The translations under genes were made by a program, and so were the position numbers. This document shows positions 1 through 64,000 of a DNA stretch of 64,000 nucleotides, one piece after another. The notes beneath the pieces were generated by a model. That model ran no database searches. It was not told the DNA's origin and saw only the letters and a program-made list of their open reading frames with translations. This stretch comes from Methanomassiliicoccales archaeon (GTDB taxonomy: Archaea; Thermoplasmatota; Thermoplasmata; Methanomassiliicoccales; UBA472): the NCBI GenBank assembly GCA_026394395.1, contig JAPKYK010000005.1, positions 65,500 through 129,499 on the forward strand, in the 5' to 3' direction. Position 1 is the first letter of the stretch. The number at the start of each line of letters is the position of its first letter.

Positions 1-159
1 AGCGAGAGCAGTAGCGATGTTCACCGCCACGGTGCTCTTCCCTACGCCACCCTTGCCGGACATGACAATTATCTTATGCTTTATCTTGGCCAGGGATTTC
101 TTTAGTCGGTAGTCCTTTTCGTCCATGGTCTTGACTTCTATCTGGTCTGAATCTTCCAT
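1..159 (-). CDS. Mrp/NBP35-family ATPase (Fe-S cluster carrier type), N-terminal fragment; gene runs off the left edge
   Basis: My translation of the minus strand from the ATG at 159 gives [53 protein letters not shown]. The deviant Walker A motif GKGGVGKST is typical of the Mrp/ApbC/MinD class. Confidence 0.75.
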
Positions 160-170
160 TTTTATCGTCC

Positions 171-806
171 TCACATCTTGGTCCGGAAGTACTCCCGGAT
201 GATGTTGCGCTCCCCACGTTGCAGTATCTCGCCCATGGTGGAAGCGGTAACCCCGAAGCTGCTAGCCATTTCCTGTAAGGTTACATTCCGGGGATAATCG
301 TAATAGCCCCTCTCCAGGGCGCTTCGCACGGCCAGCTCCTGCCTCTTGGTCACGAAGCTGCTGTCGTCCACCTTCTTCTTGGAGAGGAGCTTGGTGGTGC
401 AGCCGGCGTCCGCCAGCTCTTTTATGAGCTGACCGAGGGCCTCCTCGCGGGTGGCGATGACACGCCATTCGACCAGCCCACCGCCCTTGGTCTTGGCGCT
501 GCGGAGGTAGCAGTCGGAGCGCAGGATGGCCTTGCAGGCCCGGCATTTGGTGAGCAGCGCCACGCCGCGGACCTTTCCGTCCTCGGTCACCGACGCCTCC
601 CACTTGCACACGTCCGGATGTTTCTCGATGGCCCGGGAGACTATCTGCTGCATCTCCGGGTCATCGCACTCCAGCTCCACGAAGGAACGGGCGCCCTTGT
701 CCCCGAAGGGTATGCAGTCAAGGATGCGGACCGGGACATCGAAGTTAGCCGATATATCATGGACCCATCCGTCAGGGATGTCCACTTCCAGCACCGCCTC
801 GATCAT
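171..806 (-). CDS. HTH_10 / bacterio-opsin-activator-like transcriptional regulator
   Basis: 211-aa ORF. The C-terminal [51 protein letters not shown] matches the Bat-type HTH. The N-terminal half carries a Cys-rich stretch ([12 protein letters not shown]). Confidence 0.65.
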
Positions 807-848
807 GTTCTAGCCTCGGACCGCCAAAAGCGCCAGGTATAGAAAAGG

Positions 849-1952
849 TTACGCTTCCGTCCTTCTGAACTCCCGACATATCCGCACGATACGGGCCCCC
901 GCCCCTTCCTCACCGAGGGGACACGGCCAGCCGCGTTCCGCGCCCATCATCCTACGGGTGCCTTCAAGTATCTTTTCGGGATCGCTGCCGACCACGATGT
1001 TGGCCCCTACCTGCACTGTTTCCGGCCGCTCGGTGTTGTCACGCAAGGTGACACAGGGAACCCCTAAGATGCAGCATTCTTCCTGCACCCCTCCCGAATC
1101 CGTCAAGGCCAGGGCGGCGCTGCCTTCCACCTGCAGGAACTCCAGAAAGCCCAGGGGGTTCACCTCCCGCACTCCGGGAGGGAGCTTGAGCGCGAAGGCC
1201 TGCAGGCTCTTTTTGGTGCGGGGGTGCATGGGCCAGACGATCTCCATATTCGTCTCCCGGGCCACCGCCCCCAGGCCTTTCAGGATGTTCTCCATGCGCA
1301 GGGCGGAATCCACGTTCTCCTGACGGTGCAGGGTGGTCAACATGAACCTGCCCCGGCCTAGTCCGAGGGCCTTAAGGGCGTCGTCCTTCTTCACGGCCAG
1401 CCTGAGGTTCTCGCGTACCGCGTCCACGATGGTGTTCCCGGTGATGTGGACCCTTTCCTCCGGAAGCCCCTCGGCCCTCAGGTTCTGGGCCGAGACGGCG
1501 GTGGGGGCGAAGAGCAAGGTGGACACGTGGTCGGTCATGACCCGATTGACCTCCTCGGGCATGGTGCGGTTGAATGAGCGCAGCCCGGCCTCCACATGGC
1601 CCACCGGGATGTCCAGCTTGACCGCGGCCAAGGCCCCGGCCAGGACAGTGTTGGTGTCTCCCTGGACCAGCACCATGTCCGGGCGATGTTCCAGGTAATG
1701 CTTCTCCAAGCCCATGAGCATCTTGCCGGTCTGCGCCCCATGGGCTCCGGACCCCACCTCGAGGTTAACGGTCGGCTCCGGCAGCTTCAGGTCGCGGAAG
1801 AAGACCCGGTCCATGTCGTAAGAATAATGCTGGCCGGTGTGCACCAGATCGAACTCGTCCCCGGTGCGCTGCAGCTCCCGGATAATGGGAGACATCTTTA
1901 CGATCTCCGGTCTGGTCCCCAGGACCACGCAGAACCTCATCGCTCCACGCAT
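849..1952 (-). CDS. wecB: UDP-N-acetylglucosamine 2-epimerase (non-hydrolysing)
   Basis: 367 aa. MRFCVVLGTRPEIVKMSPI, HTGQHYSYDM and DSGGVQEE are hallmark WecB/MnaA segments. The start may be the second ATG at 1940, which abuts the upstream stop. Confidence 0.85.
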   Translation of the reverse strand: MRGAMRFCVVLGTRPEIVKMSPIIRELQRTGDEFDLVHTGQHYSYDMDRVFFRDLKLPEPTVNLEVGSGAHGAQTGKMLMGLEKHYLEHRPDMVLVQGDTNTVLAGALAAVKLDIPVGHVEAGLRSFNRTMPEEVNRVMTDHVSTLLFAPTAVSAQNLRAEGLPEERVHITGNTIVDAVRENLRLAVKKDDALKALGLGRGRFMLTTLHRQENVDSALRMENILKGLGAVARETNMEIVWPMHPRTKKSLQAFALKLPPGVREVNPLGFLEFLQVEGSAALALTDSGGVQEECCILGVPCVTLRDNTERPETVQVGANIVVGSDPEKILEGTRRMMGAERGWPCPLGEEGAGARIVRICREFRRTEA

Positions 1953-2746
1953 CTCCGGAACTCCTCAGTCTTCCTTATTATGCGCTCCCCGGTCTCCCGG
2001 GGGAACAGCGCCAGCACCTCCGCCTTTCTCTCCAGGATGTCCCGGCAGATGATGAAATCGTGGCTCAGCAAGGTCCGCTGCTCTCCCCTCTTGATGTCCA
2101 GTATGGTTATGGGATAGATCATGATCCCCTCCACCAGCTTCTCCAACCCCTTGGTCTCAGAGCACTTCCAACAGATCGTCCTCATGCCCACGCACTTGGC
2201 GTAGCAGACTACCTCGCTAGAGAACTTGGTGTTGGTCACCAACCAGGGGACGGTGATGCCATTGACATCCTTGAGGTCCTGGAAACGCCCCCATGTGTAC
2301 AAGGCATCCTGTATTGTGGACTTGGTGCCCAAGGTGTTATGGAACTTGCACTCCACCATGCCCTTGACCCCGTCCTTGTAGATGACCAGGTCCACCTCGT
2401 GGGTGACGCAGCGTCCCTTCAGTATCTGGCGCACCTCAACCGTGTATCCTAGCTCGCGGAACACCCGGGCCACGAAGGTCTCGAAGGGGTGACCGTCCGG
2501 TCCCAGGAGCATGATGGCCTTCTTAAGGGAGAACCGTGTCGCCTGGCATGGGGGGAGCTGCGCCCTGATCTTACGGTACAGCTCCTCGGTGGTAATGCCG
2601 TCATACAAATGGGGCTGGATGGATTCCAGGATCTTCTCCGCCTCCGCCTGCGAGGTGCCGACGCGGAGGATGGCGTTGATGGCCTTACGGGAATCGAACT
2701 CCTCGACCTTCCCGGACCTTTTGACCACGTGCATGGCTAAGGTCAT
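1937..2746 (-). CDS. ATP-cone domain fused to a PD-(D/E)xK (Mrr-like) endonuclease domain
   Basis: The N-terminus VVKRSGKVEEFDSRKAINAILRV...TTEELYRKI looks like an ATP-cone. The C-terminal FETFVARVFRELGYTVE...HEVDLVIYKDGVKGMVECKFH carries a D...E-x-K nuclease core. Confidence 0.7.
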   Translation of the reverse strand: MTLAMHVVKRSGKVEEFDSRKAINAILRVGTSQAEAEKILESIQPHLYDGITTEELYRKIRAQLPPCQATRFSLKKAIMLLGPDGHPFETFVARVFRELGYTVEVRQILKGRCVTHEVDLVIYKDGVKGMVECKFHNTLGTKSTIQDALYTWGRFQDLKDVNGITVPWLVTNTKFSSEVVCYAKCVGMRTICWKCSETKGLEKLVEGIMIYPITILDIKRGEQRTLLSHDFIICRDILERKAEVLALFPRETGERIIRKTEEFRRCVER

Positions 2747-2771
2747 GGTGCTTAGCGATTAATCAACCTTC

Positions 2772-3245
2772 CTAATCGAAGGAAAGCGCCTCGTCCTCGG
2801 CCATGAGCGGTTCGATGATCTTGAAGCCCTGCTCTCGGACGGCAAGCTCGGTCGGAGGCAGGAGGTCCCGACGGAACTCCTCGGTCACCCCGTTCTTCCA
2901 GGTTATAGAGATATGCATGATGCTGTTCTTCATGTCCAGCACCAACTCCTTCATCACCGAGGTGTAGACCGCCGCCCGCCCCCGGCCGGTGGTGCGGCCC
3001 GAGCCGCAGCAGGCGATGAGCCCCAGGCTCTCCATCTGATAGACTATCTTGTAGCAGGTGGCCGCCGGCAGGTTCACCACCGGGACCATCTCCGACACCA
3101 TGAGGCAGCGCTTGGAGGTCGCCCCCAGGATGTAAAGGACGACCGGATCGATCATGAAGGTGGCGATCTCCTTGCGGTCCACCCTCCTCATCCGGTCCAA
3201 GGCGTCGTACACCGCCGCCTCGATCTCTAACGAACTCTTACCCAC
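2772..3245 (-). CDS. winged-helix (ArsR/MarR-like) DNA-binding protein with GLIxCC motif
   Basis: 157 aa. LPAATCYKIVYQMESLGLIACCGSGRTTGRGRAAVYTSV resembles a wHTH recognition helix plus wing. It is paralogous to 17265..17630. Confidence 0.5.
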   Translation of the reverse strand: MGKSSLEIEAAVYDALDRMRRVDRKEIATFMIDPVVLYILGATSKRCLMVSEMVPVVNLPAATCYKIVYQMESLGLIACCGSGRTTGRGRAAVYTSVMKELVLDMKNSIMHISITWKNGVTEEFRRDLLPPTELAVREQGFKIIEPLMAEDEALSFD

Positions 3246-3358
3246 TTCTTACTCCCCGGGGGCAAATGGCCATGAAGTATGTTAATACTTTTACCAGATG
3301 GCCCGATATCAGTTCAATCGTTAATAAAAAGTAATGACAGGAAAGTGTTTTTTTTGGA

Positions 3359-4576
3359 TCACATGCCCCGGACGTTGGTCTCCTGCAGCGTCTTGTCGAT
3401 CTCCGCCTTCAGGTGCTCCGGTATGCCCCTTATACCCACGTCCAGGAAGCCGCGGACGATCATGCCCACCGCCTCCTCCTCGCTCAATCCCCGGGACATG
3501 AGGTACTCCACCTGGTCCTGGGCGATCTTGCCGACCGCGGCCTCATGGGTCATCTCCACGTCCGGGACCCGGGCCTCCAGCTCGGGTATGGCGATCTGTA
3601 CTCCCTTGTCGTTGAGGATCAGGCCCTTGCACTCCAGGTGGGCCTTGATGCCCGGGGCGTTCCCTATCAACTGCCCGCGGGCGATGACCGTGCCGCCGGT
3701 CGTTATGGTGCGGGAGATGAGCTCGGCCTTGCACCCGGAGGCGTTCAGTATGGCCCTCGAGCCCAGGTCCAAGGTGCTGCCCGGATGAGCCACTCCGACG
3801 GAGTTGAAACGGCAGACACCGTTCTTCCCGTTCATGTTGGCCGTCGGGTACATCTGGATTGATTTAACTGGTTTGAGCGCTACATAGTTGTTGATATACG
3901 TCGCCCCTTCGTCCATTTGTACGATGGTGCGCGGGCGCACGCCGACGAACTCCGACCAGTTGTGGATCATGGTGAACGTCAGCTTGCAGTTCTTCTTCAG
4001 GAAGAACTCGGAGATGCCCATATGGAGCCCTTTTTCCACGGCTTTGGAGGTGGCGCAGCCGGTGATGACCTCGAACTCCGACCCTTCCTCAGCGATGATT
4101 ATATTGTGCACGTACTGTTTCGTATTGCGGTTTTTGAGCAGGAGGCAGGTCTGCACTGGCAGCTGGACCTTGGAACCCGGAAGCGCCCGGATGAAGTACC
4201 CATCAGCGTTCGCCAGGTACGTCTCCGCGGTGTATTTGTCGGTGTCCGGCGGCACGGCCTTCCATATGTAGTCCTTGAGCCAATCGTGCACCTTCAGGGC
4301 CTGGGACAGGGGCATCAGCTCTACGCCCGCTCCCATGGTGGTCGAGTGGACCACGGTGTTGTCCATCAGCAGAAAGTTGCCAGAGCGGCCTTGCTTCGTG
4401 GGCACGATACCGGTGTCCAACATGGTCTGCTTGATATCCTTGGAGAGGTCCTCGAACGAATCCGACGTGGCCAGGTCCTTGCTGCCTTCCTCGTACTCCT
4501 CCAGGTTGATATCCTCACCGAACTTCGCCGCTTTATGAAGGGCTTCCTTGGCCCTCTTCTCTTGGTCAGTGGTCAT
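3359..4576 (-). CDS. sufB: SufB/SufD-family Fe-S cluster assembly scaffold
   Basis: 405 aa. The beta-helix core is SufB-like (...IIAEEGSEFEVITGCAT..., ...THEAAVGKIAQDQVEYLMSRGLSEEEAVGMIVRGF). It lies directly downstream of sufC. Confidence 0.85.
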   Translation of the reverse strand: MTTDQEKRAKEALHKAAKFGEDINLEEYEEGSKDLATSDSFEDLSKDIKQTMLDTGIVPTKQGRSGNFLLMDNTVVHSTTMGAGVELMPLSQALKVHDWLKDYIWKAVPPDTDKYTAETYLANADGYFIRALPGSKVQLPVQTCLLLKNRNTKQYVHNIIIAEEGSEFEVITGCATSKAVEKGLHMGISEFFLKKNCKLTFTMIHNWSEFVGVRPRTIVQMDEGATYINNYVALKPVKSIQMYPTANMNGKNGVCRFNSVGVAHPGSTLDLGSRAILNASGCKAELISRTITTGGTVIARGQLIGNAPGIKAHLECKGLILNDKGVQIAIPELEARVPDVEMTHEAAVGKIAQDQVEYLMSRGLSEEEAVGMIVRGFLDVGIRGIPEHLKAEIDKTLQETNVRGM

Positions 4577-4585
4577 AGGAATCCC

Positions 4586-5350
4586 TCAGAGGTTCTCCGT
4601 GACATTGGGCCGCTTGAGCTTGCAGCGGATGCATTCGTTATATCCCATCTTGCGGATCTCCGCCAACAGCTCGCGGGGATTGCCGGAACAGGCCACCGTA
4701 CCGTCGCACATGACGTAGCCGCGGTCCGCCTCCACGTAGTCCAATATCTGACCAGTGTGGGTAATTATCAACGCCGCCTTGCCGCTCTTCTCCCGCCATC
4801 CGGCGCAGTGCGACGGTCCTAGCAACAGATCGTGCACCTTGGCCCCCAGCTTCTCTATGGAGACCATGTCCACTCCGCTCTCCGGCTCGTCCAACAGGAT
4901 GAGGCAGGGGCTCTGGGTCGTAAGCTGCAATATCTCGGAGCGCTTGATCTCCCCGCCGGAGAAGCCCACGTTCACGTCCCTCTCCAGGAACCTGGTCATG
5001 TCCAGCTCCTCCGCCAGGACGTTCGAGTCCAGGTTACCTTTGTTGGTGACCTTTATCAGGTCCTTCAGTCTGACCCCGGTAAGGTTAGGAGGGCGCTGCA
5101 TCATCATGCCGATGCCGCGCTTGGCCCTCTCGTTCACCGGCAAATGGGTGATGTCTTCGCCGTTGAGCAAGATGCTCCCGCTCTTTACCTTGTAACCGGA
5201 AAAGCCCATGATGGTCATGAGCAAGGTGGACTTGCCTGAGCCGTTGGGGCCGAAGAGTACGGTCGTGTAACCGGTCATGACGTTCAGCGAAAGGTCATGT
5301 AAGATCTCCTTTCCGCCAACCTCCACGGTCAGGTTCTTTATCTCCAGCAT
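4586..5350 (-). CDS. sufC: SufC ABC-type ATPase
   Basis: MLEIKNLTVEVGGKEILHDLSLNV, Walker A GPNGSGKST, signature FSGGEIKR and Walker B LILLDEPESGVD. The ORF track extends to 5365; I prefer the ATG at 5350. Confidence 0.9.
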   Translation of the reverse strand: MLEIKNLTVEVGGKEILHDLSLNVMTGYTTVLFGPNGSGKSTLLMTIMGFSGYKVKSGSILLNGEDITHLPVNERAKRGIGMMMQRPPNLTGVRLKDLIKVTNKGNLDSNVLAEELDMTRFLERDVNVGFSGGEIKRSEILQLTTQSPCLILLDEPESGVDMVSIEKLGAKVHDLLLGPSHCAGWREKSGKAALIITHTGQILDYVEADRGYVMCDGTVACSGNPRELLAEIRKMGYNECIRCKLKRPNVTENL

Positions 5351-5401
5351 GTGATCAACCTGCATAGCGATTGTTACTATCCCATATTAATGGTTGCCGA
5401 A

Positions 5402-5827
5402 TCATCGGCGGTAACGGTCGGGGTGTTCCATCACCGTCAGCTCGTTGCCGTCCTCGTCCAGGAAGACCGCCAACAGTCCGCCCCACTCCTGCTTCGTGGG
5501 CTTGAGCTTGAACTCCACGCCTTGATCCACCAGCTCCCGGTGCAGATCGTACATGCTGTCACAGGAGAAGACCACTCCGGTGGGGCCTCCTGGCTGGCGT
5601 TTCTCCTCCTTCCCCGGGACGTACAAGGCGACCTTCCCCAACGGTTCGGACGGGCCCAGCTCGGCCCAGTTCCCGTCCCGGCGACGCAGTTCCAGACCCA
5701 GGGCTTCCATGTAAAAGTCCAGCGCGGCGTCCATGTCCGAGACCGGGACGGCCGCCATCCATACCTTGGTCAGCCGGCCCTTCTGATGCAATGGCTCATT
5801 GTCGCCCATGGGGTCGCCGATAGGCAT
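5402..5827 (-). CDS. VOC/glyoxalase-family protein
   Basis: VWMAAVPVSDMDAALDFYMEALGLEL...GVVFSCDSMYDLHRELVDQGVEFKLKPTKQEWGGLLAVFLDEDGNELTVME has the VOC fold pattern. The ORF runs to 5974 but would then overlap hemD, so an internal ATG (5827 or 5809) is more likely. Confidence 0.65.
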   Translation of the reverse strand: MPIGDPMGDNEPLHQKGRLTKVWMAAVPVSDMDAALDFYMEALGLELRRRDGNWAELGPSEPLGKVALYVPGKEEKRQPGGPTGVVFSCDSMYDLHRELVDQGVEFKLKPTKQEWGGLLAVFLDEDGNELTVMEHPDRYRR

Positions 5828-5911
5828 GCCCGTTCCATCGTGGCCTGAATATTTAATCGTAACCGCGGAGGACCGGGAAACTAGATAATCCAAGTTACGC
5901 ATTGCCGCGCC

Positions 5912-6697
5912 ATGAGGAAGCTTGCGGCGATCATCGGCCCACCGGAGGTCTGGGCGCCCCTGTGCCGGGAGCACTGCCGACTGGCGGAGTTCGTCTGCGT
6001 GTCGCCGCTGCGCGCCGCCCCCAAGGACGACGTTGATTTCTCATTGTTCATGGTGGACCTGTTCTCCGGCCGGTACGACGTGCTGGTGACCACATGCCAG
6101 ACCGCGGTCGAGGCCATGGTGGGCATGGCCCGCGGCCGCAAGATGCTGGACCGGTTCAGGGAGGCGGTGAACCGCAGCGAGCTCATAACCATCGGCGAGA
6201 AGACCACCTTATGCGCCACGCACCACGGCCTCAAGGTCTCCTCCGAGGCTCCAGAGGCCACCACCGAGGCCCTGATCGAGCACGTGAACGTAAAGGCGCG
6301 CCGGGTGACGCTGGCGTTGTTGCGTTCGGACCATGGCTCGCCGCAGATGATCAAAGGGCTCGAGGCGGCCGGCTGGAAGGTGGAGGAGGTGCAGGTCTAC
6401 TCCCTGATCCTGGACGAGTCGGAGGAGATGCAGGCGCTCCTGGACCGGCTGGAGGATGGGGAGGTGGACGTGATAGTGTTCCCCACGCCCGCTCACGTAG
6501 AAGCCTTCCTCCTGCAGCTTCACGAACGCTGCGGACCCGATGACGTGGCCAAGCTGTTGGAAGGGATGACCGTGGCCGCCATGGGAAGAGAGACCAAGAA
6601 GAAGCTGGAGGAGCACGGGATCCTCGTTAAGATAGTCCCGGAGAAGTCCAGCTCCGCCGCTCTGCTCCGATCGGTGGTCATGGAGCTGGAAGGATGA
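5912..6697 (+). CDS. hemD: uroporphyrinogen-III synthase
   Basis: 261 aa with a two-lobed HemD-like pattern: YDVLVTTCQTAVEAMV, ITIGEKTTLCATHHGLKV, VDVIVFPTPAHVEAF, VAAMGRETKKKLEEHGI. Confidence 0.7.
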   Translation: MRKLAAIIGPPEVWAPLCREHCRLAEFVCVSPLRAAPKDDVDFSLFMVDLFSGRYDVLVTTCQTAVEAMVGMARGRKMLDRFREAVNRSELITIGEKTTLCATHHGLKVSSEAPEATTEALIEHVNVKARRVTLALLRSDHGSPQMIKGLEAAGWKVEEVQVYSLILDESEEMQALLDRLEDGEVDVIVFPTPAHVEAFLLQLHERCGPDDVAKLLEGMTVAAMGRETKKKLEEHGILVKIVPEKSSSAALLRSVVMELEG

Positions 6698-6769
6698 GCG
6701 AACGCCTCCAACGTTCCATCCGCAGACAAGGTTTAGATGGAGGACGGGCATAAAGGGAGGAGGCGCAAA

Positions 6770-7345
6770 ATGAAGGTCATCGCGTTCAACGGCAGTCCCC
6801 GGGTCAACGGCAACACCCACCAGGCATTGGAACTGGTGCTGGCGGAACTGCGCAAGGAAGGCCTAGAGACCGAGCTCGTGGACATCTGCCGAGAAGAGCT
6901 CAAGCCCTGCCGGGCCTGCGGGACCTGCGGTCGTAACAAGAACGAAAGGTGCGTGATGGAGGACGACCGCCTCAACGAATATATCCAGAAGATCAAGGCG
7001 GCGGACGGTGTGCTCATCGGCTCCCCGGTCTACTTCGGCAGCATGACCTCACAGACCAAGGCCTTGGTGGAGCGCCTCGGCTACGTAGCTAGGGCCAACG
7101 GCGATATGTTCCGGAGGAAGGTCGGGGCGGCCATCGCCATCAACCGCCGCGCCGGAGCCTTGGACACCTTCGACCAGATCAACAAGCTATTCCTCATCAG
7201 CCAGATGATCGTCCCGGGCAGCAGCTACTGGAACGTAGGCGTGGCTCTCAAGCCCGGGGATATCGTTCAGGACGAGGAAGGCGTGCGCACGCTCCAGGTC
7301 CTGGGGCAGAACATGGCCTGGTTGCTGAAGAAGCTGGGAAAATGA
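6770..7345 (+). CDS. iron-sulfur flavoprotein / NADPH-dependent FMN reductase family
   Basis: MKVIAFNGSPRVNGNTHQAL..., compact Cys motif CRACGTCGRNKNERC, and GSPVYFGSMTSQTKALVERL. An SD-like GGGAGGAGG lies 7 nt upstream of the ATG at 6770. Confidence 0.8.
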   Translation: MKVIAFNGSPRVNGNTHQALELVLAELRKEGLETELVDICREELKPCRACGTCGRNKNERCVMEDDRLNEYIQKIKAADGVLIGSPVYFGSMTSQTKALVERLGYVARANGDMFRRKVGAAIAINRRAGALDTFDQINKLFLISQMIVPGSSYWNVGVALKPGDIVQDEEGVRTLQVLGQNMAWLLKKLGK

Positions 7346-7860
7346 GCTCGAACGGCCTGGTGCACGTCTACACCGGCGATGGCAAGGGCAAGACCACCGC
7401 CGCCCTCGGTCTTTGCCTCCGGGCCATCGGCCATGGGCGCACCGCCCTGGTGGTGCAGTTCATGAAGACCGCAGGCACGTACGGCGAGAACTTCCTCAGC
7501 CTGCCTGGACTGACCGTAATCCCTTCAGGCCGGGATTGCCTGGTCTTTTCCAAGGAGGTCACCCAGGAGGACCGTGACAAGGCGGTGGAAGGCCTGTCGC
7601 TCGCCCGAGCGGCGATGGTCGACGGCCGTCATGACGTGGTCGTGCTGGATGAGGTGAACGTGGCCATCAAGTTCGGTCTGCTGGACGCTGACGCCGTAGC
7701 GGAGGCGGTGCGGGCCCGCGCTTCTAATGTGGAGGTTGTGCTCACCGGCCGCTGCGCCCCGGCGGAACTTCTGGACCTGGCCGATTACGTCACGGAGATG
7801 AGGTCCCTCAGGCATCCCTACGAGAGAGGGGTGCTGTCCAGGAAGGGAGTGGACCGTTGA
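7342..7860 (+). CDS. cobO: cob(I)yrinic acid a,c-diamide / cob(I)alamin adenosyltransferase (CobA/CobO/BtuR type)
   Basis: GLVHVYTGDGKGKTTAALGLCLRAIGHGRTALVVQFMK and VVLDEVNVAIKFGLL. The ATG overlaps the stop of the flavoprotein gene (ATGA). Confidence 0.85.
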   Translation: MSSNGLVHVYTGDGKGKTTAALGLCLRAIGHGRTALVVQFMKTAGTYGENFLSLPGLTVIPSGRDCLVFSKEVTQEDRDKAVEGLSLARAAMVDGRHDVVVLDEVNVAIKFGLLDADAVAEAVRARASNVEVVLTGRCAPAELLDLADYVTEMRSLRHPYERGVLSRKGVDR

Positions 7861-7946
7861 TGCGCAGACATGCCGCCCGACCCAATGCCTGCCGGGGGGC
7901 GAGGACAATTCTTATTTAGTTCCTGCACCAAGAAAATAACGAGATC

Positions 7947-8105
7947 ATGGTCGAGGTCGATCAAGGGAAGCACAAGGGCAAGTGCACCGTCTGCGATTCT
8001 TACGGGCTCAAAGGCACTTGGACCTGCGAGTGCGATGCCGTCAACATCTCACGCGACGCGAAATGCTGGAAATGCGGGAGGCTGCGCCTCCCGGAAAAGG
8101 ATTAG
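7947..8105 (+). CDS. small zinc-finger protein (52 aa)
   Basis: My translation is MVEVDQGKHKGKCTVCDSYGLKGTWTCECDAVNISRDAKCWKCGRLRLPEKD. It has CxxC plus W-x-C-x-C-x3-N-x6-C-x2-C. It falls below the ORF-track size cut-off. Confidence 0.35.
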   Translation: MVEVDQGKHKGKCTVCDSYGLKGTWTCECDAVNISRDAKCWKCGRLRLPEKD

Positions 8106-8107
8106 GA

Positions 8108-8374
8108 TCAGAACTTCTCGGCCAGCTCCTTCATGTCCAGGCGCAGTTGTATCACGTCGCCTACCACTCCGATGAGGTCGGTGGACACCTTGATGATGAC
8201 CGGCTTGAAGAGCTTCTTCTTGATGCCCAGCTCCTTGGCCTGCTCCTTGGGAACGTCTACCAAGATGTTGACCACGGTCCACTTGACCGTGTCGACGGTG
8301 CTGCCTGCCAAAAAGCCAAGCTCGCGTCCTTCCTTGCTGATGATCCTCTTCCTATCCTCGCTGGACAGTTCCAT
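8108..8374 (-). CDS. hypothetical protein (88 aa)
   Basis: The ORF has ordinary, non-GC-biased amino-acid composition. I recognise no family. Confidence 0.45.
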   Translation of the reverse strand: MELSSEDRKRIISKEGRELGFLAGSTVDTVKWTVVNILVDVPKEQAKELGIKKKLFKPVIIKVSTDLIGVVGDVIQLRLDMKELAEKF

Positions 8375-8422
8375 TTTGCATAACCCCGAACAGCATGGTC
8401 CAGGGCGGAGATAAGCGTTTGC

Positions 8423-8626
8423 TCATTTGATGAGGATCATGAGCAGGGCGACGATCAGGAAGGCCAGCCCGGCCAGGGGCCAAGAACCGGTGAGCAGCAG
8501 AACGATGACCGCCACGATGGTGGCCGGTAGGAACATTATCAGGCTCCCGACCACCAGTATGATGATGAATATGCCTATCCCCAGAAAGAGGAGGAACAGC
8601 AGCAGAGCGATAAGACCCAATACCAT
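8423..8626 (-). CDS. small hydrophobic membrane protein (67 aa, ~2 TM)
   Basis: The sequence is almost entirely hydrophobic: MVLGLIALLLFLLFLGIGIFIIILVVGSLIMFLPATIVAVIVLLLTG... Confidence 0.4.
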   Translation of the reverse strand: MVLGLIALLLFLLFLGIGIFIIILVVGSLIMFLPATIVAVIVLLLTGSWPLAGLAFLIVALLMILIK

Positions 8627-8724
8627 CGGAATGTAAGTGAGCGCACTGCGCTAAGTCCTTTTCTGTCGTACCCCTGGAACGACGCAGAAGGATTTAATGG
8701 CGTGATTGTGAATTAGCTCCTTCG

Positions 8725-10584
8725 ATGGACAAGGCCACGGAGAAGCTGTACCGTTCCAAGCTCCTCAGCGCCGAGGAGGCGGTGCTGAAGATCGGCCCCG
8801 GAAGGACGGTGTTCCTGGGGACGGCCTGCGGGGAACCGCAAGCCTTAGTGAAAGCGCTCATGGAGAAGTCCTACGCCATGATCGACAGCGAGATCATCCA
8901 GACGCTCTCCTTGGGGCTGACGCTCTACACCGAGGAGAAGTTCATGGACCAGTTCCGCCTCAACGCCTTCTTCATCGGCCCCAATGTGCGCAACGCGGTC
9001 AACGAGGGGAAGGCGGACTACACGCCGGTGAACCTGTCGGACATCGAAATGTTGTTCGCCAGCGGCCTCAAGCCGGTGGACGTGGCACTCATCCAAGTGG
9101 CTCCCCCGGACCAGGACGGCTACTGTAACCTGGGCGTGTCCGTGGACATCACCAAGTCCGCGGCCATGCACGCCGACGTGGTGATAGCGGAGGTCAACCC
9201 GCACATGCCCCACCTGGGCGGGGATAGCCGCATACATCTAAAGGAGATAGACTACCTGGTGGAGAACGATGGCCCGCTGATGGAGTTCATCGGGGAGACC
9301 GAGGTCTCCAGGGTAGCTCCCCGCATAGGCATGAACGTGGCCGAGCTGATCCCGGACGGAGCGACCATCCAGGTGGGCTACGGCACCATCCCTGACGCCA
9401 TATTGGCGTATCTAAGGAACAAGAAGGACCTGGGGGTCCACACCGAGATGTTCTCGGACGGCATCATCGACCTGGTGCAGAAGGGCGTCATCACCGGCAA
9501 GAAGAAGACGCTGCACCCCGGGAAGGTGGTGGCCTCGTTCTGCATGGGCACCAAGCGCCTCTACGACTTCATCGACGGCAACGAGATGTTCGAGATGTAC
9601 CCGTCGTCGTACACCAACGATCCCTGCATCATCTCCCGCAATGACGACATGATGGCCATCAACTCCGCGCTGGAGATCGACCTCACCGGACAGGTGTGCA
9701 CCGACCAGATCGGCCACCTCTTCTTCTCCGGCATCGGCGGGCAGGCCGACTTCATGCGCGGCGCCGCCCGTTCCAAGGGAGGCAAGGCCATCATCGCCCT
9801 GCCGTCCACCGCGCAGCACCACACCATATCGCGCATCGTCCCCACGCTCACCACCGGGGGCGGGGTCACCACCACCAGGGGCGACGTGCAGTTCGTGGTC
9901 ACCGAGTACGGGGTGGCCGACCTGCGGGGCAAGAGCATAATGGACCGGGCCTTGGCCCTCATCGGCATCTCCCACCCCCGCTTCCGCGGTGAGCTGCTCA
10001 TGCACGCCAAATCGCTCCATTACGTCTACCAGGACCAGCTGGACGCCGGCTACGTGGGCGTATATCCGGAGCAGTACGAGCAGGTCAAGCTAGTGGCCGA
10101 CAACGAGCTGTACATACGGCCGGCCAAGCCTACCGACGAGGGCATGCTCAAGGACATGTTCTACTCATTGACCCAGGCCTCGGTGTATAACCGGTTCATG
10201 GGGCTGAAGCGCAGCATGCCCCACCGCGAGCTACAGCGCATCGTCAACATCGATTACGACACGCGCATGACCGTGTGCAGCTTCGACAACGACGAGGGAG
10301 TGTGGTCCATGGTGGCCTTCGCCATGTACGACCTGGACAAGAAGAGCAACACTGCCGAGATATCCTTCGCCGTGAGGGACAGCTGGCAGAACCGGCGCAT
10401 CGGCACGCTGCTCATGAGCATAATGATCGACATCGCCCGCGAGCGCAAGATTAAGGCCTTCACCGCCGAACTGTTGTCGGAGAACATGCGCATGCTAGAC
10501 CTCTTCTACCGCACCGGGCTCAAGGTGGAGACCAGGCTGGTCGAGGACACTTATCTGGTCACGATCGACCTATGGTCAAAGTGA
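8725..10584 (+). CDS. acetyl-CoA hydrolase/transferase-family domain fused to a Pat-type GNAT acetyltransferase domain
   Basis: The first ~440 aa resemble 4-hydroxybutyrate CoA-transferase / acetyl-CoA hydrolase (GTACGEPQALVKAL, TEMFSDGIIDL, SGIGGQADF). The C-terminal ~160 aa match the Pat GNAT pattern (YIRPAKPTDEGMLKDMFYSLTQASVYNRFMG...NIDYDTRM...AEISFAVRDSWQNRRIGTLLM). Confidence 0.85.
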   Translation: MDKATEKLYRSKLLSAEEAVLKIGPGRTVFLGTACGEPQALVKALMEKSYAMIDSEIIQTLSLGLTLYTEEKFMDQFRLNAFFIGPNVRNAVNEGKADYTPVNLSDIEMLFASGLKPVDVALIQVAPPDQDGYCNLGVSVDITKSAAMHADVVIAEVNPHMPHLGGDSRIHLKEIDYLVENDGPLMEFIGETEVSRVAPRIGMNVAELIPDGATIQVGYGTIPDAILAYLRNKKDLGVHTEMFSDGIIDLVQKGVITGKKKTLHPGKVVASFCMGTKRLYDFIDGNEMFEMYPSSYTNDPCIISRNDDMMAINSALEIDLTGQVCTDQIGHLFFSGIGGQADFMRGAARSKGGKAIIALPSTAQHHTISRIVPTLTTGGGVTTTRGDVQFVVTEYGVADLRGKSIMDRALALIGISHPRFRGELLMHAKSLHYVYQDQLDAGYVGVYPEQYEQVKLVADNELYIRPAKPTDEGMLKDMFYSLTQASVYNRFMGLKRSMPHRELQRIVNIDYDTRMTVCSFDNDEGVWSMVAFAMYDLDKKSNTAEISFAVRDSWQNRRIGTLLMSIMIDIARERKIKAFTAELLSENMRMLDLFYRTGLKVETRLVEDTYLVTIDLWSK

Positions 10585-11316
10585 GCCGCAGTCCGGGCAG
10601 CTGGGGTCCCTGACGAACTGCACCTCGCTGACCTGGTTGCCCTGCAGGTCGAAGAATAGCCCCCGTCCGTCCGGAGGGTCGCCCATTCCAACGATCAGCT
10701 TGATGACCTCCATGGCCTGCAGGGAACCTATCACCCCGGCGGCCGCCCCCAGCACCGGGACCGGTTTGTACCTCGGGGTCAGCTTGGGGAAGGCGCAGCG
10801 CAGGCAGGGACCTCCCGGCACGATGGTGAGCACATGCCCTCCGGCGCCCTCCACCGCCCCGTGCACCAAGGGGACCCGGCGGAACAGGCAATGCTTGTTG
10901 AGCACGTAGCGGGCCTTGGAGTTGTCCAGGCAGTCCACGACCACGTCGGCGTTCTCCAGGACGTAAACGTTGTCCTCCTCCAGCCTCAGGGGCAACGCCT
11001 CTATCATAACCTCTGAGTTCAGGGCCTTCAGCTTCATCCGCGCCGACTCCACCTTGTAGCGGGAAAGTCCGGCGTCCTCCTCGTAGTGCAATATCTGGCG
11101 GTTGAGGTTGGACCCCTCGACCTTCTGGTCGTCGATGAGGATGAGCTTTCCCACCCCCGCCGCCGCTAAATATTGACATACTGGGGACCCCAGTCCGCCG
11201 ATGCCCACCACGGCCACGGACGAGCCGGCCAAGGCGTCCTGGGCCTTCTGTCCGAAACCCTCCATGGAAATCTGACGCGCGTAGCGGTCCCTCATGAGAT
11301 CGCCAGTCAATGACAT
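10576..11316 (-). CDS. ThiF/MoeB/UbaA-family E1-like adenylyltransferase
   Basis: RYARQISMEGFGQKAQDAL, the nucleotide loop VVGIGGLGSPVCQYLAAAGVG, LNRQ, and two CxxC pairs (CLRC, CPDC). The ORF extends to 11442; ATGs at 11346, 11325 and 11316 are all possible starts. Confidence 0.8.
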   Translation of the reverse strand: MSLTGDLMRDRYARQISMEGFGQKAQDALAGSSVAVVGIGGLGSPVCQYLAAAGVGKLILIDDQKVEGSNLNRQILHYEEDAGLSRYKVESARMKLKALNSEVMIEALPLRLEEDNVYVLENADVVVDCLDNSKARYVLNKHCLFRRVPLVHGAVEGAGGHVLTIVPGGPCLRCAFPKLTPRYKPVPVLGAAAGVIGSLQAMEVIKLIVGMGDPPDGRGLFFDLQGNQVSEVQFVRDPSCPDCGSL

Positions 11317-11416
11317 TGAACGCATATAACAGGTTTCCCCGGGCATCGTCGCTCCGCGAACCCATTCTCGTGAAATGTATAATAGAAGGCTGACGATTAA
11401 TGTCCGGGGGAAGACC

Positions 11417-12337
11417 ATGGCGGAAACGGTCATCGAGGTCAATCAGCTAGTGAAGAAGTACGGGGATCTCACGGCGGTCAATGGGATCGACCTGGAGGTG
11501 AAGGCCGGCGAGGTCTACTCCATCCTGGGCCCCAACGGCGCTGGGAAGACCACCTCGGTGGAGATCATGGAGTGCCTGAGGATCAAGACCTCGGGCCAGG
11601 TGCGCATCCTCGGGCACGACATCGACAAGCAACAGAAAGAGATACGCAAATGCATCGGGGTGCTGCCGCAGTCCTTCAACGCCTTCGACTACCTCACGGT
11701 CAAAGAGAACATCGATTACTTCGGCGACCTATTCGACAAGCGGCTAGACGCGGAGGGGCTCATCGAGGCCGTACAATTGCAGGACAAGCGGGACGTCTGG
11801 TTCCTCAACCTGTCCGGCGGTCTGAAACAGAGGGTGGGGGTGGCCATATCCATGGTCAACGACCCCGAGCTGATATTCCTGGACGAACCCACCACCGGCC
11901 TGGACCCTAAGGCCCGTAGGGAGGTGTGGGAAGTGATCCGTAAGCTCAAGTCTCAGAACAAGACGGTCATCCTCACCACCCACTACATGGAGGAGGCCGA
12001 GGTGCTCTCGGACCGAGTGGCCATCATGAACGACGGCAACTTCATAGCCATGGGCACGCCGCGGCAGATAATCGACCAGTACGGCGCGGGGAGCACCTGC
12101 GTGGTCAGATCGGCCAACGAGGCCGCCAAGGAGGCTGTGAAGGTGGCGGGCATGGCCTCGGAGGCCAAGAACGGTGACCTGTGGGTCAAGCTGGACAACA
12201 AGGGCAGCCTGGCCAAGCTAGTAGGTCTGCTCTCCTCCGCCGAGGTCACCTACGACGAGATACTGATCAAGGGGAGCACTCTCGAGGACGTCTTCCTCAA
12301 GCTCACCGGACGCAAGCTGGTGGAGGTGGAGCAATGA
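11417..12337 (+). CDS. ABC transporter ATP-binding protein (ABC-2/DrrA-like)
   Basis: Walker A GPNGAGKTT, signature LSGGLKQR and Walker B LIFLDEPTTGLD. I prefer the start MAETVIEV at 11417 over 11375. Confidence 0.85.
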   Translation: MAETVIEVNQLVKKYGDLTAVNGIDLEVKAGEVYSILGPNGAGKTTSVEIMECLRIKTSGQVRILGHDIDKQQKEIRKCIGVLPQSFNAFDYLTVKENIDYFGDLFDKRLDAEGLIEAVQLQDKRDVWFLNLSGGLKQRVGVAISMVNDPELIFLDEPTTGLDPKARREVWEVIRKLKSQNKTVILTTHYMEEAEVLSDRVAIMNDGNFIAMGTPRQIIDQYGAGSTCVVRSANEAAKEAVKVAGMASEAKNGDLWVKLDNKGSLAKLVGLLSSAEVTYDEILIKGSTLEDVFLKLTGRKLVEVEQ

Positions 12338-13425
12338 AGTTCAAGCACGTCCTGGTGGACCTCAGGGCCCAGTCCAAGGCCTTCTTCCGTATCAAGAGCA
12401 ACATGTTCTGGGTGTTCGCCTTTCCCCTCCTTCTTATCATAATCTTCGGGGCGATATTTTCCAACCTGGGGTCGGAGCCAGTGAGGCTATACGTGCAGAA
12501 CCTGGACGAAGGGCCAGGTTCGGCCATGCTCCTGGACGGCCTGAACCATACCGGGATGGTGGAGCTGAAGTTCATCGATCCCTCGGCGGACCTGGAGCAG
12601 TACATCAAAGACAATTCCCTGGCTTTTGTCATGGTGATACCGGCCAATTACTCCGCCAATCTCAGCACCAACACTACGGCCACGGTGGAGCTGCGGATGG
12701 ACGAAACGGTTTCCACCTCTGGTACGGTGTTCAACACCGTCACCGCGGTGGTCGATGCCACCAACATACAGATGTCCGGAGGGCACGAGTACATCACCGT
12801 CGAGGTGAAGAACATCGTCCAGAAGAGGTTCACCTACCTGGACTTCTTCGTTCCTGGCGTAATAGGTCTGACGGTCATGACCACCTGCATCTTCAGCATG
12901 CAGGGCACCATCTCCCGCTTCCGCGCCGCGGGCATATTCCGCAAGCTGGCGACGACCCCGATGACGCCGTTCGAATGGCTGCTCTCGCGTATGATCTGGT
13001 ACCTGTTCATCTCCTTCCTCACCTTGGCGGTCATCATGGTCTTCGGCATCCTGCTGTTCGGGATGAGCATGACCCTGAACCTCGCCGCCCTACTGCTGGT
13101 CGTGGCCGGCAGCGCCATGTTCTCGGCCCTGGGCATGATCATCGCCCGCTTCGTCAAGAACGAGGAGACGGCCAGCGTCGCCGCTAACGCCATCACCTTC
13201 CCCATGATGTTCCTGTCCGGCACCTTCTTCCAGATGGAGATGATGCCCGACTATATGCAGACCATCGCCTCGGTGCTCCCCCTCACCTACCTGAGCCAAG
13301 GTCTCCGGGACGCCATGGCCTACGACAATCTGAACGGGGCCTACTGGAACCTGCTGGTGGTCGGAGTGATCGCCATCGTGTTCGTGGTAGTGGCAGTGCT
13401 GATAACCAAATGGGAGGAGGACTGA
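12334..13425 (+). CDS. ABC-2 type transporter permease
   Basis: MKFKHVLVDLRAQSKAFFRIKSNMFWVFAFPLL..., then a large extracytoplasmic loop and six C-terminal TM segments. The ATG overlaps the stop of the ATPase gene (ATGA). Confidence 0.85.
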   Translation: MKFKHVLVDLRAQSKAFFRIKSNMFWVFAFPLLLIIIFGAIFSNLGSEPVRLYVQNLDEGPGSAMLLDGLNHTGMVELKFIDPSADLEQYIKDNSLAFVMVIPANYSANLSTNTTATVELRMDETVSTSGTVFNTVTAVVDATNIQMSGGHEYITVEVKNIVQKRFTYLDFFVPGVIGLTVMTTCIFSMQGTISRFRAAGIFRKLATTPMTPFEWLLSRMIWYLFISFLTLAVIMVFGILLFGMSMTLNLAALLLVVAGSAMFSALGMIIARFVKNEETASVAANAITFPMMFLSGTFFQMEMMPDYMQTIASVLPLTYLSQGLRDAMAYDNLNGAYWNLLVVGVIAIVFVVVAVLITKWEED

Positions 13426-13479
13426 AGGCTGGCATCAGCACAGGATTAAATATCCCAGTACGTCTTTCCAGTCGATCAC

Positions 13480-14973
13480 GTGCTAGGAAGAAGGTCCTTC
13501 ATACTGTTCATTTCGAAGATGCTCACCGCAGCCCTGGCCTACGTTGGGCTATACTTCATGACCAGGTACCTGGGGACCGAGGTCTATGGTACAGTGATCT
13601 GGACCATGGCCTTCGTGGCCACGTTCAATGCCGTGGCCGATCTGGGGTTCGGCAGCGCCCATATCAAGCGTATGTCCGAGGGGAACGACCCCGACGAATG
13701 CATCAGCACCTACGCGGTCATCAAATTGGTCTTGACCGGTATCATGGTGCTGCTCACTCTATCCTCGGTGTTCGTATGGACCTCGTTAATGGGGAGAACG
13801 CTGGAGGATACCAGCATCGATCTCATCCTGCTCTTCATCCTTTACCAGGTCCTCTACGACCTATCATCCATAGCCACCAACACGTTCCAGGCCAAGATGG
13901 AGATGGCCAAGATGCCCCTGGTGACCTTGATCGACCCTCTGGTCAGGGTGCCTCTGGTCATCTTCGTGTCCCTCAACTACATGGGGGTTATGGAGCTCGC
14001 CTACACCTATGTCATCGCCGCCCTGGCCGTGGTCCTGATGGCCATTTATTTGCTTTTCCGTGACAAAGTGAAATGGAAACGGCCGGTGCTTCTCCGATCC
14101 TACTACAAATTCGCCCTTCCCCTTTTGGTCGTAACGATAATCAGCGCAGGAAGCGCCAATCTGGACAAGTTGCTGATCGGCTTTTTCTGGACATCCACCG
14201 ATGTAGGGCTTTACTCTGCACCAGCGGTATTCCTGGGGGTGTTCGCTACCATCAGTACAGCGGTATCCACGCTCACCTTCCCCTCCTTCTCCAAGCTTCA
14301 TTCAGAAGGAAACCTAGCGGAGATAAGGTCGATGTCCAAGCAGGCGGAGCGGTACATCATGATGATCGGGCTGCCCATAACAATTCTCATTATAATGTTC
14401 CCCGCCGAGGTCTGCCTGGTCCTGCTCGGTCCCCTTTTTAAAGATTCTGGTAAGGTCATCGGAATTTTGGCGGTGAGCAACCTGCTGATAATGGTCAACG
14501 CAGTGCATAGTTCTCAAATCGTGGCCGTGGGCCGCCCCGACATTTCCGCTCGTATAAGTATATTCACCGTCGTTATGAACGTAAGTCTATTATTGTTGTT
14601 CATACCCGGCGGCTTTGGTTTAGGCCTGAACTATGTAGGGGCGGCACTGGCCCTCATGATGGGGAACATTGCGAGTTTCATCATCATTCGCTACGTGGTC
14701 TGGAGGCTGACCGGTACTTCCACGAACGTCCGCCTATCATTGCAGCTCTTGGCCGGAGCTGCCACGGGGGCGCTTTTGTACGCCATGGGGATGTTCATGA
14801 GCATAAGCAGTTGGTACATATTGGTGATATTCGGCCTAGCCGCTTTCGGGATCTATCTGGTAGTGCTCGCCGTCCTGAAGGAATTCACGCGGGAAGACGT
14901 TAATTACTTCTTGGAACTGATCAATCTGAAGAAAATGTTCTCTTACATAAGTGAGGAGCTGAGAGGCAAATAA
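13480..14973 (+). CDS. oligosaccharide/polysaccharide flippase (MOP/Wzx family)
   Basis: 497 aa, polytopic with ~12-14 TM segments. The N-terminus ...FISKMLTAALAYVGLYFMTRYLGTEVYG... is typical of Wzx-like flippases. Confidence 0.75.
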   Translation: MLGRRSFILFISKMLTAALAYVGLYFMTRYLGTEVYGTVIWTMAFVATFNAVADLGFGSAHIKRMSEGNDPDECISTYAVIKLVLTGIMVLLTLSSVFVWTSLMGRTLEDTSIDLILLFILYQVLYDLSSIATNTFQAKMEMAKMPLVTLIDPLVRVPLVIFVSLNYMGVMELAYTYVIAALAVVLMAIYLLFRDKVKWKRPVLLRSYYKFALPLLVVTIISAGSANLDKLLIGFFWTSTDVGLYSAPAVFLGVFATISTAVSTLTFPSFSKLHSEGNLAEIRSMSKQAERYIMMIGLPITILIIMFPAEVCLVLLGPLFKDSGKVIGILAVSNLLIMVNAVHSSQIVAVGRPDISARISIFTVVMNVSLLLLFIPGGFGLGLNYVGAALALMMGNIASFIIIRYVVWRLTGTSTNVRLSLQLLAGAATGALLYAMGMFMSISSWYILVIFGLAAFGIYLVVLAVLKEFTREDVNYFLELINLKKMFSYISEELRGK

Positions 14974-14993
14974 GATGAGCATATTGATAAAAT

Positions 14994-15029
14994 GAAAAAA
15001 GGGAAAGGACGGCCGCACGGCCGTTTTTT
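14994..15029. terminator. bidirectional hairpin terminator between flippase and acs
   Basis: The stem-loop ACGGCC-GCAC-GGCCGT (15009-15024) is flanked by an A-run on the left and a T-run on the right. It therefore reads as hairpin plus oligo-U on both strands. Confidence 0.55.
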
Positions 15030-15037
15030 AATAGCCC

Positions 15038-17020
15038 TTACTTCTTAGAAAGGTCCCGGCTGCCCTGGATGAGGATTTCGAGTATGCTCGGGTCCGCCAG
15101 GGTCGATGTGTCCCCCAATCCCTCGGCGCTGCCGGTGGCCACCTTGCGTAGGATGCGACGCATGATCTTGCCACTGCGGGTCTTGGGCATCCCGGGGCAG
15201 AACTGTATGACCTCCGGGGTGGCGATGGGACCGACCTCGCGGCGCACGTGCGCTATCAGCTCCTTGCGCAGCTGGTCGTTCTCCTCCACCCCGTTCTTCA
15301 GGGTTACGAAGGCGTATATGGCTTCCCCTTTGATGCTGTGCGGCACGGGCACGATGGCCGCCTCGGCCACGGAGTGGTGCGAGACCAGCGCCGATTCGAC
15401 CTCCGCCGCCCCGATGCGGTGGCCGGAGACCTTGATGACATCGTCCACCCGGCCCATGATCCAGTAATAGCCCTCCTCGTCCTTTCGCGCCGAGTCCCCA
15501 GTGAAGTACTTGCCCGGGAACCGGGTCCAGTAGATCTCCTTGAAGCGGTCGTGCTGGCCCCAGACGGTGCGCATGATGGAAGGCCAAGGTTTGTTTATGG
15601 TAAGGTACCCGCCCTCGTTCACCCCGGCCTGGGTGCCATCGTCCTTAACCACTTCCGGCACCACTCCGAAGAAGGGCAGGGTGGCCGAACCGGGCTTGGT
15701 GGTTATGGCCCCCGGCAGCGGGGTGATCAGTATGGAGCCGGTCTCGGTCTGCCACCAGGTGTCCATGATGGGGCACTTCTCGTTCCCCACGTACTTGTAG
15801 TACCACATCCAGGCCTCCGGGTTGATCGGCTCTCCTACGGAACCGAGGACGCGCAGGGAGGACAGGTCCCTTCCCTGCGGCCACTTCTCGCCCTCCCTCA
15901 TCAGGGAGCGGATGGCCGTGGGGGCGGTGTAGAATATGTTCACCTTGAACTTCTCCACGATGTTCCAGAAGCGGTCCGCATGCGGATAGGTCGGGATGCC
16001 CTCGAACATGAGCGTCGTCGCTCCAGCGCATAACGGCCCATCGACGATGTAGCTGTGCCCGGTGATCCAACCGATGTCCGCGGTGCACCAGTAGGTATCG
16101 TCCTCATGGTAGTCGAAGATGTACTTGAAGGAGACCGAGGTCCCCAGCAGGTATCCGGCGGTGGTGTGGACGACACCTTTCGGCTTTCCGGTGGAGCCGG
16201 AAGTGTAAAGGATGAACAGCGGGTCCTCGGCGTCGCACCAGACGGGTTCGCAGATGCGGTCGGCCTTGGCCATCTCCTCGTGCCACCATACGTCCCGGCC
16301 GGGCTCCATGGGGCACTCCGTGCCGGCGCGCTTGACCACGATGACCTTCTCGATGGACGTCCCCTTCTCCAAAGTTATGTCCACGTTGGTCTTCAGGGGC
16401 ACGAACTTGCTGCCGCGGTGGTTGCCGTCGGCGGTGATCAGTATCTTGGAATCGCAGTCGGCGATGCGGTCCTTGAGCGATTCGGAGCTGAAACCTCCGA
16501 AGACGATGCTATGGACCGCCCCTATCCTGGTGCAGGCCAGCATGGCTATGGCCAGCTCAGGGATCATGGGCATGTACATGGACACGCGGTCCCCCTTCTG
16601 GACCCCGTGGGACTTCAGCACGTTGGCGAAGCGGCAGACCTCGGTGTGCAGCTGCTGGTAGGTGTACGTCTTGACGTCATCCTCGCCCTCGCCCTGCCAG
16701 ATGATGGCCGCCTTGTTCTTGCGACCGTTCTCCAGGTGGCGGTCCAGGCAGTTATAGGAAACGTTCAGCTTTCCGCCCTCGAACCACTTGATCACGGTGT
16801 TGTCCACATCCCAGCTGTGCACCCGGTTCCACTTGGAGAACCAATGAAGTTCCTCGGTGGCCATCTTGGCCCAGAACTTCTCGGGGTCCTCGACGGACTC
16901 CTTATACATCTTCTGGTATTGTTCAAGGCTCTTTATATGGGCCTTCTCGCTGAACTCCTTGGCCGGTGGGAACCGTCGCACCTCATCCATTACGCTCTCG
17001 ATGGTCTTTCCGTCACTCAT
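15038..17020 (-). CDS. acs: acetyl-CoA synthetase (AMP-forming)
   Basis: 660 aa with full-length Acs signatures: [52 protein letters not shown], and the C-terminal [15 protein letters not shown] carrying the acetylatable Lys. Confidence 0.95.
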
Positions 17021-17264
17021 CTTCCGCTTCCTCCTCTGGGCGGACGTCCGCCGGAACTAGGCCTATCGCCGGGTCCATGTCCGTGGCATGGGTAATAAGG
17101 ATTACGGAAAACGAATAGCATGAGCGGAATTAATTATATTTTTCTGACAGGTCTTACTGGTATTGTCGATGTTCCTGCAGCATTCGATTCCGATGCGGCA
17201 AATAGAATTCTCTACAGGAATCAAAAATGAAAAAAAGCTAAGAAAAAAAGTACGGCCGACACGC

Positions 17265-17630
17265 TCAGGCGTGGCCTTCCTTCATGATGATACCGGGCTC
17301 CATGTTCAGGCAGTCATCGGTGCTACTGCCGTCCTCCATCTCGATGCGGGCGCGGATGCGGTTCTTCTCGAAGGTTATGTTGGCGTTGCGGACCATGGAC
17401 TTGTACATGCTCATGCGCTTTCCGGACTGGGTCAGGCGCCTTTCGCAACAGCAGATCAGCCCGGCATCCTCCAGCACCCGGATCTTCCGGTAACAGGCGG
17501 CGATAGGGATGCCCAGGGCGTCGCTCAGTTCGAAAGCGCTCTTGGAGCGGCCCATAGTGGCCATCAAGATCTTGGCGGTGTATTCCTCGGTGAGCAATCG
17601 TGACGTCTGCAGTACTTGCATTGTACACAC
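17265..17630 (-). CDS. winged-helix DNA-binding protein with GLIxCC motif (paralogue of 2772..3245)
   Basis: FELSDALGIPIAACYRKIRVLEDAGLICCCERRLTQSGKRMSMYKS. It is divergent from the AT-rich 17640-18020 region and adjacent to acs. Confidence 0.6.
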   Translation of the reverse strand: MCTMQVLQTSRLLTEEYTAKILMATMGRSKSAFELSDALGIPIAACYRKIRVLEDAGLICCCERRLTQSGKRMSMYKSMVRNANITFEKNRIRARIEMEDGSSTDDCLNMEPGIIMKEGHA

Positions 17631-17913
17631 CTGTGCACAACAGCGATGACCGGGATATATAATCGAAATCTTTTGAGAATCACTTTTGATTTTTGATAAT
17701 ATGATGCGTTCAGTATTACATTTTGAACTGATACTTACCCGGTCGTTTATCTTAAGGGGTAATCAAATCTTTCCGGTCTCTGAAGGATAGCACAATTGCA
17801 TGCATCGTGTTATTAAGAGGATACCTTCTGTTAATTTATTCTACGCGCAAGATAAGATTAAATATGCATCTATCCAATGAGTGGTCGTGGGTTGGACTCA
17901 TAGGAGGTCAACT

Positions 17914-17973
17914 ATGTCCTGCGGCAAGTGCGGAAAGGGTGAGAAGAAGAAGGATGACAAGAAGAAGAAGTAA
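17914..17973 (+). CDS. tiny ORF (19 aa) MSCGKCGKGEKKKDDKKKK
   Basis: My translation. A strong SD (TAGGAGGT) lies 5-6 nt upstream of the ATG, and the ORF sits in an otherwise empty AT-rich intergenic region. Confidence 0.25.
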   Translation: MSCGKCGKGEKKKDDKKKK

Positions 17974-18026
17974 GCTTCCTCTTGTCCTTTCAATTCAAAC
18001 CTTTTTCTTATTCTAATCTTGAAATA

Positions 18027-18902
18027 TCATTCGCTCCGGGCAAGGAGCAAGATGGCGGTGAATATCATCAGCGCCCCGGCGATGACATAACCGTCCATGT
18101 TCTCACCGAGCACAAGCCAGCTCAGGAACACGGCGAAGGCCGATTCCACCATGAGCACCGTGGCCGAGGTCACCACGCTGATATGCCTCAAAGCCCCGGT
18201 CCAGAGGATCGTCGGTATGGTGGTGCACACCGCCCCGATGAAGAGAACGGCCGGGATGGCCGAACGGTCGAGCCCGCCCTCCAGCGGGACCAGCACCGAC
18301 AGTAAAAAAAGCGTCAATGGTAAAAGCAGATGCATGCCGAGGGCCCACTGGTCTGAACGGAGCTTTCTCAGGGCGAACCGAGAAAACACGACCGTGACCC
18401 CGATGCCCGCGGCCGCCAGCAGCATCAACAGGTTGCCGACCATTTGGGACCCATGGAAGACCGATAGGTTCCAGCGGGTGGTCAAGGTGACCAGGCCCAG
18501 CAGGGCGATGGCGACACCCAGCAGCCTGCGGTGGCTCATCCTTTCCCGGAACGCTATCCAGCTGAAGAAGGCCACGAAGATGACGTTGCTGCCAATTATC
18601 AGCCCAGCCGCCGAGGCGGCGGTCATGGTCAACCCTACATATGAAAGTCCGACCACCCAAGTGTTGATTAGCGACCCCGCCCAGAATTCCCAGTGCCGGA
18701 ACATGTCCTTGGTGAACGTCCCCCTCCACAGCATGATGGCGATGACCAGTGCCGAGCCCACCGCCGCCGTGGCTGCCCCGAGCAGGAAAGGATTGGTCTC
18801 GCCCACGGCCAACTTGACCGCCACGTAGGACGTGCCAAGCATAAAGCTGGACAGCAAGGTGCTGAGAACGGCGGCGGTCTTCGGCGAGGTGTTGGCGCTC
18901 AT
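18027..18902 (-). CDS. EamA/DMT-family transporter
   Basis: 291 aa with 10 TM segments arranged as two EamA-like halves. Confidence 0.8.
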   Translation of the reverse strand: MSANTSPKTAAVLSTLLSSFMLGTSYVAVKLAVGETNPFLLGAATAAVGSALVIAIMLWRGTFTKDMFRHWEFWAGSLINTWVVGLSYVGLTMTAASAAGLIIGSNVIFVAFFSWIAFRERMSHRRLLGVAIALLGLVTLTTRWNLSVFHGSQMVGNLLMLLAAAGIGVTVVFSRFALRKLRSDQWALGMHLLLPLTLFLLSVLVPLEGGLDRSAIPAVLFIGAVCTTIPTILWTGALRHISVVTSATVLMVESAFAVFLSWLVLGENMDGYVIAGALMIFTAILLLARSE

Positions 18903-19105
18903 GATGTATCCCAGTGATAGAACCGACAGCCATTGGTGAACGGTTCATCGAACATCAACCTTATGGAGGAGGCGGCGAAAATGGGGATCGTCGTTCAGGA
19001 GGGCTACCGTCCAACGGTACGTGCGTAATCGATCTCTCATGCGGTTCCCCGGGGCTGCGGTGAAAATCATTATGTGCTCAATAAATGTTAAACCATTACG
19101 TTCAG

Positions 19106-19930
19106 ATGTTCCGAAAATTGTTGATCCCGGTCGACCTCTCGCCCCAATCGCTGATGATGGTGTACACCGCCCTCCGCATGAAGGAGTATGGCGTCTTGGA
19201 CCTGGTGGTATATTCCGCCGTGCCGGACAGCCCACCCGACGACACGATACTTGAGGACGTAGGAAAGAAGCTGGACAAGGTCGGGATGAAGCACGAGCTG
19301 GTGGTCCAGACCAGCACCAACCCTGCTAAGTCCATTCTTAAGGTATCGGGGTCCAGAGGGATCGCCATGATCGCCATGGCCGCCTCCGGCAAGGGCCGGA
19401 TGAAGGAGTTCTTCGTCGGCAGCACCTCCCTGGAGGTCATCAGGGGATCGAAGGTTCCCGTGCTGCTGGACAAGTTCTCGTTCTCCGCGGACAACGACCC
19501 TGAAGGTTACTGCAGGAACTGCCCCAAGCTACTGGAGCGAGTGCTCGTATCGTTGGACCTATCCAAAGTTTCCAATCACATTCAACCCTATGTTCAGAGC
19601 ATCATCGACGCCGGCGCCAAGAACATCACCCTGTTCCACGTGGTCCAGGCCCACAAGTACAAGATGAGCGACGACGACCGCTTCAAGGAGGTCAAGGTGA
19701 AGTTGGAGGAATACCGGGACCGGCTGGAGGTCAAGAACTGCAAGGTGGACGTACACATCCATTTCGGGACGACCACCTACAACATACTGGAGGTGTCCAG
19801 GGAGATGGACGCCACCCTAATCGTGCTGGGGACCACCGGGAGGGGCTATCTGAGGGGGGCAACGCTCGGATCGACCTCCGAAGAGGTCATCAAAGGCTCC
19901 ACCCGTCCCATGCTGCTCATACCGAGCTGA
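19106..19930 (+). CDS. universal stress protein (tandem UspA domains)
   Basis: There are two Usp repeats: MFRKLLIPVDLS...GSTSLEVIRGSKVPVLL and RVLVSLDLS...GSTSEEVIKGSTRPMLLIP. I prefer the ATG at 19106. Confidence 0.8.
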   Translation: MFRKLLIPVDLSPQSLMMVYTALRMKEYGVLDLVVYSAVPDSPPDDTILEDVGKKLDKVGMKHELVVQTSTNPAKSILKVSGSRGIAMIAMAASGKGRMKEFFVGSTSLEVIRGSKVPVLLDKFSFSADNDPEGYCRNCPKLLERVLVSLDLSKVSNHIQPYVQSIIDAGAKNITLFHVVQAHKYKMSDDDRFKEVKVKLEEYRDRLEVKNCKVDVHIHFGTTTYNILEVSREMDATLIVLGTTGRGYLRGATLGSTSEEVIKGSTRPMLLIPS

Positions 19931-20800
19931 TCAGAACAGCTTCTCGCGCTGGTTCAGATCCTTTAGGTAGGCGCGCAGCTCTTTCCCGTACACTGGGTGC
20001 TTGAGAGATAGCTCGAACTGGGACTTTATCCATCCGGGAATGTCGCCGATATCGTAGCGCTTGCCCTCGAACTCCCAGGCCATCATCCCCTCCTTCTCCC
20101 GCAGCAGCTTCAGGGCGTCGGTGAGCTGAAGTTCGCCGTTGTAGCCCGGTTTGATGTTCTCAATGCACTCGAAGATGGCCGGGGTGAGCACGTAGGTGCC
20201 GGCGATGCACAGGTCGGAGGGGGCCTCCTCCGGCCGGGGCTTCTCCACCAGGTCGTTGATGACATAGAGCCGGTCCTCGACCTTGGTGGCGTCCAGGACC
20301 CCGTAGTCCTTCACCTTGTCCCCTGGCACGCGCTCCGCGGCGATGACCGATTTGCCGGTACGGGCGTGGATGTCCATCAGCTGCTTGACCACCGGTACGT
20401 CCGCCACGTGAATGGTGTCGCCGAGCATGACCGCGAAGGGCTCGTCCCCCACGTGATGCCTGGCCTGGTAGACCGCGTCCGCCAACCCCTTGGGCTCCTT
20501 CTGACGGATGTAGTGCAGGTTGGCCATATTGCACAGGTCCCTGATCTTCTTCAAGTGCTCTTGCTTGTGACTGTTCTGGAGTATGGCCTCCAGCTCGAAG
20601 GAACGGTCGAAATGGTCCTCGATGGTGCGCTTGTGCCTTCCGGTGACGATGATGATGTCCTCGATACCGGCGGCCACGGCCTCCTCCACCACGTATTGGA
20701 TGACGGGCTTGTCGATGACCGGCAGCATCTCCTTTGGCTGCTCCTTGGTGAGGGGGAGAAAGCGCACTCCCCATCCAGCCGCTGGGATGACCGCTTTCAT
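19931..20800 (-). CDS. galU: UTP--glucose-1-phosphate uridylyltransferase
   Basis: MKAVIPAAGWGVRFLPLTKEQPKEMLPVIDKPVIQYVVEEA, VTGRHKRTIEDHFD and LGDT. The alternative start is 20812. Confidence 0.9.
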   Translation of the reverse strand: MKAVIPAAGWGVRFLPLTKEQPKEMLPVIDKPVIQYVVEEAVAAGIEDIIIVTGRHKRTIEDHFDRSFELEAILQNSHKQEHLKKIRDLCNMANLHYIRQKEPKGLADAVYQARHHVGDEPFAVMLGDTIHVADVPVVKQLMDIHARTGKSVIAAERVPGDKVKDYGVLDATKVEDRLYVINDLVEKPRPEEAPSDLCIAGTYVLTPAIFECIENIKPGYNGELQLTDALKLLREKEGMMAWEFEGKRYDIGDIPGWIKSQFELSLKHPVYGKELRAYLKDLNQREKLF

Positions 20801-20802
20801 AC

Positions 20803-22065
20803 CTACCAGCATATTCCTTCGTAGTTAATAGTCTTGGTGACTCCACGCCCGTCCACGACCGGCATGGGGCCATAGAGCGAGGGGTCGGCGAACTCCTTCC
20901 ATTCGGTCAGGATGAGCGCGGCGTCCGCCCCCTGGAGGCACTCCTTGACCGATTGACAGTAGGTTATGTAGGGGAAGGTCCGCCGGAAGTTCTCCATGGC
21001 CTGGGGGTCGTAAGCCCTAACTTTAGCTCCCTTGCGCAGGAGCTCGGCCACCACCGTTAGCGAGCTGGCCTCCCGGATGTCGTCGGTCCCGGGCTTGAAG
21101 GCCAATCCCAGCACCGCCACCGTGCTGCCTTCTATGCGGATGCGGCCGTTCAGCAGCTCCACCATGTGCAGGGGCTGTCTCCCGTTGACCGAGAGGATGG
21201 CGTCCAGCAGGTCCGTCCTGACGCCCTTCTCCCGGGCCTTGGCCCGGATGGACTTCACGTCCTTGGGGAAGCAGGAGCCGCCGAAACCGCAGCCGGCCCG
21301 CAGGAACAAGGGACCGATGCGCGGGTCCATACCAACTCCCTTGGCCACCTCGCGGAAGTCCAGGCCCAAGGCCTTGGAAATGTTCCCCAGTTCGTTGACC
21401 AGGGAGATGCGCGCGGCCAAGAAGGCGTTGGAGGCCATCTTGGTCATCTCCGCGGTAGAGAGGTCGGTGCGCAATATCGGCGCGTCCACGCCGCGATAAA
21501 GGGAGGCGACCTCCTGGAACGTCCGATCGTCCGAGGCCCCGATCACCACGCGGTCCGGCCTAAGGAAGTCGGCCACCGCCACGCCCTCCTTGAGGAACTC
21601 CGGGTTCATGGCCACTCCGAGGTCGTCGCCCAGAACCTTTCCGGAACGTTCGACCAGGATGGGCGCCACCAGGTCCCGGGTGGTGTTGGGCAGCACGGTG
21701 CTCTTCACCACGACCACATGTCTTCCCTTCTTCTGCGCCAGCATCATGCCGAGGTCTTCCGCCGCTCGCAGGACGTACTGCAGGTCTATGGAGCCATCGT
21801 CCCGGGATGGCGTGCCCACGCAAACAAAGGTCATATCTGTGCTCAGGACGGCCGAAAGGTCCATGGTCGCCCGGAAGGTGCCGGAGGCCAAATGCTTCTT
21901 CAACAGCTCTTCCAACCCATCCTCGTATATGGGAGGCACGCCGGCATTGATGTTCTCCACCTTCTCCCTGACCGTGTCCAGGCACACGACATCATGTCCC
22001 AGCTCAGCAAAGCATGCTCCAGACACCAGTCCAACGTAACCCGTGCCGATGATCGAGACTTTCAT
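20803..22065 (-). CDS. ugd: UDP-glucose 6-dehydrogenase
   Basis: MKVSIIGTGYVGLVSGACFAELGHDV and the catalytic GFGGSCFPKD. The 420-aa length is typical. Confidence 0.9.
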   Translation of the reverse strand: MKVSIIGTGYVGLVSGACFAELGHDVVCLDTVREKVENINAGVPPIYEDGLEELLKKHLASGTFRATMDLSAVLSTDMTFVCVGTPSRDDGSIDLQYVLRAAEDLGMMLAQKKGRHVVVVKSTVLPNTTRDLVAPILVERSGKVLGDDLGVAMNPEFLKEGVAVADFLRPDRVVIGASDDRTFQEVASLYRGVDAPILRTDLSTAEMTKMASNAFLAARISLVNELGNISKALGLDFREVAKGVGMDPRIGPLFLRAGCGFGGSCFPKDVKSIRAKAREKGVRTDLLDAILSVNGRQPLHMVELLNGRIRIEGSTVAVLGLAFKPGTDDIREASSLTVVAELLRKGAKVRAYDPQAMENFRRTFPYITYCQSVKECLQGADAALILTEWKEFADPSLYGPMPVVDGRGVTKTINYEGICW

Positions 22066-22228
22066 CGAAGCGACCCAGGCCGTAAAAGGGTCACGGATTA
22101 TTTAAGGTCCGCCCAGTCAGCGCCCCCATCGACGAGAGGAGAAGGCAAAACATTACTAAATGGCTTGATGATAGCATCCTCTGCAAGGTGATCTGCTGGA
22201 AGGCTCGCCGCGATCGTACAAGGTACTG

Positions 22229-23401
22229 GTGATAACCCCCGACTATCCGCCCCGATACACTGGCGGATGTGCGTTCAGCTGTCAGCTTCTTGTGGAAGGG
22301 CTGAGGGCCAGGGGCGTGCATACCGATGTCTGGGCCTTCAACGGTGATGAGGCCCCGCCCCAGGAGAACGGCATGGGCCAGACCGTATATTATCCCGGTT
22401 CCCGCACCCTGTTCGGCCTGAACCGCCTGGCCTATCGCGAGCTGAAGAGACTCCACCCTGATTGCGACATCATCCACGTCTACAACACCCAGCAGCTTCC
22501 GGCGGCAGTACGCTACGCCCGAGGCCGGGAGATCAAGGTGGCGGCCACCCTTAACAACCTGGCCGCGGTGTGCACCAATCCCAGCGAATACGTGGAAGGC
22601 GAATGCGCCGGTTGCCGGTCGATCGATTCATTGACCTGCTCCATGAAACGGCTAGGTTCCTGGAAGATGAGGGCCTTCATGCCGGTCCACTGGCTGGAGT
22701 TCATCATCCTGCATCGCCGTTCGCGCCACGCCTCCGGTTACATTGCGCTGTCCGAGGCCACGCGAAGATGCTATCTGGACGCGGGCTACGATCCGGAACG
22801 GATAACGCTCATTCCCAACATGGTCGACCCAGGGATGACCGCCAGTACCGAACCGCCCTCCCGAGACGGTCGCAACAAAATCATCCTGTACGCGGGAAGG
22901 CTGGAGGCGGAGAAAGGCCTGCAGGTGCTCATCAAGGCCTTCGCCACTCTCTCCGAGGGCAGCATCCTCTACATCGTGGGGAAGGGGGACTTCGGTCCGC
23001 AGCTAAAGAAGCTGGCCGACGACCTGGGGCTGGAAGGCAAGGTCATATTCACCGGGTTCATGGAAAAGGAGGAGATCGGTCGATATTACGACATGGCCGA
23101 CGTCTTCGTGCATCCAGCTCTATGGCCGGAGCCCTTCCCCCGCACTATCCTGGAAGCGCTGGCCCACCGCCTGCCGCTGATAGTGTCCGACAGCGGTTCC
23201 TCGGCCAGTATTCTCGGCCCGGCCGGCCTGTCCTTTGCCAGCGGTGACGACAGGGACCTGAGCCTCAAGCTGCAGACCCTGCTCGACGACGAAGGTCTGC
23301 GCCAGAGGACCGTGGAGGCCGGGGCGGAGGTGCTGCAGCGCTACCACCCGGACACGGTCATGGCCCAGATAATCGATTTCTACGGCGAACTGTTCTCCTG
23401 A
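22229..23401 (+). CDS. glycosyltransferase family 4 (GT-B, GT1/GT4 type)
   Basis: ITPDYPPRYTGG at the N-terminus and the C-terminal EX7E-type region FVHPALWPEPFPRTILEALAHRLPLIVSD. The start codon is GTG. Confidence 0.85.
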   Translation: MITPDYPPRYTGGCAFSCQLLVEGLRARGVHTDVWAFNGDEAPPQENGMGQTVYYPGSRTLFGLNRLAYRELKRLHPDCDIIHVYNTQQLPAAVRYARGREIKVAATLNNLAAVCTNPSEYVEGECAGCRSIDSLTCSMKRLGSWKMRAFMPVHWLEFIILHRRSRHASGYIALSEATRRCYLDAGYDPERITLIPNMVDPGMTASTEPPSRDGRNKIILYAGRLEAEKGLQVLIKAFATLSEGSILYIVGKGDFGPQLKKLADDLGLEGKVIFTGFMEKEEIGRYYDMADVFVHPALWPEPFPRTILEALAHRLPLIVSDSGSSASILGPAGLSFASGDDRDLSLKLQTLLDDEGLRQRTVEAGAEVLQRYHPDTVMAQIIDFYGELFS

Positions 23402-24465
23402 GGCGGGGCGGTCGTTTCCTTCTCGACCTTCTTGTCCTTCTTCTTACGCTCACGCAGGTCCTTCTGGAACCCGCCCTCCTTCCATTCCCGACGGTAGACC
23501 AACAGCTCCAGGGCGTAATACACCAGCCATAGGGCCGATCCGCAGAGTATCAGCAGCAATATGCCAGTATAATCCACGCTGATAGAGATGTCCTCGATGG
23601 TATCGAGGGCCATCTTCCCTTCCATTCCCAGCGTCCATATCCAGTATAGGCTGATCAGCACCATGATCAGGGCCGGGATGAGGCGGGAGAACGATCCCCG
23701 GGGATAGAATCCCTTGAAGAAGGCCAGGCAGGTCATGGGCAGTCCCAGGACCAGCATGTATCCGAACAGGTCGTCCAGCCTCGTCAGCAGCTCACCGACC
23801 TCCTGGGCGTTGAGGGTGGAGAGGCCCGCCTTGAGGATGATGATGAGGGCGAGGGGCAGGACCACGAATCCGATCAGGGTGCTCCTGGCCAGTTTGAGGC
23901 CTTGATACAGGCTCCCGTAACGCAGACGGAAATCGTGGTTCCAACGGTGCTCATTGGGGTCCTCGGACGCGTGAACGACGGCCTGCCCGCCACCTTGGAG
24001 GAAGGCCGGCCGATGATCGACGAACTCCCCCAGCTGCATGACCACCTTGAAGGCCGCGCCCACGAGGTACAGGACGAAAAGTATCTCCAGATCCAGCTCG
24101 AACACCTCGTCGGAGAGGACCTTCTGCACCCTCCCTCCCAGCAGGAGGCTGAAGGCGAAGACGATGGCCAGTACGGCCACAACGAGAGCGAAGGTCAAGC
24201 GGGAGTAGCTGCCCTTGGGATAGGCTCCCCGGAAGAATCCTAAGGCGGTCAGGACGATGCCGAACACCAGGACCAGGATCTCCATGTCCTGTAGTAGGGG
24301 GCGGAAGGCCTCCGCACCCTCTTCGCGAGATGTGACGAAGATCCATATCAACACCACGGCCAGCGGCAGCACCAGGTACTTCAGCCCGTGCACCACCGCG
24401 GACACGGCCCCCTTGCCTGGTTTGGCGTACTTCCAGTCGAACTCGCCGAGGTTCAGTATCCCCAC
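23380..24465 (-). CDS. polytopic membrane protein with an internal duplication
   Basis: 361 aa. The repeated segment is GFFRGAYPKGSYSRLTFALVV / AFFKGFYPRGSFSRLIPALIM, and the tail is Lys-rich. It overlaps the upstream gene by 13 nt. Confidence 0.6.
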   Translation of the reverse strand: MGILNLGEFDWKYAKPGKGAVSAVVHGLKYLVLPLAVVLIWIFVTSREEGAEAFRPLLQDMEILVLVFGIVLTALGFFRGAYPKGSYSRLTFALVVAVLAIVFAFSLLLGGRVQKVLSDEVFELDLEILFVLYLVGAAFKVVMQLGEFVDHRPAFLQGGGQAVVHASEDPNEHRWNHDFRLRYGSLYQGLKLARSTLIGFVVLPLALIIILKAGLSTLNAQEVGELLTRLDDLFGYMLVLGLPMTCLAFFKGFYPRGSFSRLIPALIMVLISLYWIWTLGMEGKMALDTIEDISISVDYTGILLLILCGSALWLVYYALELLVYRREWKEGGFQKDLRERKKKDKKVEKETTAPPQENSSP

Positions 24466-25271
24466 CCCCAGGTATCGTTGGCGCTATTGGAGCAGTCCAG
24501 GAAGGTGAGCGTCACCGAGGCGCTGACCTCCTCGGAATTGAGCATCAGGCGATCATAGGTCTCGAAGGGGATGGGAACGGACGGCTCCTCCCACATATAC
24601 GGTCCGAGCTCGACGGTCTGGGTGACATTCCCCACGAAGCCCTGGGCGTCGCGGAACTGGGTGGTCACCACCACCATCTGACCTTGCACCATGTCCTGGG
24701 CGTTGAGGGTGTAGGGGATGACCATGAAGTACTCGCCTCCCTCCTCGCGCAGGTAAGCGGACTCCGACATGACATCAAGCCCACTGATGAGCGGCTCCCA
24801 ATTCATCTCGTCGCCTCCCTTGAAACTAATAGAGACCAGGCCCAGGGTGTATTTGGCGTCCACGTCGATCAGGAACTTCGTGTTCGTGCCGTTGAAGATG
24901 AAGTCGGAACGCTCCTCCTGGTCCATGTCGCCGAGGTCCAGGGACATGATGATCGGCAGCTCCGTATCGCCTCCCGCGGGTATGTCCATCCGCTCGCTCT
25001 CGCTCTGCGAGAGGACGTTACCTTGCTTATCGAGGAAGGTAAAGCCCACGGTCAGGTCGTTGATCGCGAACACCCCATTATTGGACACCGTCAACGGTGA
25101 ATTGAGCTCTAGCGTATCGCCATTGAGCTGCCAATCGGTCTCATTGTCCGTCCCGAAGTCCACATTTATCCCACCCATGATCAGGGGCAATATGCTGAGC
25201 GCGACAATGACCGCCACCAGCAGCTTGAACGAAAGTATCCCGATGCGAGTGGCCACCAATGGTAGCTTCAT
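24453..25271 (-). CDS. membrane-anchored extracytoplasmic protein, LEA_2/Ig-like beta-sandwich repeats (tentative)
   Basis: It has an N-terminal signal-anchor (MKLPLVATRIGILSFKLLVAVIVALSILPLIMG). Two segments follow of the type NSPLTVSNNGVFAINDLTVGFTFLDKQGNVL...IPAGGDTELPIIM. Confidence 0.55.
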   Translation of the reverse strand: MKLPLVATRIGILSFKLLVAVIVALSILPLIMGGINVDFGTDNETDWQLNGDTLELNSPLTVSNNGVFAINDLTVGFTFLDKQGNVLSQSESERMDIPAGGDTELPIIMSLDLGDMDQEERSDFIFNGTNTKFLIDVDAKYTLGLVSISFKGGDEMNWEPLISGLDVMSESAYLREEGGEYFMVIPYTLNAQDMVQGQMVVVTTQFRDAQGFVGNVTQTVELGPYMWEEPSVPIPFETYDRLMLNSEEVSASVTLTFLDCSNSANDTWGWGY

Positions 25272-25308
25272 GCCCCATGATAATATTGCGGAATAATGAA
25301 TTTACCTG

Positions 25309-25866
25309 ATGGCCTGGCGGAGGCGGACGGAAGGGGCAAAGTTAATTGGCCACCCCATCGTTATCGAATGCGTGAGCGAGATAAGGGTTAGAAAGCGCAG
25401 GAGGCTGCGGGAGAAGGAGCTCAAGGCCCTTTCTGACGGGCTGACCTCCTCGGCGGGCGTCCAGGTGCTGTCGCCCAAGGACACCGTGGACGTGGCCGAG
25501 GGGCCGGAATGCGAGCTCATCTTCATCAACAACGTCATAGAAGGCATGATCGTCGAGGGACGACCGTTCCTTACCATCCGCGGACTTCTGCGGCTCAAGG
25601 CCACCCGGAGCTACGTGACCGTGGACATGGGCGCCGTACCGTACGTCACCAACGGCGCGGACATCATGGCTCCGGGCATAGTGGAAGTGGACCCAGAGGT
25701 GAAGGAGGGGGACCTGGTATGGATCAGGGACGTCACGCACAAGCGACCGCTGGCCGTGGGCAAGGCGCTGGTGAGCGCCGAGGTCATGGCCGCCAAGTCG
25801 CCGGGGAAGGCCATAAAGAACCTGCACTTCGTGGGAGACAAGATTTGGAAGTACGATGAAAGGTAA
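25309..25866 (+). CDS. PUA-domain RNA-binding protein (archaeal MCT-1/Tma20-like)
   Basis: VTVDMGAVPYVTNGADIMAPGIVEVDPEVKEGDLVWIRDVTHKRPLAVGKALVSAEVM is a classic PUA domain. The true start is uncertain and may lie internal to the ORF. Confidence 0.75.
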   Translation: MAWRRRTEGAKLIGHPIVIECVSEIRVRKRRRLREKELKALSDGLTSSAGVQVLSPKDTVDVAEGPECELIFINNVIEGMIVEGRPFLTIRGLLRLKATRSYVTVDMGAVPYVTNGADIMAPGIVEVDPEVKEGDLVWIRDVTHKRPLAVGKALVSAEVMAAKSPGKAIKNLHFVGDKIWKYDER

Positions 25867-25946
25867 AAGCCCGGCCACGCACCCTCTGGGGTGCGATACA
25901 TTAATATTAATAACACGCCATAACATGAACATTCGAGAGGGATGCA

Positions 25947-26324
25947 ATGCCAATTCTCAAGAAACCGCTGGGTAAGGGGAAGGAAGAGATAAAGAGCGTG
26001 GAGACCGACCAGTACATCGATCTCGGAGCGCTGTACTTCCAGGAGGAGAGCAGCATCTCCGCTGGAGGCATCAAGATCGCCGAGATCCAACGCTACGAGG
26101 ACGTGGGTCCCATCACCCAACCGGTGTACCAGGGTAACATCATGATGATAGATTATTCCCCAATAGCCAACGACCAGAACACCCTCAAGCGCATCACCAA
26201 CGAGCTGAAGTCGGTGGCCCGCGACACCAACGGTGACGTGGCCGCCATTGGCAACAACTTCATCGTGGTGGCGCCCAACGGCATCCGGATAGACCGGAAG
26301 AAGATAAAGGGCGGCTACCAGTAA
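25947..26324 (+). CDS. sepF: cell division protein SepF
   Basis: 125 aa. ...IKIAEIQRYEDVGPITQPVYQGNIMMIDYSPIANDQNTLKRITNELKSVARDTNGDVAAIGNNFIVVAP matches the SepF core. Confidence 0.8.
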   Translation: MPILKKPLGKGKEEIKSVETDQYIDLGALYFQEESSISAGGIKIAEIQRYEDVGPITQPVYQGNIMMIDYSPIANDQNTLKRITNELKSVARDTNGDVAAIGNNFIVVAPNGIRIDRKKIKGGYQ

Positions 26325-26371
26325 GCCTCTCTCCCCCGCGACCTCTGCGGGGGTCTTCATTTTTAACTTCC

Positions 26372-27691
26372 ATGTACCTGCCTGAACAGAAGATCATCCA
26401 TGACAGCGTGCATGGCAGCATCAAGGTCAAAGGAGTGATCCTTGAACTTCTGCACCGCCCAGAGCTGCAGAGGCTGCACGGGGTCAAGCAGCTGGGGATG
26501 GCCTACCTGGTCTTCCCCGGGGCCAACCACACGCGGTTCGAGCATTCCCTCGGCACCTACCATGTGGCCGACCTGATGTGCCAGGCGCTGGGCCTGGAGA
26601 GCCAGGACCGGGACCAGGCTATGGCCGCGGCGCTGCTCCACGACCTGGGGCACGCGCCCTTCTCCCATACCCTGGAAGAAGTGCTGGAGAACCGCTTCTC
26701 CCTGAACCACATGGAGATGGGCGCCTCCATCATCGACGGAGAGCGCGCCGTCTGCTCCCCGGCCGAGATGAAGCACCTGCAGAAGATGCCCACCATCTCC
26801 GAGACGCTGGAGAAGGCCGGGGTCTCCGCGGAGGCGGTCAAGGACATAATCGCCTTCCCCAGCGGACGACGCCCCGACGGGCAGAGCCTGCTGCTCGAGG
26901 ACAGCCAGTCGCATTTCAATTCCCCCAAGTACCTTCACCAGATGATACACGGTCCGGTAGACGCGGACCAGATGGACTACCTGCTGCGGGACGCGCACTA
27001 CACCGGAGTGGCCCACGGCACCATCGACATAGACCGCCTCATCCAGACCATCGAGCTGCATCACGGCGACATCGTGGTGCGCAAGGGCGGCATGGTCGCG
27101 GCGGAGGGGCTCATGGTGGCCCGGGCGCTGATGTACACCTCCGTCTACTTTCACAAGACCGTGCGCATAGCCGAGATGATGCTGTGCAAGGCGGTGGAGC
27201 TGGCCGATGACAGCATTGCCGACCAGCTGCAGATGGAGAACGACGCCTCCCTGACCGAGAGGTTGATGCGGCAGGGAGGCCAGCCGCAGAAGATAATGAC
27301 CATGCTAAAGTACCGCCAGCTCTACAAGAAGGCCTATTCCGTCTACGTGCCGGACATGACCGACGAGGAGGCGGAGCGGCTGGTCCGGCTGACGGATTAC
27401 CGCAAGCGGAAATCGGTGGAGGACATGATCGCCGACCGCGCCGCCGTCGACCCGTCCGAGATCATCCTAGACGTGCCGCACAATGAACTGATCACGGGCG
27501 AGGCCCGGCTGGGAAAGACGGAGGTGCCGATACTGAACGGGGATAAGATAAGGCCGCTTACGCGCCTGAGCCCTATCAGCAAGGCCCTGCAGTCCCGCGG
27601 GGTGCACGACTGGGCGGTAATGGTCTCCTGCCCCGAGCGTCACCTGGCCGAGGTGGAGAGGGCGGCGGCGCGCACCATCGGCGACCTCTAG
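26372..27691 (+). CDS. HD-domain phosphohydrolase (SAMHD1/dNTPase-like, COG1078 type)
   Basis: RFEHSLGTYHVA, LLHDLGHAPFSH and DADQMDYLLRDAHYTGV. Confidence 0.8.
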   Translation: MYLPEQKIIHDSVHGSIKVKGVILELLHRPELQRLHGVKQLGMAYLVFPGANHTRFEHSLGTYHVADLMCQALGLESQDRDQAMAAALLHDLGHAPFSHTLEEVLENRFSLNHMEMGASIIDGERAVCSPAEMKHLQKMPTISETLEKAGVSAEAVKDIIAFPSGRRPDGQSLLLEDSQSHFNSPKYLHQMIHGPVDADQMDYLLRDAHYTGVAHGTIDIDRLIQTIELHHGDIVVRKGGMVAAEGLMVARALMYTSVYFHKTVRIAEMMLCKAVELADDSIADQLQMENDASLTERLMRQGGQPQKIMTMLKYRQLYKKAYSVYVPDMTDEEAERLVRLTDYRKRKSVEDMIADRAAVDPSEIILDVPHNELITGEARLGKTEVPILNGDKIRPLTRLSPISKALQSRGVHDWAVMVSCPERHLAEVERAAARTIGDL

Positions 27692-29142
27692 CCCTTCATG
27701 ACGCCCAGCGGAGCCAGCTTGGCCACCGGTCGCGACAGGCCGGCGCCCACGACCACCCTTATGACGTCATCGATGTCCTTGTAGGCCCCCGGGGCCTCCT
27801 CTTGGATGCCGTCCAGGGTACTGCCCTTGAGGTAGATGCCCTTGCCCTCCAGCTCCTGAGTGACGGATTGCACGGAAAAGTTGCGTATGGCCGACTCGCG
27901 CGACATCACCCGGCCGGCGCCGTGGCAGGTGGAGCCGAACGATTCCGCCATGGCCCCCTCCGTTCCCACCAGCACGTACGAGCCGGCGCCCATGTCCCCG
28001 GGTATCAGTACTGGCTGGCCCACCGAACGGTAGATCGAGGGCACCTCCGGGTGGTCCTTGGGGAATGCTCTGGTGGCGCCCTTGCGGTGCACGTAGACCT
28101 TACGTCTTTTGCCCTCGAAGGTGTGCTCCTCCACCTTGGCGATGTTGTGCGCCACATCGTAGACCAAGTTCATTCCCAGGTCCTCGGCGCTGCGGGCGAA
28201 CACCTTCTCGAAGGATTGGCGGACCCAGTGCATGATCATCTGCCGGTTGGCCCAGGCGTAATTGGCCCCGCAGGCCATGGCGGCGTAGTAATCCTGTCCC
28301 TCCTTGGAGTTCACCGGGGCGCAGGCCAGCTGCCGGTCCGGTAAACGCAGTTCCCTCTCCTTCACCGATCTCTCCATGACCTGGAGGTAATCGGTGGCAA
28401 TCTGGTGCCCGCAGCCGCGGGAGCCACAGTGGATGGAGACCGTGACCTGCCCCTCCTCCACCAGCCCGAAGGCCTTGGCCGCCACAGGGTCGAATATCTT
28501 CTCCACCCGGTCCACCTCCAGGAAGTGGTTGCCGGAGCCCAGCGAACCTACCTGGGGCACGCCGCGCTGCTTGGCCTTCACCGAGACCTTGGAAGGGTCG
28601 GCGTTCTTCATGCGCCCGTTCTCCTCCGTGCGTACCAGGTCATCCGTCCAACCGTACCCTTCGGCCACCGCCCACTCCGCCCCTTCCTCCAGGATGCGGT
28701 CTATCTTGCTGGCGGCCACGTTGACCACGCCCTTGGAACCTACTCCGGCCGGAACGTTATGGAACATGGTGTTGACCAGCTCCTTGATGTGCGGCTTGAC
28801 GTCCTCCGTCCGCAGGTCGGTGGCTATCAGCCGGACGCCGCAGTTGATGTCGAAGCCAATGCCCCCTGGAGAGATGACTCCCTCCTCGGCGTCCATGGCC
28901 GCCACGCCGCCGATGGGGAAACCGTAGCCCCAATGGATGTCGGGCATGGCCATGGACCTGCCGACCAGCCCCGGAAGGCAGGCCACATTGGCCGCCTGCT
29001 CCGGCGAGTTGTCGGAGATTATGGTCCTGATCATCCGCTCGTCAGCGAAAATTATGGCGTCCCCCTTCATGCATTCTTTGTAGGTGCGGGGGATCTTCCA
29101 GCGGAAATCGTCTACCTTTTCCAGTGGTCCGTTCCAAGCCAT
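27688..29142 (-). CDS. rtcB: RNA-splicing ligase RtcB
   Basis: MAWNGPLEKVDDFRWKIP..., MPDIHWGYGFPIGG, GFDINCGVR, GSGNHFLE, HCGSRGCGHQ, HNIAKVEEH and STCHGAGR. I reject the 65-aa upstream extension in the ORF track (to 29337). Confidence 0.95.
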   Translation of the reverse strand: MAWNGPLEKVDDFRWKIPRTYKECMKGDAIIFADERMIRTIISDNSPEQAANVACLPGLVGRSMAMPDIHWGYGFPIGGVAAMDAEEGVISPGGIGFDINCGVRLIATDLRTEDVKPHIKELVNTMFHNVPAGVGSKGVVNVAASKIDRILEEGAEWAVAEGYGWTDDLVRTEENGRMKNADPSKVSVKAKQRGVPQVGSLGSGNHFLEVDRVEKIFDPVAAKAFGLVEEGQVTVSIHCGSRGCGHQIATDYLQVMERSVKERELRLPDRQLACAPVNSKEGQDYYAAMACGANYAWANRQMIMHWVRQSFEKVFARSAEDLGMNLVYDVAHNIAKVEEHTFEGKRRKVYVHRKGATRAFPKDHPEVPSIYRSVGQPVLIPGDMGAGSYVLVGTEGAMAESFGSTCHGAGRVMSRESAIRNFSVQSVTQELEGKGIYLKGSTLDGIQEEAPGAYKDIDDVIRVVVGAGLSRPVAKLAPLGVMKG

Positions 29143-29269
29143 GTTCTTCACTCCTGCCTTCGACCCATGCAGCTTCCTGGATTTATAGGAAACCCAAACG
29201 CGATTACCATTAATGATAATCATTTGAGCATCATTAATACACGTTGCGCGCATAGTTCGGGCAACCGCC

Positions 29270-30466
29270 ATGCTCGAGCTTGGACCGTTGACGCCCGTGA
29301 TACTTTTTCTCGCCATCTCCGAGATGGCCCTGGGCATCTACGTCTTCGTCAAAGGTCATTTCTCCAAGGTCAACCGTGTGTTCCTCTGGCTGACCATGCT
29401 GGCTGCCATCGGTAGCCTGCTGGACCTTATGGTGGCCAGCCTGACCTCGGAATACTTGGGGGGCTGGGCCCTCCGGCTGCTGGTCTTCCTGCTCATATGC
29501 GAGATGGGGGTGGCCTACCGCCTGAACTCCCTGGTGCCCCATGATACTGGAATGGTCATGTTAAGGCACAATTCCCTGGTCTATCAGTCCGCCGTCCTCA
29601 TCGTGGCCGGGCTTGTCAGCCTGACCGTAGGCGACATCGTCAGGAACGAGTCCGGATGGGAACCAAAGAGCGATGTTCCGTTCGCTTTGCTTGTGATTGT
29701 CCTATCGATATACGTGGCGCTCATGGCCATCTCCCTCCATAAGAAACTACCAAACCTGGTCGGGGAGAAACGGAGGCAGGCCATCCTGTTCACCTTCGCC
29801 CTGTCCTTCCCTGCGGTGGTCGTGGTCCTCATAATCGCTTTGGGAAGATTAGGTGCGACCATCCCGCGCTTCTACGGGTTCGGAGAACTGATCTCCGAGG
29901 TGGTGGTGGCCTATGGCATCCTCCGCTACCATATCCTGATCCCGACCAGGGTCACCGAGCCGGCGTTCTCGCCCTTCCGCCACGTCCCCTCGCTCGACAA
30001 AGGCCGTTCCTACCTGTTCGAGTCCCCCAATCCGGAACGCATGTTCGATTCGGTGGTCTATGAGATGAGCGAAGGGATGTCTGCCCTCATCATCTGCCGT
30101 ACCCATCCAGATCATCTTCGAGCGCAATACCGCCTGACGAAGACGCCGATCATATGGCTGGCGCAGAACCCGGGACCGGACAGGGTCGACCCGAGCAATC
30201 TCCAGCTGCTCTCGCACATGGCATTGGAATACATCAAGAAAGGACCATCGCTAGTGGCCATCGAGGGGCTGGAATATCTGATAGTGAACAACGAGCTGAA
30301 CAAGGTGCTGATGTTCCTGGGCCAGCTGCGGGACAACATCATCGTGGAAGGGTGCATACTCTTGGTGACGGTGGACCCGCGTACTTTGACGGACCGGCAG
30401 CGGGCCATCCTAGAAAGGGAATTAGAGTCAGTAGTTGAAGAAGAAGGGGCCGAGACCGCGATTTGA
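29270..30466 (+). CDS. membrane sensor-like protein with C-terminal DUF835 domain
   Basis: It has ~7 N-terminal TM segments. The cytoplasmic domain ...ALIICRTHPDHLRAQY...IWLAQNPG...LVAIEGLEYLIVNNELNKVLMFLGQLRDNII...ILLVTVDPRTL matches my recollection of DUF835. Confidence 0.7.
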   Translation: MLELGPLTPVILFLAISEMALGIYVFVKGHFSKVNRVFLWLTMLAAIGSLLDLMVASLTSEYLGGWALRLLVFLLICEMGVAYRLNSLVPHDTGMVMLRHNSLVYQSAVLIVAGLVSLTVGDIVRNESGWEPKSDVPFALLVIVLSIYVALMAISLHKKLPNLVGEKRRQAILFTFALSFPAVVVVLIIALGRLGATIPRFYGFGELISEVVVAYGILRYHILIPTRVTEPAFSPFRHVPSLDKGRSYLFESPNPERMFDSVVYEMSEGMSALIICRTHPDHLRAQYRLTKTPIIWLAQNPGPDRVDPSNLQLLSHMALEYIKKGPSLVAIEGLEYLIVNNELNKVLMFLGQLRDNIIVEGCILLVTVDPRTLTDRQRAILERELESVVEEEGAETAI

Positions 30467-30522
30467 ACGCGGGTCTAGGGATCCACAGTCCCACAGGATA
30501 ACCAGGCTACCCCATCCCGGCC
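30448..30522 (-). tRNA. tRNA-His (anticodon GUG), no encoded CCA
   Basis: I folded it by hand. G-1 pairs opposite C73 and the acceptor is GCCGGGA/TCTCGGC. U8 is present, and the D-loop is AGCCTGGTTA. The anticodon loop is CTGTGGA. The T-arm is CCGCG-TTCAAAT-CGCGG. It overlaps the last 19 nt of the DUF835 CDS on the opposite strand. Confidence 0.9.
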
Positions 30523-30568
30523 ATGATGGGAATTCTGCAACGCTTCCGGATTAATAAACATTCCCTCA

Positions 30569-31141
30569 TCATTCAAACGGAAAGACCGAATACAATATGG
30601 CGATCTTTTCCTTGGAATCCTTGGGATTGTTGTCCGAAAGCGCCTTGAGCCGATCGTCCAGCTCATTTATCAACCGCTCCGCCTCCTGGGAAGTGGATTC
30701 GTTAACCGGAAGTATGACGTAATTGGCCCCGAAGGGATAGTTGGGACGGTCGGCCACGTCCTCGAAGTAGCTCTTGCGCTCGTCCATGACCTTGATGCCC
30801 CGGTTGAGGATGCCTTTTATGGCCCCGAGGGCGGCGAAGACGATGTTCAGCCTCTCGGATATGTCCACCCCCTTGATATCGGTCACATCGCTGATGATGC
30901 CCGGTTCGAAGGACGAGCGGTAGTACTTTTCCACCAGGTTGCCCACCAGTTCGGTCCGGGTCGGAACGATCAGCTCAGCCTCCAGCAGCTTCTTGACGTG
31001 GTATTGGGCGTTCTGCACGCTCAATCCCAGCAGGTGGGATATGGCGGTGGTGGTCATTTCACGCATTGCCAGCAGGGAGAGGATGGCCAGACGGTTAGGG
31101 TCTGAGAGCACCTTGATCTGTTCGACACCTATTTCGGTCAT
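30569..31141 (-). CDS. ArsR-family HTH transcriptional regulator with C-terminal extension
   Basis: IKVLSDPNRLAILSLLAMREMTTTAISHLLGLSVQNAQYHVKKLLEAELIV. Confidence 0.7.
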   Translation of the reverse strand: MTEIGVEQIKVLSDPNRLAILSLLAMREMTTTAISHLLGLSVQNAQYHVKKLLEAELIVPTRTELVGNLVEKYYRSSFEPGIISDVTDIKGVDISERLNIVFAALGAIKGILNRGIKVMDERKSYFEDVADRPNYPFGANYVILPVNESTSQEAERLINELDDRLKALSDNNPKDSKEKIAILYSVFPFE

Positions 31142-31259
31142 GTTTCACCACTAAAATCATTTTTTAACGCTTTAGTAGAAAGATAATGATTAAATATTAT
31201 TTCAATCATCGTTCAAATGCGATTATAACGCTAAGAAGTCGTTGATAGAGGTGAGATAA

Positions 31260-31328
31260 ATGCAGAAGAAGAATTTCGTACCGAACTTCGTCATAGTGAA
31301 CGGTAACATCTTTTTCATCCGGGCCTAA
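31260..31328 (+). CDS. tiny ORF (22 aa) MQKKNFVPNFVIVNGNIFFIRA
   Basis: My translation. The SD GAGGTGA lies 5 nt upstream, and a T-rich tract (CCTCCTTTTTTTATTTTTTT) lies 30 nt downstream. It sits 95 nt upstream of the CPBP protease gene. Confidence 0.25.
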   Translation: MQKKNFVPNFVIVNGNIFFIRA

Positions 31329-31422
31329 ACAGCCCGTTCACAATGATCAATCCTCCTTTTTTTATTTTTTTACTTTTGGCTTAGGCGATAGTTCATTAAC
31401 ATCCAGTAATATTTCTGGCCGA

Positions 31423-32223
31423 ATGCGGGAGAAGGTCGGACTGCTAATACCCATTTTCCTTATCACGCTAGCGGAGGCCTTCCTCTTCTCCTCGTACACC
31501 GAGGCCAGTCTCAGCATCCACGCCCTCAACATCTTCCTGTGCATACTCCTGCCGGTATTTTCGGAGAAGCGCATGCTCCTCTACCAGTCCTTCGCCCTAA
31601 TCTCCCTGCTCAGGGTGCTGAACATCGGCATGCCCATATTCTTCGAGTTCACGCTCTACTGGCTTCCTTTCATCTACGGACCCATCATCATAGCCAGCTA
31701 CATAATCTGGAGGCAGACGGTGATGGACGCCAGGGAGCTGCACTGGCGCAACCTAGTGCGCTTCCTCAACGGTCACGGGCTGCGAGAGAAGGTGCAATGG
31801 CGCTGGGAATACATTCTGTTCGCCATAATCTTCGGCTTCCTGATCTCCAACGTCGAATTCCTAGTGCTGAACAACGAGGCGCTGGTCAAGGACCTTGGGT
31901 TCAGGGACCTGTCGCTTCTCCTGTTGGTCATGGTCGTCTTCGTCGGTCTGGGCGAGGAAATGGTCTTCCGCGGTCTATTGCAGAGCGCCATCACCCCGGA
32001 GTACGGACGGGTGGCGGCCATCGTGATCTCCGCCATGCTCTTCGCCATAATGCACTCCGGCTATCACAGCCTTCTTTACATGGGGTTCGTCTTCTTCATC
32101 GGGCTGTCCCTGGGATACTCCTACGACCGCACCGGGAGCGTGGGACTGGTGGCTCTCATGCACGGCATGCTCAACTTCTTCCTCTTCTCCTTCATCCCCT
32201 TCGGCTATAACATCGTGCCATAG
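31423..32223 (+). CDS. CPBP-family intramembrane glutamic endopeptidase (CAAX protease/Abi type)
   Basis: Motif 1 GLGEEMVFRGLL, motif 2 AMLFAIMH and motif 3 ALMHGMLNF. Confidence 0.8.
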   Translation: MREKVGLLIPIFLITLAEAFLFSSYTEASLSIHALNIFLCILLPVFSEKRMLLYQSFALISLLRVLNIGMPIFFEFTLYWLPFIYGPIIIASYIIWRQTVMDARELHWRNLVRFLNGHGLREKVQWRWEYILFAIIFGFLISNVEFLVLNNEALVKDLGFRDLSLLLLVMVVFVGLGEEMVFRGLLQSAITPEYGRVAAIVISAMLFAIMHSGYHSLLYMGFVFFIGLSLGYSYDRTGSVGLVALMHGMLNFFLFSFIPFGYNIVP

Positions 32224-32409
32224 CCCATCAGGTATCCTGTTCTGACCATGGAACGTTTAATAACGCGCCTATCCAAGACCATGCCCGGACAAATCGGACA
32301 GGTTTTGTCAATTTCTCATCATTTCATTTAATAATGCGCGCTTTATCCTACGCATCCTGGCGGCAAAGGCTGTTTTGGCGCCGGAACGGATCTCAGAACG
32401 GTGCGACAA

Positions 32410-33321
32410 ATGAAGCGGGACTTCGTCACGATGCTTGACGTCCAGGACGACATTCTGGACATACTGGAAATGGCCGAGGAGATGAAGAAGGAGAGGGACC
32501 TGGACGTAACCCCTCTCAAGGGCAAGACCCTGGCCATGATATTTGAAAAGTCCTCCACCCGCACTAGGGTATCGTTCGAGGTGGGGATGCTAGAGCTGGG
32601 AGGGTTCGCCGTCACCCTGTCCTCCAAGGACATGCAGATGGGCCGGGGGGAGACCGTGGCGGACACCGCCCGCGTGCTCTCCCGCTACGTCGACGGCATC
32701 ATGTATCGCGCCTATGAGCACTCCATGGTCCTGGAGCTGGCCAAGTCCGCCTCGGTGCCGGTGATAAACGGCCTCGACAACTTCGAGCACCCCTGTCAGA
32801 TAATGGCCGACCTGCTCACGGTCAAGGAGCACATCGGCCGCCTGAAAGGGGTCAAGATGGCCTATGTGGGCGACGGCAACAATGTCTGCAACTCCCTCAT
32901 GCTGGGATGCGCCATGGTGGGGATGGACCTGACCTGCGGCTGCCCCAAAGGGTACGAGCCCGACGTCGGCGTAACCAAAAAGGCCAAGGAGATCGCCAAG
33001 AAGAATGGCTGCAAGCTCAGGATCGTGGAATCGGCCCTGGAGGCGGCCAAGGGCGCCAACGTGGTCTACACCGACGTCTGGGTCTCCATGGGGGAGGAGG
33101 ATGAGGCCAAAGAACGCCTCAAGATATTCAAGCCCTACCAGGTCAACGACGCGCTCTTATCCGTGACGGCCAAGGACGCCATCGTGATGCACTGCCTGCC
33201 GGCGCACCGGGGCATGGAGATAACCGCAGAGGTGTTCGACAGCGAGCGCGCGGTGGTGTTCGACCAGGCGGAGAACCGCCTGCACGCCCAGAAGGCCATC
33301 ATGGTCTATTTGATGGGTTGA
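32410..33321 (+). CDS. argF: ornithine carbamoyltransferase
   Basis: STRTRVSFE, HPCQIMADLLT, DGNNVCNS and HCLPAHRGMEIT. I prefer the ATG at 32410 over the GTG at 32401. Confidence 0.9.
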   Translation: MKRDFVTMLDVQDDILDILEMAEEMKKERDLDVTPLKGKTLAMIFEKSSTRTRVSFEVGMLELGGFAVTLSSKDMQMGRGETVADTARVLSRYVDGIMYRAYEHSMVLELAKSASVPVINGLDNFEHPCQIMADLLTVKEHIGRLKGVKMAYVGDGNNVCNSLMLGCAMVGMDLTCGCPKGYEPDVGVTKKAKEIAKKNGCKLRIVESALEAAKGANVVYTDVWVSMGEEDEAKERLKIFKPYQVNDALLSVTAKDAIVMHCLPAHRGMEITAEVFDSERAVVFDQAENRLHAQKAIMVYLMG

Positions 33322-34867
33322 GGCGGGAGAGCTGCGCTCCGACCTCCTCGTCCAGGGCGGCGAGGAACTTCTTTATCTGTTTCTTGGGGATGTTGGCCCC
33401 GGCGGCCACGTCATGGCCGCCGCCGTCACCGTGGGCGCGCAGGGCGGCCTGGTTCACCGCCTTTCCCAGGTTGATGCCCTTCTTGGTCAGCTCGCGGTTC
33501 ATCCTGGTGGACACTTTGACCACCGGGTCCTTTCCCGACTCGGCCGATTCCTCCACCTCCGTCAGGGCCACCAGCGGCTTTTCCGGGTCCACGCTGAGGT
33601 CTATATCCCCCTTCTTCTGGTCCAGGACCATGCCGGTGATTATGCCCAGGATGGTGTCACTGACCTTCAGGCAATAGCTGTTCTTCCGGTTGGGCAGGAG
33701 GTATTGGATGTTGACCATCTGCTCGACCTTGTGCACCTCCTTCACCCCCTCCCGTATATTCACCTTGTGGCTGTCCACGTTGGCCAGGGCCGACTCGGAG
33801 TACACCTTGGGGTTGAGGCAGACGTTGATGATGAGGTCCCCCCGCTCCTCGTCCCCCTGCCCGTCCAGGGTCAGGATGTAGCGTCCGGAGGCGTTCAACA
33901 GCGTGGCGAACTCTTTGGCCTCCCGGGTGGGCGAGAGGGCGGGATGTTCCACGAACAGGTAGGTCTCCCCCAACATCTTGTCCAGGGCCTGTTGGTCCAA
34001 GCCCTTCTCCGCCAGGCGGTCCCTCAGGGTGGCCTTCATGATGTTCCGTTCGGGCTGGTCGAGCTCGGACCAGCTGCGCCAGATGGCCCGGGGGTCCCCC
34101 TCGCGTCTGGTCGGGGACGCCCCGGTCCTTTTGAGGGGAACTCCGGCCCGATAGAACAGGGAGGAGACCTCCTTGATGCTGTCATCGTAGCCGATGGCCT
34201 TCAGATCATTGGAGAAGGCCAGCATGGCCGCGGCCGAACGGGTCACCCAGCCGAAGAAGGGCAGGTCGTCGGTGACCACCTGGAGCGTCCCTGTCGACTT
34301 GGCATCGTCGATCACCATGGAATGCAGCGGCCCGGCCAGCTTCCGGGAGCTGCGGTCCTGCATGTCCCCCACCGCCCCCACGATGGCCAGATAGGCCAGG
34401 TCCTGGTTCTGGCGGTCCAGCTCCCGGGCCACGAAGTAGGTGTTCCCCGCGCCGCTAAGATGGGTGGCTCCGTTCATGCCGAAGAGCAGGGGATTGAGCA
34501 TGTGATCCATGTCCCCGAACAGGTCCAAGCGCGACTGCCCTCCGCTGATTATTTGGTGATGGTCGGTGATGACGCATCGGAGCCCGCGCATGCGTTCGCA
34601 CGATCCGCCGCCCAGGTCGCAGAGCCAGATGACCTCTTCGGGTATCTTCGATATGGCCGTCTTCTCCTCTTCGCCGAGGGACTTGACGAATTGTAACCGG
34701 TGAGGGACCTTCAGCCGGTCCAGGGCGCGCTTGGCTATGGCCGCGGATGATATTCCGTCGGCATCGATGTGCGAGACGATGGCCACGGATCCCGCCGTCC
34801 TGATGGTCTCGGCCAGGTGCTTGGCCCGGTCCAAGAATCCCGGGACGTCCTCGCTCACTCCGGGCAC
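33299..34867 (-). CDS. DHH-family phosphoesterase, archaeal RecJ/GAN-like nuclease
   Basis: VAIVSHIDADGISSAAIA, VITDHH, and the C-terminal DHHA1-like GGGHDVAAGANI. Confidence 0.75.
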   Translation of the reverse strand: MPGVSEDVPGFLDRAKHLAETIRTAGSVAIVSHIDADGISSAAIAKRALDRLKVPHRLQFVKSLGEEEKTAISKIPEEVIWLCDLGGGSCERMRGLRCVITDHHQIISGGQSRLDLFGDMDHMLNPLLFGMNGATHLSGAGNTYFVARELDRQNQDLAYLAIVGAVGDMQDRSSRKLAGPLHSMVIDDAKSTGTLQVVTDDLPFFGWVTRSAAAMLAFSNDLKAIGYDDSIKEVSSLFYRAGVPLKRTGASPTRREGDPRAIWRSWSELDQPERNIMKATLRDRLAEKGLDQQALDKMLGETYLFVEHPALSPTREAKEFATLLNASGRYILTLDGQGDEERGDLIINVCLNPKVYSESALANVDSHKVNIREGVKEVHKVEQMVNIQYLLPNRKNSYCLKVSDTILGIITGMVLDQKKGDIDLSVDPEKPLVALTEVEESAESGKDPVVKVSTRMNRELTKKGINLGKAVNQAALRAHGDGGGHDVAAGANIPKKQIKKFLAALDEEVGAQLSRLNPSNRP

Positions 34868-35622
34868 CCCCGCAATAGTACGTCCGCCAAGCGGGCATAG
34901 ACCTCGTCGGCCAATAGCTCTAAGTTCCTGGTGTCCTCCTGGTTGTAGCGGCGCAGCAGTTTCAGGGCGTTCTCGCTACCCTTGCGCTCCCACAGGTGCC
35001 AAAGGTAAACAGCCTCCTCGCCGGTGACGTATGCTACCTCCTGGGGGCGACGATAACCGAGAAGCAGCTCCACCTGCTTCAGCCCCCCGTGCAGCCCCAC
35101 CTTGGGGCAGGCGTGCCGCAGGTCGTAATGGGGCACCTTGGGCACGGTGAAGGGGAACTCCCGCTCTATCATGGGCAGGTCAAAGCTGCTTCCGTTGAAG
35201 GTGACCAGCATCTTGCTGCCTTCCAGCGACCGCCTCAGGTTCTCCGAGCTCAGGTCCTGACTGCGGGTCAGGGTGACCGTGTGGCCTTGGCGATGGACCG
35301 AGACCATGGTGATGACCGCCCCGGGGCCCAGCCCGTCGGTCTCGATGTCCAGGTAGGCGGTATCGTCCCTCAGGCGCCGGTACATGCGCCAGTGCTGCCC
35401 GCTGGGCAGCATGCGGCTGAAGAACTCCGTCCGCCCGCGCTCCCAGCTCTCCATGGCCGTCTCCAGCTCGGCGTCCATGATAGCTTTCCGGCTAGATGAT
35501 ATGCCGTCCAGGCGGTCCCGTTCGGTGAACTCCTCCCATGACAGCACCCCGCGCTCCCAAAGCCTCCGCTCCTTGATCTGACCGATGCCTGGAAGAAGGA
35601 GGAAGGTGCGCCTGATCATCAC
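34855..35622 (-). CDS. RNase H-fold (YprB-like, DEDD-type) exonuclease-domain protein
   Basis: AYLDIETDGLGPGAVITMVSV, LVTFNGSSFDLPMIE and a C-terminal YNQEDTRNL. It overlaps the RecJ-like gene by 13 nt. Confidence 0.6.
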   Translation of the reverse strand: MMIRRTFLLLPGIGQIKERRLWERGVLSWEEFTERDRLDGISSSRKAIMDAELETAMESWERGRTEFFSRMLPSGQHWRMYRRLRDDTAYLDIETDGLGPGAVITMVSVHRQGHTVTLTRSQDLSSENLRRSLEGSKMLVTFNGSSFDLPMIEREFPFTVPKVPHYDLRHACPKVGLHGGLKQVELLLGYRRPQEVAYVTGEEAVYLWHLWERKGSENALKLLRRYNQEDTRNLELLADEVYARLADVLLRGCPE

Positions 35623-35714
35623 CCGTTCAGCGGACCATCCATATTATATTTTTTCGCCTCATTTGCTGAAAGTGGAGGTGGGTTGATATTCCCCCTCGGC
35701 CTTAGGCCTGATGC

Positions 35715-36443
35715 ATGCGCCATGTCGAAATCGCCCCTGGCCTGACAATCTGCAACGAGCGTTGCGCCATATTGACGCCATCGCAGACCTTGGTGATAGG
35801 CGACCTCCACCTGGGAATAGAGGCCAGCCTGGAGATGGAAGGGCTGCAGCTTCCCCGGGCGCAGAGCCTCACCATGAAGCGGGCGATATCCTCCGCAGTG
35901 CAGGCCTATGGTCCCAAGCATATAGTGGTCCTTGGTGACCTGAAACACGAGTTCTCGCGCAACCTGGACCAGGAATGGCAGGAGGTGCGGGGCATGCTGG
36001 AGCACCTTCTCTCGCTGGCCGAGGTGACGGTGGTCCGGGGCAACCATGACAACTACCTGGCCAACATCACCTCGCGCCTGGGATTGGACCTGGTAGAGCA
36101 GCTTGAAGTGGACGGCTACCATCTGTCCCACGGTCATCAGACCGATGAGGGAAGACCGTTGATTCAGGGACACGAGCACCCTTCGGTCCGGCTTTTCGAT
36201 GGCGTGGGAGGCTACTTGAAATTGCCAGCCTTCCTTCATTTTCCACAGGAGCGTATACTGATACTGCCCGCTTACAGCCCACTATCTGCCGGGAACGACG
36301 TGAACAACATGACCTCGGACAGCATGCTCTCCCCCGGCCTTCGGGGCGTCAGATTGGACGAGACCGAGGTCTACGGATGCAGCGACATCGGCCTGTTACG
36401 AACCGGTAGGACCACGGACCTTCGCCGGGAGCGATACGCTTGA
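35715..36443 (+). CDS. calcineurin-like metallophosphoesterase (PdeM/MJ0037-like)
   Basis: LVIGDLHLG, VVLGDLKHEF, VRGNHDN and LSHGH. Confidence 0.75.
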   Translation: MRHVEIAPGLTICNERCAILTPSQTLVIGDLHLGIEASLEMEGLQLPRAQSLTMKRAISSAVQAYGPKHIVVLGDLKHEFSRNLDQEWQEVRGMLEHLLSLAEVTVVRGNHDNYLANITSRLGLDLVEQLEVDGYHLSHGHQTDEGRPLIQGHEHPSVRLFDGVGGYLKLPAFLHFPQERILILPAYSPLSAGNDVNNMTSDSMLSPGLRGVRLDETEVYGCSDIGLLRTGRTTDLRRERYA

Positions 36444-36488
36444 GGATAATTTCATTAGACCAATGTGGGATGTTGAGGGGGCACGAAC

Positions 36489-37433
36489 ATGAAAGCAGGG
36501 AGCATAAAGGGCAATCGGGTGCTGGTCACTGGCGGGGCGGGGTTCATCGGTTCACATATCGCCGAGGCTCTCTCCAAAGAGAACGAGGTCCTAGTGCTGG
36601 ACGACCTTTCTGCTGGGAACCGTGACAACCTGAAGGGGATCAAGGCCGAACTGCTGGTGGGCAGCATAAGGGACGCCGACCTGGTGAAGAATGCCATGGA
36701 GGGGGTCGATTACGTCTTCCATCACGCGGCCATCGCCTCCGTCCCCCGGAGCGTCGACGACCCTATCGCCAGCAATCAGGTGAACGTCTGCGGCACGCTG
36801 CGCGTGCTCACCGAGGCACGACAGGCCAAGGTGCGCAAGGTGGTCTTCGCCTCCTCCTCCGCCGTTTACGGTAACGCGACCACGGAGATCAAGCGGGAAT
36901 CCGACAATCCCGATCCCATATCCCCCTATGCGGTCACCAAGCTGACCGGGGAAGGCTATTGCCGGAACTTCTGGCTGAACTACGGACTGGCGACCTGCAG
37001 CCTGAGATACTTCAACGTGTACGGCCCCCGCCAGGACCCTTCTTCGGAGTACGCCGCGGTGGTACCAAAGTTCATCCAGGCGGTGAAGGGCGGCGAGAAG
37101 CTGCGGATATTCGGGGATGGGGGGCAGACCCGGGACTTCGTCTACGTCGCCGACGTGGTGCAGGCCAATATTTTGGCCGCTTTGGACCAGAGGCACGACG
37201 GGGAGGTCTTCAACGTGGGGCGCCAGGAGGGCGTGACGGTTAACGACCTGTCCGCCATGGTCCTCGGCAACTTCGGTATGGGTATCGAGGGCCACGTGGA
37301 GCACCTGCCGGTGAGGAAAGGGGACGTCAGGAGCTCGCTGGCGGACATTAGCAAGGCCAAGAGGGAACTAGGTTACCGTCCGCAGTACAGCATGGCCGAA
37401 GGGATATCGCTGACCGCACGAAGCATGAACTGA
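36489..37433 (+). CDS. NAD-dependent nucleotide-sugar epimerase/dehydratase (SDR, GalE/WbpP-like)
   Basis: VLVTGGAGFIGSH, the YAVTK catalytic motif and RYFNVYGPRQ. Confidence 0.85.
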   Translation: MKAGSIKGNRVLVTGGAGFIGSHIAEALSKENEVLVLDDLSAGNRDNLKGIKAELLVGSIRDADLVKNAMEGVDYVFHHAAIASVPRSVDDPIASNQVNVCGTLRVLTEARQAKVRKVVFASSSAVYGNATTEIKRESDNPDPISPYAVTKLTGEGYCRNFWLNYGLATCSLRYFNVYGPRQDPSSEYAAVVPKFIQAVKGGEKLRIFGDGGQTRDFVYVADVVQANILAALDQRHDGEVFNVGRQEGVTVNDLSAMVLGNFGMGIEGHVEHLPVRKGDVRSSLADISKAKRELGYRPQYSMAEGISLTARSMN

Positions 37434-37616
37434 TACAGGTTCGGTCCATCCAACACATAGCACGTAAATGTCCATCCGCCGTCGCTCCGGATCTGACCGG
37501 AAGGGGAAGCTTAATTACTTTTCAGGCCAATATATCTTTTTAGAGGGTTATTTTGGTTGAATGCATCGTCTGCGGATGTATTTTGAAGAAGAACCAGGAC
37601 AAATGCCCCGTTTGCG

Positions 37617-38732
37617 GTGCCTCTCAGTCGGAAGATGACGATTATTGATCCTATGGAAGCAACCAACGTCGTCCGTCTGGCGAGATGGAGCAGTTATGAC
37701 GTTGCACACCTCGAATGCCACCTTTGCCCACATCACTGTTGCTTGAAGGAGGGAGAGATCGGTATTTGCCGCACCCGGGGCGTGCTGAACGGGCGGATGA
37801 CGCTCTTCAATTACGGAAGGGTATGCGTCCAGGCGGTGGACCAGATAGAGAAGAAGCCCATCTACCATTATCGCCCGGGTTCCAAGCTGCTGTCGGTGGG
37901 CACCTTCGGCTGCAACCTCGATTGCGACTGCTGCCAGAACGCCGCTCTGGCCTCGTCCGGAGCCGCAGACGTCGAATGCCCTGAGGTATCCGCGGATGCG
38001 CTGGTCGGCACCGCCCTGGAAAAAGGGGCGCAGGGGATCGCCTTCACCTTCAACGAGCCCCTGGTCTGGTCCGAGTTCGTTATTGACGTTGCGAAATTGT
38101 CGAGAGGGGCCGGGCTGTTCACCATGATGAACAGCAATGGGTTCGTGGAAAGCGAACCGCTGGCCGAACTGGCATCTGCTGTGGACGTCTTCAAGGTCGA
38201 CGTCAAGGGGTTCAGCGAGGGGTTCTACCGACGGCATTGTGGCGGATCGCTGTCCCCGGTGCTGAAGAGCTGTGAGATGATACAAAGGAACGGGAACCAT
38301 CTCGAGATAGCCTATCTGATCATCCCCGGACTGAACGACAGAAAAACGGAGCTGACCGGGTTCTTCGATTGGGCCAGGAACGTCCTGGGGCGCCGGGTGC
38401 CGGTGCACCTATATCGTTTCATGCCCGCGCATCGATTGTCCCATCTGCCTCCGACGGACATGTCGGTCATGAGGTCGGCCAAGGAAATGGCCGAAAGGGC
38501 CGGGCTCGATTTCGTCTATCTTAGTGGGATGGTAGAAGGCGATGAGCACCGGACCCTGTGCCCGAGATGCGGTCACTTGGTGATCGACCGGGCGGCCAAG
38601 GCCGAATCGGAAAAGGTCGTGTGTGACCATGGGCGGGTCAGCAAGTTCTGTCCATCATATTCCGAGATAATCGACCGAACAAAAAGAGGGGCGTGCCCCG
38701 AGTGCGGGGAAATTATTTACCGGACGGAATGA
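37617..38732 (+). CDS. radical SAM enzyme, AmmeMemoRadiSam/PflA-like
   Basis: An N-terminal Cys cluster CHLCPHHCCLKEGEIGIC, the radical-SAM CNLDCDCCQN (Cx3Cx2C), and C-terminal zinc ribbons CPRCG...CPECG. The start may be 37635 or 37653. Confidence 0.8.
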   Translation: MPLSRKMTIIDPMEATNVVRLARWSSYDVAHLECHLCPHHCCLKEGEIGICRTRGVLNGRMTLFNYGRVCVQAVDQIEKKPIYHYRPGSKLLSVGTFGCNLDCDCCQNAALASSGAADVECPEVSADALVGTALEKGAQGIAFTFNEPLVWSEFVIDVAKLSRGAGLFTMMNSNGFVESEPLAELASAVDVFKVDVKGFSEGFYRRHCGGSLSPVLKSCEMIQRNGNHLEIAYLIIPGLNDRKTELTGFFDWARNVLGRRVPVHLYRFMPAHRLSHLPPTDMSVMRSAKEMAERAGLDFVYLSGMVEGDEHRTLCPRCGHLVIDRAAKAESEKVVCDHGRVSKFCPSYSEIIDRTKRGACPECGEIIYRTE

Positions 38733-38780
38733 ATAAAAGCAAAATAAACGGCCTTAACGATAGTGCATGGCCTCCCCCAT

Positions 38781-38797
38781 ATGGATATATAATCCAT
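38781..38797. promoter_or_regulatory. palindromic operator-like site 1: ATGGAT-ATATA-ATCCAT
   Basis: Read directly. The inverted repeat has perfect 6-bp arms and a 5-nt spacer. Its centre at 38789 is 31 bp from the centre of site 2. Confidence 0.6.
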
Positions 38798-38811
38798 CCA
38801 ATGAAACCGGT

Positions 38812-38828
38812 ATGGATATCTCATCCAT
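38812..38828. promoter_or_regulatory. palindromic operator-like site 2: ATGGAT-ATCTC-ATCCAT
   Basis: Read directly. The arms are perfect 6-bp repeats. The centre at 38820 is ~20 bp upstream of a TATA-like TTTATTA (38840-38846) and 76 nt upstream of the corrinoid-protein ATG. Confidence 0.6.
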
Positions 38829-38839
38829 CCATCCAAGGG

Positions 38840-38846
38840 TTTATTA
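38840..38846 (+). promoter_or_regulatory. TATA-like element (TTTATTA) of the corrinoid-protein gene
   Basis: It is an AT-rich heptamer ~50 nt upstream of the ATG at 38896. The strong SD AGGAGG lies at 38881-38886. The position fits an archaeal promoter, but the TSS is unknown. Confidence 0.35.
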
Positions 38847-38895
38847 GTCTAAATTGAAATTTGGAGGCAGCAAACTATTTAGGAGGAAATTAAAA

Positions 38896-39531
38896 ATGGC
38901 AAACATGGATGCATTGATCGAGATTGTTGTCAAGGGGAAGATTAAAGAGGCCAAGGGAGCCACCCAGGCGCTCTTGGACCAAGGAGTGACCGCTAAAGAG
39001 ATCATTTTCAAGGGCTTGAGCGAGGCCATGAAGATCGTCGGTGACAAGTACGAGAAGAAGGAGTACTTCCTGCCGCAGGTTCTTCTGTCCGCTCAGACCC
39101 TGTACCAGGGATTGAACGTGGCCCTGCCTAAGCTCGATGCTACCTCCGCTGCAGCCGCCGGAAAGATAGTCATCTGCGTGGTCGAGGGAGATGTGCACGA
39201 CATCGGTAAGAACATCTGCAAGGCCCTGCTGACCGGCGCCGGCAACACCATGTTCGACCTGGGACGCGACGTGCCCCTGAAGGACATCGTGCAGAAGGCT
39301 AAGGACGAGAGCGCCCAGATCATCGCCACCTCAACCCTCATGACCCCCACCCTGGCGGGCATGAAGGAGATCGAGAAGATGCTTAAGGAAGCCGGCCTGA
39401 AGGGCAAGATAAAGACCATGGTTGGTGGCGGCGCTACCTCCTCGGACTTTGCCAAGAGCATCGGCGCAGACGGATGGGGCTACGACGCCAACGAGGCGGT
39501 CCAAGTCGCCATCAAGCTGCTCGCGAAGTAA
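38896..39531 (+). CDS. methyltransferase cognate corrinoid protein (B12-binding, MtmC/MtbC/MtsB-like size)
   Basis: 211 aa from MANMDALIEIV. It has an N-terminal helical cap, the His-on motif GDVHDIGKN, STLMT and MVGGGA. I reject the 14-aa extension in the ORF track. Confidence 0.9.
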   Translation: MANMDALIEIVVKGKIKEAKGATQALLDQGVTAKEIIFKGLSEAMKIVGDKYEKKEYFLPQVLLSAQTLYQGLNVALPKLDATSAAAAGKIVICVVEGDVHDIGKNICKALLTGAGNTMFDLGRDVPLKDIVQKAKDESAQIIATSTLMTPTLAGMKEIEKMLKEAGLKGKIKTMVGGGATSSDFAKSIGADGWGYDANEAVQVAIKLLAK

Positions 39532-39532
39532 A

Positions 39533-39561
39533 CGGGGCTAACGCCCCCCAATTTTTTTTAT
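39533..39561 (+). terminator. hairpin + oligo-T terminator after the corrinoid gene
   Basis: The hairpin GGGGC-TAAC-GCCCC (39534-39547) is followed by CCAATTTTTTTTATTTT. Confidence 0.55.
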
Positions 39562-39638
39562 TTTATTTTATAATTATTAATATTTAATTATAAAAATAGT
39601 AAGTGCATTTTATTATACCATAAGGTCATCGGTATATC

Positions 39639-40418
39639 ATGACCGGAAACATATCCAACGAGACCGTTTCCATAGAGAACGAGATCGTCCATCTTAAGAA
39701 AAGGGTCGAGGAGATGAGCTTGGAGCTCAGGCACGTTGTTGCTCTATTACAATCCTCTCAAGGTTCCCTTTCGGCCAATAACGAACTATTCGATCTGTTG
39801 CGCGAGGAAGCGCGGGAAAAGGCCCTGACCCGGCTCGACGCCGGCATGGCCAAGCGTTGCGACATGCGTAAGGAGTGCCGGGGGAAGTTCGCCGGTTTCC
39901 TGGACGAGAACCTGGAACTCCTGGACCGCCCCCGGATCTCCGAGGCAGACATACATAATAGGACGGAGGCCTTGGAATCTTTGAAGGAAAATGCGGTACC
40001 CGGGAGATGCGACGGATGCTTCAACGAGGTGGGCGCTCTCTTTCAACAGCAGATGCAGCTCATGCGTGCCCTGAAACTGTACCAGAGCCAAGAGGACGTG
40101 CGTAACAGCATCGACATCCTGCCGGAGGCTGAGGTGGTCAAAGACCTTCTCGAACCATTGTCCAACGTCCAGAGGCTAATAATACTCAAATCCCTGCTCA
40201 AGACACCACGCTCCTTCACGGAGCTATCCTCGCTGACCCATCTTCGCGGAGGTAACTTGTTGTTCCATCTGCAGCGTCTGACAGCCTCGGAGCTGATATC
40301 TCAGAGAAGTGGGCGCGGTGAATACGCCCTCTCGGAAAAGGGGATGAGGGCGTTAGAGATGGTGAACGACCTTTACCAGCGGACCACGACGTCCGGTAAC
40401 GGGACCAAAGGAGAATGA
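39639..40418 (+). CDS. transcriptional regulator: N-terminal coiled-coil/Cys4 domain + C-terminal ArsR-like wHTH
   Basis: The C-terminus is LSNVQRLIILKSLLKTPRSFTELSSLTHLRGGNLLFHLQRLTASELISQRSGRGEYALSEKG. The N-terminal half holds RCDMRKEC (Cx5C) and RCDGC (Cx2C). Confidence 0.6.
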   Translation: MTGNISNETVSIENEIVHLKKRVEEMSLELRHVVALLQSSQGSLSANNELFDLLREEAREKALTRLDAGMAKRCDMRKECRGKFAGFLDENLELLDRPRISEADIHNRTEALESLKENAVPGRCDGCFNEVGALFQQQMQLMRALKLYQSQEDVRNSIDILPEAEVVKDLLEPLSNVQRLIILKSLLKTPRSFTELSSLTHLRGGNLLFHLQRLTASELISQRSGRGEYALSEKGMRALEMVNDLYQRTTTSGNGTKGE

Positions 40419-40531
40419 ACCGACCGTAAGTATGCCCTTCAGAGGCATCCTATCAGAACTGCGACGATGGAAAACCCCGATATTATGGACGAAAGGCCTT
40501 CCAGCCTGCGCAAATTCTATTTATCAGGAAA

Positions 40532-41926
40532 ATGGTCATCATCGGCAATAGGGTGAGGGCGACGAAGGTCTTTTCCAGCCGGGCGATCCTTGGGATGTTG
40601 TTGGGATGGGCCCTGGCCTTCGAAGGGTTCTTCGCCCTTTCTATCGCCAATTCGGCCACCATAGAAGGCATTGGTGGCATCAAAGCCTCGACGTTCTCAT
40701 TGGCCGCCACCCAGCTCGTCTTGTTGGGTGCGTTCATCTCCATCGTCTGGGTTATTAAGGCGGCACTTCCCGAAATCGACAAAAGGATATGGGGAAAGCT
40801 ATTGAGCCTCCTCACCTACCTGGGGATGGCCCTAATAATCCTCGAAGGTTTGATTATCGTATTCAATGCCGGGGATGTGGTAGTAACCAATTTCGGGAAA
40901 GTCTCCAAGATATACATCGTGCTAACTGGGGCGCAGCTATTCGCCTTGGGCGGACTCTCCCTACGGCTGTGGCGGCTGCGAAACGTCCAACCAACCAACT
41001 GGCTGATGGATTCCCTGGGCTCGTTCGTTGCCTCATTGCTCATGGCCGAGGGTTTGATCATTATTGGCATGGCCGCGTACACGAAAATCAAAGGATTGGG
41101 AGGGGTGCTCGAGCAAACGGTCTATAATGCTGGGGTCCAGCTTTTCTTGATCGGTGCGCTCATATTCATTCTTTGGATCATTGTTCAAGACCCATGGTTC
41201 GGTCAGAGGATAAGTAAAATACTAGCCGAAAGGAAGGTTTTCCTTATAGTTGTTGTACTTAGCTGTATTATTGCCATCGAAGGGGTCTTAGCCTCGACAT
41301 GGTCAGGGGATATAACCATCGAGGACGTCGGGGGCATACGCAAGATGTTCATCGTTGCCGGATGTGCCCAGCTCTTTGCATTAGGCGCACTTACACCTCT
41401 TCTGTGGAAGCTCCGATTACGCAAGCTGAATTTGAACTTCTTGCCAGAACTATTCAGTCCATTGGCCATGGTGGTATTGGCTACCGAGGGGGTTGTCGCC
41501 ATGGGACTAGCCGCCAGCACTCGGATCGATGGTATTGGCGGTATCAAGGAGAGCACATTCTTCCTCGCCGGAGAGCAGCTATTGATATTGTCACTAATCG
41601 GCCTATTAGCATTCCTATTGAAGGACAGCTCTATTCTAAGAAAAAGGTCCAGGCGCATAGTGATATCTTTACCGATAATATCCTTAGGCATCGTAGGGTT
41701 AGAGGGGATCGCAGCGACCGTTTTAGCTGCACAAATGTGGATCACGGACTTCAGCAGCGTGAGGGAGCAGTACGTCCTGCTTGTCGGATTACAAATGGCT
41801 ATAATCTCCGTGATAGCCCTGGCATCCTGGGCTCGTTCCGAAGGGATGACCTTTAAGTTCAAGGCCACCGCCACAGGGGCGGCGGCCTTCGTGGTCCTGA
41901 TGCTTCCCATAGCCATTCTGATATGA
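40532..41926 (+). CDS. integral membrane protein built of six tandem 2-TM modules (unrecognised family)
   Basis: 464 aa. A conserved E-G occurs at residues 31, 105, 173, 250, 319 and 391. Each is followed exactly 30 residues later by Q and 42 residues later by W (F in repeat 5). Confidence 0.7.
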   Translation: MVIIGNRVRATKVFSSRAILGMLLGWALAFEGFFALSIANSATIEGIGGIKASTFSLAATQLVLLGAFISIVWVIKAALPEIDKRIWGKLLSLLTYLGMALIILEGLIIVFNAGDVVVTNFGKVSKIYIVLTGAQLFALGGLSLRLWRLRNVQPTNWLMDSLGSFVASLLMAEGLIIIGMAAYTKIKGLGGVLEQTVYNAGVQLFLIGALIFILWIIVQDPWFGQRISKILAERKVFLIVVVLSCIIAIEGVLASTWSGDITIEDVGGIRKMFIVAGCAQLFALGALTPLLWKLRLRKLNLNFLPELFSPLAMVVLATEGVVAMGLAASTRIDGIGGIKESTFFLAGEQLLILSLIGLLAFLLKDSSILRKRSRRIVISLPIISLGIVGLEGIAATVLAAQMWITDFSSVREQYVLLVGLQMAIISVIALASWARSEGMTFKFKATATGAAAFVVLMLPIAILI

Positions 41927-41978
41927 ACAATCAAAGGAAACTTTTATATTCTGTATTTTTTTTCATTGAGCGATAACC

Positions 41979-43955
41979 ATGGCCGAAAGGAAACTTGGGT
42001 TGGGTCTAGACACGGGCGGCACGTACACGGACGCGGCAGTTGTGGACATGTCCACCTTTGAGGTGCTGGCCAAAGCGAAGTCACCCACCACCTACCACGA
42101 CCTGTCCATTGGGGTCCTGGGAGCGATCGACGGCGTCCTGAAATCAGGCAGCTTCGATCCAGCCGACATAATGTTCGTTGGCCTTTCCACAACCTTGGCC
42201 ACGAACTCCATTTTGACTGGTAAGGGGGGCAGGGTCGGTCACATCGCCATCGGGTGGACCCCAATGCAGGAATACAGGTCCGGAGCGGACATGGACGCTT
42301 ACATAAAAGGTGGCCATGGTGTATGGGCCCAGCAGCAGGAACCCCTGGATACCGAGGCGCTCAAGAAGGCCATCACGGAAATGCAACCGAACGTTGATTC
42401 ATTCGTAGTATCAGCCCATTTCAGCGTCTACAATCCCGACCATGAGAAGGAAGCCGCCCGCATGATCAAGGAAATGACCGGGATGCCCGTGGTGATGGGG
42501 CACCAACTAGCCTCCGAGCTGGGTGTGCCGGAAAGGAGCGTGACCGCTATACTGAACGCCCGGCTGCTACCGGTGTTGTCCGAATTCCTGGACGGCGTAG
42601 AGCGTTCCCTACACGAACGTGGAATAACCGCGGCCATACTGGTCTTTAAGGGGGACGGCACCCTGATGAACATCGAAACGGCTAAGGAGCGACCGGTGGA
42701 GACCATACTCTCTGGTCCGGCGGCCAGTCTCATGGGGGGTAAGGTCCTCTGCGACGAGAAGGACTTTATCATGGTGGACATCGGAGGGACGTCCACCGAT
42801 ATCGCCTATCTGGACGACGGTTTCCCCCGCATATCCAAAGAAGGGGCCACCGTGGGCAACTGGCGCACCCGGGTCAAGGCCATCGACATCTGGACCGTGG
42901 GGCTGGGGGGAGATTCGCACGTGATCTCCGACCAGAAGGGAGAGTTCAAGATCGGTCCAGAGAGGGTGGTGCCGTTGGCCATCGCCGCATCCGAATTTCC
43001 AGAAATAAAGGAAAAGATGAAGGCCACCAGTGAGACCAATTACTTCATTCATGTGGAACGGAGCACCGAAAAACTAAGCTCCAAGGAAAAAGAGGTCTAC
43101 GAGTTCGTCAAAACCCATCCGATATGCACCTTGGAGGAGATCAGGGTGGGAGCGCCAGAGGTGTACACGTACCGAGACGTGGTGAAGCGGCTCAAGAACC
43201 GCGGGTTCCTGCAGATGTGTGGGCTGACGCCCACGGACTTTATGCACGTCCAGGGTTTCTTTGACCGTTTCGACATCGAGGCGGCCAGGATGGGCGTGCA
43301 GTTCATGGCCAACTGGGCCAAGATGAACTTCGACGAGTACGTCGAGTCCTTCCACCAAGAAATGATCACCCGGATGGGCGAGGAGATCATGAGGAAGGTC
43401 GTACTGGACGGATCGAGCGAGATGCCCGATTCCCCCGGTTTCAACTACCTTCTGAGAGCGTCGGTCAACGGGAACAGGGGGAGTAACTTGGTGATGAGGA
43501 CCAATATCGGACGTCCTCTGGTAGGCATCGGAGCCCCGGCGCACATCTACATGCCGCCCCTGGAGAAGCGCATGGACGTCAAGGTGATAATACCCAAAGA
43601 ACACGACGTCGGCAACGCCGTGGGAGCGGTCTGCAGCCAGATATCTGAGACCGTTACCGTTCAGGTGTACCCGAACATGGACAACGTCTTCTTCGTGCTC
43701 GGGCCGTTCGGTTCTCCGGTCACCTACAGCCACTTGGAACAGGCCATCAGCAGCGCCCGCTGTCAGGCCGAGGAGTTCGTGAGGAACCGTGTCTACGAGG
43801 CCGGGGCTGAGAACATCCGGGTCCGCAGCGACGTAAACGCGAACAAGTTCTTCGGTGGGGACAACGTGGAAGGGGAGCAGACTGCCTGGGTGGACGTCGT
43901 GGCCCGGGCCACTGGTGACCCCAAGCCCCCGGAAAAGAAGAAGAGCTCACTCTAA
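41979..43955 (+). CDS. hydantoinase/oxoprolinase (HyuA-like) ASKHA-fold ATPase family protein
   Basis: LGLGLDTGGTYTDAAVVD at the N-terminus. The central region PERSVTAILNARLLPV...ETILSGPAASLMGG...IMVDIGGTSTDIAYL...WTVGLGGDS is characteristic of Hydantoinase_A. No HyuB partner is present in the window. Confidence 0.75.
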   Translation: MAERKLGLGLDTGGTYTDAAVVDMSTFEVLAKAKSPTTYHDLSIGVLGAIDGVLKSGSFDPADIMFVGLSTTLATNSILTGKGGRVGHIAIGWTPMQEYRSGADMDAYIKGGHGVWAQQQEPLDTEALKKAITEMQPNVDSFVVSAHFSVYNPDHEKEAARMIKEMTGMPVVMGHQLASELGVPERSVTAILNARLLPVLSEFLDGVERSLHERGITAAILVFKGDGTLMNIETAKERPVETILSGPAASLMGGKVLCDEKDFIMVDIGGTSTDIAYLDDGFPRISKEGATVGNWRTRVKAIDIWTVGLGGDSHVISDQKGEFKIGPERVVPLAIAASEFPEIKEKMKATSETNYFIHVERSTEKLSSKEKEVYEFVKTHPICTLEEIRVGAPEVYTYRDVVKRLKNRGFLQMCGLTPTDFMHVQGFFDRFDIEAARMGVQFMANWAKMNFDEYVESFHQEMITRMGEEIMRKVVLDGSSEMPDSPGFNYLLRASVNGNRGSNLVMRTNIGRPLVGIGAPAHIYMPPLEKRMDVKVIIPKEHDVGNAVGAVCSQISETVTVQVYPNMDNVFFVLGPFGSPVTYSHLEQAISSARCQAEEFVRNRVYEAGAENIRVRSDVNANKFFGGDNVEGEQTAWVDVVARATGDPKPPEKKKSSL

Positions 43956-44155
43956 GGACCGTACTTCGTCGGACCCCAGGCTCAGGGCGCGGGATCGTGC
44001 AATAAGCCCAGCCCCCACCCAAGCGGCGCTTAGAATGCCTGAAGGCACCAGGCAGTTGGCGCGACTATTATTAGTATATTTTAAATACTATATATTATCT
44101 CTAAGAACACATCTGTGAAAGCAAGGGGCTGACGGATACTTTCTTATAATCGTCC

Positions 44156-45250
44156 ATGATATCTGTTTCAATAATAGTTGAAATAGAAGGTGAACTAACG
44201 GCGGACATATTGTTCGTGGCGCTGCAGAGCGGCTTAGACGGTCTTATCGAATACATTTCCCAACATACCTTGACCTGCCTGGTCCCGGCCTTCTTCATCG
44301 CCGGGGCCATTGCTGCGTTCGTCAAGAAAGAGGCTATACTGAAATATTTCGGACCTCAGACCAAGAAATACATCTCCTATCCGATAGCCTCGATCTCCGG
44401 CCTGGTCCTGGCCGTCTGCAGCTGTACAATATTACCGCTCTTCACCGGCATATACAAGAAAGGAAGCGGACTAGGCCCAGCAATAACATTTCTGTTCGCC
44501 GGGCCGGGCATCAACGTGCTGGCGATAATCTATACCGCCCAGGTGCTCGGATACGACATCGGTCTGGCCAGGGCTGTGGCGGCTATCGGGATGTCAGTTA
44601 TAGTCGGCGCCATCATGGCCTGGATATTCAGGAAGGAGCAGCCCAAGGGGGAGCTGAAGATCATCTCCAGTGGTAAGGACAAGCCAAGATGGGTAACTTT
44701 CAGCTTCTTCGTCCTGCTGATACTTATATTAGTGACCGGGGCTTCGCAGCTGGACTGGACCATAAGGCTGGCCGTCGTATACGTGCTGACATTATTGGTC
44801 GCCTACCTGCTCATCTACCACTTCGAAAGGGACGAGGTGACCGATTGGGGAATGGAGACCTGGGACTTGACCAAGAAGATATTTCCCATCCTGCTGATAG
44901 GCACTTTCTTCGTCGGCGTGCTGGCGTACTTCCTGCCCCCGGAGACGTTCCGACCCTATCTCGGAGGCAACTCCGTGCTCGCCAACCTGCTGGCCTCGCT
45001 CCTCGGAGCCATCTTGTACATGCCCACGCTGCTGGAGGTTCCGATCATCGGGACCACCTTCGGTTACACGACTGGGGTCATCGGGGCCGGTCCGGCGCTG
45101 GCGCTCCTGATGTCCGGTCCTACCGTGAGCGCCCCATCCCTATTCGTATTAGGAGGGATCATGGGGTGGAAGAAGACCCTGGCCTATGCTCTGCTGGTGA
45201 TATTAATGTCGACAATGGCCGGCCTAATTTTCGGAGCGCTGGTGGGCTGA
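44156..45250 (+). CDS. COG0701-type permease with vicinal-cysteine CSC motif (ArsP-like family)
   Basis: 364 aa, polytopic, with LAVCSCTILPLF in a TM segment. It is followed by the thioredoxin-like and DGC genes that commonly accompany this permease family. Confidence 0.8.
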   Translation: MISVSIIVEIEGELTADILFVALQSGLDGLIEYISQHTLTCLVPAFFIAGAIAAFVKKEAILKYFGPQTKKYISYPIASISGLVLAVCSCTILPLFTGIYKKGSGLGPAITFLFAGPGINVLAIIYTAQVLGYDIGLARAVAAIGMSVIVGAIMAWIFRKEQPKGELKIISSGKDKPRWVTFSFFVLLILILVTGASQLDWTIRLAVVYVLTLLVAYLLIYHFERDEVTDWGMETWDLTKKIFPILLIGTFFVGVLAYFLPPETFRPYLGGNSVLANLLASLLGAILYMPTLLEVPIIGTTFGYTTGVIGAGPALALLMSGPTVSAPSLFVLGGIMGWKKTLAYALLVILMSTMAGLIFGALVG

Positions 45251-45311
45251 TGTCAGATACAACAATGAAGACCAAACCGTCATCAAGGAATTCGCGTTGG
45301 AGGTGAGATCG

Positions 45312-45545
45312 ATGAAGATAGAAATATTCGGTACGGGTTGCGCCAAATGCAAGAGACTGGAGAAGAACGTGCACGAGGCGGTCGCTACCGCTGGAATCGA
45401 CGCCCAGGTGGTCAAGATCGAGGACATTGACGCCATAATGGAGCAGGGCATCATGGTGACCCCTGCCCTGGCCATCGACGGTGACGTCAAACTGATGGGA
45501 AAGGTCCCATCCGTAGAGGAACTGGTCAGGTTGATCAAGGGGTGA
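45312..45545 (+). CDS. thioredoxin-fold protein (redox-active disulfide protein 2 / MTH895-like)
   Basis: MKIEIFGTGCAKCKRLEKNV...VTPALAIDGDVKLMGKVPSVEEL. The SD GGAGGTGA lies upstream of the ATG at 45312. Confidence 0.8.
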   Translation: MKIEIFGTGCAKCKRLEKNVHEAVATAGIDAQVVKIEDIDAIMEQGIMVTPALAIDGDVKLMGKVPSVEELVRLIKG

Positions 45546-45949
45546 TGGTCTTGGAGAAAGCCAAGTGTTCGTGCGGCGGGACGACCATCGTCTACGCCTG
45601 CGCCGGCGCGGCCAACCTGGGACAGGCCTGCAACGAGATGGCCTTGAGGCTGGTGGAGCAAGGAAGGGCCAGGATGGGATGCCTGGCCGGGGTGGGAGGG
45701 CACGTGCCGAACATGGTCATGTCCGCGCGGAGCGCCGATCAGGTCATCACGTTAGATGGGTGTGCGGTACAATGTGCCAGAAAGGTTCTTGAGCACAATG
45801 ACGTCGTTCCCATGATCCATATCGTAGCTACCGATCTGGGTCTGACCAAGGTCATGGGGCAACGATGGAAGGGAGATGAGGTTAGTGCGATCAGCGAGGC
45901 CTTCGACCGCCTTAAACCCCGAAAAAATGACATAACGCAAATCGAGTGA
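45545..45949 (+). CDS. DGC-domain putative zinc-binding protein
   Basis: CSCGGTTIVYACAGAANLGQ...ITLDGCAVQCARK. The start overlaps the preceding stop (TGATG). Confidence 0.7.
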   Translation: MVLEKAKCSCGGTTIVYACAGAANLGQACNEMALRLVEQGRARMGCLAGVGGHVPNMVMSARSADQVITLDGCAVQCARKVLEHNDVVPMIHIVATDLGLTKVMGQRWKGDEVSAISEAFDRLKPRKNDITQIE

Positions 45950-46145
45950 CCGCTCGTTCTTACACGGGGATCAGTTCAGTTTCTTCCCCATATCCTATTT
46001 TCCGAACTAGACTGTCTACACGCCCAGCTCCGATACCTCGATCCATTTGTATCGATTCGGTCAAACTAAGGCCATGAATGCAGAATTACAATTTCACGAA
46101 TTTAAGAAAAATAAAGAAAAAGGAAAAAAAGGGATTTGAGGGCGT

Positions 46146-47165
46146 TTAGCCCTTTACGGACTTGACCAGTGCGGCCAGATTGTCGTTCGAGATCAGGGCG
46201 GAAAGCCCGCATCCCGGAGAGACCACATCGAAGCCGGCGGCAGCGCAGCGCTTTCCGTGGGCCAGGACGTCCGCAGGGGTTCCCTGCAGCAGCGGGTTGA
46301 CGACACCGACGTTACCGATCAGGGCGGCGCGGTGGTTGACGATCTTGACCGCGTCTTCCGGAACGACCTTCTCCTCGATGGACAGGGCCTTGCATCCGGT
46401 GTTGATCATGTTGTTCAGGATGTCGGTTGTATTGCCGCATATGTGCAGGCAACCAGTGGCTCCCTTGACCGGGGCCAGGCTATCGGCCATGTAAATGCCC
46501 GCGTACTCGTTGAACATGTCCGGGGACAGTAGGTCGGTGCTGGCGGACGGCTCGGACATCTGCACGACATCGGCACCGGCATCGGCCAGGGCTTGGCTGT
46601 ATCCCTTGCAGATGACGTTAGCGGCCTTGACCCAATTGTGCACCAGGGGTGGGTCCACCATGATGTACAGCACGAGGTTCTCGGTGCTGACCAGATGACC
46701 GGCCAAGGTGAACGGTCCGGTGTTACCGGCGATGATCGGGTACTCGTGGCCATACTGGGCCTTCATCTTCTTTACGGCTTCCTGGCAGATGGCGGCGCGG
46801 CCGCTCTTGAGGAACGTGGTAACGTCCATCAGATTGGGCGTGTCCTCCATCTGGTAGGGATGCCCCTTAACCATGGGGGTCCTGTCCTTGCGGCCTGGAT
46901 CCACCTTGGTCACTCCCAAGCTGTCAATCTCAACGGTCAGGCAGAACGGGCACCTGACGGCCTCGAACCCGAAGACCTTGGCCTGTCCGGCACCCAGCTT
47001 GACCATCAGGTCGGCGTTGTAGTGGGCGTCGGGCCAGCTGACACCTAATGCGTCCATCTGTCCCATAGTGGCGCTCTGTGTGAAAACCGCGACCGGCGGC
47101 CTTTCATGCTGCTTGCCCTTCAATGCATCCAGTACTCTCTCCCTTGGAGTTATGTTTTTAGACAA
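46146..47165 (-). CDS. mtaA: methylcobamide:CoM methyltransferase (MtaA/MtbA type, URO-D family)
   Basis: 339 aa. ITPRERVLDALKGKQHERPPV and the Zn-ligand pattern HICGN ... SPGCG. Whether it is the MtaA or MtbA isozyme cannot be told from the sequence by eye. Confidence 0.85.
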   Translation of the reverse strand: MSKNITPRERVLDALKGKQHERPPVAVFTQSATMGQMDALGVSWPDAHYNADLMVKLGAGQAKVFGFEAVRCPFCLTVEIDSLGVTKVDPGRKDRTPMVKGHPYQMEDTPNLMDVTTFLKSGRAAICQEAVKKMKAQYGHEYPIIAGNTGPFTLAGHLVSTENLVLYIMVDPPLVHNWVKAANVICKGYSQALADAGADVVQMSEPSASTDLLSPDMFNEYAGIYMADSLAPVKGATGCLHICGNTTDILNNMINTGCKALSIEEKVVPEDAVKIVNHRAALIGNVGVVNPLLQGTPADVLAHGKRCAAAGFDVVSPGCGLSALISNDNLAALVKSVKG

Positions 47166-47350
47166 ATTTATTCCCCCTATTATCCAGTAGGAATCTAACC
47201 TAGTTTAAGTATCTAGTTTACCGTACATTAAGCTATCGGGGCTTTATGTATTCAAACCATCCTTTAACATTGGTTAATATTTTCCATCTGGCTCGGTGAG
47301 GCCCTATCGAAACAATTGTAAATAATTTAACAAGTGTTCAACCAATCGAC

Positions 47351-48427
47351 TTATACGTTCCCTGACGAACCGTAACGGGCGACGGCCTCCCTAAGAGCAA
47401 TGATGTTCTCCATCGGCGTCTTAAACGGCATCTCGCAGCCCGGTCCTATCATCAGGCCGGGTCCCTTTCCCCAAGAACCGATGATCCCTTGCACTTCCTT
47501 GTCAACCTCCTCCGGCGTCCCCTTGAACAGCAGGAACATGTGGTCTATACCGACCATGACGGCCGTTCTTCCCTTCAATTTGGTGAAGGTCGCCTCGCGG
47601 TCCACCGCCGTTAGATGGAAATGCACGGCGTCCGCGCCTATATCCGGGTATCCGTCGAGGTAAGGAATGGCAGCGCAGTTGTGCGCTATCACCTTCAAAC
47701 CATGGGAATGGAAGCAGTCCACTACCTTCTTCATGTTCTTGAGGTCGAAGCGCTCGATACACTCGAGCGAGCTCATCTCCAGCCCCGAGGTCCCGTTCTC
47801 CATGAAGGCCATCTCTATACCCATCCCTGAAAGGTGCTCGACGTAGGCTTTGGACGATTCCACTAGGACGTTCAGCAGCTGCTCGACCATGCCTGCGTCG
47901 GTGACGGTGGCCATTAGCAGGTTCTCCAACCCCATCACCTCGCTGGCGATGACCATGGGCGAATCGAGGCAACCGAGCACCGCCACCTCGTTTCCCACCC
48001 TTTCGTTCATGAGCCCCGCCGCCCTGAGGGACACGGACCAGAACTCGTCCTTCATGGGGTCCACAGGTTGGATGCGGTCGATGTCCGTCGGTGACTGCAC
48101 CGCGTATCGTTCCACCCGAGGGTAGAAGTCCCGCTCCGGCCACACCCATTGCGTGCCATGGGCCCTGGCCTCCACCAGTATGTCGCCCCAGCCGGCCATG
48201 ACGTTGTCGAAGCCGGTAATCCTCTGGGCCATTATGGCGATGCGAGCGAAGGTCTCAGGGTCGTGAAAGCCCTGGCGCATGGTCAGCCCGGCGGCGTTGA
48301 GCACGGTGCGGGCCGCCCCCAGATGCTGGTACATAATGGGCGGGCGGTCGACCGGTCTCAATGCCAGCGCTTCTTCGAACCTCTCCCTGGGGGTCATGGG
48401 GGGCCTTGATACACTGGAGCCACTCAT
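47351..48427 (-). CDS. divergent URO-D-family (MtaA-like) zinc methyltransferase paralogue
   Basis: 358 aa. MTPRERFEEALALRPVDRPPIMY and H-x-C (IAHNCAA) plus GPGCEMP at the MtaA Zn-ligand positions. Identity to the neighbouring mtaA is low by eye. Confidence 0.75.
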   Translation of the reverse strand: MSGSSVSRPPMTPRERFEEALALRPVDRPPIMYQHLGAARTVLNAAGLTMRQGFHDPETFARIAIMAQRITGFDNVMAGWGDILVEARAHGTQWVWPERDFYPRVERYAVQSPTDIDRIQPVDPMKDEFWSVSLRAAGLMNERVGNEVAVLGCLDSPMVIASEVMGLENLLMATVTDAGMVEQLLNVLVESSKAYVEHLSGMGIEMAFMENGTSGLEMSSLECIERFDLKNMKKVVDCFHSHGLKVIAHNCAAIPYLDGYPDIGADAVHFHLTAVDREATFTKLKGRTAVMVGIDHMFLLFKGTPEEVDKEVQGIIGSWGKGPGLMIGPGCEMPFKTPMENIIALREAVARYGSSGNV

Positions 48428-48442
48428 ATTGTTTTCTGAGCC

Positions 48443-48910
48443 TCAGTCCTTGATCCTCTTTTCCTTCTCGTAGAAGTCGTTGATGATCTCGTAGTCGATC
48501 TTGCGCTCTGACATGAAGATCTTGGTCACGTCCAGTGACGCCGCTCGTACCTGCGGGTCCCACATGCCGTGAACGATGACGTGCACAATCAGCTCACCGC
48601 GGTTCATGAGCGTCCCGTCGAAACGGTTCTGCACCGTCGGGGGTATGTCCAGGTCGATGAGGCTGAAGCTAATGGTGGAGCCTCCTTCGGCAGTAAGGAA
48701 CGATTTGATGTGTCCGATCATGTCCGCTCCTTCCCGGAAGCATTCCATAGTGATTCTATTCAGCAGGTCCAGGACCATGTCCTCGGACTGCTTTCCGTCC
48801 AGCGCGTCAGGGATGTAGAGCCGGAGCCACATGGAGAACTTGCCCAGCTCGTCCGTGGCCCGGTGCGTCAGCAGCTGGCGTTCCTTTTGATCCATTCCTT
48901 CACTCTCCAT
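48443..48910 (-). CDS. hypothetical protein, possibly a detached CobW_C-like domain
   Basis: 155 aa. It overlaps the stop of the upstream COG0523 GTPase gene by 11 nt. The segment IGHIKSFLTAEGGSTISFSL...ELIVHVIVHG loosely resembles the CobW C-terminal domain. The assignment is tentative. Confidence 0.5.
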   Translation of the reverse strand: MESEGMDQKERQLLTHRATDELGKFSMWLRLYIPDALDGKQSEDMVLDLLNRITMECFREGADMIGHIKSFLTAEGGSTISFSLIDLDIPPTVQNRFDGTLMNRGELIVHVIVHGMWDPQVRAASLDVTKIFMSERKIDYEIINDFYEKEKRIKD

Positions 48911-49565
48911 ACTTCTTGTCGAAGCGGTCCTCCGCCTCGGTGAGGTCGTACACCACAGCCTTGCCGTTCACCATGATGTCGGCAACATCCTTCACGCCCT
49001 GCCCGGTTCTTGCAGAACCGTACAGCAGCTTGACCTGGGGGTTCAGGTCCAGGACCAACTTGGTGACCTTGTCCAAGCGCTCGCGGTCCACGGCATCCAC
49101 CTTGTTGATGAGGACGGCGTCCGCCTCTATGATCTGGGTCTCGACCAAGCGGCGCACGTTGTTCATCAGCTTGTCGATGCGTATGGCGTCCACGAAGGTG
49201 ATAATAGGTGCCTGTTCCAGGATCTTGGGCATCTTCTTGACCGTCTCCGCCGCAGCCTGCTTCAGGCCCAGAGGGATGGCCACCCCGGTCGGTTCGACCA
49301 AGATGACGTCCGGCTTGAAGCTCATGTAGATGTTGGTGACTGTGGTGGTCAACGTACCTTGCACCTCACAGCATATGCAGCCGCCGGAGATCTCCATGGT
49401 GTCGATCCCATGGACCTCCATGCACTTGCGGTCGACGTTGATATGGCCGACATCGTTGACGATGGTCGCCACCTTCAAACCCCGCAAATTAAGCTCCTTG
49501 GCCACTTCGATCAGGAAGGTGGTCTTTCCGCTTCCCAAGAAACCGGTAACCTGGGCGATCCTCAT
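48900..49565 (-). CDS. COG0523 (CobW/YjiA-like) G3E-family metallochaperone GTPase, N-domain only
   Basis: P-loop GFLGSGKTT, metal motif GCICC, EPTG and NKVD. At 221 aa it lacks the usual fused C-terminal domain. Confidence 0.8.
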   Translation of the reverse strand: MRIAQVTGFLGSGKTTFLIEVAKELNLRGLKVATIVNDVGHINVDRKCMEVHGIDTMEISGGCICCEVQGTLTTTVTNIYMSFKPDVILVEPTGVAIPLGLKQAAAETVKKMPKILEQAPIITFVDAIRIDKLMNNVRRLVETQIIEADAVLINKVDAVDRERLDKVTKLVLDLNPQVKLLYGSARTGQGVKDVADIMVNGKAVVYDLTEAEDRFDKKYGE

Positions 49566-49722
49566 GTAATCACGCTAGCGGCCTTAACGAACTATAACTA
49601 TAATTCCATTGCCCCTATCCTCGGGCGCCCGAAAAAGACATGCTGGGACGCTTCGGAATTTACCGGTGCTTTGGGAACAGTATTATAAATGAGGCGATGG
49701 CATTCACCCATCGAGGTTTTGC

Positions 49723-51372
49723 ATGGCATTGGGAGTTGCGCTCGACTTGGGCACAAGTGGCTACCGGGGTCACCTGGTCGATCTGAACAAGAAGGGAAAG
49801 ATTCTGGCTACGGCCATCACCATGAGACACCCCCTGCCGGGCGCCAACATCATGGACCATCTGCATTTCTGGATGGAGAACGGGGCCGACGTCGGGCACC
49901 GCATAATCATCGAGACCGTGGACCGATTGATAGGCACCCTGGGCGCCAAGCCCGAGGAGATCGTCCGGGTATCCGTCTGCGGCAACCCCGCCCAGATGTC
50001 CATGTTCGAGAAGATCGAGATACGCGATCTGGCCTACGCCGGCCAGTCCCTGCTCAAGAGGCTGAACGTAAAGGTACCCGAGAGAAAGGCCCACACCATC
50101 AAGGCCGAGGAGCTGGGCATGAGGTCAGTCAGGCAGACCGCCGAGGTCCGCATACCCCCGTCCATCCGTCACGAGATCGGCGCCGACGCCCTGGCCATGA
50201 TCATGAAGACCGGGCTCATGAACAAAAAGGAGACCTGCATGGTCACGGACTACGGCACCAACGCCGAGATGGGACTGTTCTACAAGGGCGAGCTCTTTAC
50301 CGGTTCGGCAGCCGCCGGACCGGCCATGGAAGGGCAGTCCATTGAAATGGGCATGCTGGCCGCTCCCCAGGCATTGTCCGATGTCATCCTGAACGAAGAT
50401 GGCCGCTGGTACAACGTAGTGCTCAACGAAAATCTGCATCCAGTTAAGTCGTCCTTAGTCGATCCGCGCACCGGTCAGGAGCAGCGGCTGGACGGCGTGA
50501 TCGCCCGGGGCATCACCGGCACCGGCACAGTGGCCGCCATGGCCGTGGGGTTGGAGACAGGCATAATCAAGCTGCCCTACATCGACACCCCCGACCGCAA
50601 GATCCACATGACCAATGGCATACACTTCGGCGAAGAGGACGTGCGCGAAGCAGGCAAGGCCATCGGAGCCATCCGCGCCGGGCACCGCACCCTGATCGAA
50701 GAAGTTGGCGTTGCCGACGAAGATGTAAAGACCATGTACATGTGCGGCGCGTCCGGTACGTACGTGGACCCGATAAAGGCTCAGACCGTAGGGCTCATAC
50801 CCAGGGTCCTGGAAAAGACCGTGCAGGCCGGCAACACCTCGCTGATGATGTCCTATGACATACTGGTCGACGATAACGGGCTGGACCACATGCAGGACGT
50901 GGCCAACGCCATATCCAGCAAGCACATAATGTTCGCCACCTGCAAGGTCTTCGAGGACATATACGTCAACGAGATCGCCTACTGGACCGAGGGCATGTCC
51001 ATGGAGATGTACAATGAAATGGTCAAGTACGCTGGATTGAGGCCCCTGCCGGACATAAAGCGCCCCAAAGAGATCGTGCGCTTAGTTTCGTCCGACATAC
51101 CGGTCATCGGCGCCCGCGGTCTGAGGACCCTTGACGACATAGGCGTGTACCTCATCGGCTCCTTCGAGCACTGCGTCGGCTGCAAGAAATGCCAGAAAGA
51201 GTGCCCGGAATGCGCCCTGCAGGTGTCCTCGATGGGTAACAAGAAATTCCAGATCAGGATAAACACCGAGCGCTGCCTGGGAACCGCCTGCAAGAAGTGC
51301 CAGGCCGTCTGTCCGGAGAGCGTGATGAGCTTCGCCGCCCTGAAGATCGTGAAGAAGGGCGAGGACGCATAA
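49723..51372 (+). CDS. ramA: corrinoid protein reductive activase RamA (ASKHA ATPase + C-terminal 2x[4Fe-4S] ferredoxin domain)
   Basis: ALDLGTSGYRGHLVD at the N-terminus. The C-terminal CVGCKKCQKECPECA and CLGTACKKCQAVCPES match the RamA architecture, with ferredoxin motifs at the C-terminus. Confidence 0.85.
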   Translation: MALGVALDLGTSGYRGHLVDLNKKGKILATAITMRHPLPGANIMDHLHFWMENGADVGHRIIIETVDRLIGTLGAKPEEIVRVSVCGNPAQMSMFEKIEIRDLAYAGQSLLKRLNVKVPERKAHTIKAEELGMRSVRQTAEVRIPPSIRHEIGADALAMIMKTGLMNKKETCMVTDYGTNAEMGLFYKGELFTGSAAAGPAMEGQSIEMGMLAAPQALSDVILNEDGRWYNVVLNENLHPVKSSLVDPRTGQEQRLDGVIARGITGTGTVAAMAVGLETGIIKLPYIDTPDRKIHMTNGIHFGEEDVREAGKAIGAIRAGHRTLIEEVGVADEDVKTMYMCGASGTYVDPIKAQTVGLIPRVLEKTVQAGNTSLMMSYDILVDDNGLDHMQDVANAISSKHIMFATCKVFEDIYVNEIAYWTEGMSMEMYNEMVKYAGLRPLPDIKRPKEIVRLVSSDIPVIGARGLRTLDDIGVYLIGSFEHCVGCKKCQKECPECALQVSSMGNKKFQIRINTERCLGTACKKCQAVCPESVMSFAALKIVKKGEDA

Positions 51373-51373
51373 C

Positions 51374-52219
51374 TTGCGCATAACCTGCGTCGTCGACGAC
51401 AACACCGGCGCCCTTGCCGGCGTCCGGAACGTTAAAAAAGCCCCCGGCCGGTTCCTGTCCGAGCACGGCTTATCGTTGCTCATAGAGACGGACGCAAGCA
51501 AGAAGGTCCTCCTGGACGCCGGGTCGTCCGAGACGGTGTTCTCTCATAACCTGGCTGCCTTAGGCCTTACGCCCAAGGACCTGGACCTGGTGTTCATTTC
51601 CCACGGGCACTACGATCATCTGGGGGCGCTGCCCATGCTGCTCCGGACCGGCATCCCCTGCTTCACGGACCCCCGGACCTTCTCCGGGGAAAGGTTCGTT
51701 GAGTCCTCCGGTAAGCGGAAAGAGATCGGCGCATCCCCGGAGCTTCTCGCCCTTCTGGCCGAGCATCCGCCCCAGATGGACAGCGGCCCAAGGGAGCTGT
51801 TGCCGGGGGTCAGCACCACCGGCGAGGTCATGCGCTCCAGCAGCTTCGAGGTTCCCGCCTCCTTCGTGCTGCGCCGCAATGGGAAGGAGGTCCCGGACCT
51901 CATCCTCGAGGAGCAAGCGCTGTGCGTTTCCACGCGCAAAGGCCTGGTGATATTGACCGGCTGCGGCCACGCCGGAGTGGTCAACATCGTGTCCCAGATC
52001 AAGCGCCACAGCGAACGAAAGCTGTACATGGTCATGGGCGGTTTCCATCTGTGGAACGCCTCTCAGGACACCCTGCTCAAGACCATGGACGGCCTGAAGA
52101 GGTTGGGGGTGGAGAAGGTGGCGCCCATGCACTGCTCTGGTTTTGAGGCCACCAAGATGTTCTCCGACCGCTTCCCCGGCTTCGAGCTCATGGGCAGCGG
52201 GTGCTACATGGACATCTAA
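51374..52219 (+). CDS. MBL-fold metallo-hydrolase (COG1237/MJ0301-like)
   Basis: FLSEHGLSLLIE...LLDAGSS...ISHGHYDHLGAL...TGCGHAGVVN...GGFHL. The TTG start lies 1 nt after the ramA stop. Confidence 0.7.
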   Translation: MRITCVVDDNTGALAGVRNVKKAPGRFLSEHGLSLLIETDASKKVLLDAGSSETVFSHNLAALGLTPKDLDLVFISHGHYDHLGALPMLLRTGIPCFTDPRTFSGERFVESSGKRKEIGASPELLALLAEHPPQMDSGPRELLPGVSTTGEVMRSSSFEVPASFVLRRNGKEVPDLILEEQALCVSTRKGLVILTGCGHAGVVNIVSQIKRHSERKLYMVMGGFHLWNASQDTLLKTMDGLKRLGVEKVAPMHCSGFEATKMFSDRFPGFELMGSGCYMDI

Positions 52220-53100
52220 AGGTCTTGGGCGGACTGTTCCAGCATCAGGTCGACGAAGGCGGCCACGGGCATGGTCCGCTTGGCGTATTCCAGCGGTCCG
52301 TATACGACGTAGTCGGCCCCGGCCATCATGCTGACGGCGACGGCCGAGCTGTCCACGTGCCTGCGGGCCTCCTTCGGGTCGGCCATCTCTTCGAGGTCCA
52401 GGCATTCCACAGCGTTGTGCAATGCGCAACCTGTGGGCAGCCCCCACTTGGCCTTAGCTACCATGATCGCGCGCAGGGCCGAACCGGCGCTGAGCTGCGG
52501 TGAGGTCACGGCCATGTCCAGCAGCAGGTTCTTGATGCCCAGTTCTTCGGCCGTGGTCACCAGTCCCTGGGATACGAGCTCGTCCCCGTTCTCGAGCATG
52601 TAGATGCGGCCTTTGACGTCATCCCCCCGGGGGTTGAAGGCCAGCACCACGGCGTTGACCGGGGGCGATCTCCTGAGCGCCTCCATCTCTTCCGACGATA
52701 TACCCGCGTTGATGGTGTTGTAGATGATCCGGTCCAGCACTCCCATCTCCTCGGCGTGCCTAAGGAAGGATAGGCGGACCTCGGCGGTCCCCGAGTCCAC
52801 GAACAACGGTCCAGGGACCTTGTCGCACACCGCCTCGAGGTAGTTGTGCGAAGCCCCCTTGCTCTCGGCATAGAGCATGAGGGCCGAAGGGCAATGGCAG
52901 TTGTCCGTGACCTGCAGATAGCTCTCGAGCCGTTCGTTAAGTTTCGCTTTGTCCAATGAACCCTTTCGGGGGTCGAGCACTACGGTATGACGAGGATAGA
53001 AGAGGGAACCGACCATCATCGTGCGCCTCTTCCCTGGCTGACCGCCGACGCTCACGCCACCTATGCATATCTCCTTCTGAACGGTCTGGAACTTGAACAT
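52216..53100 (-). CDS. mtrH: MtrH-family methyltransferase (methyl-pterin:corrinoid type)
   Basis: 294 aa. MFKFQTVQKEICIGGVSVGGQPGKRRTMMVGSLFY..., NTINAG and LLDMAVT match my recollection of MtrH/MtgA-like proteins. No other mtr membrane subunits are nearby. Confidence 0.8.
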   Translation of the reverse strand: MFKFQTVQKEICIGGVSVGGQPGKRRTMMVGSLFYPRHTVVLDPRKGSLDKAKLNERLESYLQVTDNCHCPSALMLYAESKGASHNYLEAVCDKVPGPLFVDSGTAEVRLSFLRHAEEMGVLDRIIYNTINAGISSEEMEALRRSPPVNAVVLAFNPRGDDVKGRIYMLENGDELVSQGLVTTAEELGIKNLLLDMAVTSPQLSAGSALRAIMVAKAKWGLPTGCALHNAVECLDLEEMADPKEARRHVDSSAVAVSMMAGADYVVYGPLEYAKRTMPVAAFVDLMLEQSAQDL

Positions 53101-53101
53101 C

Positions 53102-53866
53102 TCACACCCCCATAAGATAGGAACGCAATCTCAACGCCAGCTCTACCGACGGGACTGTTAACAGCTGACCCTGGAGCGGTTCAAGTACCACCCCGAACTC
53201 CTCCGAGACCACGATCATGCCTATGCCAGTGTTCAGGCCGTCCGAAGGCAACCGCAGCATGGGCGAGATGAAATCGTCCGAGGCCAGGTGCAACTGCTTG
53301 GCGATCTTGCCGCCCTCTCCGGCCAGGGCCTTCGAACGGACGATCACGGCCGATCCGGGGAAGGGCGAGAACTCCTTGGTCCTTAGCTCCTTCAGCTTGG
53401 CCAACAACCTCTTTCGGTTCTTCTCGTCGAACTCGTAGATCGGATCATAGGCCTGCAGCTCCTGGGCCGGCGAATCGTCCATGATGTCGACTATCTCCAC
53501 CTGCTCCCGGAACCGTTCGATGGCCTCGAGGGGAAGGTCGCAGAGGAACGGTATGGCCGACCTGGTGCCGATTATACGGCGGTGCTCGTCCACACCGTTG
53601 TCCATGAGGGCGTGTATGGCCGCCCCGGGGAAATGTCCGTACTCCTCTTTGCCACAGAGCACCAGCACCCTTATCACTGGATTGGAGACGATGTTGACTA
53701 TGACCTTCTCCAGCCCGATGTTCTCGGTCTTCAATATGCCTTTGATACAGAACAGCTCCGGCGGGACCTCCACGGCTCCCCTGCCGACGATGAGCACGGC
53801 GACAGGCGAACCTTCGTTGCCTATCACGTAATCCCCACTGGCCACTGGCCACACATCTGAATCCAT
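53102..53866 (-). CDS. mtrA: soluble MtrA-like corrinoid-binding protein
   Basis: MDSDVWPVASGDYVIGNEGSPVAVLIV...TENIGLEKVIVNIVSNPVIRVLVLCGKEEYGHFPGAAIHALMDNGVD...RFREQVEIVDI is MtrA-like. The SD GGAGTGG and a TTTTATATATAA element (53899-53910) support the ATG at 53866, not 53956. I see no obvious C-terminal TM anchor. Confidence 0.75.
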   Translation of the reverse strand: MDSDVWPVASGDYVIGNEGSPVAVLIVGRGAVEVPPELFCIKGILKTENIGLEKVIVNIVSNPVIRVLVLCGKEEYGHFPGAAIHALMDNGVDEHRRIIGTRSAIPFLCDLPLEAIERFREQVEIVDIMDDSPAQELQAYDPIYEFDEKNRKRLLAKLKELRTKEFSPFPGSAVIVRSKALAGEGGKIAKQLHLASDDFISPMLRLPSDGLNTGIGMIVVSEEFGVVLEPLQGQLLTVPSVELALRLRSYLMGV

Positions 53867-54030
53867 GACCGCCACTCCAATCACGTATTCAATTTCAATT
53901 ATATATAAAACATCGGAAGGCCAGATGTGACGGCGAATGGGGGTTTTGTCAGACAAAATCCAATTTCGGTGTTAGGGGGATAAGCGATAAATACACCCCG
54001 TTTTGTAATACGGCCCCAGGAAGGGATAAA

Positions 54031-54756
54031 ATGGGTGTATCAATTGCCATATGTGAGGTAGACAGCGACAGCGCGTTGTGCAAGGTGGGAAAGACGACCT
54101 TGTTGAAGGTGAACCTGAAGGACGTCTCCGGCTTCGAGGATCTGGCAGAGTTCGACCTGGTGGTCCCCTTGAGCCAGGCCAAGCTGGTAATGGGAGCGGA
54201 CTGGGAGGCCTTCCTGAAGAGGAACCGCCTGGACCCGCAGATGGAGACGCTGTACCTGGGCAAGATCAAGAACGATGCGGACAAGCAGTTGCTGACGGCG
54301 GAGAGCCAGAAGCTCTACACCGGATGGATCGCCGTGGACAAGGTCCCCGCCGACCGCATGGCCGCCCTGATGGACAAGGCCGGCAAGGACGACCGGTTGA
54401 CCGCCTGGGACATGCTGTCCTTCGACGAGATGGCCGCGGCCTGCGCCAAGTGCCCCCTGTCCTGGGACGAGGGACGAGGCTGCATGGGCACCTTCGGTCC
54501 GGAGAACAGCGCCCTGCCTGGGATAGCTCAGAAGAACAACTGCGTTATCGTGGCCAGCGTGCCGGCCTCGGTGCAGAGCAAGAGGCTGTTCAGTGTGGAG
54601 GAAGCGGCCAAGCTTCTGGAAGAGGTCAAGGTCCTGCGGGCCAAGCTCCCCGACGAGGGCAAGGTGATGGTCCGCCGTTACTCTGGTGTGCTGGACCGCC
54701 TGGAGAAGATGGGCAACGTCTGCGTGACCTACAAGACCCGCTTCTACTTCCTGTAA
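54031..54756 (+). CDS. hypothetical Cys-containing protein (241 aa)
   Basis: The composition is ordinary, unlike the two overlapping GC-artefact ORFs. It carries the motif CAKCPLSWDEGRGCMGTFGP. It is divergent from the mtrA-like gene. Confidence 0.55.
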   Translation: MGVSIAICEVDSDSALCKVGKTTLLKVNLKDVSGFEDLAEFDLVVPLSQAKLVMGADWEAFLKRNRLDPQMETLYLGKIKNDADKQLLTAESQKLYTGWIAVDKVPADRMAALMDKAGKDDRLTAWDMLSFDEMAAACAKCPLSWDEGRGCMGTFGPENSALPGIAQKNNCVIVASVPASVQSKRLFSVEEAAKLLEEVKVLRAKLPDEGKVMVRRYSGVLDRLEKMGNVCVTYKTRFYFL

Positions 54757-54809
54757 AACCCCACCGAAACCCTTTTTTCCATTTTCATACATATTCACTT
54801 GGTGTTCCA

Positions 54810-55091
54810 TTGGGCGGCAAAGGTGATAAGCTGGGCTGCGTCGACTGCGGTCCTGGACTGGCCTTCGACGAAAAGGAGATGCTCCTGGTCTCAGGCACGC
54901 TGGTCAAACTGGTAGGTCTGGAAAAGATCATGGAAGAGGTCCGTCGCCTAAAGATAGGGCAAAGGAAGCAGGTGGCCGACGAGCTGCTCTCCCGAGCTAA
55001 AAAAGAAAATCAGATACCGCCAGGACAGGAGAAGGAATACCGCAACGCCCTCATGGACGACTATGATCGCCGCTACCTGACCATCATGTGA
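54810..55091 (+). CDS. small hypothetical protein (~93 aa; start uncertain, TTG proposed)
   Basis: Only the 3' part of ORF 54078..55091 looks protein-like: ...GCVDCGPGLAFDEKEMLLVSGTLVKLVGLEKIMEEVRRLKIGQRKQVADELLSRAKKENQIPPGQEKEYRNALMDDYDRRYLTIM. Confidence 0.3.
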   Translation: MGGKGDKLGCVDCGPGLAFDEKEMLLVSGTLVKLVGLEKIMEEVRRLKIGQRKQVADELLSRAKKENQIPPGQEKEYRNALMDDYDRRYLTIM

Positions 55092-56084
55092 TCAGACGGT
55101 CACCCGCAAGTTCAGGTTCAGGCTCTGCACCTGGTTCTCCACCGCCCCGATGATCCGCTCCTCGGCGGAGGTCCCGGCGTAATCGCTCATGGGCGTAGGC
55201 GCGAAGGGCAGGGTCGGAACGCCGTCCTGATACAACAGGAACCACAGCTTATAATTGCCCTGCACGGTCACGTTGAACTCGTAGAGGCTCTCCCACTGCG
55301 CCTGCCACTCACCCTCCAGGTCCACGTCGGTATGGTTCAGGGTGACGGTGAGGGAATCGAAGTAGTACATCTTGTGGACCTGCGTCACATTGTCTACGAA
55401 GGTCATGTTCACCAGCCAGAGCTCCACGGTGTACTCCACGGTCCGATGCTCATGGTTGGCGATGCCGATGATGACCGAGGCGTCCTGCCCCACGGTCAAG
55501 TTCCGCGGATAGCCTTCCGCCATTCCGCCCGGTCCCAAGATGTAGAACTCGGTGAAGCTCTCCCCCTCCCGCGGGACGGCGATGACGTAGGCCAGGGCGG
55601 CGACCGAGGATATTATGGATATCACCAGTATGACGGTAAGGATGCGGTCCACGCCCTTCTCCGCCCTGAACTTCTGAACGTTGCCTTTGATGGTCTTGGA
55701 CAGGTCGATTGGCAGGTAGGGCGACGCCGCCTTCTCGCGCCGGTAAAGGCCTCCGGCGCTCAGGGCGACGATCAGCGCCGACAGGGAGAGCAGGATGGGT
55801 GCCAGGCGGATGCCGAAAGGCGTGTAGTTGAGGCCAAAACCCACCAAGGGAGATATGGCGATGCTGAGGCCGAAAGACAGCGCCATCCGCTCGATGATTT
55901 CCAGGTCCTTGTCCTCTGGGAAGAGTACCGACAGGGCGGCGTATCCCGGGAAGAAAAGAATGAACGGCAGGCCTATGACCACCCTGAGCAGGCTGTCCGG
56001 CAGGAGATAGATGATCAGGATGAGGAGGATGGACAGGGACAAGATGGTCCACAGGTCCCAATCCCTTTTGGGCTGCAGCTTCAT
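55092..56084 (-). CDS. DUF1616-like membrane protein with extracytoplasmic C-terminal domain
   Basis: WDLWTILSLSILLILIIYLLPDSLLRVVIGLPFILFFPGYAALSVLFP...ERMALSFGLSIAISPLVG matches my recollection of archaeal DUF1616. Confidence 0.65.
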   Translation of the reverse strand: MKLQPKRDWDLWTILSLSILLILIIYLLPDSLLRVVIGLPFILFFPGYAALSVLFPEDKDLEIIERMALSFGLSIAISPLVGFGLNYTPFGIRLAPILLSLSALIVALSAGGLYRREKAASPYLPIDLSKTIKGNVQKFRAEKGVDRILTVILVISIISSVAALAYVIAVPREGESFTEFYILGPGGMAEGYPRNLTVGQDASVIIGIANHEHRTVEYTVELWLVNMTFVDNVTQVHKMYYFDSLTVTLNHTDVDLEGEWQAQWESLYEFNVTVQGNYKLWFLLYQDGVPTLPFAPTPMSDYAGTSAEERIIGAVENQVQSLNLNLRVTV

Positions 56085-56175
56085 CGGATACGGGGAAAGG
56101 GTTGGTTATTTAACCATTTTCGCTGTCGAATCGTTCGACCAGTTATTAATATGGAGAGTCTCATCCTCCGCTGCC

Positions 56176-57000
56176 ATGGCTCTGAGCGAACTGTTCGAAC
56201 TCGAGGAAGTACGGCTGGTGGAACGGTCCGTCGAGGACCTCACCAACGAATCGTTACTTGTCCACATGCTAAGCGGATCGAACGAGGTGCGGCTGCTCGT
56301 CGACGATGAAGAAACTCCCTTGGCCATGGCTCGGGAGGACGACGGCTGGAAGGCCGTCAGTTTCCTCTGGAAGGAGCCTTCGGACGAACTGATCGAAGCG
56401 CTGCCGGAGCTGGACATAAAGGTCTTCATGTGCACAAAGGGCATCTACCGTGAGGCCATATTCGACCACTTCTGCCGATCGCTGATGAACGAATGCCAGC
56501 CAGCCATCGAGGACCTTCCGGAGGACCGGGTCAAGAAGGTATCGGACCTCATCTGGAAGGAGTGGAGCTTCAAGCCGGGCGACCTGTGCTACGACTGCTG
56601 CTGCGGGTCCGGCGTGGGCAGCCTCGCCCTTACCAAGGTGGGCCTGAGCTCCTTCGCCTTCGACATGGACAAGGAGCTGCTCTGCCGAGGGCTGAGCGAA
56701 GGCCGGTTGCAGACCTGGAGCACTGTACAGCTCGACGCCTCCAAGGCCTCCGAATATCTGGACCGTGTCCCTTTCGCCATCATGCTCATGGCCGGGGACA
56801 TCAATACGGTGAACGCCTGGACCTGGCAGAGGATATTCGAACAGGTGCTGTTGCTCGCCGACAAGGTCCTGGTCACCGTGGCCTCCGAGGAGGAGGCGGA
56901 GCTGCTGAGGAAGTGGTCGGAGGGGAAGGGGAGGGCGTGCCGGGTGTTCGAGAACCCGAGGGACGCTTTCTACGATCGCTGGGTGTGCTCCATCAGCTGA
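56176..57000 (+). CDS. class I SAM-dependent methyltransferase with an N-terminal extra domain
   Basis: Motif I is DLCYDCCCGSGVGSLAL, followed by FAFDMD. I prefer the start MALSELF at 56176, because the ORF-track start at 56011 overlaps DUF1616. Confidence 0.7.
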   Translation: MALSELFELEEVRLVERSVEDLTNESLLVHMLSGSNEVRLLVDDEETPLAMAREDDGWKAVSFLWKEPSDELIEALPELDIKVFMCTKGIYREAIFDHFCRSLMNECQPAIEDLPEDRVKKVSDLIWKEWSFKPGDLCYDCCCGSGVGSLALTKVGLSSFAFDMDKELLCRGLSEGRLQTWSTVQLDASKASEYLDRVPFAIMLMAGDINTVNAWTWQRIFEQVLLLADKVLVTVASEEEAELLRKWSEGKGRACRVFENPRDAFYDRWVCSIS

Positions 57001-57069
57001 AATGTGAAAGCGGTAATAGAAATACCAAGCGTTATCTATGAGGTATTTGATTTTCTACCAGGTGTTTAA

Positions 57070-57777
57070 TTGACCGACTACGCCAAGTGCTCCCAGGTCC
57101 TCATGGACGTGCTGGAGCTGAAGAATGAACCGGTGGCGGTCACCCTGGTCAAGAAGGGTCAGCCGCTTCCTGAGGGCTATCAGGTCCCGGAGAAGAGCAT
57201 CCGTCATTGTCAATCGATAATGCGGGCGAGGAAGGGAGAGATGCTGCTGCTCACCGGCGAGAAGCACGCCTGCCACGTCGGCGGCTCTGCGCTAGGCATC
57301 GTCCCCATCCCGGAAAAGGTCAAGACTGGCGAGTTCCACTACAACATAGGTATGTTCGATACCGTCGCCGCGGCCAAGAGGATGATCGATGAGCGGCCGC
57401 AATTGGAATGCGGGAGCGTAATTGCCACGGCTATCTCTCCCCTGAGCAAGACGCAGATCGCTCCGGACGTAATCATCGTAACCGGCACCCCGGAGCAGAT
57501 GTATTGGCTGCTACCAGTGGCGGCCAAGTTCTTCGAGGGCGGAAAGATGACAGTGGAGCTGGAGCCTTTCCAGGCCACCTGCGCCTATGCCACCGTATAT
57601 CCATACTTGTATGATACCTTGCACATGTCCATAGGCTGCTACGGTTGCCGAAAATCAACCGACCTCGAGCCATCGGAGATGCTAGTGGGCATACCGGCCA
57701 CCAAATTGGAATCGGTAGTGAAGGCATTGGAACGCCTAAAAGCCCCCCGGGAGAAAGGCAAGATAAAAACGGGTTGA
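57070..57777 (+). CDS. DUF169-family protein
   Basis: ...LELKNEPVAVTLVKKGQPLPEGY...IRHCQSIMRARKGEMLLLTGEKHACHVGGSALG...PDVIIVTGTPEQMYWLL...ATCAY...SIGCYGCR fits the DUF169 pattern. The start codon is TTG. Confidence 0.7.
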   Translation: MTDYAKCSQVLMDVLELKNEPVAVTLVKKGQPLPEGYQVPEKSIRHCQSIMRARKGEMLLLTGEKHACHVGGSALGIVPIPEKVKTGEFHYNIGMFDTVAAAKRMIDERPQLECGSVIATAISPLSKTQIAPDVIIVTGTPEQMYWLLPVAAKFFEGGKMTVELEPFQATCAYATVYPYLYDTLHMSIGCYGCRKSTDLEPSEMLVGIPATKLESVVKALERLKAPREKGKIKTG

Positions 57778-57885
57778 AGTGATCCTCAGCTCAAAACTCC
57801 TTTCTATTTTTTCATCTTTTCTGAACATAAGTCCATATATATTACATAATAATGAGTAATTCGCAAATATTTTGCAGGCTAGGCC

Positions 57886-58371
57886 ATGGACACCATTGAC
57901 CTGAAGATCCTCAGGATGCTGCGCAAGAACGCCCGTGAAGGGCTCAGCGCCATAGCCGAACAGCTCGGGGTGTCCAAGGCCACGGTCAGCAGGCGCATAA
58001 CCCGCCTGGAGAAAGATGGTTACGTCAACGCCTACACCATGCAGGTGAACACGGCCAAGATCGGCCTCATGCGCGCCCTCATCGGCCTGCAGATCGTGGG
58101 AGTGCCCCTTGCGGTGGTCATCGACGAGCTGAAGAAATACCCCGGGATCCAGTACGTCTACAAGGTGTTCGGGGACCATTCGCTCATCTGCGAGATCTAC
58201 TCCACCAGCGTGGACAGCCTGTACGACCTCATCCAGGACAAGATCGTCAACATTCCCAACGTGCAGCGGGTGGAGGTCGACATTATCATCGAACGCATTC
58301 CCATCAACGAAGATGCCATGTTCGACCTGGCCATTCCCATGGCGGCGAGCGAGGGCGGGCTGGAGAATTAG
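57886..58371 (+). CDS. Lrp/AsnC-family transcriptional regulator
   Basis: MDTIDLKILRMLRKNAREGLSAIAEQLGVSKATVSRRITRLEKDGYV plus a C-terminal RAM-like domain. Confidence 0.85.
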   Translation: MDTIDLKILRMLRKNAREGLSAIAEQLGVSKATVSRRITRLEKDGYVNAYTMQVNTAKIGLMRALIGLQIVGVPLAVVIDELKKYPGIQYVYKVFGDHSLICEIYSTSVDSLYDLIQDKIVNIPNVQRVEVDIIIERIPINEDAMFDLAIPMAASEGGLEN

Positions 58372-58412
58372 AACCGAAGTTTTAATGTTCGGTCGGGCGG
58401 TTAACCCCCTCC

Positions 58413-59606
58413 ATGGAGCTAAGACCGGCCCCCAAGACCTACACCAAGGACGGGCACCGCGCCGTCGACCCGAAAACTACTTTGAAAAGGGTTGAGCCGA
58501 TGCTGTCCAAGGCCGGCATCACCCGGGTAGCGGACATCACCGACCTCGACCGCATCGGGATCCCTGTCTTCTCGAGCATCCGGCCGGGAGCCAAGGAAGG
58601 CGCCATATCCATCTACAATGGAAAGGGGGCTAGCCGAGAGCAAGCCCGCGTTTCGGCCATCATGGAGGGCATGGAACGCTATTCGGCCGAACCGCAGGAC
58701 GAGAAGGTCCGGCGGGACCTCATGGAGAACATGCTGTCCTCCGAGAACGCCGTAGACCCCCGCACCCTCATCCTCCCCCAGATGATCAACATGCATGTGC
58801 ATTTTCAACCCATAGCCTGGGTCAAGGGCTACGACCTGATCGAGGGCGAGGATATATGGGTGCCAGCTGCGGCTGTCTTCCATCCTTACGAATCGAAGAA
58901 GGACCTTCAGCTCTTCCGCAGCAACACCAACGGATTAGCTTCCGGGAACAACATGGAGGAGGCGGTGCTGCACGCCATGTGCGAGGTGATCGAGCGCGAC
59001 GCCTGGTCCATCTGCGAGGCTAAGCGTCGTCCGAGGGGCGAGATATTGGTCGAGAAGGACTGCCCGGTGGTGAGCGAACTAATGGAAAAGTTTCGTTCAC
59101 AGGGCGTGGAGATCCATCTGAAGGATCTGACCAGCGATATCGGTATACCAACCATAGCCGCGGCCGCCGACGACGTGCGCATGAAGGACCCCGCCCTCCT
59201 GAACTTGGGTGTGGGGACGCATCTCAGTCCGCGGGTGGCGGCCATAAGGGCGTTGACGGAGGTGGCCCAGAGCCGCTGCACACAGATCCACGGCGCGCGG
59301 GAGGACACCACCAAGGCCGACCTGAACCGGACGGTGGGCTATGAGCGCATGAAGCGCCTGAACTCCATGTACTTCGCACCCTCGGAAGAGGTGCGGATGT
59401 CGGAGTTCCCGGAATATGACACAAAGGACCTACTGGAGGACATCGAGGTGGTCCTGGACCACCTGGTCGGATTGGGATTCGAAAAGGTCATCGCCGTGGA
59501 GCTGACCCGGCCCGAGCTGGGTGTACCGGTGGTGCGCATGATCATTCCCGGGATGGAGATTTACGCCATGGACATGGACCGCATGGGGCCAAGGCTGGTG
59601 GCATGA
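58413..59606 (+). CDS. ycaO: YcaO-family ATP-dependent amide activator (McrA thioglycine-forming type)
   Basis: 397 aa. ...VADITDLDRIGIPVFSSIRPGAKEGAISIYNGKGASREQARVSAIMEGMERYSA... It is translationally coupled to tfuA and lies directly upstream of mcr. Confidence 0.9.
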   Translation: MELRPAPKTYTKDGHRAVDPKTTLKRVEPMLSKAGITRVADITDLDRIGIPVFSSIRPGAKEGAISIYNGKGASREQARVSAIMEGMERYSAEPQDEKVRRDLMENMLSSENAVDPRTLILPQMINMHVHFQPIAWVKGYDLIEGEDIWVPAAAVFHPYESKKDLQLFRSNTNGLASGNNMEEAVLHAMCEVIERDAWSICEAKRRPRGEILVEKDCPVVSELMEKFRSQGVEIHLKDLTSDIGIPTIAAAADDVRMKDPALLNLGVGTHLSPRVAAIRALTEVAQSRCTQIHGAREDTTKADLNRTVGYERMKRLNSMYFAPSEEVRMSEFPEYDTKDLLEDIEVVLDHLVGLGFEKVIAVELTRPELGVPVVRMIIPGMEIYAMDMDRMGPRLVA

Positions 59607-60238
59607 CCCGGCCAGTGGTGTTTTTGGGGCCAAGTTTGTCTCTGGACGAGGCCAGAAAGGTCTTGGACGCCGACTACCGCCCTCCGGTGAAGCGGGGGGA
59701 CCTGGGACAGCTGGAAGACGTCAAGATCGTCGGCATCATCGACGGGGTGTTCCTACAGAGCTGCGCTGTAGGGCACCGGGAGATACTGGCGCTCCTGAGG
59801 AAGGGAGTGACGGTGATCGGAGGGGGCAGCATGGGCGCCCTTCGGGCTACGGAGATGCACGATTACGGGATGGTCGGAGTGGGCCAAATCTTCGACATGT
59901 ATTCCCAGGGCGAGATAGAGGGGGACGACGAGGTGGCCTTGGTGTTCGACCCGGAAAGCCTGGAGCCGTTGTCCGAGCCTATGGTCAACATACGTTTCGT
60001 GCTGAACGAGGCTGTGCAGGTTAAAGTTATATCCACAGAGCAAAAGGACGACCTCCTGAGAAAGCTGCGGTCCGTATACTATCCCCGGCGCACGGTGAGG
60101 ACGTTCCTGAGTATCGCCATGTCGACCTTGAAGGGTGAGGATACAATACGGTTCACTGACTTTTTTAAGGATAATTACCGAGATATTAAAAAGCAGGACG
60201 CAATAACCGTCCTAAAATCAATCAAAAAGCGAGTCTAA
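59603..60238 (+). CDS. tfuA: TfuA-like protein (YcaO partner)
   Basis: VVFLGPSLSLDEARKVLDADYRPPVKRGDL...IVGIIDGVF...VGHREILALLRKGVTVIGGGSMGALRA. It overlaps ycaO by ATGA. Confidence 0.9.
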   Translation: MTRPVVFLGPSLSLDEARKVLDADYRPPVKRGDLGQLEDVKIVGIIDGVFLQSCAVGHREILALLRKGVTVIGGGSMGALRATEMHDYGMVGVGQIFDMYSQGEIEGDDEVALVFDPESLEPLSEPMVNIRFVLNEAVQVKVISTEQKDDLLRKLRSVYYPRRTVRTFLSIAMSTLKGEDTIRFTDFFKDNYRDIKKQDAITVLKSIKKRV

Positions 60239-60390
60239 ACGACGATTCGATTTAATATTCGTTCATCACAAAAAAATTAACGAACTTAATTATTGTTTAT
60301 ATTTAATATTTTGAATTTTAAAAAATTTTTGGGCGTTAAAACGAGTGCGTTTTCATCTGGGAAAGTACAAAAATTAAGCTATTGTTTAAC

Positions 60391-60411
60391 ATGGATGGAT
60401 AATCCATCCAT
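60391..60411. promoter_or_regulatory. perfect 21-bp palindrome ATGGATGGAT-A-ATCCATCCAT upstream of mcrB (contains ATGGAT-N5-ATCCAT)
   Basis: Read directly. The arms are 10 bp. The centre at 60401 is ~19 bp upstream of a TATA-like TTATATT (60420-60426) and 127 nt upstream of the mcrB ATG. Confidence 0.6.
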
Positions 60412-60419
60412 CATCAAGC

Positions 60420-60426
60420 TTATATT
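60420..60426 (+). promoter_or_regulatory. TATA-like element (TTATATT) of the mcr operon (candidate)
   Basis: It is an AT-rich heptamer ~100 nt upstream of the mcrB ATG. A second AT-rich candidate exists at ~60296-60310. The TSS is unknown. Confidence 0.3.
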
Positions 60427-60527
60427 CTAACGCAACCTTCTCGAGTCCGCAAGGGGAGCCGGTTTTCTTGAGTGCAATGCAAGCGCATCTGCTCGAGAGG
60501 ACCGAGTTATTGAAAAGGAGGTAAAAA

Positions 60528-61859
60528 ATGGCAAAATACAAGGACAAAGTGGACTTGTATGACGACAGAGGCAAACTGATTGAGAAGGATGTGCCTCTCG
60601 AAGCAATAAGTCCGTTAAACAACGCCGCCATTAAGCGAACCATCTCTCTGACGAAGAGGACGATCGCAGTCAACCTCGAGGGTATTGAGAAAGGTCTCAA
60701 GACCGGAGCGGTTGGCGGATTGAACATCAACAACAGAAAGCTGGACCTCGCAGTAGTGGCGAACGCTGGCAAGTTGGAAAAGTTGATCAGGGATAAGATC
60801 AAAGTCTTGAAGGACGACGACACCGAGATCAAGACCTTGGCGGAAGGCAAGAGAATGATCGTTACTTGCCCCTCGGCCAGGATCGACTCGGGTGCTGAAT
60901 ACACCACTGGATTCACCGCCGTCGCTGCCGCGGTCACTGAGGCCATCATCGACACGTTCAACGTGGACATGTTCGAGGCCTCGATGGTCAAGGCCGCAGT
61001 CTGGGGGAGATATCCGCAGACCATCAACATGTTGGGATCGAACCTCAGGACAATCCTGGACGTTCCCCAGCTAAATGAAGGTACCGGTTACGCCCTCAGG
61101 AACATCACGGCCAACCACATAGTAATGCTGACCGACAGGAACGCCATGAACGCTGCCGCCCTATCCGCTATCTACGAGACCGTCGCGGCCTACGAGATGG
61201 GAGATGCGATCGGCAACTTCGAGAGAACGCACCTGTTGTCCCTGGCTTATCAGGGCCTGAACGCCAACAACCTGGTCTACAGCTGGGTCAAGGAGAACGG
61301 CAAGACCGGCACCGTCGGTGATGTCGTCGCCTCAATGGTTGGCAGGGCTTTGGAAGACAAGGTCATCAGGAAAGGAAAGAAGTTCCCATCCGGATTCGTT
61401 GAATACAACTGCACTGACTTCCCGCTGTGGAACGCATACACCTCCGCTGGTATGCTGGCGGCAATCTGTGTGAACATCGGGGCCGCAAGGGCCGCGCAGG
61501 GTATCCCGTCCACCATCTTGTACTACAACGACCTGGTAGAGCACGAGACCAGCCTGCCCGGTGTAGACTATGGCAGGGCCATGGGTACATCCGTCGGTAT
61601 GTCCTTCTTCAGCCACTCCATCTATGGTGGTGGCGGTCCGGGACTGTTCCACGGAAACCACGTGGTCACGAGACATGCGAAGGGAACCGTCAATCCCGTC
61701 ATCGCCGCCGGGTGCGCCTTGGACGCTGGTACCCAGTACTTCAGCGCTGAGAACACCTCCCTGGTAATGAAGGAAGTGTTCGGTACCGTCCCAGAGTTCA
61801 ACAGCCCGATGAAGATGGTCGGTAAGGAGGCCAAGAAGTGGAAGGAACAGGGTGCTTGA
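60528..61859 (+). CDS. mcrB: methyl-coenzyme M reductase beta subunit
   Basis: [60 protein letters not shown]... is full-length McrB (443 aa). The SD is AAGGAGGT. Confidence 0.97.
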
Positions 61860-61860
61860 A

Positions 61861-62283
61861 ATGAATAAGCCTGCCTCAGAAGAGGTACCCCTGCCCGAGA
61901 TCAAAATATTCCCGGAGCGATTGTTGCTGGCGGACACCACGGAGGTACTGTTGAACAAACTGTACGCCGTGAAGAACGTCAGAAGGATCAACGTTCAAGG
62001 CGAGGGCCTGCCCGCTATAATGAAGGCCGGTCCCGGCACTGGTGGTCCGGTAAATCATCCGGAGCGTAAGATGATCAAGGTCAAGGGAGAGGATTTGGAG
62101 CTTACGGTTCTAGTCGGTAACATTTTCGTTGAGATATGTGACATCGATTTTGTTCCCCAGGCTCTGAAAGACATCGAAGTGGTGTGCAAAGATGTACTCC
62201 CCTTCAGTTTCACTCTGGAGGTAGGCAGATATTCAAAGTTCAAGCGAACTGTATCCGATTATCAAAAAGGATTGGTGAATTAA
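61861..62283 (+). CDS. mcrD: methyl-coenzyme M reductase operon protein D
   Basis: ...[38 protein letters not shown]...[21 protein letters not shown] prefer the ATG at 61861; the alternative is a GTG at 61852 that overlaps mcrB. Confidence 0.9.
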
Positions 62284-62284
62284 C

Positions 62285-63067
62285 ATGGCTAAGACAAAGT
62301 ACAAAGCACAATTCTATCCTGGCACCACCCTGCCCGCCAAGAACAGGCGACGCTTCATGGACCCCAGCGTAAAGCTGGAGAAGCTCCGCGACATTCCGAT
62401 GGACGATGTGGTCAAGATCTTGGGTCACAGGACCCCCGGTTCCGACTACGCCACCATCCACCCGCCGCTGGACGAGGGCAACGAGCCCAAGTGCCCCATC
62501 AGGGCCTTGGTCGAGCCCATAGAGGGTGCGAAGAAAGGAGACAGGATCAGGTACGTTCAGTTCACTGACTCCGTATACTGGGCCCCCATAATCCCCTACG
62601 TGAGGGCGCAGATGTATATGTGGAGATACAGAGGAATTGATACCGGTACCCTGTCCGGAAGGCAGATCATCGAGATGAGGGAGAGGGACGTCGAAAAGGT
62701 GGCCAAGGAACTCATCGACAACGAAACCTTTGATACCGCAAGAACCGGCATCAGGGGTGCCACCGTGCACGGCCACGCCGTAAGGTTGGACCAGAACGGT
62801 TTGATGTTCGATGCCTGGCAGCGGTTCCGCTGGAACGCTAAGAAGGGCGAGGTCGAATACGTGAAAGACCAGGTCGGTGTCCCGCTGGACAAGCCGGTCC
62901 CGGTCGGAAAGCCTATGCCCGAGAAGTGGTTGAAGGAGCACACCACCATGTTCCGCGCCGACGGTGTGGACATGAGGGAGGACGAGGAGGTCATGAGACA
63001 GAATCTCAGGATACACACCCTCAGAACCAAGTGCGGCTTCAAGCCCTTCGATGTCAAGGAGGACTAA
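62285..63067 (+). CDS. mcrG: methyl-coenzyme M reductase gamma subunit
   Basis: [58 protein letters not shown]..., 260 aa. Confidence 0.97.
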
Positions 63068-63069
63068 AT

Positions 63070-64000
63070 ATGGCGAAGGAAAAAGAGAAGATGTTCATCG
63101 CCGCCATGCACAAGAAGTTCACGGAGGACCCTACGGAGGTCCGCTCCCAACACTATTCCTACGGAGGCTGGAGACAGTCGAAGAGGAAGCGGGAGTGGGT
63201 CGAGCAGGCGAACAAGATCGCCAAGGCCCGTGGAATCCCCATGATGAACCAGGATGTCGGTGTCGCTCTCGGCCAGAGGGTTTTGATGCCCTACCAGCTG
63301 TCCCACACTGACATCTACGGCGAAGCCGATGACTTGCACTGGGTAAACAACGCTGCAATGCAGCAATGCTGGGACGACATACGCAGGACCGTAATCGTCG
63401 GTCTGGACGTCGCCCACAACGTTATCGAGAAGAGGCTGTCGAAGGAGGTCACCCCTGAGACCATCAACCGCTACCTGGAAGCTGTTAACCATACCATGCC
63501 AGGCGGTGCAGTGGTTCAGGAGCACATGGCCGAACTTTGCCCTGAGTTAGTGAAGGACTCCTACGTCAAGGTGTTCTCTGGCGACGACGAGTTGATCGAC
63601 GAGATCGACAAGTGCTTCGTCATCGACATCAACAAGGAGTTCCCCGCGGACCAGGCCAAGCAGCTGAAGGCCGCTGTCGGCAAGAAGCTGTGGCAAGTAG
63701 TGCGCGTCCCGACCATGGTTGGACGTGTGTGCGATGGAGGTACCATATCGAGGCATTCTGCGATGCAGATCTCTATGGCCTTCATCACCGCGTACAGGCT
63801 GGCTGCCGGTGAAGCGGCAATCGCCGACTTCGCCTTCGCCGCCAAGCACGCCGCGATGGTGGAAATGGGTACCATGATGCCCGCCAGGAGGGCCAGAGGC
63901 CCCAACGAGCCCGGTGGAATTCCGTTCGGTGTGCTGGCCGATATGGTTCAGAGCACCAGGACCAAGCCGGACGACCCTGCCCGCGCATCCCTAGAGGCTG
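63070..64000 (+). CDS. mcrA: methyl-coenzyme M reductase alpha subunit (N-terminal ~310 aa; truncated by window end)
   Basis: My translation from the ATG at 63070 is [24 protein letters not shown]...[28 protein letters not shown]... It contains the conserved [11 protein letters not shown] segment. The thioglycine site lies beyond the window. Confidence 0.97.

Follow-up and report, generated by a model that had tools for sequence, protein, structure and literature searches.

A palindromic operator-type element shared by the predicted promoters of mcrBDGA, a corrinoid protein gene and a winged-helix regulator gene in Methanomassiliicoccales

The locus and its promoters

The DNA analysed here is a stretch of 64,000 nt (hereafter, the window; GC content around 59 %) from a metagenome-assembled genome of the Methanomassiliicoccales. 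Searches with Pfam and NCBIfam place the corrinoid protein gene that is central to this work between a radical-SAM gene and an ArsR-like gene; further downstream are two genes for URO-D methyltransferases, cobW and RACo, and then the genes for Lrp, ycaO, tfuA and mcrBDG(A). The corrinoid protein is 100 % identical to MCX6651494.1, and the genes for MCX6651494, MCX6651514 (Lrp), MCX6651517 (McrB) and MCX6651525, a regulator described below, are all found on one contig of 183,412 bp. The relevant features are collected in Table 1.

Table 1. Coordinates, within the window, of the putative operators, neighbouring promoter motifs and genes discussed in the text.
Feature	Coordinates	Strand	Basis or remark
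Second conserved promoter motif TTAACGATAG, upstream of the corrinoid operators	38754..38763	+	Conserved in L033, L036 and L038
Putative distal corrinoid operator TGGATATATAATCCATCCA	38782..38800	no strand	Contains site 1 (38781-38797)
Putative proximal corrinoid operator TGGATATCTCATCCATCCA (38813-38831) plus a third phased TCCA (38832-35)	38813..38835	no strand	Contains site 2
Corrinoid gene: purine stretch TCCAAGGG, predicted as BRE-like, and predicted TATA box TTTATTA (38840-38846)	38832..38846	+	Read from sequence
Corrinoid protein gene (B12-binding_2 and B12-binding), putative target	38896..39531	+	Pfam, NCBIfam
ArsR-like wHTH gene, candidate of the sequence-only reading, considered unlikely	39639..40418	+	Weak HTH_5 match
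Lrp/AsnC regulator gene, rival candidate	57886..58371	+	Pfam
CTATTGTTTAA block directly abutting the mcrB operator	60379..60389	+	CAAT(T/C)GTTTA in all mcrB loci
Putative mcrB operator TGGATGGA-TAA-TCCATCCA	60392..60410	no strand	Perfect 8-3-8 palindrome; 10-1-10 as 60391-60411
BRE-like TCATCAAGC and predicted TATA box TTATATT (60420-60426) of mcrBDGA	60411..60426	+	Read from sequence
mcrB, first gene of mcrBDGA, putative target operon	60528..61859	+	Pfam MCR_beta_N, MCR_beta

Twin palindromes upstream of the corrinoid protein gene

A sequence-only reading of the window had described two perfect ATGGAT-N5-ATCCAT palindromes in front of the corrinoid protein gene, and its coordinates and sequences for both proved correct on re-reading: site 1 is ATGGATATATAATCCAT (38781-38797) and site 2 is ATGGATATCTCATCCAT (38812-38828). 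Their centres are 31 bp apart and 20 bp separate the centre of site 2 from a TTTATTA (38840-38846), both as had been described; the gene starts at 38896 and is preceded by AGGAGG. The full copy that had been noticed upstream of mcrB (60391-60411) is likewise there, containing the motif in two overlapping registers (starting at 60391 and 60395), and the 12-mer common to site 1 and the mcrB site is ATAATCCATCCA.

The exact motif had been considered very rare, and indeed it matches the window four times (38781, 38812, 60391 and 60395) versus none in 100 dinucleotide-preserving shuffles. When two mismatches were allowed there were five matches in the window versus 3.08 by chance, that is, no excess; the sole added match, ATGGAAGGGCAGTCCAT (50326-50342), is inside the RACo coding sequence and was rejected as a regulatory site, since it is a conserved coding segment that recurs in the RACo genes of relatives. 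Scanning the window with the core TGGAT-N5-ATCCA and up to one mismatch returned nothing beyond the known sites, and the hexamers ATGGAT and ATCCAT by themselves occur at ordinary frequency. The looser ATGGAA half-sites pointed out upstream of mtaA (47282) and of the COG0523 operon (49604) can indeed be seen, yet the orthologous promoters of the related locus L033 do not keep them.

Syntenic orthologues of the corrinoid gene were collected by protein identity, and one more locus, L091, was added from a metagenome scan. The corrinoid promoters of L033, L036, L038 and L091 contain TGGAT[G/A]-N5-TCCATCCA in the same register, 9 bp ahead of TTAT, and L162 has, at the corresponding position, a form that is more degenerate. 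Across the corrinoid sites no variation is seen in the right arm, TCCATCCA, and the inner left TGGA unit is degenerate; the succession of TCCATCCA, 8-9 nt and TTAT is kept in all the corrinoid and mcrB promoters compared. The twin arrangement is thus real in the window, but among the orthologues it is kept only in the closest one, L033 (corrinoid protein 87 % identical), where the sites are again 31 bp apart and the counterpart of the distal operator is TGGATGTATAATCCATCCA; L036, L038 and L091 lack the distal site and carry the proximal one only.

The ArsR-like, Cys4-wHTH protein encoded next to the corrinoid gene had been put forward, together with the Lrp protein, as a possible regulator, but both have less support than a better candidate encoded just outside the window. 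It is very improbable that the ArsR-like protein binds the twin sites: in the window and L033 its gene is the neighbour of the corrinoid one, but L036 has a gene for a DUF308 protein in its place and L038 one for a YdjM protein, with the operator still there, and homologues are found in none of the mcr loci. Moreover, the protein is only 61 % identical to its L033 counterpart, versus 87 % for the corrinoid protein. A gene of this kind conserved beside the operator promoter, as would be characteristic of an ArsR/SmtB regulator, was found in the window and L033 only.

The mcrB promoter

The site upstream of the mcrB start codon, at 60528, is a longer palindrome, ATGGATGGAT-A-ATCCATCCAT. For comparison we used thirty fetched loci encoding McrB relatives, and TGGATGGA-NNN-TCCATCCA was present at the same place in all the Methanomassiliicoccales loci that extend far enough upstream, with the exception of L029. 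Both arms match exactly in 26 related loci, L012 shows one mismatch, and the site is also kept in L160, from a more distant lineage. In all, the 8-bp arms are invariant in 28 of the 29 Methanomassiliicoccales mcrB promoters, with a single mismatch in the remaining one, and the 3-bp spacer varies; these 29 promoters represent 21 distinct 27-mers and a McrB identity of 67-90 %. The right arm is followed by a purine-rich, BRE-like stretch of 9 bp and then by TTATAT, and this 9-bp gap is constant in all mcrB loci. L029, which belongs to a Methanomassiliicoccaceae lineage and has a McrB identity of 62 %, contains a different palindrome, TGGTGATAATCACCA, at the position of the mcrB operator (L029 9835-9849).

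Two other elements were observed around this promoter. Most mcrB loci share a conserved GTTAAA...TCTGG block (window 60337-60362), which precedes the mcrB operator by about 50 nt. Additionally, the 5′ leader of mcrB (window 60460-60504) contains a conserved stem-loop, CGGTTTTCTTGAG...CTCGAGAGGACCG, with an invariant CGCAAGGGG just before it; in a comparison of 12 loci, 9 of its 16 predicted pairs showed compensatory changes, and the stem-loop did not have a match in Rfam.

A third class of sites in the promoter of a regulator gene

Every fetched locus that reaches far enough contains GGATGGAT-N5-ATCCATCC at 7-9 kb downstream of mcrB. This site is situated between atwA-mcrC, with atwA coding for MCR component A2 (TIGR03269), and a divergent gene for a protein of about 320 aa with wHTH, DUF4443 and DUF2111 domains. 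On the strand of this putative regulator gene the order is predicted TATA box, palindrome, 1-5 nt and ATG, both in 17 loci and in L160, L166 and, with a degenerate palindrome, L164 (56 % identity for L160 and 47 % for L164). This spacing fits a leaderless transcript, which would leave the operator at roughly -25 to -5, the classic position of archaeal repressors. We preferred a TATA box placed immediately before the palindrome because it fits such a leaderless start, and rejected a central TATATAA, only about 18 nt from the ATG, as the TATA box of the regulator gene. Between operator and atwA the distance ranges from 92 to 430 nt across loci, so that atwA is probably not a direct target; since the spacing to the regulator ATG is fixed, atwA-mcrC were dropped as direct targets.

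In the genome of the window the regulator is MCX6651525.1, encoded eight genes after McrB (MCX6651517.1) and just past the end of the window. In L166, a contig of the same sequencing sample that also contains atwA-mcrC and the mmp cluster, the regulator promoter is ATATTTAT-GGATGGATTATATATCCATCC-CATA-ATG. Read on the other strand it contains TGGATATATAATCCATCCA, a 19-mer identical to the operator at corrinoid site 1.

Because the palindrome contains ATGGAT, a false start codon arises upstream (MDGLYIHPT...; L004 18763-18790 and equivalents), and this explains why mechanical ORF calls give 329 aa for a protein of 319-321 aa in databases. The genes situated after mcrA (L004 14579-17804, and equivalents) code for a DUF2098 protein, a 180-aa protein, a CMD-family protein, a DUF6951 protein and a 610-aa radical-SAM protein of the KamA family, and are followed by the regulator gene. 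L162 contains two paralogues of the three-domain regulator gene (1626-2609 and 10001-10963), one of which is inside an mmp cluster (DUF2112, DUF2102, DUF2113, DUF2099).

Definition and specificity of the element

The full element is TGGATGGA-N3-TCCATCCA, composed of phased TGGA/TCCA units, and every site contains the core TGGAT-N5-ATCCA. The 6-5-6 palindrome of the sequence-only reading is therefore its common core but forms part of a longer phased structure. Searching non-redundant Methanomassiliicoccales loci, 635,636 nt altogether, for TGGATGGANNNTCCATCCA and allowing up to two mismatches gave 51 matches, versus 0.2 in shuffles; 50 of the 51 were at the promoter of mcrB, the corrinoid gene or the regulator gene, the exception being a conserved coding match in a RACo gene. 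The motif was missing from other methanogenesis-related promoters, including those of mtaA-like URO-D genes, cobW, RACo, ycaO-tfuA, mtmCB and the pyl genes.

The sequence-only reading had proposed that corrinoid gene and mcrB share an operator with the same geometry just upstream of BRE/TATA, and had made this depend on the motif not being scattered without promoter bias over the genome and on its presence in orthologous promoters of relatives. In the loci covered the proposal withstands both checks: with up to two mismatches all but one of the matches in the 636 kb of related DNA are at promoters, and the mcrB and corrinoid sites are kept across the order, so that the orthologous promoters support the proposal. 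No described regulator had been known to that reading and our literature search likewise found none, nor anything relevant on this element or on a regulator for it in Methanomassiliicoccales.

Fixed arms with a free spacer, a fixed position with respect to the core promoter, and a large excess over chance together with restriction to promoters are features of operators. The first two of these point to a sequence-specific, dimeric DNA-binding protein rather than to a hairpin. Indeed, it is extremely improbable that the palindromes are RNA or DNA hairpins, such as terminators of the upstream genes or attenuators, or copied small repeats. For the mcrB palindrome folding is predicted (-12 kcal/mol, z -3.2), but the hairpins of the corrinoid sites are weak (-4.8 and -8 kcal/mol, z -1 to -2), and the arms are conserved in sequence with no compensatory changes seen. 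Since the left inner corrinoid unit decays while the right arm, TCCATCCA, stays, pairing is not the preserved feature. Moreover, the palindromes are not followed by a T-run, their register of about 9 bp to the TATA box is kept order-wide, and at mcrB and the corrinoid gene they are upstream of the predicted TATA boxes; a search of Rfam with the region 38000-61000 did not produce any match. Judged by their conservation, then, the palindromes are a real, order-wide cis-regulatory element of the transcription-factor operator type for which we found no previous description, with the archaeal TATA and BRE assignments being predictions from sequence in all three promoter classes.

A candidate cognate factor

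The product of the regulator gene matches the Pfam families PH0730-like_N (PF22167; 40.5 bits, cut-off 30.2) and PF14544 (98.2 bits), with DUF4443 and DUF2111 present, and thus has the N-terminal wHTH of PH0730-like proteins together with DUF4443. It matches PDB 2P8T with an E value of 1e-12 and a Foldseek TM score of 0.77. Searching with its AlphaFold model (pLDDT 83), Foldseek retrieved 2P8T, IclR-family regulators, GAF domains and the operator-bound DNA-binding domain of CggR (7OYK); the latter superposes on the candidate wHTH with an rmsd of 0.8 Å over 63 residues. The candidate was not assigned to the SorC/CggR family, with CggR_N at 29.3 bits, below the 30-bit cut-off, and without a SorC domain, and Pfam did not identify any NrpR domain in it. 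The recognition helix, GEGSTRTIL, is nearly invariant throughout the three-domain family. This form is rare, comprising about a dozen clusters at 50 % identity, and the two-domain PH0730-like proteins are widespread; among PH0730-like, DUF4443 and DUF2111 proteins, our literature search found no member with a described function.

The position of the palindrome in the promoter of this gene, which resembles autoregulation, and the gene neighbourhood suggest, with slightly better than even confidence, that the wHTH-DUF4443-DUF2111 protein is the cognate factor of the operator. Locus L029 keeps the synteny of DUF2098, CMD, DUF6951, atwA and mcrC, but there is no regulator gene there and no motif at mcrB; between DUF6951 and atwA (L029 14300-16400) the genes for the KamA-like radical-SAM protein and the DUF2111 regulator are both missing. 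This joint loss of regulator gene and motif is a single case, and the gene could be situated elsewhere in the L029 genome.

The factor might instead be encoded elsewhere in the genome, with the DUF2111 gene being merely another of its targets. The neighbourhoods examined spanned only about 20 kb, and other archaea contain this palindrome with no three-domain regulator in the vicinity. Nevertheless, this is unlikely in view of the site between the TATA box and the ATG of the wHTH gene, a classic signature of autoregulation that is conserved order-wide, and of the absence of both regulator gene and motif from L029.

Lrp-family proteins are known as upstream activators in archaea, and the Lrp/AsnC protein encoded upstream of ycaO-tfuA-mcrBDGA could act on the palindromes in the manner of Ptr2. 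The order Lrp, ycaO, tfuA and mcrB is syntenic in about 26 mcr loci, although not in L027 or L029. Still, we regard this protein as quite an unlikely cognate factor: its own promoter (57778-57885) does not contain the motif, it would leave the TATA-to-ATG operator of the DUF2111 gene unexplained, and L027 keeps both the motif and the DUF2111 regulator, yet it has no Lrp homologue within 10 kb on either side.

Possible mode of action

We consider it reasonably probable that the palindromes are operators of a winged-helix factor, with the DUF2111 regulator as the candidate, which would repress its own gene and probably activate mcrBDGA and the corrinoid gene. Such a factor would be a sequence-specific, probably dimeric, winged-helix transcription factor that binds the palindromes. 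In the promoters of mcrBDGA and the corrinoid gene the element stops about 9 bp short of the predicted TATA box and abuts the predicted BRE, and archaeal activators recruit TFB/TBP from such a position. In the window promoter, the second corrinoid copy, three helical turns further upstream, may permit cooperative binding; with centres 31 bp apart, two dimers would come to lie on the same side of the DNA. In the promoter of the regulator gene, the element fills the gap that separates the predicted TATA box from what would be a leaderless start codon, and a protein bound to it would block RNA polymerase. The two sensor-like domains of the candidate would tie the synthesis of MCR to a ligand.

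The sites of archaeal activators, such as Ptr2, TFB-RF1, and SurR or TrmBL1 in their activating mode, are situated upstream of the BRE. For mcr and the corrinoid gene we prefer activation, because an upstream site abutting the BRE resembles these activator sites and occurs here at genes that need strong expression; by this analogy, activation rather than repression appears moderately probable at both. Alternatively, the factor could repress all three promoters, including those where the site is adjacent to the BRE.

Occurrence outside methanogens and a second promoter motif

A metagenome scan with TGGATNNNNNATCCATCCA produced at least 120 matches, mostly chance ones in unrelated DNA, and a regulon is not definable from them. 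Among the matches listed, perfect TGGATGGA-N3/N7-TCCATCCA palindromes were observed in other archaea, in L059 (1030-1052), L076 (4175-4193, the same as L168 11609-11627) and L148 (around 10658-10676), which shows that the motif also exists outside methanogens. As read from sequence, the order in L059, L076 and L148 is TATA, palindrome and ATG. The palindrome precedes the gene for a membrane protein resembling an ECF S-component, followed by DUF4430, in L059 and L148, and is beside a gene for a fused ECF ATPase and CbiQ in L076, a contig named Nitrososphaeria. It also generates false starts in L148 and L076 (MDNPSM and MDDPSM, respectively), as in the regulator gene. The three-domain regulator was not seen on these non-methanogen contigs. 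We also examined if the motif was tied to the wider PH0730-like family, but dropped this: L168 (Nitrososphaeria) has a two-domain gene 8.8 kb from the palindrome, whose product differs in the recognition helix and whose own promoter does not contain the motif. The location of the palindrome before ECF-type uptake genes hints at an older circuit that would have originally controlled the uptake of corrinoids or metals.

The operators are accompanied by an AT-rich motif, TTAACGAT(A/T)G or CAAT(T/C)GTT(T)AA, at the corrinoid gene, at mcrB and in the intergenic region between the regulator gene and atwA (L004 18809-18820). The block found at mcrB, CTATTGTTTAA, is like a reverse complement of the motif of the corrinoid promoter, TTAACGATAG. 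The AT-rich motif is also present upstream of mtaA (around 47310) and between cobW and RACo (49580-49590), and is conserved in the orthologues. TTAACGA occurs nine times in the window versus 2.55 expected. This AT-rich motif may be the site of a second factor.

Relation to known regulators and significance

The operators of NrpR have the form GGAA-N6-TTCC. NrpR is a methanogen wHTH regulator with two C-terminal sensor domains that binds inverted-repeat operators, two of them at nif, and is released by 2-oxoglutarate (PMC4902934). The candidate described here resembles NrpR of Methanococcus maripaludis (nif/glnA) in being a methanogen wHTH protein with two sensor-like domains associated with short inverted repeats. 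However, the operator core is TGGA-N7-TCCA, with another spacing, and is not of the NrpR type; also, NrpR represses from downstream of the TATA box, whereas two of the three promoters have the site upstream of the BRE.

SurR and TrmBL1 of the Thermococcales use one palindrome to activate, when it is upstream of BRE/TATA, or to repress, when it is downstream of TATA. There is a similar split in position between mcrB and the corrinoid gene, with the site upstream, and the regulator's own promoter, with the site downstream of TATA, although the protein families and motifs are unrelated and the geometry is in our case read from the DNA. PH0730 (PDB 2P8T) has the same wHTH and DUF4443 as the candidate, which adds DUF2111; PH0730 is a structural-genomics protein for which no function or operator has been described. 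As for CggR/SorC, the wHTH superposes on 7OYK, but the candidate is without the SorC sugar-binding domain.

The Msr proteins are transcription factors for genes of the methanogenic pathway in Methanosarcina. Methanogenic-pathway genes in Methanosarcina are also controlled by MreA, a protein of the TrmB family (PMC3419521). The system proposed here would share with MreA and Msr the control of methanogenic-pathway genes, but it involves other protein families and another order. We know of no motif shared with them.

Methyl-coenzyme M reductase makes nearly all biological methane, and its transcriptional control is poorly understood; for the Methanomassiliicoccales, which are methanogens of gut and rumen and targets for methane mitigation, we found no description of the transcriptional control of mcr in the literature searched. 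What appears to be new here is the putative regulon, which in the loci covered is composed of mcrBDGA, the corrinoid gene and the regulator gene and may be larger or different over whole genomes, and a candidate regulator from the PH0730-like/DUF2111 family. More tentatively, and as a possibility that we would not yet call probable, the three-domain protein could be an order-wide master switch of methane formation: a ligand-sensing factor, encoded beside genes for the activation of MCR (atwA, mcrC, mmp), that would bind (TGGA)2 palindromes, drive mcrBDGA and the corrinoid gene, repress itself and couple the synthesis of MCR to cofactor supply or activation state. The analysis offers a precisely defined operator, a three-promoter regulon and a named candidate protein; if confirmed, it would give a function to two DUF families and a possible control point of methane output.

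Follow-up and report, generated by a model that had tools for sequence, protein, structure and literature searches.

The Methanomassiliicoccales, few of which have been grown in culture, produce methane in guts, digesters and wetlands. The window analyzed here, a stretch of 64,000 nucleotides from a Methanomassiliicoccales archaeon, carries a gene for a repeat membrane protein surrounded by genes encoding a corrinoid protein, two MtaA-family proteins and RamA. The locus raises the question of what this protein is, and whether its neighbors reveal what it does. A sequence-only reading of the window had described six repeated two-helix modules and proposed an uptake system for the substrate of the methyl-transfer genes. 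The open reading frame is a real gene encoding a polytopic membrane protein, and its product is 100% identical to the NCBI entry "hypothetical protein NT131_07575" of a Methanomassiliicoccales archaeon.

The sequence-only reading recognized no family, and neither did the database searches. The 464-residue protein had no match in NCBIfam, Pfam offered only DUF5392, at E = 8.2 and with 7 bits where the cut-off is 25, and a profile of 23 homologs gave no match at E ≤ 10 against all PDB sequences. Scanning 37 units of diverse relatives singly yielded no recurrent family, and Foldseek comparison of the full-length model (pLDDT 80) with the PDB returned nothing at E ≤ 0.001, with TM-scores of at most 0.25. 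Known transporter folds (MFS, APC/LeuT, MOP, Mrp-type and others) showed no significant structural or sequence likeness. The protein's own family comprises 49 relatives among 1.84 billion representatives (47-49 matches across searches), and every named relative belongs to the Methanomassiliicoccales. An alignment of 14 close sequences searched against genomes found 10 close relatives, all in Methanomassiliicoccales MAGs, and a 37-unit profile run against an index of 5.8 billion proteins, in which hydrophobic words swamped the word index, gave two matches, one of them already known (P0079), and revealed no remote link. On these sequence searches, the family is so far specific to the Methanomassiliicoccales. 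Our literature search found no description of the membrane gene or of its HyuA-like neighbor. What is new is confined to the protein family and its fold, and the function could prove ordinary. One relative, P0080, has three modules fused to a 550-residue Thr/Cys-rich domain with no Pfam match; this domain was considered as evidence of a surface anchor and set aside, since with six helices the inferred topology puts it in the cytoplasm.

Scripted counting reproduced the register proposed from the sequence alone, with a Glu-Gly dipeptide at residues 31, 105, 173, 250, 319 and 391, a Gln exactly 30 residues after each Glu in all six modules, and a Trp exactly 42 residues after it in five of the six, Phe361 taking the place of Trp in module 5. 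Glu-to-Glu spacings of 74, 68, 77, 69 and 72 residues agree with the 68-77 residues given for module length, and the basic residues that had been placed after the second helix are indeed found there. The glycine turn was only partly reproduced: G(I/L/V)GG(I/V) had been assigned to four modules, and the strict pattern G[ILV]GG[IV] occurs at residues 46, 188 and 334, the fourth instance being DVGGI (residues 264-268). The proposed homology of the two-helix modules gained support from profile-profile comparison, in which hhalign of the six module profiles (23 homologs each) gave probabilities of 97.3-99.6% (E from 2e-11 to 6e-25) for all pairs, in register; the repeats are not due to chance. Odd modules most closely resemble odd modules and even modules resemble even ones, forming two classes, so the duplication unit is a four-helix double module present in three copies. 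The protein is built of three tandem four-helix ("tetraspan") units and a conserved C-terminal 13th helix (Table 1). In this last helix, Phe453 and Pro459 are invariant in 23 homologs, and it also closes family members of four, six and eight modules. Relatives contain two, four, six or eight modules, that is, one to four units, and at one locus six modules are split over adjacent genes of two and four modules.

Table 1. Coordinates of the gene, its units and the putative signals around it, in positions of the window.
Feature	Position	Strand	Basis or remark
Gene for the 464-residue repeat membrane protein	40532..41926	+	Longest open reading frame at the locus; stop TGA 41924-41926
Candidate alternative start GTG, in frame, codon 8	40553..40555	+	Suggested by TATA spacing and homolog N-termini
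BRE/TATA-like promoter element gcgcaaattc TATTTAT	40508..40524	+	By eye
TATA-like box TTTTATAT (41942-41949) and T8 run (41956-41963)	41942..41963	+	By eye
Tetraspan unit 1 (residues 17-153; modules 1 and 2; E31, Q61, E105, Q135)	40580..40990	+	Register, hhalign, AF2
Tetraspan unit 2 (residues 159-298; modules 3 and 4; E173, Q203, E250, Q280)	41006..41425	+	
Tetraspan unit 3 (residues 305-439; modules 5 and 6; E319, Q349, E391, Q421)	41444..41848	+	
Conserved 13th transmembrane helix (residues 441-463)	41852..41920	+	Absent from the sequence-only reading

AF2 modeled the full protein with 13 helices (pLDDT 80, pTM 0.80) and unit 2 alone as four helices with two outer beta-hairpins (pLDDT 91, pTM 0.83). 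The positive-inside bias places the N-terminus in the cytoplasm and the loops outside. Helices a-b and c-d form hairpins, and their short connecting loops are the beta-hairpins of the outer face. The best conserved positions cluster in the outer membrane half and in the outer loops: information content is 1.3-1.8 bits per column in the outer halves of the helices and in the outer loops, as compared with 0.8-1.1 in inner helix halves and linkers, except for the inner half of helix d (1.39), which contains a conserved Trp and Arg. With conservation confined to the outer helix halves, there is no conserved path across the membrane. Counted from the outer helix ends, the Glu-Gln pairs sit approximately 6-10 residues deep. 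The sequence-only reading had thought of carboxylate and aromatic binding sites, but the Trp, located about 12 residues below the Gln and within 1-5 residues of the cytoplasmic helix end, is interfacial and no part of such a site.

Among homologs, the Glu, Gln and Trp positions are largely conserved. Neither of the two observations that the sequence-only reading had named as speaking against it, a confident match to a known family or loss of these positions in homologs, was made. From module 1 to module 6, the Gln is kept in 23, 22, 16, 23, 18 and 23 of 23 aligned homologs; the Glu is kept in 22, 22, 23, 16, 22 and 18 of them, which does not bear out the idea of six conserved carboxylates. Even orthologs at the same locus do not preserve the array of six carboxylates, and the Gln of module 3 and the Glu of module 4 are both missing in 19 of 32 full-length close orthologs. 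How the polar residues depend on each other was followed in 204 tetraspan units from 92 relatives. The Gln of helix b and the Glu of helix c are both kept in 152 units and both lost in 45, with 7 discordant units (Fisher 9e-37); for the Glu of helix a and the Gln of helix d, the corresponding numbers are 180, 16 and 8 (Fisher 2e-17). Within a single hairpin, no association of Glu with Gln was found in the same 204 units (p 0.07 and 0.13). The Gln 30 residues downstream of each Glu is thus not its partner, as correlated loss joins each Glu to the Gln of the other hairpin. These are the two strongest covarying pairs within the unit, columns 45-92 and 15-122 holding ranks 1 and 2 when MI-APC was computed over all column pairs; the next ranks go to helix contacts of the a-b, c-d and a-d type and to contacts between loops. 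Judged from this covariation, the two hairpins of each unit are held together by the pairs E(a)-Q(d) and Q(b)-E(c), the members of a pair being gained or lost together. Pairs have been lost independently in several lineages, and not always from the same unit, and the replacements are mostly one small and one hydrophobic residue (L/G 11, V/G 4, G/A 4, G/S 4, G/G 4), which fits compensation of packing volume.

Our best guess, which we hold tentatively and with rather less than even confidence, is that the protein is a modular outward-facing scaffold with Glu-Gln clamps and not a dedicated substrate importer. The pairs would act mainly as buried polar clamps closing each four-helix bundle. The conserved surface, made of the outer helix halves and the G-x-G-G loops, would face outward, which suggests a membrane scaffold or docking platform assembled from one to four units. 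The repeat architecture, the covariation of the pairs, the outward conservation, the modularity, the lack of a transporter match and a genomic context that varies from clade to clade all count in its favor. Three points count against it in addition to the gene's location, which is discussed below. In odd modules, small and polar residues (S37, T38, A42 and G43) line up between the outer surface and Q45, and most prokaryotic membrane proteins of 12-14 helices are transporters. The third is a preference for carboxylate, seen in the fact that Glu stays Glu in about 95% of retained pairs, with Gln or Asp rare, is never swapped with its partner, and is always followed by Gly; this selection would exceed the need of a plain hydrogen-bond clamp and fits a proton or cation site. 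In favor of the clamp, five units tolerate a change of Glu to Gln with the partner Gln kept (QQEQ in four, EQQQ in one).

The main rival explanation takes this carboxylate preference as its starting point. Each Glu-Gln pair, together with the Gly backbone, would form a proton or Na+/cation site reachable from outside, joined by a Ser/Thr or aromatic residue two turns above, and the tetraspan units would make up a channel, ion-coupled transporter or cation sensor of a new kind. The strong preference for carboxylate over amide at the Glu positions, the invariant Glu-Gly together with the conserved S/T-x3-A-G-x-Q motif on the outer half of helix b, and the equal depth of all four polar residues of a unit would suit such a site. 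An analogy with Na+-binding ATP-synthase c rings could be drawn as well, in which Glu, Gln and Ser/Thr lie between hairpins, hairpins multiply in one chain and sites can be lost. We nevertheless consider this explanation unlikely, though worth keeping in mind, because the inner helix halves are poorly conserved and offer no conserved exit path, the pairs are dispensable unit by unit even among orthologs, the number of units varies from one to four, lost pairs are replaced with volume compensation, and there is no likeness to c subunits (hhalign 1.1%) or EmrE (hhalign 0.2%), nor to any transporter fold.

The remaining explanations depend on the genomic neighborhood. A GTG at 40553 may be the true start instead of the ATG at 40532, since the TATA-like box, which is conserved across orthologous loci, ends only 8 nt before this ATG and the N-termini of homologs align with residue 11 or 12 of the 464-residue protein. 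Starting at the GTG would move the residue numbering by 7 and leave the Glu/Gln/Trp register the same. By-eye comparison found an equivalent gcgcaa..TATAAT/TATAAAT element upstream of the gene in orthologs. A second box, TTTTATAT, and the T8 run lie between the TGA stop and the ATG of the HyuA-like gene (41979). As TATA-like boxes precede both the membrane gene and the next gene in all orthologous loci, the membrane gene appears to have its own promoter and looks monocistronic.

As described from the sequence alone, the gene lies between an ArsR-type regulator on one side and a HyuA-like ASKHA protein on the other. It is found inside the cluster of corrinoid, two MtaA-like and RamA genes in the window and in 11 close loci, and the same placement recurs in distant loci of two other clades, namely L003 (33% identity), L021 (29%) and L023 (28%). 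The placement is thus kept across three very divergent clades (69-29% identity), which counts against a scaffold and is an argument for the earlier proposal, that the protein takes up a methylated substrate such as a quaternary amine or sulfonium compound for the adjacent corrinoid methyltransferase system by means of carboxylate and aromatic sites. Permeases are also found inside Methanosarcina methyltransferase clusters, MtpP and MttP being examples. The proposal did not hold up well, and we regard it as improbable. The membrane gene has its own TATA-like box, as does the gene after it; in the orthologous cluster L018 the corrinoid and HyuA genes are adjacent with no membrane gene between them; and in another clade a family gene stands beside DUF1616 and glycan genes. 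Apparently the same genome as that of L018 bears a family member beside DUF1616. Because the conserved backbone around the gene also holds unrelated housekeeping genes (OTCase, DHH, RNase H-like and epimerase), the synteny is better read as vertical than as functional, and in other lineages this position has received unrelated membrane or surface genes (DUF308, YdjM and a BspA-LRR/Fn3 protein). The large distance between the Glu-Gln pairs and the Trp at the cytoplasmic interface, and the lack of a conserved six-site array, further weaken the proposed binding sites. Of all genes in the neighborhood, the membrane gene evolves fastest, a point in favor of the scaffold reading: its identity is 46-57%, and that of the corrinoid, HyuA-like, MtaA-like and RamA genes is 76-94%. 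Taken from sequence comparison, the link between the membrane gene and the methyl-transfer genes appears weak.

It is a long shot, too, that the protein might be a modular ion- or onium-binding device of a type not seen before, with two outward-accessible Glu-Gln sites (plus Ser/Thr or an aromatic residue) per bundle and a variable number of bundles in a row, serving as a new class of cation-coupled uptake system or as a sensor of methylated compounds for the adjacent corrinoid system with its two MtaA-type proteins. Less probable still is a membrane partner or anchor of the HyuA-like ASKHA ATPase that would, for example, recruit a maintenance factor of the corrinoid protein: the two genes are immediate neighbors (a 52-nt gap from stop to ATG in the window) in the window, in L003 and in 10 of the 11 close loci, namely those whose sequence continues beyond the 3' end of the gene, and the HyuA-like protein gives a weak Pfam signal for MutL, a reactivase-like match for B12 enzymes, but each gene occurs without the other (HyuA-like genes alone in L018 and L019, the membrane gene alone in L021, L023 and the DUF1616-context loci), the HyuA-like gene has its own TATA-like box and far more homologs (7994 against 47-49), and the membrane protein has only short cytoplasmic loops of low conservation.

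Two further links were considered and rejected. Arsenic metabolism was suggested by the ArsR-type regulator, by an ArsP-like permease and by a preprint on methanogens that demethylate arsenic, but the ArsP gene is missing in L003, L005, L009 and L012, all of which keep the membrane gene. A connection with the butanetriol tetraether lipids specific to this order was dropped, having found no support.

With its unusually clear architecture, the family lends itself well to the study of how repeat membrane proteins are built with buried polar pairs, and it is a predicted candidate for a cell-surface function in the Methanomassiliicoccales. Should the carboxylates bind ions or methylated cations, methylotrophic methanogenesis would be linked to a transporter or sensor architecture of a new type. 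Should they be structural, the gain would chiefly be a corrected annotation and a warning, since the argument from neighboring genes fails here.

Comparison with known systems covered three groups of short-repeat or ion-binding membrane proteins, all rejected as relatives, and the tetraspan proteins. DUF308/HdeD proteins also consist of short two-helix repeats, and a DUF308 gene adjoins family members in L021 and L023; the L021 DUF308 protein gave an hhalign probability of 0.5%, the family has no Pfam match to it, and DUF308 lacks the family's Glu, Gly and Gln motifs. The four-helix unit of EmrE (SMR family) likewise carries a Glu within the membrane on helix 1, along with conserved aromatic residues, and EmrE binds quaternary cations, in line with the quaternary amines named in the sequence-only reading. 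However, the unit profile matched E. coli EmrE, with a sequence entered by hand, at only 0.2%. EmrE forms an antiparallel dimer, while in the present protein the units are fused and run parallel, with their Glu paired with Gln and their Trp at the cytoplasmic interface. ATP-synthase c/K proteolipids, whose two-helix hairpins bear an ion-binding carboxylate and occur in multiplied form in certain archaea, share tandem hairpins, each with one buried carboxylate and with Gln and Ser/Thr close by, as well as a variable number of hairpins per chain and individual sites that can vanish. Against the I. tartaricus c subunit, again entered by hand, hhalign gave 1.1%, and no ATP-synthase genes were found near the membrane gene. 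The carboxylate of the family lies on helix 1 in the outer third of the membrane, in contrast to mid-membrane on helix 2 in c/K subunits; its loops are outside by the positive-inside rule, whereas the c/K loop is cytoplasmic; and its hairpins close as four-helix bundles instead of forming a ring.

The tetraspan proteins considered, which have extracellular strands and buried polar residues, are of the claudin/TARP, tetraspanin and MARVEL/synaptophysin types. Recurring single-unit fold matches in Foldseek were only to four-helix proteins with extracellular strands, namely TARP/claudin-like proteins, LRRC8, pannexin and synaptophysin, and were weak and not significant (TM 0.29-0.54, E ≥ 0.29); for the single-unit model with pLDDT 91, the non-significant matches included TARP gamma-8 (E = 0.29, TM 0.42), GARLH4 (TM 0.48) and claudin-15 (TM 0.33). 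Like these proteins, each unit is an autonomous four-helix up-down bundle with short outward beta structure and conserved Glu/Gln-type polar residues between helices, for which a scaffold-like role is plausible. The family differs from them in having neither claudin or tetraspanin motifs nor a large disulfide-bearing loop, in the concatenation of one to four units with an extra closing helix, and in being archaeal and confined to one order.

The 464-aa membrane protein encoded on the forward strand of the window (40532..41926) is built from six modules, each a two-helix hairpin. A script count agreed exactly with the sequence-only reading on the Glu-Gly positions (31, 105, 173, 250, 319, and 391), found Gln at +30 in 6/6 modules and Trp at +42 in five, with F361 in the fifth module, and gave a module spacing of 68-77 aa. 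The G[ILV]GG[IV] loop claimed for four modules proved strict in three, the fourth loop being DVGGI. Module profiles, each derived from 23 homologues, match one another in register (hhalign probability 97.3-99.6%, E 2e-11 to 6e-25); judged from these profiles, the repeat is not due to chance. Modules 1, 3, and 5 are closest to each other, as are modules 2, 4, and 6. What was duplicated is therefore a double module of four helices (a-b-c-d), present in three copies, giving a tandem tetraspan architecture. AlphaFold2, run on a 23-sequence alignment, predicted 13 helices (pLDDT 80.4, pTM 0.80), 12 of them contributed by the modules, the thirteenth being a C-terminal helix conserved family-wide, with invariant F453 and P459. 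K+R number 14 among 66 residues of the linker-side loops vs. 8 among 74 of the hairpin loops, and helix ends on the linker side are also richer in basic residues, which assigns the N-terminus and linkers to the cytoplasm and the G-x-G-G loops to the outer side.

Among 23 aligned homologues, Glu is kept in 22, 22, 23, 16, 22, and 18 sequences (modules 1-6), Gln in 23, 22, 16, 23, 18, and 23, and Trp in 18-20 per module. When 204 four-helix units from 92 family proteins were aligned to one profile, Q(b) and E(c) were both kept in 152 units and both lost in 45 (7 discordant; Fisher p 9e-37), and E(a) and Q(d) both kept in 180 and both lost in 16 (8 discordant; p 2e-17), with p 0.07 and 0.13 for the same-hairpin combinations E(a) with Q(b) and E(c) with Q(d), all of these p-values overstating independence because the sequences are related. 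Across the aligned units the losses are not random, and double losses are spread over different units and several separate lineages. An independent mutual-information analysis (Neff 147) puts columns 45-92 at the top of all column pairs and 15-122 in second place, and these correspond precisely to the two Glu-Gln pairs; below them come helix contacts (a-b, c-d, and a-d) and contacts joining the two outer loops. Correlated loss and mutual information together indicate that each unit is a closed four-helix bundle, its hairpins joined by two Glu-Gln pairs. The Glu-30-Gln spacing noted earlier is thus real, but the two residues it separates are not partners. Where a pair is lost, a small residue plus a hydrophobic one mostly takes its place (L/G 11, V/G 4, G/A 4, G/S 4, G/G 4). 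Since Q of module 3 and its partner E of module 4 are missing from 19 of the 32 full-length close orthologues, the earlier claim of six conserved carboxylates fails even at the same locus.

Counted from the outer end of the helix, each Glu lies 6-10 residues deep; each Gln lies 9 residues in from the outer start of its own helix. The Trp, 1-5 residues from the cytoplasmic helix end, is a typical interfacial Trp outside the Glu-Gln site. In 101 non-redundant units, outer helix halves and outer loops carry 1.3-1.8 bits per column vs. 0.8-1.1 for inner halves and linkers, except the inner half of helix d (1.39 bits, due to conserved W and R). By this measure the conserved surface faces outward, and column conservation in these units revealed no conserved route through the membrane.

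The Glu-Gln pairs would act as buried polar clamps, each closing its four-helix bundle, since volume-compensating replacement, tolerance of E-to-Q exchange, and independent pair loss all fit such a role. Our tentative preference, held at somewhat less than even confidence, is that the protein may serve as a scaffold or docking platform that faces outward and varies in length. The main alternative, in which the pairs form proton or cation sites accessible from the outer side, is rather unlikely: it draws support from Glu being strongly preferred to Gln, from the invariant Gly after Glu, and from the S/T-x3-A-G-x-Q line along the outer part of helix b, but the inner half is unconserved, individual sites are dispensable, and the number of units varies.

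The sequence-only reading recognized no family, and the searches agreed. The Pfam scan returned only DUF5392 (E=8.2) and the NCBIfam scan no match, 37 diverse units scanned singly gave no recurrent family, the profile had 0 matches at E<=10 among all PDB sequences, and Foldseek of the full model against the PDB yielded none at E<=0.001 (TM-scores <=0.25). Relative to the databases searched, the protein represents a new family and fold; its function may nevertheless prove ordinary, and the co-evolving Glu-Gln pattern is clean and testable. Distribution is restricted: 47 proteins in a 5.8-billion-protein index and 49 of 1.84 billion cluster representatives (exhaustive HMMER pass, E<=0.001), all named members being 'hypothetical protein' from Methanomassiliicoccales MAGs, with the protein itself 100% identical to an NCBI Methanomassiliicoccales entry and the window likewise derived from a member of that order. 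Modularity is evident in members carrying 2, 4, 6, or 8 modules (about 150, 310, 455, and 600 aa). In the related locus L022, six modules are split between adjacent genes 220 nt apart (6001-6444 and 6665-7594), encoding a 147-aa two-module protein that lacks the terminal helix and a 309-aa four-module protein that has it, which suggests that units can assemble non-covalently. P0080, a 788-aa family protein from an ENA contig, fuses three modules to a Thr/Cys-rich domain of ~550 aa with repeated 'VTVTNTG'-like motifs and no match in Pfam; the topology inferred for its six helices would put this surface-protein-like domain in the cytoplasm, possibly reflecting a mis-called gene or a different topology.

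Features of the window around the membrane gene
Feature	Position	Strand	Remark
Glycan biosynthesis cluster	13480-24465		Polysacc_synt flippase, UDP-glucose dehydrogenase, GT4 glycosyltransferase
AmmeMemoRadiSam-type radical SAM protein	37617-38732
Corrinoid protein	38854-39531
ArsR-type HTH/DUF7347 regulator	39639-40418
HyuA-like ASKHA protein	41979-43955		658 aa
ArsP_1-type permease	44156-45250
Thioredoxin-like (CxxC) and Cys-rich ORFs	within 44156-45949		82 and 135 aa
MtaA-like gene	46146-47165	minus
Divergent MtaA-family gene	47351-48427	minus
CobW-like GTPase			between MtaA-family gene and RamA
RamA	49723-51372
Metallo-beta-lactamase-fold protein			after RamA
MtrH homologue	52216-53100	minus
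MtrA homologue	53102-53956	minus
DUF1616 gene	55092-56084	minus	13 kb downstream of membrane gene
YcaO and McrB	58413-61859

The membrane gene does lie between the regulator and the HyuA-like gene. The same order of surrounding genes recurs in 11 loci, where the membrane protein is the fastest-evolving product (46-57% identity; corrinoid protein 84-94%, HyuA 76-80%, MtaA 85-90%, RamA 87-90%) and the ArsP gene is missing from several. In L003, a 33%-identical relative is flanked by the corrinoid gene and the HyuA gene, and P0053 (L021, 29%) and P0058 (L023, 28%) also occur in this cluster, there lacking a HyuA gene. In the orthologous cluster of L018 the corrinoid and HyuA genes are adjacent and the membrane gene is absent; what appears to be the same genome carries a family member adjoining DUF1616 and an Rce1-like gene. 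DUF1616 or glycan-gene contexts recur in L015, L016, L017, L020, and L022, and a rough NJ tree does not recover the clades located in the methyltransferase cluster as monophyletic. OTCase, DHH phosphoesterase, RNase H-like, and epimerase genes also belong to the conserved backbone, and the same spot elsewhere holds unrelated insertions (DUF308, YdjM, a BspA-LRR/Fn3 surface protein), so the adjacency is mostly inherited gene order. Import of a substrate for the adjoining methyl-transfer genes, as the sequence-only reading proposed, is accordingly improbable, and anchoring of the HyuA-like protein, which the L021 and L023 clusters lack, highly improbable; the probability left over goes to no named reading.

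Upstream of the membrane gene, close orthologous loci share a conserved gcgcaa..TATAAT/TATAAAT element (40508-40524 in the window), which is not visible in L003; in all these loci a second TATA-like box (41942-41949 in the window) follows the membrane gene's stop codon, ahead of the HyuA start. By this reading the gene would be monocistronic, and its true start is probably GTG 40553. Long antisense ORFs over it (e.g., 41203-41934, minus strand) are without support. G+C is lowest at 40001-42000 (0.515 vs. about 0.58-0.63 in most of the window), which fits an Ile/Leu/Phe-rich membrane gene and need not mean foreign DNA. In another clade (L004, L016, L022), DUF1616 directly precedes the family member (106-212 nt away, same strand) beside an Rce1-like gene, and may be a functional partner.

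The cluster itself (37617-51372) is conserved in Methanomassiliicoccales (also L001, L003, L018, L021, and L023), comprising the radical SAM and corrinoid proteins, two MtaA/URO-D-family methyltransferases (one close, one divergent), the CobW-like GTPase, RamA, and a 155-aa protein with no match in Pfam or NCBIfam. No MtaB- or MttB-type substrate methyltransferase was found among the genes annotated in and around it, and its layout, with two URO-D genes, is similar to that of MtsA/MtsB or bacterial O-demethylase systems. The regulator, with an N-terminal region of ~170 aa containing several Cys (CDMRKEC, CDGC), is kept ahead of the membrane gene in close loci and absent from L003, L021, and L023. 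The HyuA-like protein (Hydant_A_N, Hydantoinase_A, a weak MutL signal, and ~330 C-terminal residues without a domain match) is highly conserved in close loci, very widespread in the order, and often, not always, encoded within the corrinoid cluster. The permease and both small ORFs form an insert between the HyuA-like and MtaA-like genes, joined by an SBF/ACR3-like gene in related loci and missing entirely from several; it possibly represents a cassette for metal or metalloid resistance and seems uncoupled from the membrane protein. The MtrH and MtrA homologues lie just downstream of the RamA and metallo-beta-lactamase-fold genes, likewise in L018 and L023; as the order is generally described as lacking the Mtr complex, they may form a soluble MtrAH-type methyltransferase pair. 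YcaO and McrB confirm a methanogen genome.

The membrane protein could not be assigned to SMR, DUF308, or any transporter fold. Though not assignable to either group, it resembles tetraspan proteins in its architecture and c-ring proteolipids in the logic of its repeats.

Follow-up and report, generated by a model that had tools for sequence, protein, structure and literature searches.

Our analysis of a 64,000-nt stretch of a Methanomassiliicoccales genome (hereafter the window) indicates that two adjacent genes, judging from their sequences, encode soluble, membrane-free versions of MtrA and MtrH and are translationally coupled. We consider the chance slightly better than even that this pair acts as a soluble methyl-tetrahydrofolate (methyl-H4F):corrinoid methyltransferase module, for which an MtaA-type enzyme would carry out the coenzyme M (CoM) half-reaction in trans and RamA would reactivate the corrinoid. 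The features of the pair are the following:

52216-53100, reverse strand: mtrH-like gene, 294 aa, predicted TIM-barrel methyl-pterin:corrinoid methyltransferase (Pfam MtrH, PF02007, 231 bits, residues 8-293)
53102-53866, reverse strand: mtrA-like gene, 254 aa, predicted soluble corrinoid carrier (Pfam MtrA, PF04208, 144 bits, residues 4-139)
53105..53371, reverse strand: C-terminal tail domain of the MtrA-like protein, aa ~166-254 (AF2: helix, MLRxPSxxLxT motif, three-stranded beta-meander, helix)
53156..53218, reverse strand: beta-meander segment of the tail, aa 217-237, resembling the MtrB N-terminal arm, in the same register as MtrB residues 3-21
53372..53866, reverse strand: corrinoid-binding Rossmann-like domain, aa 1-~165, which can be overlaid on the cytosolic domains of MtrA in 5laa, 5l8x and 9qtr along ~176 columns
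53633..53635, reverse strand: His78 codon, predicted lower axial cobalt ligand
53871-53877, reverse strand: GGAGTGG Shine-Dalgarno-like motif upstream of mtrA, read from the sequence, putative function
53899..53909, reverse strand: TATA-like element ~38 nt before the start codon of mtrA, read from the sequence, putative function

The sequence-only reading had described an MtrA-MtrH pair 1 nt apart, a GH motif that would hold the cobalt-coordinating His, and an MtrA C-terminal part without transmembrane (TM) anchor, unlike canonical MtrA; its coordinates proved exact, both families were confirmed, and the three descriptions hold. Indeed, a single G separates the TGA stop codon of mtrA from the ATG of mtrH, and the same 1-nt gap is found in relatives at 49-77% identity. 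The whole genome (1.64 Mb, 6 contigs, 99.85% complete) carries one MtrA and one MtrH copy. Upstream of mtrA, the ATGGAT-N5-ATCCAT operator present elsewhere in the window is absent, and a terminator and promoter scan with a sigma-70 model, ill suited to archaea, returned nothing useful.

The MtrA-like protein displays 41-42% identity to the solved MtrA 5laa (Foldseek E 3e-15, and about 1e-15 over 5laa/5l8x), and its AF2 model reached a pLDDT of 86 and a pTM of 0.86. His78, the His of GKEEYGHFPG, lines up with the GSEVQGH His of 5laa and 8q3v and is invariant among 30 family members. The score against the NCBIfam mtrA equivalog TIGR01111 (132.7) falls under the cut-off of 249. No TM-quality hydrophobic stretch was detected in aa 140-254, with a Kyte-Doolittle 19-residue maximum of 1.29. 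Where canonical MtrA has its linker and TM anchor, this protein carries a tail of ~90 aa, which is conserved across homologues at 45-100% identity together with its MLRxPSxxLxT motif. Only 17 cluster representatives of this domain were found among 1.84 billion proteins, and no Pfam or NCBIfam model matched the C-terminal part; a Pfam search with 30 tails at E <= 10 gave no MtrB and nothing consistent. The fold of the tail alone gave no Foldseek match in the PDB at E <= 0.001, and its best Z in a wide VIA-align search was 5.3 (1ybz), which is noise level. The tail is a lineage-restricted orphan domain, which adds to the published descriptions.

The beta-meander of the tail bears a weak, non-significant likeness to the MtrH-docking arm of MtrB. 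The MtrB arm (9qtp_E) ranked 2 of 350,542 chains in Foldseek (E 3.6 over 23 columns, rmsd 1.0 A), and residues E223, P230 and G233 of the meander correspond to Glu9, a Pro and a Gly in the arm. When the Foldseek tail matches were re-examined, none attained Z 2, and the 27-residue MtrB chain was too short to align. Neither the tail profile nor the meander profile (A3 and A4) found MtrB among PDB sequences, and in a HMMER check MtrB fragments ranked 115 and 360 among 28,992 genome ORFs. A two-sequence MtrB profile did not find the MtrA-like protein of the window; only P0086 (domain 8.7 bits) and P0092 (6.9 bits) were correctly placed above the best shuffle, which reached 6.0 bits for the whole sequence over 600 shuffles. 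Note that the weaker MtrA homologues P0110, P0113, P0116, P0119 and P0121, next to which canonical MtrB was sought, do not belong to mtr operons: they are orphan genes that lie in clusters of the arsenic type. A complex prediction of the MtrH-like and MtrA-like proteins with alignments scored 0.09 at 1:1, which is probably the wrong stoichiometry since MtrH is a dimer with the MtrB pocket at the dimer interface (PMC12774963). The most likely role of the tail would be to keep the carrier near the MtrH dimer.

The MtrH-like protein scores 175 bits against Methanosarcina mazei MtrH (9qtp_o) and 124 bits against MtgA (6sj8); it reaches 233 against the NCBIfam mtrH model TIGR01114, under the cut-off of 271, and 150 bits against the MtgA model NF047990, far under the cut-off of 550. 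In addition, the partner coupled to it is MtrA-type and not a B12-binding protein of the MtgC type, which sets it apart from MtgA. Residues D102, N128, D195, H228 and N229, corresponding to Asp103, Asn129, Asp196, His229 and Asn230 of the M. mazei MtrH/MtgA pterin site, are invariant in 30 homologues. Moreover, the MtrA-contact residues of M. mazei MtrH, Glu79 and Phe156 (preprint 10.64898/2026.07.03.736320), are kept as the equally invariant E79 and F155. As for docking on MtrB, Arg211 is kept as R210, and the salt-bridge partner Asp5 is replaced by Gln. The basic patch at the exit in M. mazei MtrH was discarded as a discriminator between tetrahydromethanopterin (H4MPT) and H4F, as it varies within the family and is basic in MtgA too.

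The pair lies in an island ordered as mcr, ycaO/tfuA, DUF169, mtrA-mtrH, MBL-RamA and MtaA-type zinc methyltransferases, which is conserved in five or more families within the order. Its neighbours in the window are:

46146..47165, reverse strand: MtaA-type methylcobamide:CoM methyltransferase, 339 aa (301 bits against NCBIfam PRK06252, whose cut-off is 244; MtaA 305 bits)
47351..48427, reverse strand: divergent URO-D-family zinc methyltransferase, 358 aa (Pfam URO-D), candidate MT2 for the MtrA-like carrier
48443..49565, reverse strand: CobW/COG0523-type GTPase (221 aa) and a 155-aa partner ORF (Pfam cobW)
49723..51372, forward strand: RamA-type reductive activase acting on corrinoid proteins (705 bits against NCBIfam TIGR04270, whose cut-off is 500)
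51374..52219, forward strand: MBL-fold protein (Pfam Lactamase_B), convergent with mtrH (4-nt overlap) and coupled to ramA

RamA is syntenic with mtrAH in families f1, f2, f3 and f5, in which RamA and MtaA-type genes also lie near mcr; the MBL-fold gene is conserved beside RamA and MtrH in f1 and f5, and an MtaA-type gene belongs to the island of all families with long synteny. In the 358-aa URO-D protein, the zinc ligands (His-x-Cys and a distal Cys) align with those of MtaA 4ay7. In L023, the orthologue of this protein immediately precedes mtrA-mtrH on the same strand, and the CobW gene with its 155-aa partner ORF occupies this position in the gut-clade genome L029. The distribution of this divergent paralogue does not strictly follow that of the pair: in family f5, 10/10 genomes carry the MtrA tail and 1/10 the paralogue, and g4 shows the reverse. 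The same island also holds an orphan corrinoid protein and an unassigned 464-aa protein.

These partners leave room for a reading in which CoM is never involved: an MT1, either URO-D or an unrecognised island protein, would methylate the MtrA-like carrier from some methylated compound, and MtrH would act as MT2 towards H4F for oxidation or assimilation, as in Mto- or Mtg-like demethylation. Characterised stand-alone MtrH-family enzymes do act so, as MtgA takes H4F and MtoA used H4F, not CoM, in vitro (PMC8630106), and methyl transfer from corrinoid to H4F would sidestep an endergonic CoM-to-pterin step. The divergent URO-D paralogue adjoining the pair in some genomes, as well as the orphan corrinoid protein and the 464-aa protein, would also fit. 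However, both island URO-D proteins retain the thiol-activating zinc ligands of MtaA and have CoM methyltransferases as best family matches, the carrier of the known Mto and Mtg systems is B12-binding (MtaC-type) and not MtrA-type, and the island is tied to mcr. We regard such a demethylation module as rather unlikely.

Genome content bears on both the missing membrane subunits and the pterin. The sequence-only reading had noted no mtrB-G genes, and would have been overturned by other mtr genes elsewhere or by the absence of the His ligand; the ligand is present, no further mtr gene lies within about 10 kb of the pair, and a genome-wide search for MtrD and MtrE found neither in the 99.85%-complete genome. 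It had also proposed a search for H4F- or H4MPT-dependent C1 enzymes, which revealed a full H4F methyl branch. Indeed, the genome contains Fhs, FolD, CdhC (CODH/ACS) and MetF, the latter with MetV, HdrA-like and MvhD neighbours in an acetogen-type MetVF-HdrA-MvhD cluster; the H4MPT markers Mch and beta-RFAP synthase (first step of H4MPT synthesis) were not found in this near-complete assembly. MetF occurs in 52/64 genomes with the MtrA tail domain vs 31/137 without it, and in the mostly tail-negative family f7, all 4 positives are among its 10 MetF-positive genomes. Genus g12 has the pair in 5/5 genomes, MetF in 4/5 and CdhC in 0/5, and the presence of the pair follows MetF rather than CODH/ACS. 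Full-length homologues with a named source are all labelled Methanomassiliicoccales or Methanomassiliicoccus, except for one MtrH cluster labelled Candidatus Saccharibacteria.

The pair might instead use H4MPT as canonical Mtr does, and the MtrH-like protein is indeed nearer to canonical MtrH than to MtgA by both sequence and model scores; the lack of recognisable beta-RFAP synthase and Mch, the literature, which assigns H4MPT no role in the order (PMC6147122, PMC10804542), and the co-occurrence with MetF make a soluble methyl-H4MPT:corrinoid methyltransferase very improbable. That the pair is a non-functional remnant of an ancestral Mtr complex, in an order thought to descend from Mtr-bearing methanogens and with MtrAH remnants discussed for several archaeal lineages (PMC9635834), is unlikely on sequence conservation alone and, overall, scarcely credible, given two intact proteins at 45-88% identity over at least five families, invariant catalytic and ligand residues, conserved 1-nt coupling and synteny, and the gain of a conserved new tail domain.

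In the favoured methyl-H4F module, the TIM barrel of the MtrH-like protein would bind N5-methyl-tetrahydrofolate and exchange its methyl with the cob(I)/methyl-cob(III)amide that the MtrA-like carrier binds His-on. Since MtrCDE, the CoM-methylating membrane unit of canonical Mtr, appears to be absent, CoM would be methylated in trans by a zinc MT2 of the URO-D family, either the MtaA-type enzyme or the divergent 358-aa paralogue of the island, and RamA would re-reduce adventitiously oxidised Co(II). The net reaction would be CH3-H4F + HS-CoM <-> H4F + CH3-S-CoM without sodium pumping, which would join the folate C1 pool (Fhs, FolD, MetVF, with or without CODH/ACS) to the methyl-CoM pool. The minimal methyl-pterin:corrinoid shuttle suggested by the sequence-only reading, perhaps linking the corrinoid and folate pools, is supported by the His ligand, the invariant pterin-site residues, the full H4F branch, and the failure to find membrane Mtr subunits or H4MPT markers; its other suggestion, an MT1 plus carrier, may also apply. 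Several points count against the methyl-H4F module. Sequence cannot tell H4F from another pterin, and the proximity of MtaA and RamA may reflect only a general methanogenesis island, because methyl-reducing methanogenesis needs both anyway. In addition, transfer from CH3-CoM to CH3-pterin is endergonic without sodium coupling (PMC6147122), and SG8-5 genomes with mtrAH were reported without the Wood-Ljungdahl pathway (bioRxiv 2020.03.09.984617).

Methanomassiliicoccales are usually seen as obligate H2-dependent methyl reducers that have lost the whole C1 branch together with Mtr. A soluble link between folate C1 and methyl-CoM, if true, would redraw the abilities of the environmental clade, with methyl assimilation or oxidation, disproportionation of methyl compounds, and methane from acetate or CO2 as possibilities, and would show the Mtr catalytic core working detached from its pump. 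MtaB, MtmB, MtbB and MttB are absent from the genome, in which mcr is present. Unless another methyl donor system operates, methyl-CoM would be reached by a single recognisable route, through MtrH, MtrA and an MtaA-type enzyme, and methane would then come from folate-bound C1 (CO2/formate or acetate) without the Mtr sodium pump, an outcome to which we assign only a small probability. Our analysis contributes a defined set of genes with which reconstitution could be attempted, namely MtrH, MtrA, RamA and the two MT2 candidates, and a concrete, testable proposed role for the MtrA tail.

Compared with canonical MtrA and MtrH (8q3v, 9qtp/9qts), the pair shares the folds, the His cobalt ligand, the pterin-site Asp/Asn/Asp/His-Asn and the Glu79 and Phe156 contacts. 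In contrast, it has no TM anchor and no MtrB-G was found, hence no CoM-methylating MtrCDE and no sodium pumping; it falls below the NCBIfam equivalog cut-offs, and its substrate is probably H4F, not H4MPT. MtgA of Desulfitobacterium hafniense and MtoA of Methermicoccus shengliensis are likewise soluble MtrH-family proteins that transfer methyl groups between corrinoid and H4F or pterin and are clustered with a RamA-type activase; they differ by their MtaC-type carrier and by being part of systems that demethylate substrates through an MT1 of their own. CmtA, in which B12-binding and URO-D-type parts are fused, is not known to be homologous to MtrA or MtrH. In Methanosarcina acetivorans (MA4384), it is described as a soluble CH3-H4SPT:CoM methyltransferase (Vepachedu & Ferry 2012, as cited in PMC7374477) and offers a working precedent for cytoplasmic, non-pumping methyl-pterin:CoM transfer bypassing Mtr.

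The closest known system is the mtrAH pair itself, which is already published, with its interpretation, for environmental-clade Methanomassiliicoccales. Speth & Orphan 2018 (PMC6147122) reported the pair with its unusual MtrA tail from the 'MALP' Lake Pavin genome and put forward a methyl-H4F:CoM function, and later surveys extended the pair across the environmental clade (bioRxiv 2020.03.09.984617, PMC10804542). Their mtrAH and ours share the taxonomic order, adjacent mtrA-mtrH without mtrB-G, the MtrA C-terminal extension, a divergent MtrH, an H4F C1 pathway with CODH/ACS and no H4MPT role, as well as the same proposed methyl-H4F:CoM function; essentially nothing differs for the pair, which comes from another genome of that clade. 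Beyond this work, our study adds the island partners conserved around the pair, the lineage restriction of the tail, the link to MetF rather than ACS, and the absence here of four classical MT1 families.

The soluble mtrA-mtrH pair of the window is real and biologically interesting, and it is already known. Indeed, Speth & Orphan 2018 (PMC6147122) described a genome of Methanomassiliicoccales that has mtrAH but lacks mtrB-G, pointed out that MtrA carries a C-terminal extension and that MtrH is divergent, and suggested that the pair acts as a methyl-H4F:CoM methyltransferase; the pair was also reported across the environmental clade (Zinke et al., bioRxiv 2020.03.09.984617; Genome Biol 2024, PMC10804542), and stand-alone MtrAH in many lineages (Adam et al. 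2022, PMC9635834). No experimental test of the pair was found in the literature up to late 2026, and our analysis adds context and testable detail. Two minus-strand ORFs fill exactly the interval 52216-53866 assigned to the pair by the sequence-only reading:

53102-53866 (-): mtrA-like gene, 254 aa; Pfam MtrA over the first ~140 residues, 144 bits
52216-53100 (-): mtrH-like gene, 294 aa; Pfam MtrH end to end, 231 bits

The mtrA ATG at 53866 is preceded by GGAGTGG and, ~38 nt upstream, by the TATA-like TTTATATATAA; a TTG at 53956 was rejected as start, homologues beginning near the ATG. The 1-nt separation was read correctly (mtrA stop TGA, a single G, then the mtrH ATG), and the same gap in relatives of 49%, 51% and 77% identity indicates that translational coupling is conserved. 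Both proteins fall under the NCBI equivalog cut-offs for true MtrA (132.7 against 249) and true MtrH (233 against 271), and the MtrH-like protein lies far under that for MtgA (150 against 550).

Note that the mtrH stop is a TAG (window 52216-52218), followed by eight in-frame sense codons and a TGA. Several other window ORFs also end in TAG, and Pyl-type MtmB genes with in-frame TAG occur in some genomes of the genus, with none found in the window's genome. In a relative 77% identical (locus L009:10770-11655), mtrH is called as two overlapping ORFs (201 and 127 aa), reflecting either a frameshift or an assembly error. The MtrA-like gene is present in two copies in locus L013 and genomes G037, G069, G100, G195 and G196: L013:9063-11793 holds tandem copies before a single mtrH, and in others the additional copy is more divergent and lies apart from the first, in some cases with no mtrH beside it (L025, L027).

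The MtrA-like protein shares 41-42% identity with 5laa, a cobalamin-bound MtrA homologue from Methanothermus fervidus, and can also be aligned to M. marburgensis MtrA (8q3v). His78 of its GKEEYGHFPG motif, suspected to mark the cobalt-coordinating site, indeed aligns on the His of GSEVQGH in solved MtrA structures and is invariant in 30 homologues. An AlphaFold model, for which the input was an alignment of MtrA-like homologues, was confident (pLDDT 86, pTM 0.86), and over residues 1-~165 it superposes on the cytosolic domains of MtrA (Foldseek E about 1e-15). Ordinary MtrA proteins align with the first half only, and the full-length homologues with a source name all bear that of Methanomassiliicoccales.

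The MtrH-like protein matches M. mazei MtrH (9qtp) at 175 bits and MtgA (6sj8), which is H4F-dependent, at 124 bits. The conserved pterin-ring residues of MtrH are Asp103, Asn129, Asp196 and Asn230, its pterin site is also lined by Thr32, Gln75 and His229 (PMC12774963), and Glu79 and Phe156 reportedly contact MtrA or its corrinoid (preprint 10.64898/2026.07.03.736320). At the pterin-ring positions, D102, N128, D195 and N229 are invariant in 30 family members, as is H228 at the His229 position; Thr32 is conservatively replaced by Ser, and Gln75 by an invariant Met. E79 and F155, at the MtrA-contact positions, are both invariant. With its pterin-ring and MtrA-contact residues kept, the protein appears fit for catalysis. 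In the window's genus, the basic patch that has been proposed to bind the H4MPT tail is shorter and has acidic residues in part; since MtgA and other members of the family do have a basic patch there, it is uninformative on the pterin used.

The C-terminal tail of the MtrA-like protein (residues ~166-254) is predicted to begin with a long helix and to end in another, with a three-stranded beta-meander between them; a conserved MLRxPSxxLxT motif links the first helix to the meander. The absence of a TM anchor extends to the family, as no TM-grade hydrophobic segment was found in the tails of the 30 members checked, with one borderline value. D197, M203, L204, P207, S208, L211, T213, E223, P230, P239, A244, Y250 and G253 are invariant or near-invariant, and a tail-only profile searched against 1.84 billion proteins retrieved just 17 cluster representatives, nearly all of them ~255-aa MtrA-like family proteins or fragments. 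According to PMC12774963, MtrB residues 1-23 build a three-stranded sheet that is the docking site of the MtrH dimer, and two salt bridges join the subunits, Arg5(B)-Asp5(H) and Glu9(B)-Arg211(H). Set against real MtrB N-termini taken from the PDB, tail E223, P230 and G233 match MtrB Glu9, Pro and Gly in one register, in which all three predicted strands coincide. The Arg211 equivalent, R210, is kept in 29 of 30 MtrH-like proteins, and the Arg5/Asp5 pair is gone from both sides. When the tail model was compared with 350,542 chains in an unbiased search by Foldseek, the 27-residue chain 9qtp_E of MtrB came second, over 23 columns at an rmsd of 1.0 Å, with an E-value of only 3.6. With HMMER, similarity of the window's MtrA-like protein to the MtrB arm was not significant, and only two family members beat shuffled controls. 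The tail may mimic the MtrB N-terminal arm, a tentative hypothesis that we consider less likely than not.

The window's genome (1.64 Mb, 6 contigs, 99.85% complete) has one MtrA and one MtrH. The lack of mtrB-G claimed by the sequence-only reading holds genome-wide for MtrD and MtrE, neither of which was found. A check for H4F- and H4MPT-dependent C1 enzymes, which that reading had suggested, found Fhs, FolD and MetF, all within 10 kb of one another; Mch and beta-RFAP synthase, with which H4MPT synthesis starts, were not found in the genome. CdhC of CODH/ACS is present. At locus L037 of this genome, the MetF cluster is preceded, at a distance of a few kb, by Fhs and FolD:

L037:6975-11474 (G000:C1:24974-29473): acetogen-style MetF cluster with HdrA-like flavoprotein, Fe-S protein, MvhD/FlpD, MetV (DUF5981) and MetF
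L037:15861-16982: URO-D paralogue, downstream of the cluster
L037:17423-18346: Pterin_bind protein, downstream of the cluster

Across the order, the tail-domain profile matched 64 of 201 sampled genomes (families f1 36/46, f5 10/10, f3 3/4, f6 8/24, f7 4/114); we give bare counts because related genomes are not independent. MetF occurs in 52 of the 64 tail-positive genomes and in 31 of the 137 tail-negative ones, the 12 tail-positive genomes without it being mostly incomplete, and all four tail-positive f7 genomes are among the 10 of that family with MetF. CdhC is broader (114/201), and in genus g12 the pair is present in 5/5 genomes and MetF in 4/5, with CdhC not found. These counts tie the pair to the methyl-H4F step and not to acetyl-CoA synthesis as such.

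A distinct family of orphan MtrA homologues, ~217-239 aa long and sharing about 45-53% identity with the N-terminal half of the MtrA-like protein, is located in arsenic-type clusters of metagenome contigs (L030, L031, L032, L033, L034) with an ArsR-type regulator, ArsP permease, SBF/ACR3-like protein, thioredoxin, DGC, LMW phosphatase and ArsA/ArsD, a setting that may point to a corrinoid carrier with a part in metalloid methylation.

The pair lies in a conserved neighbourhood, or island, with the following genes in the window:

51374-52219: MBL-fold gene, convergent with mtrH and coupled to the RamA gene; only generic MBL family matches
beside it: RamA-type corrinoid activase, 705 bits, above cut-off
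near the pair: CobW-type GTPase and small partner
near the pair: divergent URO-D zinc methyltransferase, 358 aa
in the island: MtaA-type CoM methyltransferase, 339 aa, above the PRK06252 cut-off
opposite side of the pair: DUF1616, DUF169, ycaO-tfuA, mcrBDG(A)
41979-43955: HyuA/MutL-type ASKHA ATPase orthologue, about 8 kb from the pair
40532-41926: 464-aa ORF, no Pfam or NCBIfam match
38854-39531: orphan MtaC/MtgC-like corrinoid protein, near the 464-aa ORF and a radical SAM gene

In tblastn of island proteins against 23 fetched loci of the order (22 distinct places, two loci coinciding), the order mcr, ycaO, DUF169, mtrA-mtrH, MBL-RamA, URO-D (1-4 copies), HyuA-like ATPase, corrinoid protein, radical SAM recurs in families f1, f2, f3 and f5, and the MBL-fold gene keeps its position in f1 and f5. 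In f6 (L008, L022, L023, L024), a HyuA/MutL-type ASKHA ATPase adjoins mtrH convergently in place of MBL-RamA, and could serve the corrinoid carrier as an alternative helper that uses ATP. The divergent URO-D gene also lies near the f6 pair, in one genome on the same strand as mtrA and mtrH, 66 nt apart. The divergent URO-D protein retains the MtaA zinc ligands (His-x-Cys and a distal Cys), yet its distribution does not strictly follow that of the pair. Few genomes of the gut-associated f7 have the pair, which there stands by itself or follows the CobW pair. The trio of 464-aa ORF, corrinoid protein and radical SAM recurs near the island in other families, the counterpart of the 464-aa protein in L007 being 28% identical.

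In canonical Mtr, the cytosolic MtrA domain moves between MtrH (methyl-pterin) and MtrCDE (CoM) (preprint 10.64898/2026.07.03.736320), whereas the window's genome has just the first station, MtrH, the MtrCDE station being missing. MtrH-family enzymes outside Mtr, MtgA and MtoA, are methylcorrinoid:pterin methyltransferases accepting H4F, and MtoA does not use CoM (PMC8630106). By analogy, since only the MtrH station is present and such enzymes accept H4F, the pair most likely acts as a methyl-H4F:corrinoid module, for which RamA would be the activase and an MtaA-type zinc enzyme of the island would supply the CoM half-reaction. A competing reading is Mto-like: some substrate methyltransferase (MT1) would methylate the carrier, and MtrH would only feed H4F. 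Methyl flux may go either way. Transfer from methyl-corrinoid to H4F is unproblematic, that from CoM to H4F would be endergonic unless coupled to sodium (PMC6147122), and that from CH3-H4F to CoM is exergonic, yet costs ATP through Fhs. Of the MT1 families MtaB, MtmB, MtbB (Dimeth_Pyl) and MttB of Pfam, no member was found in the genome, though mcr is present, which makes methyl flux from H4F to CoM a possibility there. All four are also missing from several other genomes of the genus that are at least 94% complete, MtaB and MtmB each occurring in 4 of its 16 genomes. The six URO-D paralogues of the window's genome could include MtsA-like methylthiol enzymes, so that it may still have a methyl source. 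With neither Mch nor beta-RFAP synthase found and with both H4F C1 genes and CODH/ACS, the genome hosting this putative methyl-H4F:corrinoid module displays the same gene constellation as MALP, the Lake Pavin genome of Speth & Orphan.

Follow-up and report, generated by a model that had tools for sequence, protein, structure and literature searches.

A conserved palindrome in the mcr promoter of Methanomassiliicoccaceae, shared with corrinoid-protein genes, is probably a regulator-binding site

The Methanomassiliicoccales, the seventh order, are H2-dependent methylotrophs, frequent inhabitants of wetlands and of the guts of humans, ruminants and termites. How methanogens control their amount of methyl-coenzyme M reductase (MCR) is poorly understood, and to our knowledge no regulator has been described for this order. 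Elsewhere in the archaea, Ptr2 of Methanocaldococcus jannaschii and TFB-RF1 (PF1088) of Pyrococcus furiosus are activators that recruit TBP/TFB from upstream sites, and SurR, TrmBL1 and Tgr of the Thermococcales are dual regulators whose effect depends on the position of their site. The Msr family (ArsR plus DUF1724) and MreA (TrmB) of Methanosarcina are transcription factors of methyl-transfer and methanogenesis genes and are cited for Methanosarcina in PMC5688252; we know of no site of theirs that is shared with mcr. In archaea, the center of the TATA box falls about 26 to 27 bp 5' of the transcription start, and the BRE directly precedes the box. Binding sites upstream of and adjoining the BRE/TATA are typically those of activators, and the repressors known from archaea generally bind over the BRE/TATA or over the start of transcription. 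In M. luminyensis, the expression of methyltransferase genes was found to depend on the substrate, from which a regulatory network of unknown kind was inferred (PMC5688252). A marker cluster of approximately 16 kb that contains mcr and atwA has also been described, and term searches of that paper turned up nothing on the palindromic element or the regulator (PMC4153887). The searchable literature as a whole yielded no description of the motif or the regulator considered below, and nothing on DUF2111, DUF4443 or Methanomassiliicoccales transcription start sites (TSS).

We analyzed a stretch of 64,000 nucleotides from a Methanomassiliicoccales archaeon, referred to here as the window, in which positions are counted from the first nucleotide. 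In the 289-bp gap between tfuA (59603-60238) and mcrB (60528-61859), 117 nt 5' of the mcrB start, lies ATGGATGGATAATCCATCCAT (60391-60411, no strand assigned), a perfect 21-bp palindrome with 10-bp arms about a single A (ATGGATGGAT-A-ATCCATCCAT) and a conserved core formed by the 19-mer 60392-60410, TGGATGGA-N3-TCCATCCA. Its sequence and coordinates are exactly those given in a preliminary description of this DNA. When the window was shuffled with its local composition kept, 0.45 perfect palindromes whose arms reach 10 bp or more and whose spacer does not exceed 5 bp were expected versus the 1 found, and the 21-bp palindrome by itself is within chance; what exceeds chance is the sharing of its motif and its conservation. 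The preliminary description had recognized in it the 6+5+6 motif ATGGAT-N5-ATCCAT that also occurs at 38781 and 38812, which is correct to the letter, and had missed a second register. Exact matches to this motif are found at 38781, 38812, 60391 and 60395, the mcr palindrome thus containing it twice in registers offset by 4 bp, and these 4 matches compare with 0.28 expected in the window, a count of 4 being reached in none of 100 shuffles. A weight matrix trained solely on the sites of other genomes, with those of the window left out, gave its top score at 60392 (31.8 bits), followed by 38782 (30.0 bits) and 38813 (27.2 bits), and no other independent place in the 64 kb scored above approximately 10 bits. 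On shuffled sequences, the peaks of the same matrix were mostly between 9 and 15 bits, with two at 20 to 25 bits. The two URO-D genes (methyltransferase 2, MT2) and the RACo/RamA-like and MtrA-like genes of the window are without a motif site.

The conservation of the palindrome was assessed in the mcr promoters of relatives. McrB was used to scan species-representative genomes, which gave 30 loci, 29 of them from Methanomassiliicoccales, with McrB identities of 62 to 90%, and the upstream regions of 28 (the window and 27 relatives, Methanomassiliicoccaceae) were aligned. The core TGGATGGA-N3-TCCATCCA was intact in 27 of the 28 promoters, down to a McrB identity of 67%; the flanks diverge, and variation within the core was confined to its three central bases. 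The preliminary description had named the absence of the motif upstream of mcr in related genomes as a ground for giving up its proposal, and with the motif kept in 27 of the 28 promoters that ground is gone. The outer frame TGGAT-N9-ATCCA was intact in the same proportion (27/28), whereas the two 6+5+6 registers were individually intact in just 20 and 17 of the 28, so it is the whole 19-mer that is under selection at mcr. The pair of bases flanking the core is A/T in 17 of the sequences and AA, CA, TT, CT or AC in 7 others, and these changes are uncompensated. The outer quartets had been viewed as an addition peculiar to mcr, a view that does not hold: a promoter-proximal ATCCATCCA is present in nearly every site, and the unit at mcr is the full 19-mer. 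A higher-order oligomer, for which these quartets had been suggested to leave room, may bind the site. Four non-coding blocks stand out in the 28-promoter alignment, namely (i) the core TGGATGGA-N3-TCCATCCA, (ii) the nearly invariant ATCAAgCTTAtAt directly 3' of it, (iii) GCAAGGGGnaCcGnTTTTC, and (iv) the Shine-Dalgarno region.

From the known geometry of archaeal promoters, block (ii) would represent the BRE and TATA box and block (iii) the start of the transcript. The predicted BRE CATCAAGC (60412-60419) and the predicted TATA box TTATATTC (60420-60427) both fall in the nearly invariant ATCAAgCTTAtAt block, on the plus strand, and the TATA box begins 29 nt before the conserved leader start GCAAGGGG (60449-60456, plus strand), the predicted region of mcrBDGA transcription initiation. 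From the end of the site to GCAAGG there are 39 to 40 nt in 26 of 28 relatives, across intervening sequence that diverges, and the distance from GCAAGG to the mcrB ATG varies from 67 to 108 nt. With a predicted start at about 60449, the palindrome would occupy approximately positions -57 to -39, centred at -48 and adjoining the BRE. A start far upstream of the palindrome, which the preliminary description had offered as an alternative, is disfavored by this rigid spacing of site, TATA box and leader; a second promoter may be present within the AT-rich stretch 60270-60330. The center of the palindrome (60401) is 19 bp from TTATATT (60420), as had been noted previously. The mcr leader contains a conserved 5' UTR hairpin (60460-60504, plus strand; minimum free energy of -26.6 kcal/mol, z = -2.7), for which RNAalifold applied to 18 relatives gave 12 pairs, 10 of them with compensatory changes, and a Shine-Dalgarno sequence, GGAGG (60517-60521, plus strand), 5' of mcrB. 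The genes mcrB (MCX6651517.1), mcrD (61852-62283) and mcrG (62285-63067) were taken from the list of open reading frames, and mcrA, of which only the start is in the window, follows 3' of mcrG; all four are on the plus strand and were matched by Pfam MCR_beta, MCR_D, MCR_gamma and MCR_alpha, respectively, on L031, a contig with the same mcr sequence as the window. Upstream of mcrB are an Lrp/AsnC gene (57886-58371), ycaO (58413-59606) and tfuA, in that order.

The remaining two matches in the window lie upstream of a gene for a B12-binding corrinoid protein (38896-39531, plus strand; MCX6651494.1). Site 1 (38781-38801, plus strand; ATGGATATATAATCCATCCAA) combines a complete promoter-proximal half, TCCATCCA, with an incomplete distal half, TGGATATA, and is identical to the mcr palindrome at 18 of 21 positions. 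Site 2 (38812-38832, plus strand; ATGGATATCTCATCCATCCAT), whose center is 31 bp after that of site 1, is followed after 8 nt by the TATA-like TTTATTAG (38840-38847), and the distance between the two that corresponds to the 19 bp at mcr is 18 to 20 bp, depending on the frame used. GCAAAC at 38870 takes the place that GCAAGGGG has at mcr, and the TSS is predicted near there. Both site 1 and its 31-bp spacing from site 2 are conserved in the closest orthologous loci (L033 to L036), and the arrangement of the two sites, three helical turns apart, suggests cooperative binding. A metagenome scan with the corrinoid protein of the window returned 80 loci. Among the 25 with at least 61% identity, an exact TGGAT-N5-ATCCA was found no more than 200 nt upstream in 20 and a version with one mismatch in 4, with L054 the sole case in which the motif was missing. 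Distant paralogues (44 to 54% identity) also bear the motif, some of them in the full mcr-type form, such as L089 with TGGATGGATAATCCATCCA, and L113 has a variant, GTGGGAT-GGCTT-ATCCCACCA, at the usual position of its corrinoid promoter. The motif is present 5' of corrinoid-protein genes in at least four paralogue groups of the relatives, at the same position as at mcr. When the corrinoid promoters were anchored on the proximal CCA, the consensus was TGGATg....atCCATCCA, then 8 nt (tAAAAGcc), then TTTAt, and the geometry at mcr is identical.

Generalized, the motif reads TGGAT-N5-ATCCATCCA; where it is fully symmetric, it reads TGGATGGA-N3-TCCATCCA. Exact TGGAT-N5-ATCCA has 85 distinct matches in the 1.08 Mb made up of the window and the loci, compared to approximately 1 that we estimate for ten fixed bases. 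Nearly all of the 85 either lie 8 to 9 nt 5' of a TATA-like box and 65 to 120 nt 5' of mcrB or a corrinoid gene or are at the regulator gene described below. The motif ends 8 to 9 nt before a conserved TATA-like box at mcr, corrinoid and other genes, it combines dyad symmetry with sequence-specific conservation across orthologous and co-regulated promoters, and it is conserved in both orthologous and paralogous promoters of genomes with a GC content of 41 to 64%. The preliminary description had proposed that mcr and a corrinoid gene carry a common motif at equal distance from a TATA-like box, and both points hold, the first by the exact matches and matrix scores. Its further suggestion that the motif links MCR synthesis to one specific methyl-transfer locus was too narrow, since the sites extend to at least four corrinoid paralogue groups and to the regulator-candidate gene beside atwA.

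That gene came from a scan of all loci with the 19-mer, which located a second conserved site, 6.8 to 9 kb 3' of mcrB, in at least 17 relatives. This site has the form (A)TGGATGGAT-ATATA-ATCCATCCAT, is a perfect 25-bp palindrome in L014, and is placed between atwA (MCR component A2; TIGR03269, 739 bits) and a divergent gene for a regulator candidate of approximately 320 aa, which is syntenic downstream of mcr in 19 relatives. The candidate of the window's own genome is MCX6651525.1, encoded just past the end of the window and eight accession numbers after McrB (MCX6651517), on a contig whose length equals the 183,412 bp of the window's contig. L118, which comes from the same sample and sequencing run as L031 and encodes a protein identical to MCX6651525, was used as a stand-in, and its self-promoter reads ATATTTAT-GGATGGATTATATATCCATCC-cata-ATG. 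In L014, the TATA-like GTTTAAAT abuts the self-site and the ATG is 1 nt past the site; the center of the TATA box is approximately 27 nt before the ATG, which fits a leaderless regulator mRNA. The same order of TATA box, site and ATG is present in six further lineages with GC contents of 41 to 57%: L014, L115/L117 (GC 49%), L116 (GC 41%), L119 (Methanomethylophilaceae; TTTAAAAG-gt-TGGATGCTCTATCCAACCA-tc-ATG), L120 (Methanarcanum-like) and L121 (Ca. M. intestinalis, with the self-site in a degenerate form). L113 has a homologue of the regulator with no canonical site nearby and is the lone exception among the lineages examined; in the others the motif occupies a conserved position in the candidate's own promoter. 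The regulator of Ca. M. intestinalis is AGN26004.1, and its AtwA is the next accession, AGN26005 (PMC4153887, Table 5). For atwA itself, most lineages do not have the site at the standard spacing, which leaves control of this gene by the motif uncertain. The arms of the motif are separated by 1 nt at mcr and by 5 nt at the regulator gene, and L120 has solely TGGAT-N9-ATCCA as its self-site. Shifts of register by 4 bp are thus tolerated by the motif, although a rigid dimer would not be expected to allow them, and this counts against the mechanism proposed below.

The candidate protein consists of a winged helix similar to those of PH0730 and CggR, followed by DUF4443 and DUF2111, the last of which we take to be COG4029. 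MMP0337 (COG4029) is listed among the methanogen-specific proteins (PMC1852104). Pfam placed CggR_N and PH0730-like_N in the N-terminal winged helix of the candidate, and no NCBIfam model matched the protein. By sequence, its closest solved structure is PH0730 of Pyrococcus horikoshii (2P8T), which matches residues of about 30 to 190 (phmmer E = 1e-14). An AlphaFold model (pLDDT 84.8) had PH0730 as its best overall Foldseek match as well (E = 8e-11), and its winged helix superposed on the operator-bound CggR DNA-binding domain (7OYK) with an rmsd of 0.9 to 1.0 A over 64 residues. PH0730, whose function is not known, is missing DUF2111. The winged helix resembles that of SorC/CggR proteins, but the C-terminal part of the candidate is DUF4443 plus DUF2111 and the SorC-type sugar-phosphate effector domain is absent. 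Weaker Foldseek matches to IclR-type regulators and GAF domains suggest that the candidate has a ligand-binding part. Among 34 homologues, there is little or no variation in the predicted recognition-helix region, GEGSxRTILDKM. Full three-domain homologues form approximately ten clusters at 50% identity, and all of those with a source name are from Methanomassiliicoccales; proteins of about 200 aa with the winged helix and DUF4443 make up a much larger set elsewhere.

We observed here the motif and its conservation, its constant placement with respect to TATA-like boxes, the synteny, and a DNA-binding fold in the candidate, and on these grounds we regard it as probable that the palindrome is a protein-binding site of the mcrBDGA promoter, common to corrinoid operons and the regulator gene. 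Because it is shared by the promoters of mcr, of corrinoid methyl-transfer genes and of a gene for a DNA-binding protein, the palindrome most likely serves to dock a regulator not described so far, one that would coordinate methane-forming genes. For the wHTH-DUF4443-DUF2111 protein as the factor that binds the GGAT site, the chances appear slightly better than even, an assignment made from two lines of evidence, synteny and the self-site. This protein would contact the GGAT/ATCC quartets either as a dimer or as a pair of dimers. Where the site abuts the BRE, as it does at mcr and the corrinoid genes, the bound protein would aid the recruitment of TFB/TBP and so activate transcription. At its own gene the site takes up the space from the TATA box to the start codon, and there the protein would block RNA polymerase and repress itself. 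Its C-terminal domains probably sense a small molecule. We infer both the TSS and the ligand of the proposed system, and between activation and repression at mcr we lean, by a little, towards activation. The preliminary description had spoken of a shared operator: the sharing between mcr and corrinoid genes stands, but an operator implies repression, and the site at mcr is 5' of the BRE/TATA, which it adjoins but does not cover.

The proposed arrangement has both likenesses to and differences from the described systems. With Ptr2 and TFB-RF1 it shares a dyad-symmetric site immediately 5' of the BRE/TATA and, with Ptr2, whose targets carry paired sites, the presence of two sites approximately three helical turns apart at the corrinoid gene of the window. 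However, the candidate belongs to neither the Lrp family nor the TFB-RF1 type, the motif here consists of GGAT quartets at variable spacing, and activation is here deduced from the position of the site. As with SurR, TrmBL1 and Tgr, one motif is found either 5' of the BRE/TATA, where activation is expected, or 3' of the TATA box, here at the regulator's own gene, where repression is expected; both the protein family and the motif are unrelated to theirs, and the targets here are methanogenesis genes rather than those of sugar and redox metabolism. Msr proteins and MreA are similarly dedicated factors over corrinoid and methyltransferase operons in a methylotrophic methanogen, but they are from protein families other than that of the candidate and are not the syntenic partner of mcr/atwA in Methanomassiliicoccales.

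More tentatively, and with less expectation that it will hold, the wHTH-DUF4443-DUF2111 protein could be a master regulator of methane formation in the Methanomassiliicoccales, one whose C-terminal domains would sense a methanogenesis-specific metabolite (for example, a coenzyme M/B species, a corrinoid or F430) and which would use the GGAT-quartet sites to couple the MCR level to the methyl-transfer systems feeding it and would limit its own amount. Quartet sites of such variable spacing would then point to binding of an unusual kind, for example by a tetramer that reads up to four quartets. The motif ties together mcr, several corrinoid operons and an uncharacterized DNA-binding protein of the mcr/atwA cluster, and the outcome is a concrete regulon with a named candidate protein. 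If this regulon is confirmed, it would give a function to the DUF4443 and DUF2111 domains and a handle on how much methane gut methanogens release, and genetic tools for the order would gain a native promoter that is regulated.

A different role for the same site, which we consider unlikely, is that of a repressor operator, at which a dimer bound beside the BRE hinders TFB/TBP and jointly switches off mcr and the methyl-transfer genes, for example upon a lack of H2 or substrate or under oxidative stress. The proximal edge of the site is just 1 to 2 bp from the predicted BRE, which is compatible with interference with TFB, and at the regulator's own gene the motif is clearly in a repressive position, between the TATA box and the ATG. 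In addition, L029 (McrB identity 62%), whose mcr promoter is without the GGAT site, has a different palindrome, TGGTGATAATCACCA, only 2 nt from the TATA box. However, the site at mcr overlaps neither the TATA box nor the predicted start, which are where archaeal repressors usually bind, and an obligate methanogen should depend on mcr and express it strongly, which would make repression by default less natural.

Somewhat less probable again is that the site is bound by another protein, such as the Lrp/AsnC protein encoded at 57886-58371, the ArsR-like winged-helix protein whose gene (39639-40418) neighbors that of the corrinoid protein, or an unlinked factor. More than 20 relatives share the syntenic placement of the Lrp gene 5' of mcr, and the 5-5-5 layout of TGGAT-N5-ATCCA resembles the 15-bp sites generally known for Lrp-type proteins. 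Its own palindrome differs, however, being GCAAA-TAT-TTTGC (57863-57875) right before the start codon and TGCAA-N5-TTGCA in relatives, and its upstream region has no GGAT site; we rejected the Lrp/AsnC protein as the binder for this reason. In appearance, the palindrome at the Lrp gene is a classic Lrp-type self-site. Next to the closest corrinoid orthologues the ArsR-like gene is conserved, but it accompanies a single corrinoid paralogue group and the motif is found at several, so it was rejected as the global factor. For both proteins, it also counts against them that the GGAT motif is at the DUF2111 regulator gene in all lineages examined but L113.

A very improbable reading is that transcription begins in the AT-rich area near 60296-60310 and that the palindrome functions as an RNA hairpin within the resulting long 5' UTR. 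As RNA, the palindrome would form a 9-bp stem of -13 kcal/mol (z = -3.3), and the AT-rich upstream region contains TATA-like strings in all relatives. Against this, the sequence of both arms is conserved beyond what mere pairing would require, and the changes in the flanking pair are left uncompensated, whereas the genuine UTR hairpin at 60460-60504 does covary. At the corrinoid sites, complementarity is confined to a 5-bp core and the second quartet is asymmetric, and the element lies 5' of a TATA box at a fixed distance at unrelated genes too. At the regulator gene it precedes the start codon of a probably leaderless mRNA. A permissive Rfam scan of 60200-60560 returned only noise, with E values of at least 0.2 and scores far under the gathering thresholds. 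The pattern of conservation and the position together make an RNA-hairpin role unlikely. That the palindrome is a functionless product of chance or of slippage on the ATGG tetranucleotide has a negligible likelihood, for although one such palindrome per 64 kb is unremarkable (0.45 expected), its conservation in orthologous and paralogous promoters of genomes with 41 to 64% GC and a matrix score far above the rest of the window contradict it.

Two lineages, L029 and L120, lack the GGAT site at mcr, which counts against the reading that we favor. In L120, a different perfect palindrome, TAACAAT-CGATA-ATTGTTA, replaces the GGAT site at mcr, and both the regulator and its self-site are kept, so the link to mcr may be characteristic of most Methanomassiliicoccaceae. 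Sites at corrinoid genes and at the regulator's own gene have a wider distribution. Among other families, the mcr promoter was obtained for L120, the contigs L115, L117 and L119 stopping before mcrB. A second shared motif, AACAAT-N5-ATTGTT, was considered and rejected, as the full palindrome is essentially confined to L120 and only half-sites are found elsewhere, and an enrichment of CGTTAA was likewise set aside as a second shared motif as it is phylogenetically non-independent. Immediately 5' of the mcr palindrome, ATTGTTTAAC (60381-60390, plus strand) is conserved, appearing in the alignment as the block G-TTTAa, and might belong, as a half-site, to a distinct second element.

The corrinoid locus of the window (38896-45250) runs from the gene for the corrinoid protein through those for an ArsR-like winged-helix/DUF7347 protein, a product of 464 aa that matched nothing in Pfam or NCBIfam, and a hydantoinase/MutL-like ATPase to that for an ArsP permease. 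The corrinoid protein was of the pyl_corrinoid type and scored under all equivalog cut-offs. The first four of these genes are kept together in five orthologous loci (L033 to L037). The locus may represent an uncharacterized methyl-transfer system. Between it and mcr lie two genes of the URO-D type (MT2, MtaA/MtbA-like) and one each for a RACo/RamA-like corrinoid activase and an MtrA-like protein (46146-51372 and 53102-53956). The GGAT motif, the palindrome found upstream of mcrB and at corrinoid gene promoters, is absent from all of them.

In a lineage with a GC content of 64% (L113), which has a homologue of the regulator (the candidate wHTH-DUF4443-DUF2111 protein encoded beside atwA), one of the corrinoid gene promoters contains GTGGGAT-GGCTT-ATCCCACCA, a variant of the palindrome with GGGAT in place of GGAT (16250-16285, minus strand). 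This palindrome is followed after 8 nt by TTTATTAA and therefore occupies the same position as the GGAT sites elsewhere. In a divergent Methanomassiliicoccaceae genome (L029; McrB, 62%), the mcr TATA box is preceded at a distance of 2 nt by a perfect palindrome of another sequence, TGGTGATAATCACCA (9830-9850), and there is no regulator homologue within 11 kb downstream.

The mcr promoter of the Methanarcanum-like locus (L120) has no GGAT site; in its place, ahead of the TATA box, is the perfect palindrome TAACAAT-CGATA-ATTGTTA (17479-17497). Taken with the conserved ATTGTTTAAC that adjoins the GGAT palindrome of the window on its 5' side (60381-60390), this sequence pattern suggests a second regulator motif. 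The hexamer CGTTAA/TTAACG is present at 60334-60339 and 38754-38759 and also flanks sites in many loci. Among 81 unique 90-nt stretches on the 5' side of GGAT sites, 39 contained it compared to 5.2 expected, an enrichment that is only suggestive because these flanks are phylogenetically related.

Two conserved elements occupy 60449-60504, at the predicted beginning of the mcr 5' untranslated region. The first, GCAAGGGG, is a leader start kept across the order, and it reads CAAGGGGA in both L029 and L120. On its 3' side is a hairpin in which 10 of 12 pairs showed compensatory changes (covariation); translation control and mRNA stability are possible roles for it.

The Lrp/AsnC gene (57886-58371) heads the ycaO-tfuA genes, which are for McrA thioglycine formation. 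The 13-bp palindrome GCAAA-TAT-TTTGC (57863-57875), 10 nt 5' of its start codon, is probably an Lrp self-operator, and relatives keep the palindrome as TGCAA-N5-TTGCA.
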